In this document: piece after piece, positions 1 to 64,000 of the stretch
Layout: each line of letters begins with the position of its first letter
Position numbering within the stretch: position 1 is the first letter of the stretch
NCBI RefSeq assembly: GCF_963921235.1
Contig: NC_086108.1
Span: forward strand, 52,330,001 to 52,394,000
Direction of reading: 5' to 3'
Length of the DNA: 64,000 nt
Origin: Mobula hypostoma
Taxonomy: Eukaryota
Translations under genes and position numbers: made by a program
Notes under the pieces: model-generated
What the model was told of the DNA's origin: nothing
What the model saw: the letters and a program-made list of their open reading frames with translations, nothing else
The model's database searches: none

Positions 1-1086
1 ACTAAAACAAGCATTTTCAGATGAGGATGCAAAATATTCTAAGGCATTATTTTGAAAAGAGGGAGGAAATTACCTCCAAGTTCCAATCTTCACAGCATCT
101 GAAAGCAGATAGTCTGCTGATTATCTTTTATAGGAACATCTGAGCATCTTGAATGCCATTTTCCTGCAAGTGCCCCACCACAAAATGCGGTTCATTGGAT
201 GTAAAGCATTTTTAGTTTCCAAGATCATGAAAGTTAGTACTTAAATTCAATTATTTTTTCCAAACATGAGGTTGAAATAGAAAAAAGCTAAAAATAGCCA
301 CTTTTAACTCAGCTCTGACTCTCAGACTGAGGTATGCATGTGATAACATTTTTAGAGGGTGACAAAATACCATGATGAGTATGTGCAGAAGTCAAGAATA
401 CAGTTGTAAACCAAAGTTGTATGATTCCATTTGTGCAGTCATCCTGGTCTTGACAGACAAGGTGATCAAAGGCTCTGGAATTTTGATACCAAAAGACAGA
501 ACTCTTTGATCAAGTTTGCTTTTGCCAATACCTGGAATCTGCCAATACCCTAAATGAGAGATTAGTCATCAAAAAATGCACAACACAATCTGCAGCTCAA
601 TTCATCATTCCCTAAGCATTGCAGCTATTCAGATGTATCACCTTGTCATTGGGTACTCAGAGATGAAGGCAACTCAAGCCACTGAAATCCCTTCCAGATT
701 GATACAGATTTCTAAGATGACCTAGGATCATTTGGATCCATAAAGGGATCTAATAATTATATTTCAAAGCTTCTATGCTGCATGGCACCGTGCACACCAG
801 TGGGATTTATAAAACAATACAACTTTCCATTAGTGGATTATACTATTAATACAATAAAATATTTTGAGAAACATCACCTTAGTAAAATAATTAACCTTCA
901 TTATTAGTTTATAATAATTAAGTATCATGGCTTAAGATCTCTCCCCTTTATATTGCACTCTATACACAGTGGTGAATAACTTGTGATGCATTTCAACCAG
1001 CTGATAAAAAAAAAATGGGGAAATTGCACATTTCCACACAGGTCACATTTCATTCAGAATAATATTTAAGGAGTTGGCAAACTTAC

Positions 1087-1155
1087 TTTTATAGAAAGTG
1101 CATATAGGTGATTCAGCATCACATGATTTGGTTCAGGTAGTAAAGCAGGATCACA
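1087..1155 (-). CDS. PRKAB2: AMPK beta-2 subunit, penultimate coding exon (CDPALLPEPNHVMLNHLYALSIK)
   Basis: 69-nt exon with tag acceptor (1158-1156) and gtaagt donor (from 1086). Translation is the conserved alpha/gamma-binding segment of AMPK beta. No final DxVMVLSATHRYKKKYVTT exon was found in 1-1080. Confidence 0.95.
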
Positions 1156-3135
1156 CTAGATAAGTGAGATGGAGAAGTGAGTTAGACATTTTTATTGCTT
1201 CAACAAGCCAAGTATGGAACTGATTTACACATATTTCAGAAGACTGCACATACAATAGCAAATTACAAAATTCCTAATTGAATTTTTTATATCTCAAAGC
1301 AGCTTGTATAGCTTTAAGTGTAGTAAAGCAACAGAAGTTTTTATCATGAGTGCTTTTAAGAAAAACTTTTCACCACACTACATATGATTGGAAAGTGGTA
1401 GGTTTTAAAGATTATTTGAATATTAGAGGCATATAAAGGTTTAGGAAAGGAATGCCAAAATCTAGGTTTTGACAGGTGAAGTGAAAGTCTCTAATGGTAG
1501 TATGATTATTTTGTTTAACTATGCAAAAGAACAGAACTGAAGGAGTGTCGAAACTCAAAGACTCTAAGGCTGATGGATCACAGAAACAGGCAAAGATTTA
1601 GAAACAGGGATAAATGTTTAAAATCATGGTATTACTTAACTGGGGGCAGCCATTTCTGACTTCAGTTGAATAGTCAAGGAATGGAACCAGGTCAGTGTAA
1701 TCCATCTGGACATCGGTAGTAAAAATGGTAGATAGAATTTTCAATGATGTCAACAACCCCATTCAGGGCAAGAAGGCATTGTTTCTCTTGAAATTGTTAT
1801 ATCTACCATCAATTGAGATTTTGGCAAGGGACTTCTAGAAACAATAAAGGAGGATTTGGGAAGCAACAATGGATTCAAAGATTTTGAAGAAAAGGGTCGA
1901 CTACAAAAACATTGATGTTTCACTGAGCATATTGACGGCAGATTTGAAGGAGTGCGAATGTTACTGTAGGAGAGACTACATCAGCTTTCATGAGAACCAA
2001 AAATTAAGCTAGCTATGCAGCAGTTTAATGGGAATAGGTCTAAACTGTAGAAGGTGATTCTCAAGGATAAGAAAAGAGGGAAATTAGGAAAAAATTACCC
2101 TTTCCAGATGAAGGCAGGAAGGTACAGCATAGAAAGCAGCTAGCTCAGTTGAGTGGATAAAGCTTCATGATTAAGAAGTTCATGATTTCTTTACACTTTG
2201 TTGCAGGAGGTGAACGTGAGGCAGTAGCCTTGAAAAATTCACAGATCAAATATTGACGCAATAAACAAAAATGAAATTGTAGGAAAGAAAATACAAGAGA
2301 ACCAGAAAATGACTGATAAAGAACAAAGGTGCAAACAATGCAACATGCATGAACATTTTTTGTTGTTGTAATACTGAAAGAAAGTAGTAATTTATAACAA
2401 GAGGAAAAACATTAGTGGCCTTCTATTACTGCAAACCAACCTCCGAAAATATCCTAAAGATATTGTGACATACTGTATGGTTTTATCTAAGGAAAAGCTA
2501 AGACTAACAAACCTTAGACTACATCTAAACCTAAGCCGCCCTGGCCAGGTGTGATTTGTGCTAGGATGAAGGACTGTTGAAAAAAATAATATGGACTTAT
2601 TATATTTAAGAGTTAAAAAACCACTGACTACTTAAGTAGTTCTAGAGTTAAGAATCAAATGTTGCATGTTTTTACCGAGACAAATATAGTCAAAACAATG
2701 ACAGCATTGTCCAAAGGGCCTGCACTGTGCTGTACTGTGCTATGCTTGATGTTCATTGTGTCATATACTAAAATGACAAAACATTTTTAAATTGCAGATT
2801 GAGATAAGTATATATCTAATCCTCAGTCAACAATATTTAAGTAGGGAAATGTACTTGCTGACTTGCTCCTACATACATTTTTATTCAATTACAATGCATG
2901 GTAACTCAGAGAATGATGAAGAACATAGTTCCCTACCCCCACCTCAAGAACTACTGAGCCAGATTGGGAACTAGTATTGAGTTCAGCACTACATGTGTAT
3001 GTACATTTCACATCTAATTGCTCCATCACAAAACTAATTGGCTCAAACAATAAACATTGGCTTCAATGGGAAACAGAAAATTATACTGGATGGTTAAAAT
3101 AGGAATAGGCCTAAACCATAGAAGGCAATTATCAT

Positions 3136-3551
3136 TATAGTGTTCTCGTGCAGGGTGTTGAAACTCTGACTAAACACCAAGTTAAACTGGAGCCAATGAA
3201 GACAGAGTCGTAGTAAGGTTAACCATTTACTGTTCACTCTTCCATACATTAACATCGTATGGTGAAAAGGCGTTGCTTCTATAATGTTTCTTTGTGGGTA
3301 GACACGGAGCTCTTCACGATCACGCTGCACGCATGGCACCCATCTTCACACCTTCTCTGAACTGGAGGTTACACATAAGATGCGGCGAAACCGGAGGTGA
3401 TGTCATCACATGCCACGATATACCATAGACAATGGATTTACCTTTGTTATACTGTAACTTAATTATCAGCCTTTAACTAGAAAATAGTTACAAGCAAATC
3501 ATTTAAAACGTAGACCCAACAAAGTCAAATAAATGCCTTAAGGGCAACACA
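3136..3551 (-). repeat. 3' LTR of the BEL/Pao element
   Basis: Begins TGTGTTGCC on the minus strand; about 19 substitutions and one 2-nt indel relative to 6280-6693 (counted by eye). Confidence 0.93.
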
Positions 3552-3608
3552 CTCCCTGTCTGACCTTTGTAAAGTCACTATAAACATGGTATAAAACTAG
3601 TCCCTTGA

Positions 3609-6240
3609 TCAGTCCTTAGGTAGAAGTAGAACAACCTCTGTAACTGGTCTCAGGTTTCCTTTTCAGGGTTCGTTGTAAAGATGTGAACCAGTTGACTGCC
3701 TGCTCTTTGTTGTTTGGCAAGCGCTGGCGCAGTACTCTGAATGGTAGTGGGGCGACCCAGTTGTTCGCTTTGTCCCCAAAAACCTGTGTGTTCATTATTT
3801 TTAAGGAGATGGCGTTTTCCACAGATGGAGCAAGTTTATTATCATGCTTAGTTTGAGCAAAGACTGACTGTCCCAGTGTCTTCTCAGTTACTTTACTATG
3901 CTCATGCCTTTGTTGTGCTTCCTTGATACACATAACACTTGTGGAGGGCTGAGAAATGGAATGGCAGCCACTCTCTAGCACGTTAGTCTTGAGCGTGTTA
4001 ACTGTCCGTTTGTGTACGTTGCCAGGGCACACCTCTCCTATAACCACCCAGCCCAGATCCAGACGTTGGGTGAAGGGGGCGTTGTGTGGTCCATTGACCT
4101 GCTGCCTGACTTGGTGCACCCTAAGAACGTCACTTCCGAGTAGCAGGAGTATTTCTGCTTCCGGATCCAGTTCTGGGATGTGCTTGGCAATGTGGTGGAG
4201 ATGGGGCTGGTGTAGCACTGTGCTTGTCGCCGGAATTCGGATCGGTTATTTAAGATCTCATTGCACTCTAAGAGTGGAGGGAGGCTGATGACGACTTTGC
4301 CATCCAGCGACTCCAGCTGGAAGCCTTCTTCCTTCCTGCCATGTTTCTGCGATGCCAGAGCAAGTTCTGAGGTAGTATGGGAATGGATTACCCTTTACGC
4401 TGAACAACTTGAAGAACTCTGGTCTCACTAGTGGGCGGTCACTCTGGTCATCCAGAATTACATAGGCTTTGATGGCCTTGTCTCTGGCTCCCTTAGGGTA
4501 TACCTTAGTGAGCCAGATCTCTGAGCATGAACGGCGCGACTGACCTGGACTGCAAACTTCTGTGCAGCTCGAGCTGACAATAGTTGTATCAGAGTGATCC
4601 TCACTCTTCCCGGCATCCTCTTGAGGGAGTGGAGGAGCCTTGGCAGTTTGCAGTGACAGACCAGGATGCATGGCTCCATCGTGATTAGGGCTGTTACATT
4701 CCGAGCACTTTACGGGGAACATATACTCTTTAGTGAGGTAGGAGGTAGAGGAACAGCACTTATAACATATTCTTTCTTCCTTGAGAAGGGCCTTTCTTTC
4801 GTCAAAGGGTTTGTTTCAAAACATTCTGCATTTTTTGAGGGGGTAGGGTTTGTTGTGCAATGGACAATTCTTGCTAGGGTCATCGTTGATTGTGGAGACT
4901 TCAGTTTTATGCACTGAGACGGGTTTATTGATAACAAAATTGTTCGAAATGTGTTTGACTGGGTTGGTGTGAGTTGTGGTGCTGCCTTGATTCATGAAGC
5001 TAGGGTTGCTTCGCCTCTTCGCCTCCTTGCACACAAACCTACTAAAATATTCAAAGGGAGGGAATTGACCACCATTCTCTTCCTTGTACTCTGAGCCAAT
5101 AGACACCCATCTTTCCTGCAGCCCAAATGGAAAGGAAGTTTGTCCACAATTGGTCCAACTCCGCGTGAAGTATCCAAATACGAAAGGCCAGTTAAATAGC
5201 CGTCTTCCTTAGCACCTTGAATCTCCATGAGTAAATCTCTGAGTTCTCGTAATTCAGTGTGGTCCTTGGCTGACACCCTAGGAAAATTGTCCAGGCATTG
5301 AAATAGCGCCCTCTCAATAATTTCAGGGGCCGCATGGCAGTTCTGAAGTCTCTCCCATGCTTTGTGTAAGGCTAGCTTGGGGTTGTTGACATACATTGAG
5401 CGTATGCGTTTCACCTGTTCACTTGATTCTTTTCCCAGCCATTTAGTCATAAGGTCCAACTCTTGGATTGCTGTGAGCTGGACTCCGCCGGTGGCACTGG
5501 TGAATGAGGAGTATCACGCACGGTAATTTTCAGGCTTATCGTCAAACTGGCACAGTCCTGAATTGACGAGGTCTCGCCGCACTAAATACTGTGCCAAGGG
5601 TTCTGCTGGAGGTGGCGTGCTAGCTGGGGGAATATGTTGGGGGACATATGACTGAGCGTGTATGTTCATGATAGAATTTGATGTTCTGACTTCGGCCTTT
5701 GTCTCTGATCTCACCGGATCTGGTAAGTTTGGTGTCGGGAAGTATTCGTAGTCAGCACTTTCATACTTGAATTTGTGGCAAGGTTGCAATTGTGAGTTGT
5801 CTTCCCCAGGTGGATGCGATGCAATGAAGCTTCCCTGTGATTTCACATGAGATGGGAGAATGAATCTGCAGGTCAATTTGAGATTGGACATATTTGCTGG
5901 TGCGTTCCAGTTTGGCCCTTTCCAACATAGATTTTCCTGTTTTGTCTAGAACATGCATTTCTTCACCGTTTTCCAACACTCATGCTTCCACCACGGCCGC
6001 ATCAGCTTCTCATTGTAGCATCAGCACTTCTAACTCTGTATCTATCCTTGCCTTTTCCAACTGGTTTTCCGCTTCTCTGGCAGCCTTTTCCATTTTCAGT
6101 TTTACTTCTTGGTTAGCGTATGACGCTCGCACCTTGGCAGCTTCTGCTTTAGCTCTTGTGAGGTCAGCCACACTTGTCGACGTCCTACTGCTCTTGGCGC
6201 TGAGTGCAAGCGACTTGATGCTTGATCGCAAAACCATCGT
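3609..6240 (-). pseudogene. Disrupted BEL gag-protease polyprotein, joined to the last 13 residues of pol
   Basis: ORF fragments 6010-6324, 5514-5891, 4992-5459, 4816-5106, 4258-4722, 3616-4218; terminal RPVTEVVLLLPKD* at 3650-3609. Confidence 0.85.
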
Positions 6241-6279
6241 ACCACTTGTCAAAACATCTAATTGATTATGCCTTTTCAC

Positions 6280-6693
6280 TATAGTGTTCTCATGCAGTGT
6301 GTTGAAACTCTGACTAAACACCAAGTTAAACCGGAGCTAATGAAGACAGAGTCGTAGTAAGGTTAACCATTTACTGTTCACTCTTCCACATTAACATCAT
6401 ATGGTGAAAAGGCATTGCTTCTATAATGTTTCTTTGTGGGTAGACACGGAGCTCTTCATGATCATGCTGCACGCATGGTACCCACCTTCACACCTTCTCT
6501 GAACTGGAGGTTACACATAAGACACTGCGAAACCGGAGGTGACGTCATCACATGCCGCAATATACCATAGACAATGGATTTACCTTTGTTATACTGTAAC
6601 TTAATTATCAACCTTTAACTAGAAAATAGTTACAAACAAATCATTTAAAACATAGACCCAACAAAGTCAAATAAATGCCTTAAGGGCAACACA
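6280..6693 (-). repeat. 5' LTR of the BEL/Pao element
   Basis: Direct repeat of 3136-3551. Confidence 0.93.
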
Positions 6694-7039
6694 ACCATGG
6701 ACAAGGGAAGTAAGGCGAGAAACCATACAAGGTTGCTAAATTTGTGGTAGACACAAAAGTTGGGACAGCTATCAACAAGGATACAGAAATAGATAACAAA
6801 AGCAATGCTTGATCAATCAACTTAAAGGATAATATATTTAATGGCAACACTGAAGGTTGGAGAAAACCTACCATGATAGCACAAAAATAGTTTAAATTAG
6901 CTCCTTTCACATCCTTTGATTATGACAAGCAATAAAACTCCACAATCTGAGTGTTCAAATATTCTGATGGTTTAGCATTTGGCTCACCAGGCAATGTTTC
7001 CCAAGCTCTTTTTAATCTCACTATGGTCCCATTTCCCCA

Positions 7040-8215
7040 AGTTCAAGTCAAGTAAAGTGAAGTTTACTGTCATTTAACCGTATATATTTATGTATACAAT
7101 GTATATAGAGATGAGACAACATTTCTTCGAACCAGGGTGTAAAACACATACACAGATAACACATGATAACTTACGAAGGCAAGGATAAAATCTACAGATG
7201 AATCACACATAAATAACAAACTAAAGTGCATTAAATTTAAATATTGAAAGGTACGGAACAGATTAGCCAGTGACACTTTGAATACAATGCATCTGGGAGT
7301 TCAGAAGCCTAACGGCCTGGGGGATAAAACTGTTCCTCATCCTTACCGTTCTTGCTTTTATGCATTGTAGTCTCCTGCCTGATGGTAGAAAGTCAAAGAG
7401 AATGTTGGATGAATGAGTGGGATCCTTAATAATACTAAGGAACATGCATATGCAGCACTCCTGATAAATGTCCCCAGTGGATGGTAGGCAGACCCCTACG
7501 ATCCTCTCAGCTGTTCTGACAGTCCTTTGTAGGGACTTCAGGTCCAATGCTTGACTGCTCCCATACCAGATGGAGAGGCAATTTCTCAGGACGCTCTCAT
7601 TGGTTCTCCCGTAAAACACAGTTAAGATGGCGGGGGGGGGGGTGCCTTGCTTGCCTCAATATTCTTAAAAAGCGGAGGCACTGCTGTGCCTTCTTGTTCA
7701 GGGAGGTGATATAAGGGACCAGGTGAGGTCATTTGTGATATGAACTCCCAGGAACTTGGTACACTTAACTCTCTCTATGGAGGACTCGTATTCACAGAGG
7801 GGGATGGTTTGTCTGCACCTTCCTGAAGTCCACAATGATTTCCTTTGTCTTCTCCACATTCAGGCTGTGCTTCTCACACCAATCCACCAGCCACTCCACT
7901 ACTCTGTATACTTCGTCTTGTCATCATTTTTGATAAGGCCAACCACTGTTGTGTCAAACTTGATGACATGGTTTGAGCTGGATCCTGTGACACAATTATA
8001 CATCAGCAGTGTGAACAGCAGCGGGCTGAGCACACATATTTAGGAAGTGCCAGTGCTCAGAGTAATGGGATGAGAGATGTTGCTGCCCATGTGGACTGAC
8101 TGTGGCCTTACTATTAAGAAGTCCAGTATCTAGCAAGGACAGCTTCTGGAGTATGATGGTGTTGAACGCTGAACTGAAGTCTATAAACAGCTATCTGGCA
8201 TATGAGACCCCATTT
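7040..8215 (-). mobile_element. Rex1/Babar-type LINE 3' fragment
   Basis: RT remnant and C-terminal FY..TNESVL..CLSIWYG, PSGRRL, SFIPQAVRLLN motifs. Confidence 0.8.
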
Positions 8216-8836
8216 TCCAAGTTCCCAAGTTCCCTTTCAACTCAACAGGCTCCCAAACCCTTGTTAAATTCACGAGAGCCTCTTTTCCCACACTTCCTTT
8301 AAGTTGAACTGGGCCCCATTTTCAGTTTTCCTGTGCCTTTTGTGCTCTCTTTAAACTCACCTGGTTCACTGAAAAGATGATTACAAAAAATTGTAACGTT
8401 TAAAAGTTGATTGCTATTGAGTTGGTATATAACACCTAAAAGTTTGGAAAATTTTCCAGTCAGCGAAGTTCTGAGGGAACCAGAGTATTTAAGAAGTTTT
8501 ACTCTTTGTATTTTTGTCTGCAGGGAATTAAGGAGACAAAATACACACTGCAAGGCCCCCATAACCAGGTAAAGTGTAGGATATATTTAACTTATTTTTA
8601 ACGATAAAATCCACCTTTGGTGATTCATTAGAAATAGATTTTTTGGAGAAAAACTATATGCTCTTTTTTCCATCTGAACTTCTGACAAAATCTAACAAAT
8701 TCTTGCCTCAATCTTAAGTGTATCATTAAAGATCTTGAAGATTGAAAATAAAGATTTTAGATGAATTTTGATCATTTCAATAATTTGGAGTGTCAAAAAA
8801 TGACAATTTTAATTAAATTTATTTTAATAAACTTAC

Positions 8837-8970
8837 CGAAATGTGTGTATCCTTGTTCAGAATGACTTGGAGCAGATGAGGAGGTAAAATTGGTGGTGCC
8901 TTAAAGCGCTCTTCAGGCCTTAAAACATACATCTCCTGATGGTATGGTCCTGGAGGAGAGCTTGACAAAT
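8837..8970 (-). CDS. PRKAB2: AMPK beta-2 coding exon (DLSSSPPGPYHQEMYVLRPEERFKAPPILPPHLLQVILNKDTHIS)
   Basis: 134 nt, tag/gtaagt splice sites, phase 1 start matching the preceding exon; conserved SSSPP and PPILPPHLLQVILNKDT motifs. Confidence 0.95.
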
Positions 8971-9559
8971 CTAAAACAAATACTGTATTCTATCAATAGA
9001 ATATAAACAATCCAAGAATTTTTTTTTAAACACTAAGCTCACAACTGATCCTGCAGATCAAAAAGGGGTCATTTCCAGCATTCAATTCCAGATGAATCCA
9101 ATTCTATTCTGCAAATCCTTAGTTACATCTGTCCCACCAACTAGATAGATTCAGCAGTGGAGTGGCATAAAGGCAGAAAGGAGTAAACTTAGGAGATCTC
9201 ATCACTGATTCTATATCCCATGAAATTTTATGCAATCAGATCAAACATGAGCAAAGAAAGCATAATGTCCTTTCTTAAATGATGAACCAATGTCCCTAGA
9301 CATTGAACAAAAATTGGAAGTAATGGTGAAAGTAGTAGGACATAGAAGGTACTCTGGGTATGGGGCAGCAGTGTTCATCAAGAAGAAAGGCTTCACAGCA
9401 CCATCACTGAGTAAGCTGGATCACCCTGAAGATCACAGCTGCCAAACAGGGTTTCAGCAAGAAATGAGCTAACCAATATGAGGGATAAACCTATTTAGTC
9501 CCATTCTCAAACACCAAGCAGTGAGAGATGCATTTATTCAGAGTAGAAGTGACTAAAGC

Positions 9560-9930
9560 ACAGTATATACTCAGCTGGTTCCACCATGGGCACAATCTTC
9601 CCTACCAGAGGACATCTTCAAGAGGCAGTGCCTCAGGAAGTCAGCATCCATCATTAAGGATACTTCCCATCTAGGAGATGCCCTCCTCTCACTACCACCA
9701 TTGGGGAGGAGACAAGGAGCCTGAAAACCCAGGCTCAATTATTCAGTAACAGCTTTTTCCCCTCTGTTATCAGATTTCTGAACAGTCCATAAATACTACC
9801 TCATTATTCCTCCTTCAGCACTATTTATTTTTATATTTAAAGTCATGCTTTTATGTCTTTGCACTGTAATGCTGCAGCAAAACAACAAATGTCATGTCAT
9901 ATACAGTGATAATAAAACCTGACTCTGATT
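9560..9930 (+). mobile_element. Rex1/Babar LINE 3' end
   Basis: Similar to the 3' ends of other copies here (…aacagcttcttcccctctg…, tail aataaaacctgactctgatt). Confidence 0.75.
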
Positions 9931-10330
9931 TCTTATGGAGCCAATGTCCTGCCTTAAATTGAGAATAGCTTCCATCGTAACATGTGGCATTAAAGTTCTG
10001 CTAAACAAGATAGACTCAAATCTGGCAGACCAAAGTTAAGCATCCATAAGAAACAGTGAACCATCAATTGAAGCAGAAATTACAATACCAAGACCTGAAC
10101 CCCTGTTGGACTTCAACTTCCTAAACCTTGCATATGTTTCCTTTTTCTTTCTAACCATATTTCCAACATCTCTTGTCATCCTTGTCTTTCTTCCTCAATG
10201 GAACATGTTGGTCTTGAATACTGACCAGCTAGCCTTTAAATGACTCACGTGACAGATGTGGACTTATCCAATGACATTCACACCCTATCTATTCTATACA
10301 ATCACAAGACTCTGCCGGACATTAAGAACA

Positions 10331-10460
10331 AAGTTCAAGCAACACACATCAAAGTTGCTGGTGAACGCAGCAGGCCAGGCAGCATCTCTAGGAAGAGGTA
10401 TAGTCGACGTTTCGGGCCAAGACCTTTGTCCAGCATCTCCAGAATTCCTCGTGTTTACGT
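10331..10460. mobile_element. Tiny Penelope-like 3'-terminal fragment with internal inversion and half hammerhead
   Basis: About 10331-10430 is the reverse complement of the Penelope 3' region at 48733-48825 plus the bases resuming at 49672; 10431-10455 matches the Penelope terminus near 49681-49703 in forward orientation. Confidence 0.75.
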
Positions 10461-12384
10461 TTTTAAAAGAACAAAGTTCTGCAGGTCTACCCCATCAGCG
10501 AGTTGCTCATTGGTGGAGAAACTGAAGGAGCTGTACTCAATGTGGATCATGCTGCTGCCTGCATCAGAGAGGCATCGGTGCACAAAGGAGGTGTGCATTC
10601 TAACAGTGAGTGATAGTTTTAATCACTTTTCTTATAATCGCAAGACCTTGTTGGACATCGTTCATGAGGAATGCTGCAAGTCTGATTCACTGATTTATTG
10701 GTGGACAGCAGGGCAGATGGCTGGGGAGCTGCACGGCCTTGGTAGTAGCGAGGACCAGGCATCAAGCCGCAGTGTCGCCTGTTTACAGCCGTACAGGAAA
10801 GAGGTGTCAAGAGTCGGTGCGCTCCACGGGAGGCAGTGTGGTATGGCATCCAAGCTAGAGTCAGTGCTAAGCTCCAGTGTTTGCTCGGCAGAAATCCAGC
10901 TGTATTGTGTTCAACTACAGACTTCTGCGACATTCAAGGACTCAGCACAGAAACATAGAAAACCTGCAGCACAATACAGGCCCTTTGGCCCAGCATGTTG
11001 GACTTTTTCTTGTGTGACTGTATTTTACTGATATCTTATTTGTGCTTACTATCTTTTATGTGCTATATGTGCTTTGTACTATCTGTGGCTGTCAGTACCC
11101 TGCTTTGCACCTTGGCCCGGAGTAATGCTGTTTCATTTGGCTGTATTCAGGGATATTCACATATGGTTAAATAACAATTAAACTTGAACTATTCTTTCCA
11201 GCTCCTACCTATTACTGTTGTAATTAGCCTTTCTGCAATTTATCCCAATTTAGCACCTGAAGTCCAGTCTTTTCCTCATCAATAACTATCTGAAATTTTA
11301 CAGTTTTGATCACTATTTCCAAAATGCTCTCTGATTAAAACTCTGATCACCTACCAATACAAGGTTCAGGATAGCCCCCTCCCTAGATGAACTGTCTACA
11401 TACAGTGTCGAAAAAGGATCTCTTGGATGCACCTAACAAATTCTACTTCATCTAACACTCTTACATTAAGAGAGTACCAGTCCATAATGGGAAAGTTAAA
11501 ATCATCTCCAATAAAAAAATGTATTGCTGTTACATCTTGCCATAATCTGTCTACATATTTGTTCTTTTATCTCCTGTTGACTATTGGGAGATCTACAGTA
11601 CAACCCCATCATAGTGACTGCACCATTGTTATTCGTGAATTCTACCAACATTGCTTCACAGAATGAGCCCATGCATGTCCTCTCTAAGTGTCACTGGCAC
11701 ATACCCGTTGATCAGCAGTGCAACTCCCTCATCTATTTTACAATCTCTCTCTAATATGTCTAAACCTTCTAAGAAGTTGTTTCCCCCAGAATGAAAGTTA
11801 GTTCAATTCAAAGTAAATTTAATATCAAAGTATGAATATGTTGCCATATTCATTTTCTTGCAGGCATTTTGCAGGAAAATAAAGAAATAGAATAGAATTT
11901 ATGAAAAACTGTTGGTGAGTTGTGGATATGTTATTTTGTCACTGGAAGCATGGTGCACTTGAGGGCTACCCAGTACAATCCTCACTGTTTTGATTTGACA
12001 CAAATGGTGCATTTTGCTGTTCATCTCAATCTTCCCGTCACAGAAAGTCAAGATCATCTATTCAATTAAATATTGAAAGAGAAACTGGCATTCAAGGTTG
12101 AGCTAAAGGCAACTTTTCTTCAGTAATATTCTTAAAGGGACTTTTTTGGCATCAGTCCTTTTTGCAGCGGGGTTCCCAGCTTGAGCCACCATGAACTGAT
12201 CGGTTTACATCCAGTTAAATTTTTTAGTACATTCCACAGCACAGACCTCTTTAAAATCAAGGACTTAACTTTAGTATTCTACAGGCCACTTCAAAATCAG
12301 GCATCCGTTCAAACTCAGAAGTAGTACCTCAATGAACTGGGTGCCCAAAAATGCTGCTATGCCTTATACATAATATGTCAGTCA

Positions 12385-12650
12385 TGGTAACACTCATACT
12401 TTTTATGAATCTCTATGATTCAAGTCCCGTTTTAGTGATTTGAATACAAGTTTCTGTATTGACACTTCAGCACTAACTGAGGAAAAGTGCATGTTCAGAT
12501 ACCGTCTTTCTGATGAGATGTTTTAACAAGTTACCCCTCAAGAAGAGCAGGAAAGTTTGCATTGCTTCCTCATCAATGCTTATTTCTTAAATTGCAGTAA
12601 AATAGCTTGTCCAATTATTATTTCATTGGGATAATATTTTGCTGAGATCC
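12385..12650 (+). mobile_element. Ancient Deu-domain SINE (AmnSINE1/SacSINE1-like), decayed
   Basis: gacacttcagcactaactgagg…ccgtctttctgatgagatgtt…gaagagcagg resembles the Deu-domain consensus; B-box-like gattcaagtccc near 12417. Confidence 0.55.
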
Positions 12651-13149
12651 ACATAGATATATCAGGAAATATGCCCTTGATGAGGCTATTCCAGAATGAT
12701 GATTTTAATGTAAATTATGGGGCATCTGCATTGCACATGTGGACCAAGATCCACTTCCACAAATTTCCCAGTTCTCATGTACCTATGACCCTATTGGAAT
12801 GAATGAAGAAATCAGCTGACTGAAAGGCCTGTAAAACACCTTAGTCTTACTTTCATTATTTTAAACAGCTCCTGAGTAAACTTAAATGTTTTTTGATGTT
12901 TAAAAGCAATCACAATATTAAAATGAAACAGTGGCAAGCCTGTGGGCAAGGACTCTCAAAATGTCAAAACCATTCTGTCAGTGCAGTCAGTCACTTGCAC
13001 TTGACCATGTCTCACACTACCCTTAACATTGAAATGCTGGAAGCTAGAATTCTCGGAGGAAGATCATGCCTCAAACCACCCTAGAAGAATAAAACAGCAC
13101 AGTAGAGAATCAGAGCTTTTGCTGTTCTTTCCAACTGTTGGATCTGACT

Positions 13150-14575
13150 GATTAATTCTTAGATTACACTCTTTAATTCTTATTTTCTTTGCAGATTAAC
13201 AATTAATTCTGCGCTTTATTTTAAGAAGTCCTAATATTTTTGTTGTTCAGTAGTATCATCTGCATATCTGAGGTTGTTAATATTTCATCTGGAAACTTTG
13301 ATTCCAACATTTGAGTCCTCTCGACCAGCATTCCTCATGATGTGTTCAGCATATAGATTAAATATGTAGCGTGACTGTATACAGCCTTGTCATACTGCTT
13401 TCCCAATTTTGAACCAGTTTGTTGTTCCGTGTTCAGTTCTAACTGTTGCTTCTTGATCTTCGTAAAGCTTCTCATATGGCAGATCAGATGTCCAGGTATC
13501 CCCATTTCTTTAAGGATTTGCCACAGTTTATTAGGAAGGGTGATTGATAAGTTCGTGGCCAAAGGTAGAAGATGAGTTATTAACTTCAAACTTTCTGCAT
13601 AATCACTCAAAGAGTTGACCTGCATGTGCATGTAATGAGAGCTGTACAGCTCATCTCCTTCTACCTTAGGCCAAGAACTTATCAATCACTCCTGCAGTGG
13701 ACACTTTCTGGAGGTCCAAGATCCATATGCTCCACAACCGCTAGACGAAGTGTGTAAATGTAGGAGGGGACTATGTTGAAAAATAAATGTGCTAGGTTTT
13801 CTAAAATTGACTCCTTCTACCTTAGGCCATGAACTTATCAATCACCCCTCGTATGGTCCACACTGTCGAAGTCTCTAGAGTAGTCAATAAAACATAGATA
13901 AATACTTCTCTGGAATTCCCTCGATTTCTCCATTATCCAACGTAGGTTAGCAATCTGGTCTCTGGTGCCTCTGCCTCTTCTAAAACCAGTTTGTACATTT
14001 GCCAGTTCTCATTCTCATTGCTAGAGATTTGCTTGCATGATCTTTAGCATTATCTTGCTAGCATGTGAAATTAGTGAAATTGTTCGGTAATTTGAAAATT
14101 CCTTTACATTTCACTTCTTGGGAATTGAGATATAAACTGATATTTTCCAGTCTAAAAGCCATTGTTGGGTTTTCCAGATCTGTTGGCAAATTGCATGCAA
14201 CACTTTTACATCATCACCTTTTAGAGCTTTAAACTATTCAACTGGAATCCTGTCACATGCTGCAGCCTTATTGTTGGCAATGTTTTCTATCGTTCATTCA
14301 ACTTCACTTTCCAGAATGTCCAGCGTTAGATTGATCAGAGTCATTGCAGGTGTCCTTGCTGTTGGGGGATCTTTCCTGTACGATTCTTCTGTGTATTCCT
14401 GCCATCTCTTTTTGATGTCTTCTGCTTTTGTAAGAGCCTTCTCTTCTTTGTCTTTTATAATACTCATTTTTGCATGAAATGTTCCTTTGATTTCTCTCAT
14501 CTTCCTGAATAGATTTCTTGTTTTTCCAATTCTGGTGGCTTCTTCCACTTCTTTGCAGTGCTCCTTTCTAATATA
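13150..14575 (-). mobile_element. BovB-like RTE LINE internal fragment
   Basis: CKEVEEATRIGKTRNLFRKMREIKGTFHAKMSIIKDK...AEDIKKRWQEYTEE and LWQILKEMGIPGHLI closely resemble the BovB ORF. Confidence 0.85.
13534..13851 (+). mobile_element. Mariner-derived MITE inserted in the BovB-like fragment
   Basis: About 40-bp TIRs (ggtgattgataagttcgtggcc… / …ggccatgaacttatcaatcacccctcg), TA flanks, residual mariner C-terminus KCVNVGGDYVEK*. Confidence 0.85.
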
Positions 14576-15155
14576 CATATAACAGTTTAATATGTCTAGT
14601 GGTTATACAAATTATAATTCTAGAAAGCTCTGGAAGCTTCCTTGTTCTACATTATTTGAATAAGTGCTTTCTCATTGGTTGACAATTATCTAAAAATTTG
14701 AATTGAGTTTTCCTTATCTGTGGGTATAAAAATAGCTGTTCTATGCTCGTTGTCATCTTGGTTCCTCTCTCTTTCTTTGCTTAGTAGACCTCTGTCACTG
14801 TCTGTTCAATTTTCCTTTGTTTTATCAACACTTAATAAAATGATCGTGAAGCAACAAGTTTTGTGCCTCTACTTACAAATTCTACAAAAACCTTGGATGA
14901 AAACATCAGAATCCAACCAAACTTAACAATAATGACTATATTCAAATTTGCTCTAGTACAACCCAAGGTAATAAATTGCTTTACATTGATACACTTCTCT
15001 CGATTAAAAAGAATGAATATTAATTTAAGTGGCAGGTTTAAGTTCAATTTTGCCCCCTTGTCCCATAGTTAAATATGCTTCTTTACATTTTTAGTAAGTC
15101 AATTTGTGATTTTCATATTGATTAATTATACTAACTACAGCTATACGCACCTTAC

Positions 15156-15270
15156 CTGAGTTATCTGAACACTCCAGTGAATCCAATTTAAGGGCATCAA
15201 ACACCTCAAAATCAGATTTCTTCACCTGAATAACATTATTGATTGTCCCAAGTTGGCTGGTTGTCACTGG
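15156..15270 (-). CDS. PRKAB2: AMPK beta-2 coding exon (PVTTSQLGTINNVIQVKKSDFEVFDALKLDSLECSDNS)
   Basis: 115 nt, cag/gtaagg splice sites; end of the carbohydrate-binding module with beta-2-type TINN, KKSDFEVFDALKLDS. Confidence 0.95.
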
Positions 15271-16059
15271 CTGTGAAGTAAATAATTAGAGAGAGGCAAT
15301 TTTTAAGTTTTATAATTGAAATACATTTTCATGCATAGGGGTTCTGAAAGCATTTCATAAATATTATCTTTTATTATAACTTTTCGGTTGAATATCATTT
15401 GTACAAGGTTTTCATCCACATATTTCCAAGACAATTTATATATTGTTTGAGTCAAAAAAAATCAACATAAGAGGCCAATTTAGCCCATCATACTTACACT
15501 ATCAACTTCCTTGTATGTTTACATATTTCGTATTTCAAAATATTTAGCTAATTCTTTTTCAAATGTTACTTGTATATATTCCACTTTAACATAATGCTAT
15601 TGTAAAGACTTCTATCCTAAGTATCTGTGACGGAGAGCACTCGGTAAACACACTCTTTACACACGAACACACACACACACACGAACATTGCCTTGTCATT
15701 TTGCTGTCATGGTGGTGAGTGTATGCACTTCAATGTCTTCCCCAGTACATTCTCATAAGTAGCTCACTGTTTCTCCCTGCATTACCACATACATTCAGAG
15801 TCAGACACCAAAGTTTAGATAAATTTCGTTCTTTATTTGTCTTTAACTGTAAGTGTATGATTGTGCTGAGTGTTCTGCTGTTTCATGCTGTCCTCTCCTG
15901 GCAGTTCTGTGGTGCCCGCTGTGTCCTAAATCGAGCTAGGGTTGGCTTTATGTTGCCTTTCCTGCCATACACAGCGGAATATTCCATTTCTTTAGTAATG
16001 GGGATATGTAAATGTGAATGTTATTTGTATACAGTATTTAATATAGATCAAAAAATGTA

Positions 16060-18130
16060 GATTAAACGAGGTTGGAGGCGACATCGGATGTACGACAACT
16101 CGGGCAGAGTTTGCAAGACATTACTTCCTACAAAGCGAAACCCAACAGCACGAATAGCAGCGATGCTTTATTAGATGAACTCAATGACTTCTATGCCCGC
16201 TTTGAAAAGGAGAATATAACCACAGCTGTGAAGATCTCTGCTGCACCTGATGACCCTGAGTCTCATTCCTCATTCAGCCAGAGACTCATTCCTCCGAGAT
16301 GCAGCACAGAGCGTCATAGGAAGTCATTCCTGCTTGTGGCCATCAAACTTTACAACTCCTCCCTTGGAGGGTCAGACACCCTGAGCCAATAGGCTGGTAC
16401 TGGACTTATTTCATAATTTACTGGCATAATTTACATATTACTATTTAAATATTTATGGTTCTATTACTATTTATTATTTATGGTGCAACTGTAACGAAAG
16501 CCAATTTTCCCCGGGATCAATAAAGTATGACTATGACTGTGTTTCAAGAGGCCAATGTTAGGCTGTCTTTAAAGAGGGTGAACCCTCATAAGGCAGAAGG
16601 TCCCGATGGAGTACCTGGTATGGCTCTGAAAACCTGTGCCAACCAACTGGCAGGAGAATTCAAAGACATTTTCAACCTCTCACTGCTACAGGCGAAAGTT
16701 CTCACTTGCTTCAAAAATGGCAACAATTATACCAGTGCCTAAGAAGAATAATGTGAGCTGTCTTAATGACTAATGCCCGGTAGCACTCACATCAACAGTG
16801 ATGAAATGCTTTGAGAGGTTGGTCATGACTAGACTGAACTCCTGCCTCAGCAAGGACCTGTACCGATTGCAATTTGCCTATCACCACAATAGGTCAACAA
16901 CAGATGCAATCTCAATGACTCTCCACACGACCTTAGTCCACCTGGACATCACAAACACCTATGTCAGGATGTTGTTCATCAATGTAGCTCAGCATTTAAT
17001 ACCATCGTTTCCACAATCCTGATTGAGAAGTTACAGAACCTGGGTCTCTGTACCTCCCTCTGCAATTGGATCCTCGACTTCCTAACCGGAATACCACAAT
17101 CCGTGCGGATTAGTGATAACATCTCCTCCTTGCTGTCGATCAACACCGGTGCACCTTGGGTGTGTGCTTAGCTCTCTCTCTCCATACCCATTTTTGTGTG
17201 GCTACACATAGCTCAAATACCATCTATAAATTTGCTGATGATACAACCACTGTTGGTAGAATCTCAGCTGGAGATGAGAGAGTGTATAGATGCGAGATAT
17301 GCCAACTAGTGAAGTGGTGTCGCAGCAACAAGCTTGCACTCAACATCAGTTATGACGAAAGTGCTGATTGTGGACCTCAGGAGGGTAAGACAAAAGAACA
17401 CATACCAATCCTCAGAGAGGGATCAGAAGTGGAAAGAGCGAGCAGTTTCAAGTTCCTGGGTGTCAAGATCTCTGAGGACCTAACCTGGTCCCAACATATC
17501 GATGCAGTTATAAAGAGGGCAAGACAGTGACTATACTTCATTAGGAGTTTGAAGAGATTTGATATGTCAACAAATGCACTCAAAAACTTTTATAGATACA
17601 CCGTGTAGAGCATTCTGACAGGCTGCATCACTGTCTGGTATGGTGGGGGGGGGGGGGCAGGGCTACTGCACAGGACCAAAAGAAGCTGCAGAGGGTTGTA
17701 AATTTAGTCAGCTCCACCTTGGGTACTAGTCTTCAAAGTACACAGGACATCTTCAAGAAGCGATGTCTCTGAAAGTTAGCGCCCATTATTAAGGACCTCC
17801 AGCACCCAGAGCATGCCCATTTCTCACTGTTGCCATCAAGTAGCAGGTACAGAAAAGCCTGAAGGCACATACTCAACAATTCATGAACAGCTTCTTCCCC
17901 TCTGCCATCTGATTCCTAAATGGACATTGAACCCGTGAACACTACCTCACTTTTCTTAATATATATTATTTCTGTTTTTTGCATGATTTTTAATCTATTC
18001 AATGTATGTATGCTGTAATTGATTTACTTATTTAGTTATTCTTCTTCTATACTATGTATTGCATTGAACTGCTGCTGCTAAATTAACAAATTTCATGACA
18101 CATGCCGTTGATAATAAATCTGATTCTGAT
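16060..18130 (+). mobile_element. Rex1/Babar LINE, 5'-truncated and decayed; a different Rex1 3' fragment is inserted at about 16259-16538
   Basis: KAEGPDGVPG, MKCFERLV, LQFAY, YKFADDTT motifs; the inner fragment ends gggatcaataaagtatgactatgact. Confidence 0.88.
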
Positions 18131-18788
18131 ATTTCTGTTTAATTTGTAATATGATTGTAATTACATTGTGGGGAGTTTCATATTCTAATTCATGTGTTCA
18201 TTTAAGTTACCTTTGTTGGCAATTAAAGATGGTATGCCCTAGTGCTGAATTAAAGGAGGTCATTGCCCTCAGTATGAGAGAGAAATATAGGGACTGCCAC
18301 TTCACAGTAGACAAGAATAAGTACAGAGCTATTGTGTATCTTGTAGGTCTCTTTTTGTACATATTGGCAATTTTTTCACTATTTTCATTAATTTTTGTAA
18401 GATTAATATTCTTTGCACCTAATAAACATCCTTGCACTACAGTGCTAAGCGACTCAAGCCATTTTTTCTTTGGTAAAATTAAAGGTCGTAACCCACATTT
18501 TTAACAGGGCCTTCATTCCATTTATAATAATTCCAGAGGAAACCCAATATATAAATTCGTTAACCAGTGCAAATACAGTTTACCATTCCCAAACTTTATT
18601 AATCCTTTCCCCCACCTAACCTCCCAATGGCAAAGGTCATTATTGAAATCATTCTGTAATTAGCAAGAAATTATCCCACTTTGCAATGTAGATACAACAC
18701 AATATATTTTCTCTATTTTCATTTTCTCCTAACCATATCATAGACTTTTTAAAAATCTAAGTGTATTAAAAATTAAATGAGCACATAC

Positions 18789-18882
18789 CTCTGATGGATC
18801 ATGAGCCCACTGTCCATCTACAAAGAACTTGTATTGGTGCTCTCCTTCAGGCAGATCAAGGATAGCAACAAAGTCATTGTGG
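18789..18882 (-). CDS. PRKAB2: AMPK beta-2 coding exon ((S)HNDFVAILDLPEGEHQYKFFVDGQWAHDPSE)
   Basis: 94 nt, cag/gtatgt splice sites; core of the CBM48 glycogen-binding domain. Confidence 0.96.
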
Positions 18883-21266
18883 CTGTTAAAAGTTAGAAAG
18901 GCTACACTGTATTATTAAAAACTTTATGATCAAACAAAATTAACATATTTTTGCAATATCTTTTCAATTTTCTCATTTTCCCTCTTGTAGAAAAAAAACT
19001 CTGTAACCCTGAAGTCTTTATTATGAATTTGTAACATTTGTAAACCTGTAATGTAATAAAATGGGGTCTATGAAATCCTAAGGTGCTTTGCTAGTTTGGG
19101 TGAGAAAACTTACAGGTGTGTTTGCATTGTATGAGAACAAATTATTTTCTTTGATGACAGGCAATTGTTTTCTGGCCTGGGGGATGTTTGACAAGAAAAA
19201 CAGGATGAAACTTCAAAACATCAAATGTGTGAACGAAATAAGGAAGATAACAGAGGAATGAATATAATGTTATGGAATGGAGCAATCTAATCACTGTTAA
19301 AAAAAAACTAGGTATAAAAGTATTTTGATTTAAACAGAAGAACAGAGCTATATTTCCAGATGAAACTTGGCTAGAAGTATATCTCCCCTTGCAAGTAAAA
19401 TAATAAATGTGTTAACAATGTGATCCACTGTGAATTTGTTGTAGGTTGGTCCTGACTCATTATGCTGCAAAGACATGACTTCTGTCTCGGTCCTGCTCGC
19501 CTACATTGGAAGACCTAGCTAAATGGTACCTGACACCTTTCTGACTATCTCTGTGCAGTTCAGTCCGTTCAGGATCCAGTTAGAAGCTACTGGGAAGCTA
19601 AATGGCTCAGAATGTCTAATATTCATCAAGTTTTACATCCACACTATATATGGAAATGCAGAGCAGGTTTATTACCAAAACTCCTTATGTGAGGCTGTGC
19701 TAAACCAAGAAGAAGCTGGAAATTGGCAACTCTTTACATGCAGGTCCAAAGGGAATCATCAAATATTCCCGCTTAGGACGAATACAGATAAAACCACACT
19801 CATGGCCAAGGGTACTTCAGTAAACATAATTTTAGGACATGTAAAAATCTCTTGATCCTCTAAAACTGGTGGACGCCAGACTGCAGACTCTCATTGTGGG
19901 TGTAGTTTTCCTTTAAGAAAAAGAAAATGAGGAAAGTGTGCTGGTCTGCAAGTAATAAAACTGAAAATACAGAGCCCTTACTCCCCGACTTCCTATTATC
20001 CTGCTGACAAATGTACGGTCTCTGGAAAATAAAACTGAAGACCTCAGAGCAAGTTTGCAGTACCAGAAGGAAATCAGGAACTGCTGTGTACTTTGCTTTA
20101 TGGAAACATGGCTCAACTCCACCATTTTGAATGCAGCACTGCAGCCCGAGAGCATCACCATCATTGTAAAGAGAGAACAGCTGAATCTCTTAAACATAGA
20201 GGAGGTGGAGTATGCTTCATGATTAACTCATTATGTTGCAAAGATGTGGCTTCTCTGCCTCAGTCCTGCTCACCCAACCTGGAATATCTCGAGGTCAAGT
20301 GTCGTCCATTTTATCTACTGAGGAAGCTTTCTGCTTCATCCTGATTGTGGTGTACATTCCACCCCTGGCCAACATCAAGGCAGCACTGGAGGAGCTGAAC
20401 ACTGATTAGCAATCACAAACTAGTACACCCTGATGCCTTTTTGATCATTGCAGGGGATTTTTAACAAGCCAGCTTGAAGAAGTCTCTGAACAAGTACCAC
20501 CAACATATCACCTCTTGAAACAGAGGAGCCAACACACTTCACCACAGTTATACCACCACCAAGAACACTTTCCATATCATCCCACGCACATACCTTGGAA
20601 TGTCTGATCACCCGGGGTACAGACAGAGACTGAGGACTGCAGCACCAATGGTGAGGCCCACGAAGGTATGGTTAAGGGAGGTGGAGGAGCACTTACAGGA
20701 TTGCCTTGAATCAGTGGACTGGACAACATTCAGGGATTCATCTTCAAATCTTAATGAATGTGCCACAGTTGTCACTGACTTCATCAAGACCTGTGTGGCT
20801 GCATGGATGTCTTCAAGAACATACCAGATAAACCCAAGTGAAAAGCCATGGATGAACCAGGAGTTTCATGGGCTGCTGAGGGATAGATCTGTGGCATTCA
20901 AACCTGGTGATCCAAAACTACGCAAGAAGTCCAGGTTTGACGTATGGAAGGCTAGTCTAAGAGTGAAAGAACAATTCTGATAGAAGTTCAAGACACCTGT
21001 CAGCTCTGGCAGGGTTTACAGACCATTACTTCCTAAAGGAAAAACCAGACATCATGAATGTCTGTGATGCTTCAGTCCCCATGTGCTCGATCTCTTTTAT
21101 GCATGCTTTGAAGGAAGAATAAAACTAAGCCTGTGCAAATCTCTGCAACATCTGTTGACCTTGTGATCTCGGTTTCAGAGGCTAATGTCAGAACATCCTT
21201 CAGGAGGGTGAACCCTCTGAAGGCATCAGTCCCTGATGGTGTACTTTTAGGGCACTAAAATCCTGT

Positions 21267-22137
21267 AAACACAAAATGATCTGCAGATGCTGTTGTCAAA
21301 GGAACACTCAATGCACTGGAGGAACTCAGCAGGTCAGTCAGCATCAGTTGAAAAGATTAGTCGACGTTTCGGGCCGAAACCCTTCGTCAGGACTGAAGGA
21401 AGAACTTTGGGGAGGGTTTGAAGAATGCTGGTAATTGAAAAAAACAGTAACTTGAAAGACAAAGGGGAGGGGGAGGGGAAGCAGGGAGGTGTTTGGCAGG
21501 AGAACAATGCGCAGTAGTAGAAGGAGGCGGAACTATGAGGGAGGTGATGTGAAATAGGGATAGAGGAAGGGAGGGGGAGGGAATTACCGGAAGTTGGAGA
21601 ATTCTATGTTCATACCAAGGAGCTGGAGACTACCTAGACGGTACATAAGGTGTTGCTCCTCCAACCTGAGTTTAGCCTCATCATGGCAGTAGAGGAGGCC
21701 ATGTATGGACATATCTGAATGGGAATGGGAAGCAGAGTTAAAGTGGGTGGCTACCGGGAGATCCTGTCTGTTGTGGCGGATGGAGTGGAGCTGCTCGATG
21801 AAGCGGTCCCCCAAACTGCGTCAGGTTTCACCGATGTAGAGGAGGCCGCACCGGGAGCACCAGATACAATAGATGACCCCAACAGATTCGCAAGTGAAGT
21901 GTTGCCTCACCTGGAAGGACTGTTTGGGGCCCTGAATGGTGGCAAGAGAGGAGGTGTAGAGACAGGTGTAGCACTTACGCTTACAGGGATAAGTGCCGGG
22001 TGGGAGATCCGTGGGGATGGACTTGCGGATAAGTGAGTCGCGGAGGGATTGATCCCTGTAGAAAGCGGAGAGGAGTGGAGAGGGAAAGATGTGCTTAGTG
22101 GTGGGGTCCTGTTGAAGGTGGCGGAAGTTGCGGAGGA
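21267..22137 (-). mobile_element. Penelope-like retroelement 3' fragment (GIY-YIG endonuclease)
   Basis: FTCESVGVIYCIWCSRCGLLYIGET...GDRFIEQL..PVATHFNSASHSH; degenerate 11-bp TSD taaaatcctgt/taaaaacttgt. Confidence 0.9.
21359..21394 (-). ncRNA. Minimal type-I hammerhead ribozyme, intact core
   Basis: Minus strand: agtc CUGACGA a GGGU uucg GCCC GAAAC GUC gacu. Stem I agtc/gact, stem II 4 bp, loop-less palindromic stem III (ACGU), GUC cleavage triplet. Confidence 0.85.
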
Positions 22138-23419
22138 TAAAAACTTGTACCAACCAATCGGCAACAGTGTTCAATGACATCTTCAATCTCTCACTGCTGC
22201 AATCAGAGGTTCTCAGCTGCTTCAAAAGGGCAATAATTATACAAATGCCCAAGATGAGCAGGGTGAGTTGCTTCTACGACAAGTAATAAAGTGCTTTAAG
22301 AGGTTAGTCATAGCCAGAACTAACTCTTGCCTAAGCAAGAGCTTGGACCTGCTGCAGTTGCCTATCACCACAATAGGTTTACAGCAATTCAATCTCAGTG
22401 GCTTTGCACTCAACCTTAGATCACCTGGACAATACCAATACCTATGTCAGGCTGCTGATAATTGATTACAGCTCAGTATTCAACACCATCACACCCTCAG
22501 TACTAATTAGCAAGCTCCAAAACCTGGGTCCTTATACCTCCCTCTGCAACTGGATCCTTGACTTCCTTATTGGGGTCCACAGTCAGTTATCACAAATAAC
22601 TTCTCCTCCTCACTGACAATCAACACTGGCATACCTCAAGGATGCGTGCTTAACCTACTGCTCTACTCTCTCTTCACCTGCAACTGTGTGGCTAGGCACA
22701 ACTCAAGCGCAATCTATAAATTTGCTGATGACACAACTATTGTTGACAGAATTTTAAATGATGGCAATGGTATAGGAGTGAGATAAGTCAGCTGGTTGAA
22801 TGGTGTTGCAACAACAACCTTGCACTCTACGTCAGTAAGACCAAGGAAGTGATTGTGGATTTCAGGAAGGGGAAGTCGAGGGAACATACACCAGTCCCGA
22901 TCAAAAATTCAGCAGTGGAAAGGGTGAGCAGCTTCATGTTCCTGAGCGTCAACATCTTTAAGGATCTATCCTCAGTCCAATATATTGATTCAATTATAGA
23001 GTAGGCACAATAGCGGCCACACTTTAATGTGAATTTGACAAGATTTGGTATATTACCACAAACTCCAGCGATTTCTACAGATTACCATGCAGAGCACTCT
23101 AACTAGTTGTATCACCACCTGGTATGGAGGGGCCACCCAAAAGGATCAGAAAAGGCTGAAAAATTGTAAGCGTAGTCAGCCCCATTATGGGCACTAGCTT
23201 CCCCAGCACCAAGGACATCTTCGAAAAGCGATAGCTCAAGAAGGATGCATGCATCGTTGAGGACCTCCCTCCTCCCCCAGTACATACCCTCTTCTCATCG
23301 CTACCATCAAGGACATGGTACAGGAGCCTGAAGACACACACTCAGCATTTCGGGACAGCTCTCCCATCCGTTAACAGATTTCTGAACAGACAATTAATCC
23401 ATTAACACTACCTCACCAT

Positions 23420-23646
23420 GGCCGGCTGGTGGCGTAATGGCATCAGCGCCGGACTTCAGAGCGAAGGCTCCCGAGTTTGAATCCAGCTGGCTCCTTTGCA
23501 CGCTTTCCATCCGTGCTGGGTTGAGTGTTGAGCTAGCAACTCAGCCTCATAAAAATAAGAAAGCCTGCTAAAGAAACGTCGCCGTGACGGCGTCCCGATG
23601 ACTCCACTCGGAGATAAGGGCTTTCTTCTTCTTCTTCTACTACTAT
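23420..23646 (+). mobile_element. tRNA-derived SINE with (ttc)n tail
   Basis: A box tggcgtaatgg, B-box-like gtttgaatcc; perfect 13-bp TSD actacctcaccat (23407-23419 / 23647-23659). Confidence 0.9.
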
Positions 23647-25307
23647 ACTACCTCACCATATTTTCTCTTTTTGTACTACTTAATTTTTTTAATTTCTTTT
23701 TGTAATTTATTGTATTTTATTATGTATTGCACTGTACTTCTGCATAATACAACAAATTTCATGACATATGCCAGTGATATTAAACCAGATTCTGAATTAT
23801 TTAGACAGTAATAACAAACCCAACCGCACAATGACACCAAATGTGTTTTTTCCAAGTGCTGTTTACTCATTCTAAATAAGAAATGTGAAGTTCCAGATAC
23901 ATCCATACTTTCTAGTAATTAAAATTGATTGCTCTGCAGTTAACTAAAATAGTATGCCAGTGGATGAATAAGGCAGACATATGATGGAGCATACATTGGA
24001 AATAATAAAGTTTGTTTAACATATCAAACAACTTTTCCTAATCAATAGGAAGGAATATATGTTGCAGAGGATTAATCTTTGGGCTTGTCAAGTGTCTCAC
24101 CGCCATAGCGTTGAGTGTACAGGGACTGGCTGCAGGAGCTTTGATTACTTCTATGGGAATAAAACCATGAGAATGCAATAGTATCATGGGAACATGAAAG
24201 TTATGTGAATACAGGGCATGTGTTGACTGGTTCTGATTGGAAGTTGTGTCTTTCTACCTATTTGAACCAGTCTGAGAACCCTTGGTTGTAACATAACAAA
24301 GGAACGTACAGGTCGTCCAAATAAACTGAAAAAAGGCATTCAACTAATAAATACACAGTAGATATTGGGAACCAGGGTACAAAATCATGCAATTCTGACT
24401 GATATACTAAATAGAACCAACTATTTTAAGTGTTTTAGATTTCTCACATTCCAGTATTATCTTGTTTAGTTACAATTATCTTATAGGTTTATATGTAAAA
24501 ATGATACCTTGACTGCAACATGAATGAAAGCTACTAATTCTTAAAGTAACACAATTGCTAGGTGTTTCCATACTTCTCCATTTGTGTTGCTTCTGTTGTC
24601 AATCATAGTGTAATAATTATTTACAAAAATAAGATTTCACATAGACTTTAACAGCAAACAATATAAGCAAAGGTGCTTCAAAATACAATCGTTAGTGAGA
24701 CACCCTTTGAAGGCACAAGAATTGCAGGTGTCAAGATGCAAAGTAGGAAGCTGATATAGTGATTTTTAAAAAAAGCAATCTAGATTTGTCCTGGAGAATG
24801 ACAACAAGCAATTTATTGAGGAATATATGCATGTTACTCTGTAAATGCCGGTAAAGGGAAATATTGTCACTCATCATGCCACTGCAAAGCTATATTTTGG
24901 CACCCACACACACAAACACATATAGATAGCACAATAGTCCATGTAATAATTTTTGATTATCCAACGTACTCCTAAAAAAAAAGGCTGAAACTAGTTGAAT
25001 AAGCAGCAATGTTACTAAAGCTCAACACTAAATAGGCTATTTAAGTATCATACTTTAGCAGAGATTCTATGAAGACTTTGGACGACTTAAGCTTTAGACT
25101 TAGATAACAGGGTGTATTCTTTTAGGATAAAATAAAAGTATTCTGAAAATTGAAACTCAGCATATGAGATTTTCTGAAGGCCAATCTGGCTTACCAAAAT
25201 TATACTGAAATGCAAAGATATGGAAACATCCCCTTCTGTAGAATATGATAGTATGCTTTTGTAATACCAAATGGATCTTAAGCTACTTGTAAATTACACA
25301 CATGTAC

Positions 25308-25474
25308 CTTTTTATAAGTGGAATCTTGGCTTGCCAATTGTTGAAGGATCCAGAAATGAATACTTCTTTTCCTCCACCATTCCAGCGGATGACAGTGGGA
25401 CGAGCTTGTTGAGAAAACTTCACAGACTCATCCACATCAGCGTGCCAGGGTGCAAATTCCTTATCAGTGAGAGG
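25308..25474 (-). CDS. PRKAB2: AMPK beta-2 coding exon (PLTDKEFAPWHADVDESVKFSQQARPTVIRWNGGGKEVFISGSFNNWQAKIPLIK(S))
   Basis: 167 nt, tag/gtacat splice sites; QQARPTVIRW, KEVFISGSFNNW and KIPLIKS are beta-2-type. Confidence 0.96.
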
Positions 25475-27004
25475 CTAAAATATCAAAACACAAGTGAAAA
25501 GGTAAAACTGGAGAACACATAAAATAGGAACAGAAGTAGACAACTTGACCCCTCAAGCTTTAATAATACCCTAGCTGATTTGACTATAACCTCAACTCCA
25601 CATTTCTATCTTTCCAATAACTTTACATCTTCTTACTTATCAAATACAAATCTACTACAGAGCCTTTGAGCAAGGATTCCAAAGACACTTAGCTATTTGA
25701 AAAAAAATGTTCCCACACTTGTCTTAAATGGGTGTTGCCTTATTTTAAATTGTGACCCTCAGTTCTAGTTTTTTTCCCCCCACAGGAGGAACCTTGCTTT
25801 CCACATCCATCCTATACAAGATCCAAGACCTCTCTTGTTCTTCTAAGCTCCAAAGGATACAGACCCAAATAACAAGAATACAAAAACTTAAATAACGGGA
25901 GCAGGAATACCTTACTGGCCCCTCAAGCCTGTTCAATCATTCAGTAAAATCACAGATGATTTTCTGTTGTTTCCCTTCCCTTTCTCTACATCATCTGTTT
26001 CCTCTAATGTCTGGAAATCTACTGATCTCACTTTTGAACATGACCAACATCCAAGCCTCCATAACCCTTCAGGATAAAGAATCTCAAAGATTCACCATTC
26101 CCTGAGTGAAGAAATTTCTCATTTCAGTCCTTACATGGCCTGGTGTTTAATTTGATATTTTGACGACTTGGTTCAGGAGCCTCAGAAAGCATCTGTCCCA
26201 CCAAGTCCTCCCAGAATGGTAAATTGTTGTAACAATAGAAATTTCTGTATTGCAAATCCTGTAGTATTGATTTGAATTGTGTTCTTTGAGAGTCAAGATG
26301 GACTATTGACAATCAAAGTGAACCCTAGTGTCATTCAAGAGGGAAGATTTTCTAATTACTTTTAGTATGTAACAAACCTATACAATCAAGATAATAACAT
26401 TTGATGGCATATAATCTGCAAGCAGAACGTAATACAGCACAGACACACACACAACCCCCCCAAATAGCCAACCATCTCGGTATATTTATCTTCCTCAATC
26501 ACAATTGGAAATTCTGACAGAGGAGACCAATTTACTACCCTCCCCCCGACAAACATTCCTTGCAACATCCTGTAGCAGAGCCAATTATAGCATTTGCCTT
26601 TTCTCCTGCACTATTTTCCTTCTTCACATGTGTATCTAATTCCAACTGAAGCATATCTTGGATTCAAAACACATGAATTCAAATTTACACTGTTTGGTTC
26701 CTAACTTCAACTCTCCTTTCTAGGCAATACCTAGATGTGTGCACAAAGGCTTATCATTGAGAAAGATGGATATTAGAAAAATGACTTTTTTGTCAATTAG
26801 AAATACTACTATAAAACAAGCAGCACTAAAAAGGGTACTTCCAATTGGATGGGTCAGCATTCATGGTTCACTCAGATTCTTGGCACTTCTTGGATTCTTG
26901 ACAACTAATGCTGTCAACATACTCTTCTGTTCCTTTCTCCCCAGTGTTTTATGTAAAGACCCATGGAATGCTTCCATGCCATTCATTTCAATTATTTCTA
27001 GTGA

Positions 27005-27206
27005 ATGCTGCCGGTGGTGTCGTGGCACCCACACCAGACTTCAAGGCGAGTGGTTCCGGGTTTGAATCTAGCTGGCTCTTTGCATGCTTTCCATCTGTGC
27101 TGGGCTGAGCGTCAAGCTAGCAACTCAGCCTCATAAAAACCAGACAAATGCTAAGGAAATGGCAAAGTTGCCACCCAATGCACAAGGCGTGGAAAGGAAC
27201 AACAAG
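27005..27206 (+). mobile_element. tRNA-derived SINE with the same head and body as 23420 but a different tail
   Basis: Aligns with the 23420 copy to about gctaa(a/g)gaaa, then ends …cacaaggcgtggaaaggaacaacaa. Confidence 0.8.
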
Positions 27207-28314
27207 ACTCCTTGTGGTGGTTCAACATTTTCTGCATTCCGGTACAGGTTTAAAATTGAATTCCATTTTGAATTTATTAGTAGCTATTTGATGTGTATGG
27301 CCCTTGGTTTACAGCTCATCCATATGGCACCAAATCAAAATAGTGCTTTTATAAAGGTCATCAAGATTGCACTATATAAATTTATATTTCTTTATAGAAA
27401 GTAGGGAAAAAAAGTTAACAGGATTCTACCACACCCCTGAGAACACTCAAGTCTTAACTGAAGGCATTTACTCAATGCTATGGGCAATCATAAAATATCT
27501 CAATTAAGTATTTGTGAAATATCTAACGGAGAAAATAAACATATTTTGCATGTGGTAAGGACCCATAAACAACAATCAGTTTTACTGGTTATGGATAGGG
27601 TATAAATAAATATGCCAGTAGAATATTCTGCAAACAAAAAAACCATGGGGCCTTTTCTGTTTCCAGAAGAGGGCACATAGAAATAAAACATCATGGATAA
27701 TGATTGGCAGGCCAATGGCAACCAATGCAGTGGTCTGTCGAAAATTGCATTACACTCAATTTCTTCCAGAACCTCCTTCTAATGTGGCAATATACACAAA
27801 ATATTTTGAGGATTGGAATGATTTTGAGAGTAAATTGCACAGGAGAAGAGAGTGCTAGGGGTAGTTCTGAGAAAGCATAAATAAAGAGGGCAGAGGAGAG
27901 ATAGGCTGGTGACTAGCAGAATGGAGGGGGAGATCAGGAATGTCAGCTAATCGGGAGCCATGGGGATGGGGCAGTACAAAGAAGTGATTGCAAAGGATAT
28001 AAAAGCATGAGTAGGACTATCACAGATAAAATAAATGCCTTCGATTTTCCATTATCAACACAGGTAAAGCAGAGAAGTGACATATGCCTCACTCCTCCAT
28101 TTCCTGTGGTAATTTCATACATCTTGGAGATACAGTAGAATTTTGTGCAAGTGATGTCAAATGAACACAGTGCTCTATTCAGCACCCCTACAAGTATTAG
28201 TATTAGGATGTCAAGGGTGCTGAAGTGCCAAAATCAACGTAGGCCAGTCTCCTCTTCTGACATGCAAAACCGCCTTCCATGCTTACAGTGTGGAAAGGAT
28301 AATGGAATATTTAG

Positions 28315-28980
28315 AGTGTTACCATCAAGTTCTAGATAGAGTAGATGTGGAGTGGATGTTTCTTTAGCGGGCAAGTCTAGGACCACAGGGCACATCCTCA
28401 GAATAAAGGGATATCTCTTTAGTCAGGGCATCAAAGATTACAGGAAGAACGCAGGAGAATGGGCTCAGAGGAACAATAAATCAGCCATGGAATGATGGAA
28501 TGGTGGGGCAGACTCAAAGGGCCGAATTGCCTAATTCTGCTCCTATGTCCTCAAAGTTCAAAGTAAAATTTATTTTCAGAGTACATACATGTCACCACAT
28601 ACAGCCCTGAGATTCTTTTCCTGTGGGCATACTTAGCAAATCTAGAGAACAGTAACTGTAAACAGAATCTGTAAACTGTAAAAAAATGTGCAAATGATAA
28701 TAAATACAAAAATAACAAGTATGAAATAACAAGATGAAGAGTCCTAAAATGAGTATAGGCATTCCCTTTTCTTCAACAGCCTGGTAGTTAAGGGGTAGCA
28801 ATTGTTCTTGAACCTGGTGGTGCGAGTCCTGAGGCTCTTTTACCTTCTACCTGATGGCAGCAGTGAGAAAAGAGCGTGGCGTGGGTGATGAGGAACTTTG
28901 ATGATGAATGCTACTTTTCTTGGGCAATGTTTTATGTAGATGTGCTCAATGGTTGGGAGGATTTCACCCATGATGTACTA
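28315..28980. mobile_element. CR1 3' end (+, about 28315-28550) abutting a Rex1/Babar 3' end (-, about 28551-28980)
   Basis: CR1 tail gggccgaattgcctaattctgctcctatgtc; Rex tail caaagttcaaagtaaa and PSGRR motif on the minus strand. Confidence 0.75.
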
Positions 28981-29163
28981 TCTTTTATAGGATTTTATGG
29001 TCTTGTCAAGTTTGGGGGTCTTTAAAAAGTCACAAGCTGAATCTTGGTGATACACAGCAGTAAATTTAGAAACTATCCTGCCAGTAGAATAGTTAACAAA
29101 CAATTTGTTCTTAAATGGAGTAAATATTAAGCTAGAAACAAGCAGTATAAATTCACACTGCAC

Positions 29164-29331
29164 CTTTGAGCCTTGCGTATGAAAGATGTTGGGATCATCA
29201 GAGCTATCCACCATAATCTTATGACGTTCATTCTCCTTTGATGATTGAGAAATTCCCATGTTGTCAGCACGCTGAGACTTGTGGCCTCCATGGCGATCTG
29301 CTCCCATGCGATCACTACTGGTGTTCCCCAT
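29164..29331 (-). CDS. PRKAB2: AMPK beta-2 first coding exon (MGNTSSDRMGADRHGGHKSQ...KIMVDSSDDPNIFHTQGSK), with N-myristoylation motif
   Basis: ATG at 29331 in strong context (gcaATGg); 168 nt = 56 codons to the gtgcag donor at 29163. Probable acceptor tag at 29362-29360 gives 28 nt of 5'UTR. Confidence 0.93.
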
Positions 29332-29508
29332 TGCATTAATAGTCCTGATGCTATTGCTCCTATATTAGAGTAACAATTCCACAAGCAGGTTGCTGTATGG
29401 ATAAAACAAATTTTAAAAATAGCTGTTTGTTAAAAGGATAACAATCCACTCTTGCCCATGAACAACACTAAACACCCAAACTATAGAAAAAGACACGTGT
29501 AACTAGCG

Positions 29509-29588
29509 CAGGGGTTTCCAAACGGGGGTCCATGGACCCTTCAATTAATGATAAGGGTCCATGGCATAAAGAAGGTTGGGAACCCCTG
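29509..29588. mobile_element. 80-bp hAT (Charlie-type) MITE
   Basis: TIRs caggggtttcc / gggaacccctg; 8-bp TSD aactagcg/atctagca resembling NTCTAGAN. Confidence 0.75.
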
Positions 29589-30018
29589 ATCTAGCAAATG
29601 TAGTACTTAACATTATGATGCAGACTTTATCTCTTGTATTATATTTACAATTTGGGTTTTAGAATGTTAGAAAGACTTTACAATGTACAAATAGCTGGAG
29701 GAGAATAATTTGTGCAAGTATTTAGGCTTCTCTGATGATGATTTAGTGTTCAAATGTACTGTTTAGTGGAATTGAATTGTTCAAAATTTTGTAGTGTTTT
29801 TCTACAAGATTAGTTATCTGCTGATAGGCCAACAGGCCATGATACTTCATGATATGTTACACAACAATACTGAATGAGACATTCACAATTTTCCTTTCAG
29901 TTTAGCACATTTGTAAAGGAAATGAATGTATGTAACAGTAAATAAATGAAAAATAACCATTCTAAATGGTGCCTGGCATGAGTACTTGGGTCTAAACTGA
30001 TTAGGCAAATATTAAATA

Positions 30019-30665
30019 CAGTGGATTCCAGTTAATTGGGACATCAGTTAATCGAAGCAGCCACTTATTTGGGACAACTCTTAAAGAACAAAAACTACTC
30101 AAGAAAATAGCCGGGATTCCCTTTGTTTATTTGGGACACTGTGCCATTTAATTGGGACAGGTGACTATTGCCAAACAGTTCTTAACTAGCATCAGTCATG
30201 TGAACTTGTGTGTCCGTTTGACACAACACCATGCTTAGAATGAAGTTTCTTTAATAGTATCAGCTGGTGTGTTTGTGTTCAAAAAGCAGTTATTTTTCTC
30301 ACTAATAATTGGTGCGAAATAAGCAGCAAGGCAATTTAGAACTGTTTTGCTCACTGCGGTTTCAAACTTTCAAGCTTGGAGATGCCAGGAATGACCTGGA
30401 GTGAAAATAAAATGGTTTTACTCCTTCAACAAGTTATGAATTATTAAAACTTTGAAGGTATCAACAATAATCTTGAATGTTACAATGAAAATGAAGATTT
30501 GGAGGATGCAATCATCAAAGGCAGTCAATTTTTTCTGCTGATTTTGTTCATTTACAGAAATTAAAAAACAGCAGTGTACACTGGATGAATGCCTCCATCG
30601 ATAACTATTAGGAATTAATACATAGTACTGTAATAACATTAATGTTCTAATTTGTTCTGTATTTA
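30019..30665 (+). mobile_element. Tigger/pogo-derived non-autonomous fragment
   Basis: TA|cagtggattccagttaattgggaca start with internal ttgggaca repeats; right end not resolved. Confidence 0.55.
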
Positions 30666-31203
30666 CAACCTGATAAAAAGATTTTAAGTTCAGAGTTCAA
30701 TTGCACTATATATTTGCAAAATAACTCATTGCTCACGAAGCTTAAATACTTGGACATATTTTTTTCCTGTGACCCTCTAACCATAGGCTCATAATGAGTT
30801 AGCTAGTACTGTGAATGCAAATTAACAGTAACATAACTCTACAATGCATGAGAATAACAATGAAAAGACCATTTCCAATAAATAAACACATCTAGAGTAA
30901 CTATGATTCTGATGAACATAAAACAAATGTTTGAATTTTCCTTTAAGGGAAAGTAGGACTGTTACTTGTATAAATACTAACACACCCATATAAATTTACT
31001 GTTCGCCTGAAAGCTATAACTTAACTCATACCAGTATAAGTTTAGATTAAAGTTGTATTGACAAAATATTTTAAACCATAACAAACACAATAAAGAAAAG
31101 AGCCCACTACACATATACTAATTAGCCTATAGTGTGCACATAACTGTTGGAGCTCATTTTTGTGTAATCAATCTGGTTTGCTTCACTTAATTTACTCACG
31201 GTA

Positions 31204-32739
31204 CAGGTGTCCCCCACTTTTCCAACGTTCGCTTTACAAAACCTCACTGTTACGAAAGACCTACATTAGTACCCTGTTTTCGCTTTCAGAAGGTGTTTTC
31301 ACTGTTACGAAAAAAAGCTGGCGAAAAAATCAGCACACGCCCTGAGCAGCCGCTCTCCCCGGATTCGGAATGGCATTCTAGCCAGCATTGCTTAAACACA
31401 TGCCTGTGAGCAGCCATTTGCAAGATAAGTTCTAAGGTATCAGAAAGGCCTGAAAGAGCTCGTAAGGGTGTTACACTTAGTGTAAAACTAGACATAATTA
31501 AGCATTTCGATCATGGTGAACAAAGTAAGGACTAAGTGAGTTTGGCTTGTGGAAGCTGATGAAGATGATGTTGAAGAGGTTTTGGCATCACATGACCAAG
31601 AACTGATAGATGAAGAGCTGATGCAATTGGAAGAGGAAAGGATAACAATCGAAACCAAATGCAGTAGCGAACTGAAAGTGAAGGAACTGCGTGAGATCTT
31701 CACTGCAATAATAAAGTACAACTTTAACTTTGAAAACGTATGTCGGTTTAAGGGATATTTGCAAGATGGTTTGAGTGCTTACAAAGAACTGTATGATAGA
31801 AAAATGCGCGAGGCTCAGCAGTCAAGCAAGCCTTCCACATCAGCCACAGCAGACGACGAACCTCGACCTTCGACATTGAGGCAGGCAAACATAGGAGAAG
31901 ATGAGCTGCCTGCCCTAATGGAAACAGACGATGAGATGACACCCCAGTGTCCCACCACCCCAACACCCAGGCCGCGGACAGATACCGATTCGTGCAGAAC
32001 GCAGCAGTAGCCGGGAGACACACAGCACATCTTTAAGGAAAAAAGCCAAAATAAACATGCTAATTAATTATGTGCCAGGCAGCACCTAATTAATTAGCAT
32101 GTTTATTTCGGCTTTTTTTTTAAAGATGTGCTGTGTGCCTCCCGGCTACCGCTGGACCCCTGCGTGCTTCGCGGCAATATATCGGTCGGCGGCCTGGAGG
32201 GTGGGGGCCACTGCACCACCCCAACCTGCGACAACTCAGCCTAACACACCATCAGTGTGCTCGGCGCTGTTTTCCCAATTCCGGTAAGTGATACTACACT
32301 GTACATACATTATTTCTACTTTATATAGGCTGTGTATTTTTACCTGTTATTTGGTATGATTTGGCATGATTTGGCAGCTTCATAGCTTAATGGTTACGGG
32401 AGAGAGTGTATTTGCCAACAGCGCTTGCGTGAGATTTTCTGCCTACGGCGCTTGTGCGAGATTTTCGCCACAGAGAACAGTGTAGCAATGATTGTGGAAA
32501 AGTATTTCTACTTTATATAGGCTGTGTATTTATCACGTCATTCCTGCTTTTATATATGTTACTGTTACTTTATGTTTTATGTGTTATTTGGCATGATTTG
32601 GTCGGTTATTTTTGGGTCTGCGAACGCTCACAAAATTTTCCCATATAAATAAATGGTAATTGCTTCTTCGCTTTACGACATTCCGGCTTACGAACCGTTT
32701 CATAGGAATGCTCTACCTTCGGATGGCGGGGGAAACCTG
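31204..32739 (+). mobile_element. Tigger-like non-autonomous DNA transposon, copy 1
   Basis: TA TSD, TIRs caggtgtccccc / gggggaaacctg; psq-HTH remnant (RKGVTLSVKLDIIKHFDHGE) and acidic C-terminal remnant ORF 31549-32010; no DDE domain. Confidence 0.9.
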
Positions 32740-33597
32740 TACCGAGCAATTCTGTCTGAAAACACAGTCCAAGTGAATCATAAATAAATTTCCACATAAC
32801 ATCTAAGGACAAAGTGTCGAACTGTCTCCAAGGTCGTGTGAAAACTAGCTATCTAAAACTTATCTGCACAATAACTGCAAGACCATGACCTTGATGAGAA
32901 TTTTCCGACACCAGTATCTGTCCTTCCAAATCAACTCATGTTCTTCTGCTATGTTTGTTGTCTGTTTCTATTTTCCTTCTTTCTTCTTCTTCCTCCAAAA
33001 CTCCTGCACTCTCTCCAGAAAATGGTTATTCTTGATACCTCTAGAGTGTTGTGGGGCATCTTATTTGCAAGACAATTCCAATTGGCTAATTCAACAAGCC
33101 AAATTTATCAATCAACTGAATTACTTGACCATATAACGTAATTAAAGGAACACAATGCATTTTGAGAAAATCTGCGGAAAAATACCCTACAGCATAACTG
33201 CATTAATAAAATGAAGCATGGTCTTAAACCAGGGTATTACATTCCTCTGATGCCTGAAAATTGAAAAACATTTCTAACAATTAAAACTGTAAAAGATTGA
33301 CTAATAGAGGTTCAGATTTTCTTAAAAACAATAGCTGAAAGATTCATCTCCGTGGAATTACCAATAGTTAATAGTCATGCAACAGGAAATAATCAAGACT
33401 TCCTTCCTGTTGCAATTGAACCAGCAGTCTAAACTTGACTTTTCAGCAAACTGATATAGAAGATAACACAAAACAGAAGCAGGAATAATATACATAGCCG
33501 GCCTGACATTATACCTGGCAAGGTACTGAGAACCTGTGCCTACTAACTGGTTGGATTTTTCAATATCTTCAACCTATCACTGCTGCATTCTGAGGTT

Positions 33598-34660
33598 CAT
33601 GAATAAAATTGACTGAACAGAACAGAATGAATAGGATGACTGGCAGGAGGCAAGAGCGGAAATAAAAGGGGGTTTTCTGGTTGACTGCTGGTGACTAGTG
33701 GTGTCCCGCAAGGGTCTTTGTTGGGACCACTTGTTTTCACGTCATATATCAATGGTTTCAATGATGGCTTTGTGCCCAAGTTTACGGATAATCCAAAGAT
33801 AGGTGGAGATAGTGCTGAGGAAGCAGGGAGTTCGCAGAAGGACTCAAAGATTAGGAGAATGGGCAAAGAAGTGGCAGATGGAATACAGTGTAGAGAAGTG
33901 TATGGTCATGCACTTTGGTAGAAGAAATAAAGGCATAGACTATTTTCAAAAAGGGCAGCAAATTCAGAAAACAGAGATGCAAAGGGTCTTGGGTGTCCTT
34001 GTGCAGGATTCCCTAAAGGTTAACTTGCAGAGTGAGTCGGTGGTAAGGAAGGCAAATGCAATATAAGCATTCATTTTGAAAGGACGAGAATATAAAAGCA
34101 AGAATGTAATGCTGAGGCTTTGTAAGGCATTGGGCAGACCACACGGAGTACTGTGAACAGTTTCAGCCCCTTTTCTAAGAAAGGATATGCTGGCATTGGA
34201 GAGGGTCCAAGGTGAAGATATGAAAAGCGTTTGATGGCTCTGACCCTGTGCTCCATGGAGTTTAGAAAAAGGAGGGGCACCCCATAGAAATCTATTGAAT
34301 ATTGAAAAGTCTAGATATAGTGGACGCGGAAGTGATGTTCCCTTTCGTGGCAGAGTCTAGGAACAGAGGGCACAGCCTCAGTATACAAGGATATCCCTTT
34401 AAAACAGAGTTAAGGAGGAATTTCTTTAGCCAAAGGGTGATGAATCTGTGTAATCTATTGCAATATACAGCAGTGGAGGCCAAGTATTTGGGTATATTTA
34501 AAGCAGAGGTTGATAGGTTCTTGATTAGTAAGGGCGTCAAGGGTTACAGGGAGGAGGGAGGAGAATAGGGTTGAGAGTGATAATAAATTAGCCATAATAG
34601 AATAGTGACGCAGACCCAACAGACCAGATGGCCTAATTGTGCTCCTATGTCTTATGGTCT
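33598..34660 (+). mobile_element. CR1 LINE 3' fragment
   Basis: [42 protein letters not shown]; tail cctatgtcttatggtctt. Confidence 0.9.
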
Positions 34661-34662
34661 TA

Positions 34663-35960
34663 CAAAATTTGTTGTTTTGTAGCGGCAGTGCAGTGCAATA
34701 CAATACATTAAAAAGTGCAAGAGAGCAAAATACTCATGTTCATAGGTTCATGGACTATTCAGAAATCTGATGATGAAGAAGCTGCTCCTAAAACATTGAG
34801 TGTGTGTCTTCAGACTCCTGTATCTCCTCCCTGATAGTACTAATAAGAAGGGGGCATGTCCTGAGTGGGAGGGGGTTCTTAAAACCTCTTTGAGGCATCA
34901 CCTTTTAAAGATGTTCTTGATGGTGGGGAGGCTAGTACTCATGATAGAGCTAGCTGAATTTACAGCTCTCTGCAGCTCTTTCTGAACTTATGCATTAGTG
35001 CCTCACTACCAGACTCTGATTGAAACCTGTTAGAATTGTTACGAGAATACACATAAAATTAAGATGTTTGCTGGCCTGGGCTAGCATCAGTGGCATCAGC
35101 AGTTGGTCTGCCACCTGCCCTCAGGGGAAGGAGAGATAAGGAACAATGGAGCAGCGTCTGGAGATGTGTAATGAAGGGACGTGGGAGAGAGAGAGCTGTC
35201 TGGAGCAGCTCCCCCCTTTGAACCCTGAACTGTTTGAAGTGATGGACAGGCGATGCCCCAGCAGGGGGATAAAAAGGGACAGGTTCGCTAAGACAGGGAC
35301 ACACACGCCACCCGAGGTAACGAGACCCTGGAAGCGGTGCGCCTCTCACGAGTGGGTGAGAAGTACCAGATAACGACAAGGGTGGAAAGGTACGATCAGC
35401 GGGAACCCGGTGTGTGTCCGCCCTTGCCTGGGTGCCGGGTTCACTGCAGAGGATCGACCGCATCTGGAGGAGGGGTCACAGTCGGTGACCTCAGGTGACA
35501 TCACCAAGGACCCGCCCAAAAATTGCTTGTGAGCAATATCGCTGGTCTGTGAGTGAAGCAGTGTTCTGAATGATCAGTTGTTCCTGTTCTCTCTGTCTCT
35601 CTTCCCGCACGTTGTCCATCGCCATGGCAACGATTACTGCGAACTGAACTGGACTGAACTTTGAGTCATTTTGAAATTTGGTCATTCACCCCTAGACGAC
35701 GATAGAGCTTGATTGATGCTGTTATCTTAATTCTGTGCACATGTGTGTTTATCATCGCTGAACTGTTGCATTTATTATCCTTTCGATTACTGTGTTGCTT
35801 GTTTCTTTAATAAAACTTTCTTAGTTCTAGTACTCCAGACTCCAACTGAGTGATCCATTTCTGCTGGTTTGGCAACCCAGTTACGGGGTACGTAACAGAA
35901 TGCTCTCCACGGTACATCTGCAGTAATTTGCTTGAGTCTTTGGTGACATACCAAATCTCC
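34663..35960 (-). mobile_element. Rex1/Babar 3' fragment interrupted by a solo LTR
   Basis: Reverse-complement similarity to other Rex 3' ends; continuous across the LTR TSD (gaat). Confidence 0.75.
35037..35897 (+). mobile_element. Solo LTR (Gypsy/ERV-type), 861 bp
   Basis: TGTTACG…CGTAACA ends, perfect 4-bp TSD gaat, AATAAA near 35809; highly similar to 48826-49671. Confidence 0.92.
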
Positions 35961-37643
35961 CACCTCCTTCAAAAAGGACAACAATTGTACTGATGTCCAA
36001 GGAGAATAGAGTGAGCTTCCTCAATACTAACCAGCAGCACTCATATCAACCATAATGAAGTGCTTTGAGAGGTTATGGATAGAATTAACTCGCCTGAGAA
36101 AGGACCTACATCTGCTCCAATTCGCCTACTACACATTAGGTCTACAGTAGATGCAATCTCATTTGCTCTCCATTGGAGAACCTGGACTACAGCAAAACAT
36201 ATGTCAGGCTGCTGTTTATCAATTACAGCTCAGCATTCAACACCATCATCCCCTCAGTACTAATCAACAAATTTCAAATCCTGGCCTTTTTATCTCGCTC
36301 TACTTAACTTCCTTATCAGGAGATCACAGTCAGTGTGGATCATAAATAACATCTCCTCCTCACTGACGATCAACACAGGTGTACTTCAAAGATGCATGCT
36401 TAGCCAACTGCTCTATTCTCTTAATACTCATGACTGTGTGGCTAATCACAGTTTAAATACCATTTATAAATTCATAGATGATATCTTATTTGTTGTTAAA
36501 ATCTCAAATGGCAACAGGAGGCATACAGGAGTGAGACAGGCCAACTGATTGGGTAGTGTCTCAACAACAACCTTGCACTCAATGTCAGCAAGACCAAGGA
36601 ACTGATTGTGGGCTCCAGGAAGGGAAAGCCAAGAGAACACATACCAGTCCTCACTGAAGTTCAGTGGTGGAAAGTGTCAGCAGCTTCAAGTTCCTGGGCA
36701 TCAATAGCTCAAAGATGATCTATCCTAGGTTTAACACATTGATCCAATCATGAAGAAGGCATACCAGTAGCTATACTTCATTAGGAATTTGAGAAGATTT
36801 GGTATGTCACCAAAGCCCCATGCAAATTTCTGCAGATATATGGTGGAGAGCATGCTGACGAGTTGCATCAAAGCTGGTATGGAGGCTTCACTGCACAGAA
36901 TCACAAGAGACTATAGAGTGTTGTGGACTCAGTCAGTTCCATCCTGAGCACAACCCTCACCACTATCAAGGTCATCTTCAAGGGGTGGTGCTTCAGGAAT
37001 GCTGCATCCTCCAGTAAAAACTTCCACTCTTGGGACATGCCCTTTTCTCATTACTACCATCAGGGAAGAGGTACAGGAGCCTGAATAAATCAGGAACAGC
37101 TCCATCATCAGATTTCTGAACGGTCCGTGAACCAATAAACACTACTTCATTATTTCTTTTGTTTCTCACTATTTATTTTGTAGTTCATAGTATTTTTATA
37201 TCTTTGCACAGTACTGCTACTGCAAAACAACAAATTTTACTTCATAAAAGACAGTGAAAATAAACCTGATTCTGAAAAATGTCACAGCAGAATCATAAGG
37301 ATTGCTTCAACGTAAATAATATTTGCCATGGAAGTTAAGGATGACTATCCAGATGCTGTTTACAAAACAAGTAAATTTGAAGTGTAAAAGAACAAATGGA
37401 CCCACCAAAAGAAGATTGGCACACGTCTGTAACAGAGGCGACAAATATGCTACAACTAATACTACACAAACTTCACATGCCTGATAATGAGGTGATAATT
37501 GAGAAAGGCATCTATATCAAAGAAAAAAGGCATATGTCCAGATATAGAGAAAAGTCCATTACCCAAGTATTTGCTAAATGACACAAGGGGGTGCACAGCT
37601 ATAGATCCTGGTTTTCTCATTATTGAAGGAGGAATGTAACATA

Positions 37644-38148
37644 CACTCAGTAGCCACTTTACTAAGTACACCTGTTCATTAATGCAAATATCTAATCAGC
37701 CAATCGTGTGGCAGCAACTCAATGCATAAAAGTATGCAGGCATGGCCAAGAGGTTCAGTTGTTCAGACCAAACATCAGAATGGGAAAGAAAAGTAACCTA
37801 AGTGACTTTGACCGTGGAATGATTGTTGGTGCCAGACAAGGTTGTTTGATCCCTGGGATTTTCATGCACAACAGTTTCTAGAATTTACAGAGAATGGTGC
37901 GAAAAACAAAGAAAAAACATCCAGTGAGTGGCAGTTCGATGGGTGAAAGCACCTCGTTAATGAGAGAGGTTAGAAGAGAATGGCCAGATTTGTTCAAGAT
38001 GACAAGAAGGTGACAACAACTTAAATAATCATGTGTTACAACAATGTTGTGCAGTGAGCACCACAGAATGTACAACACAACAAATTTTCAGGTGGATGGT
38101 CTACAGCAGCAGAAGACCATACTGGGTCCCACTCCTGCACTCAGCGTA
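37644..38148 (+). mobile_element. Tc1-derived non-autonomous fragment
   Basis: TA|cactcagtagccactttactaagtacacc terminus and transposase N-terminus MGKKSNLSDFDRGMIVGAR. Confidence 0.75.
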
Positions 38149-39050
38149 CTGAATGTAATATTAGTTGATTCAGCTAATGTTGGGAAATGCAGCATGCCAC
38201 CAACTGTTTCACTTAAAGAGGCTATTTCTATAAATAAAGCTACTATCTATACAAGAAATGTGGTTTTTCATAATATGACTTATTTAATATACAGATTGAG
38301 CATCCCTTATCCAAAATGTTTGGGGCCAGAAGTATTTTGGATTTTTTCGGATTTTGGAATATTTGCATCTTTATGATATCTTAGGGATGGGACCCAAGTC
38401 TAAACACAAATTCCATTTACATTACATACACAGCTTCTGCATATACCCTGACAGTAGTTTTATATAATATTTTTAATAACTTTGATCATGAAACAATAAT
38501 GAGTACATTGAACCAAAGGTAAGCTATCACTACATCGGCCACCCAGGTGAACAGTCAGTGGCTGTTTAGCAGTGCCATCATTCTTGACTCTGAACTGATA
38601 TGCTACCGGTTAGCAGTCTGTCTTACATTTGTTCATCACACATATGTACTAATACAGGTGTTCAGCATATTAAATTTTCTTCAGCAACATTCTTGGCAAA
38701 CTCATTAATGAATTTCTCTGCTGCTTCAATGATCAGTAGGTGTTTCATCCCCACAAATCTTTGAAAACCTAAAGCCCTGCCTTTTCTTAAATTTCTGCAA
38801 CCAGCCAGCTGAAAATTCACAATCACCTTCAATTTTCAGTTCATTGTGATAGATCTTTGCTTGTTTCATGATCAACATGCTGTTATAAGTGGCACTGACA
38901 CTGACAAATCCACTCTTTCAATACATATTTGAGATCTTCATTTTTTTGCTTTATGCAGTGTTTTTCTGTTTTTCATTAACTTTTGTTCATTACATATGTG
39001 AGGTCACATCTCAGAACTGTCTGTAGTGTGCAAGACCTGTGCAGCTTCTG

Positions 39051-41061
39051 AAAACACAAAATAATCTGCAGATACTGTGATCAAAGCAACATTTCAGTAC
39101 GCTGGATGAACTCAGCAGGTCGGGCAGCATCAGTTAGAAACGATGAGTCGACGTTTCCGGCCGGAACCCTTCGTCAGGACTGAAGAATGAAAGATGGGGA
39201 AGGATTTGAAGAATGTCAGTTGAAAAACCAGTAATTTGAAAGACAAAGAGGTGGGGGAGGGGGAAGCATTGACATCATAGCCCTGAAAACAATGGGTGGT
39301 AGAAGGAGGAGGCAGAACCATGAGGGAGCTGGGGAAGGGAGTAGAGTGAAACAGGGATAGAGGAAGGGAGGGGGAGGGAATTACCAGAAGTTGGAGAATT
39401 CTATGTTCATACCAAGGGGCTGGAGACTACTTAGACGGTATATGAGTTTAGCCTCATCATGGCAGTAGAGGAGGCCACGTATGGACATATCTGAACGGGA
39501 ATGGGAAGTAGAGTTGAAGTGGGTGGCTACCGGGAGATCCTGTCTGTTGTGGTGGACGGAGTGGAGGTGCTTGATGAAGCGGTCCCCCAATCTGCGTCGG
39601 GTTTCACCGATGCAGAGGAGGCCGCACCGGGAGCACCGGATGCAATAGATGACCCCAACAGACTCACAAGTGAAGTGTTGTCTCACCTAGAAGGACTGTT
39701 TGGGGCCCTGAATGGTTGCAAGAGAGGAGGTGTAGGGACAGGTGTAGCACTTACGCTTACGGGGATAAGTGCCGGGTGGGAGATCAGTGGGGATGGACGT
39801 GTGGATAAGGGAGTCACGGAGGGACCAATCCCTGCGGAAAGCGGAGAGGGTGGAGAAGGAAAGATGTGCTTAGTGGTGGGGTCCTGTTGAAAGTGGCGGA
39901 AGTTGCGGAGAATAATGTGCTGGATCCGGAGGCTGATGGGATGGTAGGTAAGGACAAGGGGAACTCTGTCCCTGTTGTGGTTGCGGGAGGATGGGGTGAG
40001 GGCCGAAGTGCGGGAAATGGAGGAGATGCGGGTGAGGGCATCATTGATGACGGTAGAAGGGAAACCACGATCCTTAAAGAAAGCGGACATTTGAGATGTC
40101 CTGGAACGGAAAGCCTCATCCTCAGTGCAGATGCGGCGGAGACAGAAGAACTGGGAATAGGGAATGGCATTTTTGCATGTGGTAGGGTGGGAAGAGGTAT
40201 AGTCGAGGTAGTTATGAGAGCCAGTGGGCTTGTAGAAGATGTCAGTGGACAGTCTGTCTCCAGAGATGGAGACCAAGACATCGAGAAAGGGGAGAGAAGT
40301 GTCCGAGATAGAGCAAGTGAACTTGAGGGCGGGGTGGAAGTTTGAAGTAAAGTCGATGAAATTGACGAGCTCAGCATGGGTGCAGGAAGCAGCACCAATG
40401 TAGTCATCAATGTACCGAAGGAAAAGTTGGGGAGCAGTACCAGAATAGGTTTGGAGCACAGACTGTTCCACATAACCAACGAAGAGGCAGGCATAGCTGG
40501 GTCCCGTGCGAGTTCCCATAGCTACACCCTTAGTCTGAAGAAAGTGGGAAGAGCCAAAAGAGAAGTTATTAAGTGTGAGAACCAGTTCCGCCAACCGGAA
40601 GAGGGTAGTGGTGGTGGGGAACTAGTGAGGTCTATTACTTACCACTGGAACAGGACCCCACCAAAAAACATCAAACCATTGTCTCCCGCACCATCACCAC
40701 CCTTATCAGCTCTGGAGACCTTCCATCCTCAGCCGCTAAACTCATTATTCCCACACCCCGTACCGCTTGGTTTTACCTCCTCCCAAAGATATGTCCCGGT
40801 AGACCCATAGTTTCTGCCTGCTCCTGTCCCACCAAACTTGTATCTGCCTACCTGGACTCCATTTTGTCACCCATAGTTCAGTCCCTCCCCACCTACATCC
40901 GGGATACATCCCATGCCCTCCAACTCTTCAATAACTTCCAATTCCCCGGTCCCAAATGCTACATTTTTACTATGGATGTCCAATCCTTATACACCTCCAT
41001 TCCCCATCAAGAAGGCCTCAAAGCCCTCCGCTACTTCCTGGATAATAGACCTCACCAGTTC
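39051..41061 (-). mobile_element. Penelope-like element (RT + GIY-YIG) with inverted 5' segment at about 40635-41061
   Basis: ORF 39683-40594 has KGVAMG and RYIDD; ORF 39381-39686 is the GIY-YIG domain; upstream RT motifs (RPIVS, FTMDVQSLYTSIP) are on the plus strand. Confidence 0.92.
39146..39181 (-). ncRNA. Minimal type-I hammerhead ribozyme with one stem II mismatch
   Basis: Minus strand: agtc CUGACGA a GGGU uccg GCCG GAAAC GUC gacu; core intact, first stem II pair is G/G. Confidence 0.75.
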
Positions 41062-43159
41062 TGGATAAGGGGTACTCAACATGCATAAAGTATGTTTGTT
41101 CATGTGTTTATGTTACCACTTTCTACATGAATGAGTGAGAAAATAATGAAACATTTCCTCCTAACTCACTTTTCATCAGTAAACTTAGATTCATTACTGT
41201 TTTATTATATTGCACCCAGTGAAATCATAATTTTAATTTTTTAAAAATCTTGTATGCTTCATTTCCTTCTACTGATTATGCCAGTTAATATGCTGTGTGA
41301 TTCAGTATTAAAGCATTATGGTCTTTTCCAAAAGCACTTACTAGAGATTTCTCTCCATGGTAGCTCACTGCAAGGGTCAAAGTTTTTGTCCTCATCTGAA
41401 CCGTGGCAAGAGCATCTATTGTACTGTGCAAAAGACTTAGGCACATGTAAAAAAAAATTCTGTAAAGCAAAGATACTTTCAAAAATAATGAGGTTTAAAG
41501 TTTCTAAATATCAAAACAATTACTATAAAGAGCAGTAAACAGTAAAAAAAACACTAAATTGAATCAGTATTTGGTGTGACCAACCTCTCTCTGCCTTTAA
41601 AACTGCATCAATTCTCTTAGGTACACTGTTGTGCAGTTTTATCAGAAAATCGGCTGGGAAGTTGTTCCAAGCATCTTGGAGAACTTGCCACAGTTATTCT
41701 GCAGACTTGGGCTGTCTCACTTGCTTCTGTTTCTCCAGGTAATCCCAGATAGCTTCAATGATGCTGAGATCCAGGCGAAGTAGAGGCCATAGCATCTATT
41801 GCAGATCTCTTTGTTCATCTTTTTGCTGAAGGTAGTTCTTTATGATCTTGGCCATGTGTTTGGGGGTCATTGTGCTGCTGCAGAGTGAAGTTGGGACTGA
41901 TCAGATGCCTCCCTGATGGTATTGTGTGATGGATGAGAATCTGCTTGAATTTTTCAGCATTGAGGATTCAATTAATTCTGACTAGTTCACCAACTCCATT
42001 TGCAGAAATGCAATCCCAAATCTGCAGGGAACCTTCGCTGTGCTTCACTGTTGGCTCCAGACACTCATCATGTAGCACTCTCCAGCTCTTCCATAGACAA
42101 ACTGCCTCCTGTTTGAGCTAGAAATTTAAAATTTTGACTCATCAGTCCAGACCACTTGCTTACGTTATTCAGCATCCCAGTCCTTGTGTTTTTGTGCACA
42201 GTTGAGACTCTTGGCTTTGTTTCCACTTCAGAAGAATGGCTTTTTGCAGCAACTTTTCCATGAAGACCACTTCTGACCAGACTTCTTCAGACTAAAGAGG
42301 GATGTGCTTGGGTTCCAGTGGTTTCTGTGAGTTCAGAGCTGATAGCAGTTCCGGAGGTCTTTCAGTTTAGAAGGGACATCAGCTTGTTGTATCTCTGATC
42401 TGTTGCACAGTGTCTCTTCAGAAGAGCTTGGACAGCACATCTTGAAACTGCTGTATACTGTAAAATTTATGCTTGGGAGAGACCTTGCTGAGGCAGGATG
42501 ACCATCTTGTGTCCTGTTGCTATACTCACTCTTGTTATGGGGTAAGAATTGATGATTTGAAGGTTAAATTGTCACATCTATCAAACCCTCATCTTTTAGT
42601 TTGGTTGTCCATTGCCCAATTTGATTCCTTCTACCACCTGTTTCTGTTTCAGTCAATCAATTCAGTTCAGTCAACTCATTATGTCATTGATTAATAGCAC
42701 CTGTTTATTATCTTTGTTTAATCATGCACTGGACAAAGATATAGCTACAAAGTAATCAGGTTTTTATTATTACTTAATATGTTACTTTCTATAACAAAAT
42801 ACAAAAATGACAGTGTTACATTTTTTGAAAAATATTTACTGCCTGTTATGCCACTGGCATTTAGGGCAACAATGAAGGTCCCCCATCTGTCTGTCTGTCC
42901 TTGGCCACTTTCTCTATTGTGCCCCAGGTGCGTCAGGGTCCTCAGTTTTGTCTCTACGGTACAGTGCCAAGTTGCCTTTGGTCTCCCATGTTTCCTCCGC
43001 CCTTCAGGGGTCCAATGAAGTGCTGCCTTGATGATGCCCTCTCTTCTCATCATGCGCCCAATCTATTTCCAACGTTTCCTCATGATGATTGTGGACATGT
43101 CCTCTTGATGACACTGGAGGAGTAGAGCATGGTTGGAGATCTTTCTCAGCCAGCAAATA

Positions 43160-45600
43160 AGACCATACGACCAGAAGATAGAGGAACAGAATTAGGCCAT
43201 TTGGCCCATCGTGTCTGCACTGCCATTTCATCATGGCTGATCCAATTTCCCTCTCAGCTCAAATCTCCTGCCTTCGCCTTCTCCCTGTATCACTTCATGC
43301 CCTGACCAATCAAGAATCTATCAACCTCTGCCTTAAACATAGAGACTTAGTCTCCACAGCTGCCTGTGGCAATAAATTTCACAGATTCACCACTTTCTGG
43401 TTAAATAAATTCCTGTTAATCTCTGTTCTAAAAGAATACCCCTCTATTCTGAGGCTGTGTCCTCTGGTCTTAGATTCTTCCATCACAGGAAACATCCTCT
43501 CCACATCCACGCTAACAAGGCCTTTCACCATTCGATAAGTTTCAATGCAGTCACCCTCATTCTTCTAAATTCTAGTGAATACCGGCCCAGAGCCATCAAA
43601 TGCTTTTACTATGACAATTCATTCAATCCTCGAATCATTTTCGTGAACCTCCTTTGAACCTTCTCCAGTTTCAGCACACCCTTTCTAAGATGAGGTGCCC
43701 AAGACTGCTTACAATCCTCCAAGTGAGGCTTCAACATTACACCCTTGCTTTTATATTCTTGGTCTTTTGAAATGAATGCTAACATTGCATTTGCCTTCCT
43801 CAGCACAGACTCAACCTGCAAATTAACCTTTAGGGAATCATGCACATGTACCTTTGTACATGTACCTTTGCGCCTCCATTTTTTAATACTTGCTCTCCAT
43901 GTAGAAAATAATCAATCCTTTCACTTCATCAACCAAAGTGCATGACCAAACACTTTCTGATACCGTTTTCCATCTGCCATTTCTTTTCCCATTCTCCCAA
44001 TCTAAGTCCTTCTGTAGCCTCTCTACTTCCTCAAGACTACCTGCCCTTCCACCTATCTTCATAGTCTACAACCTTTGCAACTGAATCATCAATTCCATCA
44101 TCCAATCATTGACATATAACATAAAAAGAATTGGTCCCAACACGGACCACTGTGGAACATCACTAGTCACTGGCAACCAATCAGAAAAGGCTCTCTTTAT
44201 TCCTACGCTTTCCCCCCTGCCAATCAACCACTGTTTTATCCATGCTAGAATCTTTTATGTAATACCATGGGCTTGTAGCTTGTTAAGTAGCCTCATGAGT
44301 GGCACCTTGTCAAAGGCCTTCTAAAAATCCAAGTACACAACATCAACCAATTCTCCTTTGTCTATCCTGCTTGTTATTTCTTCAAAAGATTCCAAAAGAT
44401 TTGTCAGGCAAGGTTTACCCTTGAGGAAACCATGCTGAATATGGCCTATTTTATTATATACCTCCAAGTACCCTGAAACCTCACTCTTAATAATCAATGC
44501 CAACATCTTTCCAACAACTGAGGTCAGACTAACTGGCCCATAGTTTCCTTTCTTCTGCCTTTCTCCCTTCTTGAAGAATGGAGTGACATTTGCAATTTTC
44601 CAGTCTTCTGGTACTATTCCAGAATTTTCTGATTCTTGGAAGGCCAATACTAATGCCTCTACAATCTCTTCAGCCATCTATTTCAGAACCCTGGGGTGTA
44701 CACCGTCTGGTCCAGGTGACTTATCTACCTTCAGACCTTTTAGTTTCCCTTCTTTCTAGTCACAGTAACTTCACAAATTTTATGACCCTCTGACACCTGG
44801 ATGTTCCATCTTACTGCTAGTGTCTTCCACAATGAAGACTGATGCAAAGACTTATTCAGTTCATCTGCCATTTCCTTGTCTCCCATTACTACATCTCCAG
44901 CATTTTTTTCTAGCAGTCACCTCTCTTTTATGTTTTATGCATCTCAAGAAACTTTTTGTATCATCTTTAATATTATTGGCTAGCTTACTTTCATTTTCCA
45001 TCTTTACCTTAATGAGTATTTTAGTTGTCCACTGTTGGATTTTGAACGATTCCCAATCCTCTGACTTCCCACTAATTTTTGCTCCATTATATACCCTCTC
45101 TTTGGCTTGTATGTTGGCTTTGACTTCTCTTGTTAGCCACGGTCGTGTCATCTTGCCTTAGAATACCTTTTCCTCTTTGGGATGTAAATATCCTGTGTCT
45201 TCTGAATTGTTTCCAGAAATTCCAGCCAATATCCCTGCCTGTGTTCTTTTCCAATTAATTCTGGCCAGCTCCGCTTTCATGACTCTGTAATTCCCTTTAC
45301 TCCACTATAATACTGATATAAATGACTTTAGCTTCTCCTTCTCAAATTTCAGGATGAACTTGATCATATTATGATCACTTTCTCCCATGAGTTCTGTTAC
45401 CTGAAGCTCGCTAATCAGTTCTGGTTCATTGTACAACACCCAATCCAAAATAGCCAATCCACCAGTGAACTCAACCAATTCACAGGCACTCTAGAAATCC
45501 CCCCTCCTGTAATCCAGCACCAACCTGATTTTCCCAATCTATCTACATATTGAAATCCCCCCCATTACTATCGTAACATTGCCCTTTTGGCATGCATTCT
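43160..45600 (-). mobile_element. CR1 LINE, 5'-truncated, inserted in the RTE
   Basis: PEDWKIANVTPFFKKG, QHGFLKGKPCLTNL, DVVYLDF motifs; tandem tail at 43160. Confidence 0.92.
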
Positions 45601-48600
45601 CTAAAAAAAAAAGGAGGATTTTCCCAAGGTTCTTGGTGTGGAATGATGACAGCTTGGCAAGGTTGTTCTCTGTCATGTGCCAGCATTCTGACCCATACAA
45701 GAATGTGACCAGAACACAGCTCTGGTACAACTTCACCTTGGTGTGGACACTGTACTAGGTTGATCTCCATAGGTTGTTCATTGATCTGAAGATGTTTCTC
45801 GCTTTGCTATGTCGGCACTGAATGTTGTCCTTGGTCCCACCATCCTGCCAAATGATGCTGCACACGTTGATGAATTTGTTGGTTCTGGGTAAGTTGATGT
45901 CATATGCCTTGGTGGGAGAAGGAGACTCTACATTGAGAGTCATGGTCTAAGTCTTTCTCTGGATGACTCTGAGTCCAATCTGTCCACCAAAGGTGCAAAG
46001 GCACTGAGTTTTCTCTTGCACGTGCTGGTACGTATGTGATAGTAACACGAGACCATCCACAAAGTCAAGGACTTCTAAAGTGGAGAATAGAGTACACCTG
46101 CTGCCTCTCTGTTTATCTTTCTTTCTTTGCCTCATAGCCCAGTCAATTACCAAGTTAAATAGTATCACTGACATCACAAAGCCTTGTCTGCTTCATGTCT
46201 TGACTTAGCACTCCTTTCTTGGGGATCCTCACAATAACTCCCCTTGTCTAGTTCTTGGGTACTGGTCCCCAGTCCCAGCTTATGGTAAACAGTGGTTGCA
46301 GAGTGGCTGTTGCAGCTTTTGGTTCAGCTTTGAACAGTTCAGCATTCAAATTCTCACGTCCTGGAGCTTTGTTCTTCATATGGTATTTGTCTATTCAGTA
46401 ATTCTCTGAAATACTCTGTCCATTGTGCTTCTTGCTCCTTCTAGTTGTCAAAGGCAGATTGTTCTTATCTCTCATGGGACTATTCGATCTGGCCTGGAAC
46501 ATTTTGCTTATCAATTTTGAAATCTTGTATACATTTCCCAGATTTCCTCGATTGGCTGCTGCTTCAGCCTCCTTGGCAAGTTCTTCCATGTAGACTCTCT
46601 TATCCTTTCTTACAAATGCCTTCACTTTCTTGTTAGCTTCAGTGTATGCTAGCTAAAGGTTCACCTTAAGTCATGTTGACTTTGCATCTAACAGTGTCTT
46701 AATTTTCTGTCTTTCTTCTAAGGCTGCCTATGTTTCCATTCTTTGTTCTTCTTTCCAGCTCTGTATCCCAGACAAGCCTCGTTGCACTCCTTGAAGACTG
46801 GGGCAATCAATTCCCACATTGTGTCGATCTTGTCTACTGACACATCCTTGTCAAGGTCTTGCAAGGCCTGGGATCTGTTCTTAAGGTGAATGATGAATGC
46901 AGATCTCACACTGGTTTCCTTGAGCTTTTCAACATCAAAACTTCTTTGTACATGTGTTCTGGTCGCAGTGCTTCTCAGCTTGAGTTTCATCATTGCTACA
47001 ACAAGGTGGTGATCACTTCCTGTATATGCTCCTCTCTTCACTTTTACATCCTGTAATGATAGTCTCCATGTATCATTGTTCATTAAATAGTCACTCTGGT
47101 TCTGTAGACTCTACCTCCGATTGCAGTTGTTCATAGAAGACATCATTTTCTTCAATGTCATTATCGTTAGTTGGAGCACAGCACTGACTTCCTTTTCAGT
47201 GTGACTCTCCTCAGCCTACTGTCGCTACATTTACTTTTGTGGAACAATCTATGTTCCGTGCCTATTCTGGTATCTGTCCCCCACTTTTCCTTCACTACAT
47301 CCACTTTTGTGGAACAATCTATGTTCTGTGCCTATTCTGGTATCTGTCCCCCACTTTTCCTTCGCTACATCGACGACTGCATTGGCACTGCTTCCTGCAC
47401 GCATGCAGAGCTCGTTGACTTTATTAACTTTGCCTCCAACTTTCACCCTGCCCTCAAGTTTACCTGGTTCATTTCCGACACCTCCCTCCCCTTTCTAGAT
47501 CTTTCTGTCTCTGTCTCTGGAGACAGCTTATCCACTGATGTCTACTATAAGCCTACTGACTCTCACAGCTTTCTGGACTATTCCTCTTCTCACCCTGTCT
47601 CTTGCAAAAACGCCATCCCCTTCTCGCAATTCCTCCGTCTCCGCCGCATCTGCTCTCAGGATGAGGCTTTTCATTCTAGGACGAGGGAGATGTCTTCCTT
47701 TTTTAAAGAAAGGGGCTTCCCTTCCTCCACTATCAACTCTGCTCTTAAACGCATCTCCCCCATTTCACGTACATCTGCTCCCACTCCATCCTCCCGCCAC
47801 CCCACTAGGAATAGGGTTCCCCTGGTCCTCACCTACCACCCCACCAGCCTCCGGGTCCAACATATTATTCTCCGTAACTTCCGCCACCTCCAACGGGATC
47901 CCACCACTAAGCACATCTTTCCCTCCCCCGCCTCTCTGCATTCCACAGGGATCGCTCCCTACACGACTCCCTTGTCCATTCGTCCCCCCCCATCCCTCCC
48001 CACTGATCTCCCTCCTGGCACTTATCCGTGTAAGCGGAACAAGTGCTACACATGCCCTTACACTTCCTCCCTTACCACCATTCAGGGCCCCCAAACAGTC
48101 CTTCCAGGTGAGGCAACACTTCACTTGTGAGTCAGCTGGGGTGATATACTGCATCCGGTGCTCCCGATGTGGCCTTTTATATATTGGCGAGACGCGACGC
48201 AGACTGGGAGACCGCTTTGCTGAACACCTACGCTCTGTCTGCCAGAGAAAGCAGGATCTCCCAGTGGCCACACATTTTAATTCCACATCCCATTCCCATT
48301 GTGACATGTCTATCCACGGCCTCCTCTACTGTAAAGATGAAGCCACACTCAGGTTGGAGGAACAACACCTTATATTCCATCTGGGTAGCCTCCAACCTGA
48401 CGGCATGAACATCGACTTCTCTAACTTCCACTAATGCCCCACCTCCCCCTCGTACCCCATCTGTTACTTATTTTTATACACACATTCTTTCTCTCACTCT
48501 CCTTTTTCTCCCCCTGTCCCTCTGAATATACCCCTTGCCCATCCTCTGGGTACCCCCCCGTCTTTCTTCCCGGACCTCCTGTCCCATGATCCTCTCGTAT

Positions 48601-48723
48601 CCCTTTTGCCTATCACTTGTCCAGCTCTTGGCTCCATCCCTCCCCCTCCTGTCTTCTCCTATCATTTTGGATCTCCCCCTCCCCCTCCCACTTTCAAATC
48701 CCTTACTCACTCTTCCTTCAGTT

Positions 48724-48759
48724 AGTCCTGACGAAGGATCTCGGCCTGAAACGTTGACT
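48724..48759 (+). ncRNA. Minimal type-I hammerhead ribozyme, partly degenerate
   Basis: agtc CUGACGA aggaucucggccu GAAAC GUU gacu; core intact, GUU triplet, weakened stem II. Confidence 0.7.
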
Positions 48760-48825
48760 GCACCTCTTCCTAGAGATGCTGCCTGGCCTGCTGCGTTCAC
48801 CAGCAACTTTTATGTGTGTTGCTTG

Positions 48826-49671
48826 TGTTACGAGAATACACATAAAATTAAGATGTTTGCTGGCCTGGGCTAGCATCAGTGGCATCAGCAGTTGGTCTGC
48901 CACCTGCCCTCAGGGGAAGGAGAGATAAGGAACAATGGAGCAGCGTCTGGAGATGTGTAATGAAGGAACGGGGGAGAGAGAGAGCTGTCTGGAGCGGCTC
49001 CCCTCTTTGAACCTTGAACTGTTTGAAGTGATGGACAGGCGATACCCCAGCAGGGAGATAAAAAGGGACAGGTTCGCTAAGGCTGGACACACGCCACCCG
49101 AGGTAACGAGACCCTGGAAGTGGTGCGCCTCTCACGAGTGGGTGAGAAGTATCAGACAACGACCAGGGTGGAAAGGTACGATCAGCGGGAACCCAGTGTG
49201 TGTCCGCCCTTGCCTGGGTGCCGGGTTCACTGCAGAGGATCGACCGCATCTGGAGGAGGGGTCACAGTCGGTGACCTCAGGTGACATCACCAAGGACCCG
49301 CCCAAAAGTTGCTTGTGAGCAATATCGCCGGTCTGTGAGTGAAGCAGTGTTCTGAATGATCAGTTGTTCCTGTTCTCTCTGTCTCTTCCCCCACCTTGTC
49401 CATCGCCATGGCAACGATTACTGCGAACTGAACTTTGAGTCACTTGGAAATTTGGTCATTTACCCCTAGACAACGATAGAGCTTGATTGATGCTGTTATC
49501 TTAATTCTGTGCACATGAGTGGTTATCATTGCTGAACTGTTGCATTTATTATCCTTTCGATTACTGTGTTGCTTATTTCTTTAATAAAACTTTCTTAGTT
49601 CTAGTACTCCAGACTCCAACTGAGTGATCCATTTCTGCTGGTTTGGCAACCCAGTTACGGGGTACGTAACA
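48826..49671 (+). mobile_element. Solo LTR, 846 bp, same family as 35037-35897
   Basis: TGTTACG…CGTAACA ends; perfect 4-bp TSD cttg. Confidence 0.92.
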
Positions 49672-51697
49672 CTTGAATTTCAGCATCTGCAGAATTCCTG
49701 TTGTCAGCCTACTGTTAATTGGTTTCCACTTCTCAAGGCCTTTCTTCAAAATGACAGCTACACCATCATGACGCTGACTATTTTCATTTCCTGAGTATAA
49801 AACTGTTTCACTAGTTGCTGTTTTCAGTCTGCAGAATTTGTCCATCTGCTTTCATAGACACTCAGTATATGCAGGCTGGAATGATGCATTTCTGCAGTTA
49901 TTTGTGCTAGCTTGCCAGTGTTGTACATTCCAGAAACCGACTTTGGTCTTGATCTTGGCGGTGTTCAGGGTTTTCTTCATTATGCCAGTAGCTTCCTCTC
50001 GGCGTTCACCACTGTCAGTCACGTAAATCCCAGTTAGAGACTCAGGAATACCTACACAGGTATAGAAGGATTCTTCATTGCTGTTTCCCTAACAATTTAT
50101 TTTTTGACCAGTCAGGGTTGTTAGCCCTGAGCTGAACTGAACCTGGAGGACAGGCAGACCACTCTTAGTCTGGCCTCTACCCATTGATCTGTTTGGCATG
50201 GGTGACCCTACCAAGAGTCAAAGCACAAGACCCTGACTCCAGCCAACGTAGCTCTCCAGATTATTGAGCCATGCAAGCCTCCAAACCCTATGACAAGGTT
50301 GTGGTCATCTTGCGGGTTTTTGAAAAATGAATGTTTGGAAATCTAAAATTTGCTCTTTCCTACTGACATACTAATGCCGAAGACTAAAAAAAATTATTAA
50401 AAAATCTCAGGTGCCTCAGATTTTTGCACAGTACTGTGTGAAGAGGGTGCTTTCTACAGTCTAGGCTACCTTAATTGATTCAGTTATTTTTCGCCTTAGC
50501 TCCAGCAAGTGGACTGATTTGTCCAGACACAAATTATGATTAAAACCATGGCAGCGAGCAGACCTGAATGACATTCAGACTTGAATTCAAGTCTGGACTA
50601 ACGTCACAGGTAATATGTACTCCATTAAATGACATGCACTAATCAAATACATGTCCTCCTAATCTCTCAGTCTCACATCTTGGAGATTCCCATTGACTAA
50701 TGATATCGAAACCAAAAATTAACATGGCTTGAAAATCCAAGTCAGAAGCTGGATACATAATGGCATGTGAGTCAAAATAGCATTCCGCAAACCATTTCAC
50801 AAGTGTGGCTGACTATTTTTCACTTGTCTAAATTATCATAGCTCCACATAATCCAAAATAAAACAGCTCTTGCGAGGCTGCAGCTGCCCTGAAGAACAAA
50901 CTCTAGCAGTATGGACTGCAGATTCTCATTACAACCAGCAGCAGTCCGGACCAGCCGATGGCATTAACAAGCTACAATGAAGCAACCACTGTGGGATTAA
51001 AGGTAATAGTGGAATCATAAATGAGCAAAAACAGAAGTCAGTGCCATTCCCTCCTGGCTAATGCTTCACCAATCCTATTAATTTGTTACAGAATGGATTA
51101 CTGGAGTGCTATAAATATGGTATTCAGAACAAACAAGACTGCAGTCTGTATATACATGCTGTTAAATTGAGCTTTCTCAGGAAACATTCAGACATTGTGT
51201 TTCCACAGCACTTCAGTGACTTGCTGGCTTCTCCCTGTGCTCCTAAGGTAGACAGCGCATCGGGTGCTACATGATGGCAATTGCATTCCGCCATTTCTAT
51301 ACTGGAAAGTAGAGATTTTAGGCTCCATGCAAAGACAAGCAAGATTAGAACTGAACTGAACTAAATGCATTCATTGTTGCGGTAGGAGAAGTGTGCTGGA
51401 AGGAAGCAAGAAAACAGCTAACAGGAAGTGACAAGACAATGCAATAAGTAATCCAAAGAGTGTGAATTTTAAGCTCTAGCTGTCATGTACTTGAAACTTT
51501 TGTAAGTGAGCAAAGGCAGGCAATTGGAGATTATGACTGCATCATGATTGGCATTAAGTTCCAGCATTTTGGAAGAGTTAATGATGGGAAAAGCTGGTGT
51601 CATCTCAAATTAATAGTAGAAAATTATGACACATCCACTATGAGATATTATATATGTAAAATATTAATTTTCTTATTGATGAAGGAACCAGATAGTA

Positions 51698-53239
51698 CAG
51701 CTGTCCCCCGCTTTTCGAACATTTGCTTTACAAAACCTCACTGTTATGAAAGACTACATTAGTACCGTTTTCGCTTTCAGAAGGTGTTTTCACTGTTACG
51801 AAAAAAAATCAGCGCGCCCCGCGCAGCCACTCTCCCCCGAATTCGGAACTGCATTCTCGCCGGCATTGCTTAAACACGTGCCTGTGAGCAGTCGTTAGCA
51901 AGATGAGTTCTATGGTATCGGAAACTTAGCGTAAAACTAGACATAATTAAGCGTTTCGATAGTGGTGAACAAAGCAAGGACAAAATGAGTTTGGCTTGTG
52001 GAAGTTGACGAACATGATGTTGAATAGGTTTTGGCATCCCATGACCAAGATCTGATAGATGAAGAGCTGGTGCAATTGGAAGAAAAAAGGATAACAAGCG
52101 AAACTGAATGCAGTACCGAACTGAACGTGAAGCAACTGCGTGAGATTTTCGCTGCAATAATAAAGTACGACTTTAATTTTGAAAGGGTACGTAGGTTTAG
52201 GGGATATTTGCAAGATGGTTTGAGTTCTTACAAAGAACTGTGTGATAGAAAAATGCGCGAGGCTCAGCAGTCAAGCAAGCCTTCCACATCAGCCACAGCA
52301 GACGACGAACCTCGATCTTCGACATCGAGGCAGGTAGAGATAGAAGATGACCTGCCTGCCCTAATGGAAACAGACGATGACGAGGTGACACCCCAGTGTC
52401 CCACCACCCCAATCCCCAGGCCATGGACAGATACCGATTCGCAGAGAATGCAGCGGGAGCCAGGAGGCACACAGCATATTTCTAAGAAAAAAGCTGAAGT
52501 AGACATGCTAATTAATTAGGTGCCGCCCGGCACGTAATTGTCGGCCCAGATCAGAGACGACGCAATCGGAAATCGGCACTGATCTGGGCCGACAATTACG
52601 TGCCGGGTGGCACCTAATTAATTAGAATGTTTATTTCGGCTTTTTTCTTAAAGATATGCTGTGTACCTCCTGGCTACCGCTGCACCCCTGCATGCTTCGC
52701 GGATTGGTATCGGTCGGTGGCCCAGAGGGTAGGGGCCACTGCACCACCCAACCTGCAACGACTTAGCCTAACACACCATCATCAGTGTGCTCAGCGCTGT
52801 CCCGATTCCTGTAAGTGATACTACACTGTACATACATTATTTCTACTTTATATAGGCTGTGTATTTTTACGTGATATTTGGTATGATTTGGCAGCTTCAT
52901 AGCTTAAAGGTTACTGGAGAGCGCTTGCGCCCTGTTTTTGCCAATTGTGCTTGCGTGAGATTTTCGCTACGGAGAACAGTGCAGTAATGATTGTGGAAAA
53001 GTATTTCTACTTTACATAGGCTGTGTATTTATCATATCATTCCTGCTTTTACGATATGTTACTGTTATTTTAGGTTTTATGTGTTATTTGGCATGATTTG
53101 GTAGGTTATTTTTGGGTCTGCGAACGCTCACAAAATTTTCCCACATAAATATATGGTAATTGCTTCTTCGCTTTACGACATTTCGGCTTACGAACCATTT
53201 CATAGGAACGCTCTACCTTCGGATGGCAGGGGAGACCTG
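51698..53239 (+). mobile_element. Tigger-like non-autonomous DNA transposon, copy 2
   Basis: TA TSD, TIRs cagctgtccccc / ggggagacctg; collinear with 31204-32739; long internal palindrome. Confidence 0.9.
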
Positions 53240-53589
53240 TACATCCTGTTTGAAGATAAGGTAGTTCCAGTTACTGCCAGAGTTTGTAACTTTTCTTGCA
53301 AGTATGATTAAACAAAATGCAGCAAAATCACAGCTGAAAAAAGCTAGCAATTCAAAATTCAAAGTAAATTTATTATCAAAGTACATATATGTCACTATAT
53401 ACGACCTTGAGATTCATCTTCTTGCTAGCATTCACAGTAAAACAAAACAAATGAACTACCACCCAGAGCTGCCAGTTTCTGCCTTTGTAACTACAATGAA
53501 GTTCAGGTCTCCAGTACAGAAGTCCCAAAATGACCAGCACTGTCATTTCAACTGCACACTGACACTGGCCACAAACAGTTTGAGTTATT

Positions 53590-54580
53590 TTAGCTGAATC
53601 TGGCTGCTGAACCTGAGCTGTGTCAGACATGGCTATAAGTAGCACTGGGGCCCCACAGGGGATTGTATTGGCTCCCTTCTTGTTTGCCCTGTATACCTCG
53701 GACTTTAGATACAACACTGAGTCATGTCATCTGCAGAAATTCTCTGATGACTCAGCAATAGCTAGGTGTATAAAGGGAGGATGGGAAGATGAATACAGGG
53801 CCTTGGTAGAGGACTTTGTCAAATGGTGCAAGCTGGATCATCTGCAGCTCAACATCAGTAAGACAAAGGAGATGGTGATGGACTTTAGGAAGACTAAGCC
53901 TGCACTGCTCCCTGTTACTATTGATGGTGAGGACATGGATGTGGTGAGGTCCTACAAGTACCTGGGGTGCACCTAGATGACAGACTTGAGTGGAGCACCA
54001 ACACAGAGGCTGTGGACAAGAAGGGCCAGAGTCTCCTCAACTTCCTGAGGAGACAGAGGTCCTACAGAGTATGCAGGCCTCTCCTTCACATGTTCTACTA
54101 GTCTGTTGTTGCCAGTACAATCTTCTATGCAGCGCTGTGCTGGGTCAATGGCATCAACACAGGTGATACCAACAGGCTCAATAAACTGATTAGAAAGGTT
54201 GGCTGTCTTATAGGAGTCAAACTGGACACACCGGAGGCTGTGGTAGAATACAGGACCCTTTAGAAAGTCCTGGCAATTCTGGACAATGCTTCTCACCTTC
54301 TGCATGCCACCTTGGCTGAACAGAGGAGTACCTTTAGTAATAGACCAAGACAACTGTGCTGCTCCAAAGAGCGCTATATGAGGTCATTCTTACCTTCGGC
54401 CATTAGGCTCCATTATGAGTCAACCTATAGCCGGGGAACTGATAACCCTCTCCTGTTAGACTGTTTGAGGTAACTTATTTTTTATTCTTTCTTACTTCTC
54501 TTCTAATATTTGTATATTTGTGCACATGTAATGCTACTGTGACACTGTAATTTCTTTCGGGATCAATAAAGTATCTATTT
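53590..54580 (+). mobile_element. Rex1-type LINE 3' fragment
   Basis: STGAPQGIVLAPFLFALYTSDF, LQKFSDDSA, LNISKTKEMVMDFR; tail gggatcaataaagtatct. Confidence 0.9.
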
Positions 54581-55479
54581 ATTGCTCAAGGAATGAACAA
54601 TTAAGTGGCCACTGACTTCACTGAGAAAGCTTGAGTTAAGTGTTCAAGGTTAGCGGAGATTTAGCAGGGAGGTACTGGAATTCAAAGCTTACATCTATTT
54701 TACATCACTGAATTGTCACAAATGAATATTGATAAAGGAAATTTTGGAATGATAAACTTCAGTTACTTTATGTACATTGTCCCCCACAAAGTTTAGCATA
54801 TATTCTGTTCTAGTTAATTTTTCATTCTTCCCCTTTGGAAATTTAAATATAATTCATCGCCTGTTTATATCTCTCTCCACAGACTTATCTTTACCACACT
54901 CATTCAGCCAGCAATCACCCCTAGCGATACTCAATTTCTCACAGTATGAACCTCATCATAAACTGATCTGTCTGTTATGTTCGCCCCCTCCCCACCTTCA
55001 GCAACTTTAAATTTACTATGTCCATGCTTTTCTCAATGAAAGGTCATTTGCCTGAAACATTAACTGTTCCTCTCTTCATAAAAGTTACTTTAATTACTGA
55101 GTATTTCGTTTTTATTTCGAATAAATATCTTGGTTTTTTTTCAGGCCGATTTGAATAAAGGGGATCAAGGTCGTAGAAAGGTTTGAGTCATGTTCTAATG
55201 CATCAACGATATTCAGACAGACCACAAGCTACTATAAAATTTCACAACATTACAATTCCATAGTTAAAATTTACAAAATACATGAATAACATTTTGGTAC
55301 AAAACCATGCGGGTAAATAATCGTTAACGTCAGGTGCAGCTACACTGGCAATGGCCTGGCTTACCATTCGAGTGCAAGATCATCGGCTCGCCACTTCATT
55401 TATAGTGCCAAGAACGTTAACAACCCCGAACCGAGGCCTCACCAAAGCCACAACTAAATTTAGGTCCAGCAATCACCAT

Positions 55480-55810
55480 CGCCACCGTCCCCCGCCCCTT
55501 TTGGATCAAAACAGTAATGGCACATACGCACAATGACACCAAGTTGCACGCATGGCCTCCGGCTGGATTTTACCGGTGATAGGCGCTGTTACCTGCAGTC
55601 TGGGAGGCTGACCTGTTGCTTGTCACATTCCACTTCGCTCCCCACAAACGGAAACGCACCGCGCGCGCCCGTCGCCAGTTCGCCGGAGCGCGCGCCCGTC
55701 GCCAGTTCGCCGGAGCGCGCGCCCGTCGCCAGTTCGCCGGAGCGCGCGCGCGCGACCTCGCACCGGCTCATCCTCTCCCTGCGCTCCACGCAGACCCAGG
55801 GTCGCCTCCT
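55480..55810 (-). promoter_or_regulatory. CpG island, probable PRKAB2 promoter and non-coding first exon
   Basis: Densest non-transposon CpG cluster upstream of the PRKAB2 ATG exon; GC box ccccgcccc near 55490; minus-strand donor candidates cag|gtaaca (exon end 55593) and atg|gtaagc (exon end 55365). Assignment is inferred. Confidence 0.6.
55661..55753. repeat. Perfect 27-bp tandem repeat x3 followed by a (GC)n run
   Basis: gcgcgcgcccgtcgccagttcgccgga at 55661, 55688 and 55715, then gcgcgcgcgcgc. Confidence 0.97.
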
Positions 55811-58126
55811 GCAGACACAAACCAATCAACCCTAGTAGAGATCCTGACATGATTACGGGGAACACAGTGCTGCCTGAAATTTAAAACAAAAACAAACAAT
55901 AAAAAGGTAGAAATTCTATGTAGCATCAGTCAAGAGTGAATAAAAGAGTTAATGTCGTTGAGTGGTGTCCTTTCAATAGAAGATCTGTTGAATATTTCCA
56001 ATGTTTTCCGTTTTGACTTCGGACTCACAGAATTGCAGTGTTGTACATTTAAAATGCAAATTAGTATTTCCAGTTTACACTTCCTTTTGTCATATCTGTT
56101 CTCTGTTCTACTACTATCCCTTTTAGATTGCACCACCATCACTTTCAACGTTTAATTCCTCTTCCACTTATTACTATTACACTACATTGTTCTTCTTTCT
56201 CCAATGTACTGTGCACTTCCATTTATCCCTAATTTCTGACGAAGTAGTATTGAACTGAAACATCTTTTTGCTCCACTTGTGCTGTATTTCCAGCTTTTAC
56301 TGCCTTTTCTAGAGAGTTCCAAATGCAGCAGTATTTAACCTTAGTCAAGTAGAGCTTCTGATGTTACTTTGACAAAAGTGTAAAATAAACCTTCAGAGGA
56401 AGTTGAGATGTTCAACATGTCAATAGCATGATGGATGTCAAGTACTTACTCTTATTTACTGTCTTAATAATCATTATAAAAGGCAGCATTCATTTCATTT
56501 AGTTGAAGCCTTCTTTAAACTCAAAATCTAATGACAGCATCCAATCTATATCCTAACAAGGAGCCTTTATGTAGCATCACACCGTTAGATAATAACCTTG
56601 ATATAGAGAAGCTATCCCTGTAAATAAGCCTGTTTTTAATAATTACTTCAAGAGCAATTCATCCTTTATGTCATTGCCTGTTATTTGGAAGAACAGCTGA
56701 GACATTCAGTTATTTATATCCTGCCTGACTCCTTAAGACTAATGTCAAAATTGAAAAATCCAGATTTTATATACGTATATCCATTTACCCCGACCCAGCA
56801 TTAATATATTTTCAGATTGTTTATCTTTCTTTATTTCTAAATATTTATTTTCATTGGTAGCAAGTGTGACCTTTCCATACAAGCACAGTTGAAGCTGAGT
56901 CATTAAATTTTATTTTGTGTCATGTTGCATGTAGTATATTTTAGTTAATCTACTTTGCTAATTAAAAATATGAAAATGATGTTTGGCCTGTTATTTGTTG
57001 ACATTACTTCTAGTTTCTAAAAACTCCATATACTGTATTAAAATTATAAAATTAATTGTTAAATTAAAAATTTAGAACTATCCTAGAATTAAACACTTAT
57101 GCATCAATGAGAAAGTTACTACAATTGACAGTGTATTGACAAGATTCATTTTTAGATTTTTTAATTAGATTACTTATCTGTCAACTGTACATGAGCAGAG
57201 TTATTATACTTTTTTTTATAGCCATGGTTCAAATGATGCTTAAAATTAACAGAAAATTTTAATTTATTAACTGTTCTTTGCAAAATTTCCCATTGGAATT
57301 TAAGAAAAAGAGTTTTCCAAAAGTCCTACAGTTCGGAAAATTACTAGATAAAGGAAAGAAGTATTTCAGAATGATTTTAAACCTTTTTTATTGTGCCTTA
57401 AATTTCATAATTCCATATGAAGTTCCAACATTGTGATGGATTTTCACCAGAACTTTTGTCATTATGTTGAATTATGTAGGATTTTTACTATTTTTTATTC
57501 CAAATATTGAGTATTTTAATATCTTTCCAAATTTAGGATATCCCTGACTTGTCCTGTAAAATAAATGTCAGCAGTATTCTCGTGCAATGAACAGATGTGC
57601 AAAATTACTTTGTCAAGTTTACCTTCACAAAGCAATTATTGACGAATAGAACCAGGTCCAACACCATAAGGTGTACAACAGGACTCTTGGCATGTATCTG
57701 AGAAATGACAGTACTTTTTCTTGTTATTTCTTTATTGGTCTCAGGTTACAGACCTATAGTATTTAACCTCCGTCCTCTAAATTCCAAATGTATTATTTGA
57801 ATGTTCGTTACTCACCCACATCCTTAAGGATTGAAATTGTCCTTTTGGACATTCCCTTTTCCTTTTTTCATATTATTTATGATGTTTTCAATTGTATCCC
57901 TAATTGCTACAAATTGTTCTCATATTCCTTTGAAAGACAGTTGATGAAGATGCATACACATCTCTGCTTTAGTAATGCAATTAGTAGAGCTCTGCAACTC
58001 ATTTTCTCAGTACTCATTGCTTATTTATTTATCTTTTTTGTTTTTTTCTTGTTTTGTCTTTGCAGTTTGTTGTCTTTTGGTTGTAATCTGTCCTATTGGG
58101 GGCAATCCTTCATTCATTCATTCAAG

Positions 58127-60040
58127 AACATACAACATAGAAATCCATAGCACATTACAGGCCCTTCAGCCCACAATGTTGTGCTGACCATGTAACCTAT
58201 TCTAGAAGCTGCCTAGAATTTCCCTACCGCATAGCCCTCTATTTTTCTAAGCTCCATGTACCTATCTACAAGTCTCTTGAAAGACCCTGTTGTAACCGCC
58301 TCGACCACCATTGTTGGCAGTGCATTCCACTCTGTGTGAAAAACTTAGCCCCAACATCCCCTCTGTACCTACTTCCCAACACCTCCCTCGTGTTAGCCCT
58401 GAAAAAAGTCTCTGGCTATCCACACGATCGATGCCTCTCATCATCTTATACACCCCTATCGGGTTACCTCTCATCCTCCATCACTCCAAGGGGAAAAGAC
58501 CAACTTCACTCAACCTATTCTCATAAGGCACACTCTCCAATCCAGGCAACATCCTTGTAAATCACCTCTGCACTCTATTTATAGTATCCACATCCTCCCT
58601 GTAGTGAGGTGACCAGAACTGAACACAGTACTCCAAGTGAGGTCTGACCAAGGTCTTATATAGCTGTAACACTACCTCACGGCTCTTGAACACAATCCCA
58701 TGGTTGATGAATGCCAACATCGTGTGGATAGCCAGAGGCTTTTTCCCAGGGCTGAAATGGCTAACATGAGGAAGCATAGTTTTAAGGTGCTTAGAAGTAT
58801 GTACAAGGGGGATGTCAGAGGTAAGTCTTTCACCCAGAGAGTGGTGGATGCATGGAATGCACTGCCAGCGATGCTTGTAGAGGCAGATACAACTGGGTCT
58901 TTTAAGAGATTCGTAGGTAGGTAGATGGAGCTTAGAAAAATAGAGGGCTATGCGGTAGGGAAAATGTTGGCAGTTTCTAGAGTAGGTTACATGATTGGCA
59001 CGACATTATGGGTCGAAGGGTCTGTAATGTGCTGCAGATTTCTATGTTCTATGTTCTAGCACACCATACGCCTTCTTAACAACACTGTCAACCTGCGCAG
59101 CAGCTTTGAGTGAACACAGACACCAAGATCTCTCTGATCCTCCACATTACCAAGAATCTTACCATTAATACTATATTCTGTCTTCAAATTTGACCTACCA
59201 AAATCAACAACTTCACATATATCTGGGTTGAACTCCACCTGCCACTTCTCAGCCCAGTTCTGCACCCTATCGATGTCCCAATGTAACCTCTGACAAGCCT
59301 CCAGACTATCCACAACACCCCCGACCTTTGTATCATCAGCAAACTTACTAACCCACACTTCCACTTTTTCATCCAGAACATTTATAAAAAAATCACAAAG
59401 AGGAGGGGTCCCAGAACAGATCCCTGAGGCACACCACTGGTCACTGACCTCCATGCAGAATATGACCCATCTAAAACCATTCTTTGCCTTCTGTGGGCAA
59501 GTCAATTCTGGATCCACAAAGCAAGGTCTCTTTGGATCCCATGCCTCCTTACTTTCTGAATGAGCCTTACATGGGGAACCTTATCAAATGCCTTTCTGAA
59601 ATCCATATGCACTACATCCACTGCTCCACCATCATCAATGTGTTTTGTTACATTCTCAAAGAATTCAACCAGACTCGTAAGGCATGACCTGCCCTTGACG
59701 AAGCCATGCTGACTATCCCTAATCAGATTATGTCTCTCCAAATGCTCGTAGATCCTGCCTCTCAGGATCTTCAACAACTTGCCCACCAGTGAAGTCAGAC
59801 TCACTAGTCTATAATTTCCTGGGTTATCTCTACTCTCTCTCTTGAACAAGGGAACAACATTTTCAACCCTCCAATCTTCTGGTACTTCTATCACTATTGA
59901 TGATGCAAAGATCATTGCCAGAGGCTCAGCAATCTCCTTCCTCACTTCCCACAGCACCCTGGGGTGTATCTTGTCCAGACTCAGTGACTTATCTAACTTA
60001 ATGCTTTTCCAAAGCTCCAGCACGGCCTCTTTCTTAATAT
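58127..60040 (-). mobile_element. CR1 LINE fragment
   Basis: PEDWRVENVVPLFK, QHGFVKGRSCLTSL, KFADDTK, RPHLEYCVQFWSP. Confidence 0.92.
58718..59057 (+). mobile_element. CR1 3' fragment of the same family inserted antisense into the CR1 above
   Basis: Reverse-complement similarity to 58127-58430; tail ttctatgttctatgttcta. Confidence 0.85.
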
Positions 60041-61219
60041 CTTTTGTGTTTCTTGTATTTACTGTGAATGTCCACAGGAAAACTAATCTCAGGGTTGTAT
60101 ATGGTGACATATATGTAGTTTAATAATACACTTACCTTGAACTTTGACCAATAATTTAGGCTATATGAGTTATATGGTTCAAGTTTACGTGCTGTCCCCC
60201 TGAAATGTTTTCAGAACCAGAAGTTCAGCCATGTAGCAGGTAAAAAGCAGTGTGGTAGATGTCATGGAGAACATGATTATGTAATTGTGGAGAAGGCATT
60301 AGGACAAAATATCACAATTGTGGTGAGTGTTTATGCTGGTTGTCCTGTACATAAGAAAGCTGTGGTAGTGCAGTATGTTTGGGTGGAAATGGGTATACTG
60401 TATACCAGGCTCCCAACAGGCTCCGGGACAGCTTCTTCCACCAGGCCATCAGACTCATGAACTCATGCTGACTTGAGTATACTCTGTATTACATTAACTA
60501 TTCTATTTATTATATAAATTACTACAATTGCACATTTAGATGGAGACATAACGTAAAGATTTTTACTCCTTATGTATGTGAAGGATGTAAGAAATAAAGT
60601 CAATATCAAATGCCAAGGCTCTTCAGAAAGCACAGTAGGCTGTGTCAATGGTACTTATTATTATCCGGAATACCGTCCATAAAGATTAAAGTCAGTGTGT
60701 AAAGTGCAAGATTTTATAACCAACGATTTGTTGATTGATGATAAACTCAAATTTATTACTTTAATGGCTGATGTGGTAAATGCTTCAGCACAAACTAAAA
60801 GTGGGACTGAAAAAAATAAAAATTATATTAAAGGCTGCAGAAAAAAAATTTAGAGATTAAAGACCTAACCCTAGAAGTTATTAATTATGCCTTTCAAGGA
60901 GGGGTAAATAATATACAGACTTCAGAGAAGGGCTGACAATGTTCTCTTTAATTTTTTTGTTTTTTTTTAATCCTACAATGGAATGCTAGAAGTTATTAGC
61001 TATTAGTCAGGGTATTTTCACCCTCATAGTACCATGTAGGACTGTAGTGACACAAATGGGAACCTTTCTGGAAGAAAAGTACTGTATTTAATGCGCTTGA
61101 ATTATGCTCAATAGGCGGCGATACTGCACCTCATGTTGGTCTGCCAATCGCCATTAAACATTACTAGCCATTATCTTTGACTACCAGTCCTTTGTGAGAG
61201 ATCAACCAGTCAGTTTGGG

Positions 61220-61497
61220 ACACCGGTGCTCCGTGAGAGAGCTGGAAGTCCGCCCTTGCCCAGCCCACTGCCCACCAACAGCACTCTCAAATCTTCCGGA
61301 CCCAAAGTTTGCACCGCGCATGCTTCTCTGTGGCACTGGGATTGATCGCCGACCGAGTGCTGCATGTGGTTCCGGGTCAGCCGGACGTATGCCGTTGGTG
61401 GTTCGGTGTCTAGGGTGGAGAAGGGTTAGAGGGAGACTGGCATCTTATTCCCGGACCTAGTGGCGGGCTGCCTATCTGGCTCTCCGGCCAGACGGCC
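61220..61497 (+). promoter_or_regulatory. CpG-rich SCYL3 promoter / 5'UTR
   Basis: ETS-like ggaagt (61244) and cttccgg (61293), GC box ccgccc (61250), NRF1-like cgcgcatgc (61315), directly upstream of the SCYL3 ATG. Confidence 0.6.
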
Positions 61498-61662
61498 ATG
61501 GGAGCGGAGAGCAGTGCGGCGAGGTCCCCCCGTCTGGAAGAGCCGCCGGTAACCTTGCCCGGTGGTCTCAGCGTATACCGAGCGACGCTGGACGAAGAAC
61601 AGCTGGCATCCGTGTTCGTCTATCAGCGGGGTAATGAGGACACTGTCAACAAGGCCGCAAAG
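61498..61662 (+). CDS. SCYL3: SCY1-like pseudokinase 3 (PACE-1), first coding exon
   Basis: gccATGg start; [55 protein letters not shown] matches the SCYL3 N-terminus (MGSENSALK...EPPFTLPSGLAVY...ASVFVYKRENEDKVNKAAK); donor aag|gtgagc at 61663; 165 nt. Confidence 0.93.
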
Positions 61663-62424
61663 GTGAGCAACGCCAAGGCAGGTGCAGCGTGAATTGCATC
61701 CTCTTCAAAGATCTGACACTTCATATAGTGATGAATACAGTCATTCATTTGATTTATTTTATATTTTGTTAGCCTTGAGAGTTACAACTATGGTGTTTGT
61801 GGTGCGCTGTAATTTTTTTTTGAGCATTTCCTCATTCAGCTGCTGCTACGGTCACCATTCCCTGTGCACACCAGAAGGCTGAGGGTACACTGTAGTTCAG
61901 ATTGCCAAAGTAAGTGTGGCTTCATGTGAAAATAGTGAAGAATTTTAATGACACATTTGCGAAGGTTGAAGGCATGCTTGTCAAAGTACGACTAAAATCA
62001 TGACTGATTGAAGGTGGGGGAAGATCAAATTTGAAAATGAGAAATACAAATGGAAACAAAACAAAACCTGCAGGTAATTGTTTTCATAACTTTCTGATCA
62101 GTCAGCTTCTGTGGAAGGAGAAAGAGTGTTGAAAGTTTAAGGTTGGAGACCTGGGAATTAATTGTTACTTCATTGGTAGCAAATGTACTGTGAATTAGTG
62201 AACATATAGAGACTTGGTATGATACAACCACAGAACTTTGAGTTTGAGTTTACAGGTGGTAGATCCAAGGAGGCCAGGCAGGAGTGCATTGGATTAGTTA
62301 ACTCCTGAGATAACATAATGCAACTTTGCCATTTAATGAGAGCAATTCATCCTTCCTCCTAAGTAGGGAAAGGAAAGTCTGATTCACAATATAACCATCA
62401 AGTATTCCTTGTTGAAAGTACTAA

Positions 62425-63955
62425 AAACCTATGCTGATCAACCGGCTGAACTGTTCACTGAGATATTTAACCTCTTGCTTTGGCAATCTGAGGTACCCAA
62501 TTGATTCAAGCAGGCTTCAATTATAGTGGTGCTTAAGAAGGAAGTAATAACTTGCCTCAATGACTGTCGTCCAGGGGCACTTACATCCACAGTGATGCAG
62601 TGTTTTGAGAGGTTGGTGATGAAGCATATCAACTCCTGCCTGAGAAGCGATTTGGATCAGTTCCAGTATGCCGACCAGAGCAATAGGTCCACAGCAGATG
62701 CCATCTCATTGGCTCTTCACTCAACCCTAGAACGTCTGAACAGCAAAGGTGCATACATCAGGATACTCTTTATTGACAACAGCTTAACATTTAGTACTAT
62801 CATCACCTCAAAACTAAACAATAAACTCCAAGACCTTGGCCTCAATACCTCCTTATGCTATTGGATCTGAAGACCCCAGTCAATTCAGATTGGCAACATC
62901 TCCATGATCTCCGTCAGCACAGGTGCGCCGCAAGGCTATGTGCTTAGCCCTCTGCTCTACTTGCTTTCCACTTGTGACTGTATGGCTAAGCACAGCTCAG
63001 ATACCATATTCAGGTTTGCTGAACTTGACTTCACTGTCATAGGCCGCATCAAAAGTGGTGATGAGTCAACATATGGAAGGGAGATTGAAAATCTGGCTGA
63101 GTGGTTCCATAACAATAATCTTTGACTCAATATCAGCAAGACCAAGGAGGAAACCAGAGGTCCGTGAGCCAGTCTTTATTGGAGGATCAGAGGTGGAGAC
63201 GGTCAGCAACTTTAAATTCCTCAGTGTTATTATTTCAGTAGACCTGTCCTGGGCCCAGCATGTGTGCAATTACGAAGAAAGCACGGCAGTACTTCTGCTT
63301 TCTTCAGAATTTACGAAGTTTCGGCATGACGTTTAAAACTTTGACTAACTTATATAGGTGTGTAGTGGAGAATATATTGACTGGCCCTCCATCACAACCA
63401 ATGGCCTCAAACAGAAAATCCATCCTGGCCCACTCCATCATGGATAAAGCCTACCATTGAGCACATTTGCCTGGAGCATTGTTGCAGAAAAGCAGCATCC
63501 AGCGTCGGGAACCTCCACCATCCAGGACATGCTTTCTTCTTGCTGTTGCCATCAGAAAGAAGGTACAAGAGCCTCAGGACTCACACCACCAGGTTCAGGA
63601 ACAGTTACTACCTCTCAACCATCAGGCTTTTAAACTAGAGGGGAAAACTTCACTCAGCTCCACTTTCCCCATCACTGAAATGTTCTCACAACCTATGGAT
63701 TCACATACAAGGACTCTTCATCTCATGTTCTCATTATTTATTTATTTGTTTGTTTGTTTGTTCTTTTTGTATTTGCACAGTTTTTTGTCTTTTACACACT
63801 GGTTGAACGTCCAAGTTAGTGTGGTCTTTATTTGATTCTATTATGGTTATTGTTGAATTATGGATTTATTGAGTATGCCTGCAAGAAAATGAATCTCAGG
63901 GTTGAATATGGTAATGTGTATATACTTTGATAATAAATTTACTTTGAACTTTGAA
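62425..63955 (+). mobile_element. Rex1/Babar LINE fragment in the SCYL3 intron
   Basis: MQCFERLV, STGAPQGYVLSPLLY motifs; tail aataaatttactttgaactttgaa. Confidence 0.88.
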
Positions 63956-64000
63956 TTGTACACCACTTCTGTACCAAAAGGGTGGAGTCCTGTTTACCAG

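Follow-up and report, generated by a model that had tools for sequence, protein, structure and literature searches.

An intact minimal type-I hammerhead motif lies in sense orientation in a PRKAB2 intron of Mobula hypostoma, inside a broken Penelope-like element (PLE) that is itself nested in an older LINE relic. In our view the motif is most likely a passenger, inert and removed by splicing with the intron uncut (probability about 0.87). The terminal repeat to which it belongs is not unique to this intron, as four copies are found in the window, that is, in the whole stretch of 64,000 nucleotides that was analysed.

The motif is read from the minus strand, 21394 to 21359, as follows. A stem I of 4 bp is followed by CUGACGA, an extra A and a stem II of 4 bp, in which three G-C pairs and one U-G pair are capped by a 4-nt loop. 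GAAA comes next, then the C15.2-G16.2 pair with no loop, UC, and the 3' arm of stem I. Numbered as a hammerhead, the motif has C3 at 21390, the extra A at 21383, G10.1-C11.1 at 21382-21371, G12 at 21370, C17 at 21363, and position 1.1 at 21362. A preliminary description of this DNA had given the letters of a complete minimal hammerhead exactly as they stand here, and its predicted cut, between C17 and position 1.1, is correctly placed. The core pattern matches twice in the window; the mean over 100 shuffles is 0.00 matches. The published descriptor (PMC4209133, Fig. S7) also matches twice, at the 21394-21359 copy in the standard register and, with the register shifted, at the 48728 copy; 200 dinucleotide shuffles gave no match. 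A chance origin is ruled out, since neither set of shuffles yields a match. Rfam does not detect the motif: it returned no match at the gathering threshold, and none of the three matches at E<=10 in 21100-21700 is to a hammerhead family. Its folding stability relative to shuffles (z -0.96) is not exceptional and is neutral as support.

The features of minimal hammerheads present in the motif are stems I and II and the CUGANGA and GAAA..UH core, as set by the published descriptor, the extra base between A9 and 10.1, the G10.1-C11.1 pair, and the palindromic 15.2-16.2 segment (ACGU). The motif thus fits both the descriptor and the consensus of the PLE minimal hammerheads of Cervera and De la Pena 2014 (PMC4209133), with which it shares CUGANGAH, G10.1-C11.1, GAAAN-palindrome-NUH, and a 5' flank rich in U. 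The same CUGACGAA-GGG...GAAA-CGUC layout is found in the Neptune example from Acropora digitifera in the supplement of that paper. Compared with the Schistosoma minimal hammerhead, whose stem II is 7-8 bp, the 4-bp stem II of the PRKAB2 motif is short. Together with the location in a PLE terminal repeat, these sequence features support the identification, already made in the preliminary description, of a minimal hammerhead of Penelope type whose stem III, ACGU, has no loop.

Table 1. Coordinates of the hammerhead motif, its element and sister copies, and the neighboring PRKAB2 coding sequence in the window.
Feature	Position	Strand	Remarks
Minimal type-I hammerhead motif, intact	21359..21394	-	predicted cut 21363/21362
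5'-truncated Penelope-like element, 873 bp	21267..22139	-	ORF end, 3' UTR, hammerhead, 96-nt tail past cut
Remnant ORF	21584..22138	-	CX2-5CxxC linker, GIY-YIG-type end, in-frame TGA 21823, stop 21586
Left copy of 9-bp target-site duplication	22140..22148	-	
Right copy of 9-bp target-site duplication	21258..21266	-	differs from left copy at 2/9 positions
Older LINE relic interrupted by the element	21001..23416 (approximate)	+	
Second motif copy	39146..39181	-	core letters intact; C11.1 -> G breaks G10.1-C11.1
Third motif copy, strand opposite PRKAB2	48724..48759	+	A at 10.3, U11.1, GUU site
Fourth copy, ~92 bp	10336..10427	-	later PRKAB2 intron, sense; starts inside ribozyme, core missing
PRKAB2 coding exon upstream of motif	25308..25474	-	AMPK-beta motifs, AMPK1_CBM, beta-2 score
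PRKAB2 coding exon downstream of motif	18789..18882	-	AMPK-beta motifs, AG/GT boundaries
PRKAB2 first coding stretch	29164..29331	-	ATG at 29331

The limits of the element were set by blastn against the copies near 39 kb and 48 kb of the window, by tblastn, and by the flanks. In tblastn, 76 of 120 homologous proteins match over 21593-22219. The 873-bp piece, read from 22139 to 21267, matches 39915-39048 at 85% and 47854-48451 at 78% in blastn, and the ORF remnant is 93% identical to the 39-kb copy (37 differences over 532 sites) and 80% identical to the 48-kb copy. Only the linker and the endonuclease end of the protein are kept, with no RT; the Pfam GIY-YIG family has no match on the 873-bp piece, its match falling on the 48-kb copy. 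The motif is the 3' terminal repeat of the element, on the ORF strand and 448 nt past the YIG motif, and no ORF start is evident in the 96-nt tail past the cut. Both flanks of the element join on one paralogous LINE copy at 16.6 kb of the window with a 9-bp overlap, which is the target-site duplication. On this evidence the insertion is a 5'-truncated retroelement nested in an older LINE relic, since its flanks join on a single LINE in this way, and it is evidently dead, because it has no RT, carries an in-frame stop, and sits nested in the LINE. For PLE copies truncated at the 5' end, the 3' motif is described as the only one visible (PMC4209133).

By the linker criterion, the element would belong to the Neptune or the Nematis clade. 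The CX2-5CxxC linker marks these two clades and is absent in Penelope/Poseidon, according to Craig et al. 2021 (PMC8557442); its presence here led us to reject the Penelope/Poseidon clade. As in the Neptune and Nematis elements described there, the protein has a C-terminal GIY-YIG domain and the linker, the hammerhead lies in the terminal repeat, and an inverted 5' partner is found, in our case beside the 39-kb copy. The 21-kb copy differs from those elements in being without RT. The PAc Poseidon element of Anolis (Frangieh et al. 2024, PMC11167929) likewise has a hammerhead with a tail of comparable length behind it, 85-92 nt past the cut versus 96 nt in the PRKAB2 copy. PAc is of another clade, however, and has been assayed and found to be protein-assisted. 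The non-LTR retrozymes (bioRxiv 10.64898/2026.07.22.740005) are also related to PLEs, carry a type-I hammerhead, and are reported in one chondrichthyan; about 43% of the Xenopus copies lie in introns. Those are tandem and non-coding, whereas the PRKAB2 copy is single and attached to ORF remains. A tandem retrozyme was rejected, as the locus has one motif only and no tandem array.

The closest named relatives of the element protein are from Hypanus, Mobula, and Rhincodon. A longer protein with the endonuclease region was found in none of 357 candidates, so that no full-length element of the family was recovered from them, and the 64-kb window holds no intact element of the family. Three ray proteins named as host-gene isoforms (P0002, P0004, P0041) match the element RT at 66-80%, which suggests that host-gene models have absorbed pieces of the element.

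The second motif ends a longer element (39048-40693, minus strand), and the third ends an element starting at about 47236. Both elements carry RT and GIY-YIG remains, with RVT_1 below the Pfam cut-off (E 0.003-0.006) and GIY-YIG at the cut-off. The three full-length copies do not differ in their stem I arms or in the ACGU palindrome. The motif differences among the four copies are disruptive or lie in the loop, and none is compensatory, as would be expected of decay after insertion. The undamaged motif is one of three full-length motifs, or one of four copies. The 39-kb copy (minus strand, to 40693) abuts an inverted piece of the RT N-terminus (plus strand, 40621-41064), and the junction within 39048-41064 is a 5' inversion such as has been described in Penelope-like elements. 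At 10336-10460, the fourth copy adjoins a short inverted stretch that weakly resembles another tail (E 0.06).

The host exons were located with short AMPK-beta motifs and AG/GT boundaries. AMPK beta coding stretches are found on the minus strand at ~29331, 25474-25308, 18882-18789, 15270, 8970, and 1155, and Pfam AMPK1_CBM covers both exons flanking the motif. The upstream exon scores 79.5 bits with beta-2 versus 56.8 bits with beta-1, so PRKAB1 was rejected as the host gene. With AMPK beta exons on the minus strand on either side, the assignment of the motif to a PRKAB2 intron in sense orientation stands, and by position and strand the motif would indeed be part of the PRKAB2 pre-mRNA. The intron spans 6,425 nt, and its donor lies 3,945 nt before the cut site and its acceptor 2,480 nt past it; of 6,301 bases in this stretch of the intron, 2,767 are found a second time in the window. 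The end of the element tail (21300-21263) is pyrimidine-rich and then reads CAG on the PRKAB2 strand, resembling a splice acceptor. A long late PRKAB2 intron holds the remains of an LTR element (3129-6687), with minus-strand gag/protease-like frames and direct repeats at 3129-3545 and 6273-6687 that are ~95% alike.

Because splice-acceptor-like sites precede the ATG exon of PRKAB2, we infer a non-coding exon 1 upstream of it. The sole strong CpG island of the window, at 55250-56000, has an observed/expected ratio of ~1.2, a 27-bp GC-rich tandem repeat of 3.3 copies (55661-55749), and minus-strand donor-like sites. This segment is a candidate for the PRKAB2 promoter and the non-coding exon 1, and intron 1 would then extend over ~26 kb. 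Between 29.4 and 64 kb, non-repeat ORFs of at least 45 residues gave 178 candidates, and none of the 150 that were domain-scanned has a host coding domain. The matches in these 150 ORFs are to RT, Tc5, ALKBH8_N, and one sub-threshold ProRS; ALKBH8_N is a tail domain of LINEs.

Other repeats are scattered over the window. A pair of ~850-bp repeats at 35037-35897 and 48826-49671 is CpG-rich and 97-98% identical. Related DNA-transposon-like copies (87-95%) with internal inverted repeats lie at 31200-32750 and 51900-53250, and a Tc5 transposase domain lies apart from these at 38729-38917. An inverted repeat at 58125-59057 has 205-nt arms, 85% complementary and 523 nt apart.

Selection on the hammerhead has to be considered separately for the element lineage and for the PRKAB2 locus. 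For the lineage, an alignment of 30 RT sequences was used as the query, and 80 of 415 confirmed metagenome loci were taken. The descriptor identified 20 motifs in 18 of these 80 loci, 19 of them on the ORF strand, where 0.1 per set is expected (30 block shuffles). In 10 loci the motif lies 338-408 nt past the YIG motif, compared with 437-548 nt in the window copies; it is absent at that distance in 20 of the 30 loci with enough sequence. One locus (L007:982-4130) has two identical minimal hammerheads, 3,066 nt apart, flanking an open frame of 989 codons, and is apparently a whole Penelope-like element in tandem layout. Exact-pattern scans gave no match in the metagenome contigs or in the viral contigs. 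The window motif and 14 of the 20 metagenome matches were aligned (15 sequences), leaving out three duplicates, one minus-strand match, and two matches with a 2-nt loop III. Seven of the eight pairs change on both sides (0.80 versus 0.22 when shuffled), a count that is partly circular, since pairing was already required by the descriptor used to choose the rows; the fixed position and strand do not depend on this choice. The G10.1-C11.1 pair is invariant (15/15). Since relatives carry the motif in the same place and with covarying stems, the hammerhead fold is, by the comparison of these sequences, under selection in the element lineage.

Nothing in the sequence points to selection at the PRKAB2 locus, where the intactness of the motif fits the neutral decay of a fairly young copy. 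Changes private to the 21-kb copy number 19 over 532 ORF sites, five of them at 29 CpG positions, and its motif has no polarisable change of its own (0/36), with one ambiguous loop base. At the copy's own divergence, the neutral chance is ~0.25 that the motif stays intact and ~0.07 that it stays fully unchanged. That one of three full-length motifs is undamaged needs no special cause, although this is a weak test. These figures bear on the proposal that the motif is now a domesticated intronic ribozyme and tunes PRKAB2 mRNA in a race with splicing, which we consider highly improbable. It is true that the motif is in sense orientation in an intron and is the sole undamaged one of four in the window. 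Precedents also exist in the CPEB3 HDV-like ribozyme (PMC10919898) and the amniote RECK hammerhead (PMC6155905), both of them intronic and on the sense strand of a protein-coding gene. The precedents, however, are single-locus, conserved across species, and active as monomers, whereas the PRKAB2 motif is a copy of a dispersed repeat, without helix III and in need of a partner. It is still within an 873-bp element ~4% from its sister lineage, its intactness is within neutral expectation, and of the features that mark domesticated intronic ribozymes (PMC6155905) it has none. Timing is a further objection. At assumed rates of 4-1 kb/min, polymerase would take 37-149 s to reach the next exon, ~2.5 kb on, and a half-life near 1 min would be required over this distance. 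The tuned CPEB3 ribozyme has a reported half-life of 2-3 min (PMC10919898), which is close to the polymerase time, and it is unlikely that the PRKAB2 motif reaches a CPEB3-like cutting speed.

Folding was predicted with ViennaRNA, whose energies take no account of Mg2+, proteins, or tertiary contacts. For the isolated 36-mer the prediction is a rod with G5-A6-C7-G8 paired to C15.2-G16.2-U16.1-C17 (probability 0.98-1.0), that is, with the core paired to the cleavage site; the pair probability of the rod is 0.997 and that of the open form 0.0008. An active monomer fold was not obtained, as loop III is impossible and the rod is predicted instead. When 100-200 nt of flank are included, the rod and stem II are both unstable (0.06-0.10) and no fold dominates; the real fold in the intron context is uncertain. 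The same rod is also predicted in metagenome loci L002, L011, L014, L026, L036, L041, and L055, being commoner in relatives with C or U at position 7 and less common with A7. The idea that the rod is special to the family of the PRKAB2 copy was dropped, since among 17 loop-less relatives eight form it at >0.9 and four at <=0.3. The rod is thus a consequence of CUGA(C/U)GA together with CGUC. It is possible that the predicted rod is a built-in off state for single copies.

In the parent element, two copies would pair through ACGU, and each core would cut the site of its partner; alternatively, the motif there may work with the help of the element protein. A single strand cannot close stem III without a loop, and two copies pair through ACGU (PMC4209133). 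The same paper reports no detectable cleavage for the Schistosoma minimal monomer, low cleavage for dimers, and thousands of mostly single motif copies in coelacanth and Xenopus. A review states that minimal hammerhead rates are very low even in dimeric form (PMC6765202). A tandem partner was sought in the same intron by blastn and tblastn, and none was found. Against this, cleavage of such variants in dimeric form is claimed in the title of a paper by Lunse et al. (cited in PMC6765202). On the same strand, the nearest copy lies at a distance of 17.8 kb and no longer has the G10.1-C11.1 pair.

This arrangement bears on the proposal that the PRKAB2 motif pairs in cis with the 39146-39181 copy, forming a long-range double hammerhead on the same pre-mRNA. 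The 39-kb copy is of the same strand and subfamily, and it may lie in intron 1, given the CpG island at 55.25-56.0 kb and no host domain in the 150 scanned ORFs. The two partners, however, are separated by two exons in addition to the distance, and the site at 21363 would have to be cut by a partner core in which G10.1 is opposite G11.1. We find such pairing extremely improbable. For the PRKAB2 copy as an inert passenger, we propose instead that the lone motif folds into the rod, with the core paired to the cleavage site; that the site would stay uncut while polymerase reaches the next exon; and that the intron is then spliced out. The preliminary description had supposed that the motif could cut the intron. 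On the predicted folds, cutting of the PRKAB2 intron by the motif is unlikely, because the predicted rod would bury the core, the copy is solitary and lacks a tandem partner, and no cleavage is seen in published monomers.

Rare or slow cutting, in trans or protein-assisted and with no change to PRKAB2 output, is unlikely as well. Since stem I and ACGU are identical in the three full-length copies, any two transcripts of the family could pair. The Anolis PAc ribozyme, moreover, cleaves only with the element protein (PMC11167929), and splicing reportedly survives a slow intronic hammerhead cut (PMC2995048, citing Dye 2006 and Fong 2009). Against trans pairing, the double hammerhead is predicted at -14.7 versus -24.6 kcal/mol for two monomers, that is, ~10 kcal/mol worse, and the order is the same at 15-25 C. 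Also against this reading, no intact element is present within the window. The active PAc RNA reaches 146 nt past the cut (172 minus 26) versus 96 nt here, an analogy drawn across clades. The same study describes the PAc ribozyme as dispensable for insertion in vitro and reports no RNA-seq reads ending at its site (PMC11167929).

In a search made mostly without subscription journals, we found no published PLE hammerhead in a cartilaginous fish and no published ribozyme in PRKAB2. Cartilaginous fish, the group from which the PRKAB2 motif comes, are absent from the covered part of the PMC4209133 alignment and, as a term, from its supplement file. The function of PLE hammerheads is described as still open (PMC8557442).

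As it stands, the PRKAB2 motif is one more copy of a described motif and of little consequence; an intact-looking sense intronic ribozyme is expected by chance in genomes rich in such elements. It would matter if such intronic copies could be activated in trans. Because intact copies share stem I and the ACGU palindrome, it is tempting to propose that intact family copies in sense introns are latent sites, to be cut together in trans when family RNA or protein builds up, for example on derepression of the elements. We hold this to be very unlikely. If true, a retroelement could cut many host pre-mRNAs in trans, PRKAB2 among them.
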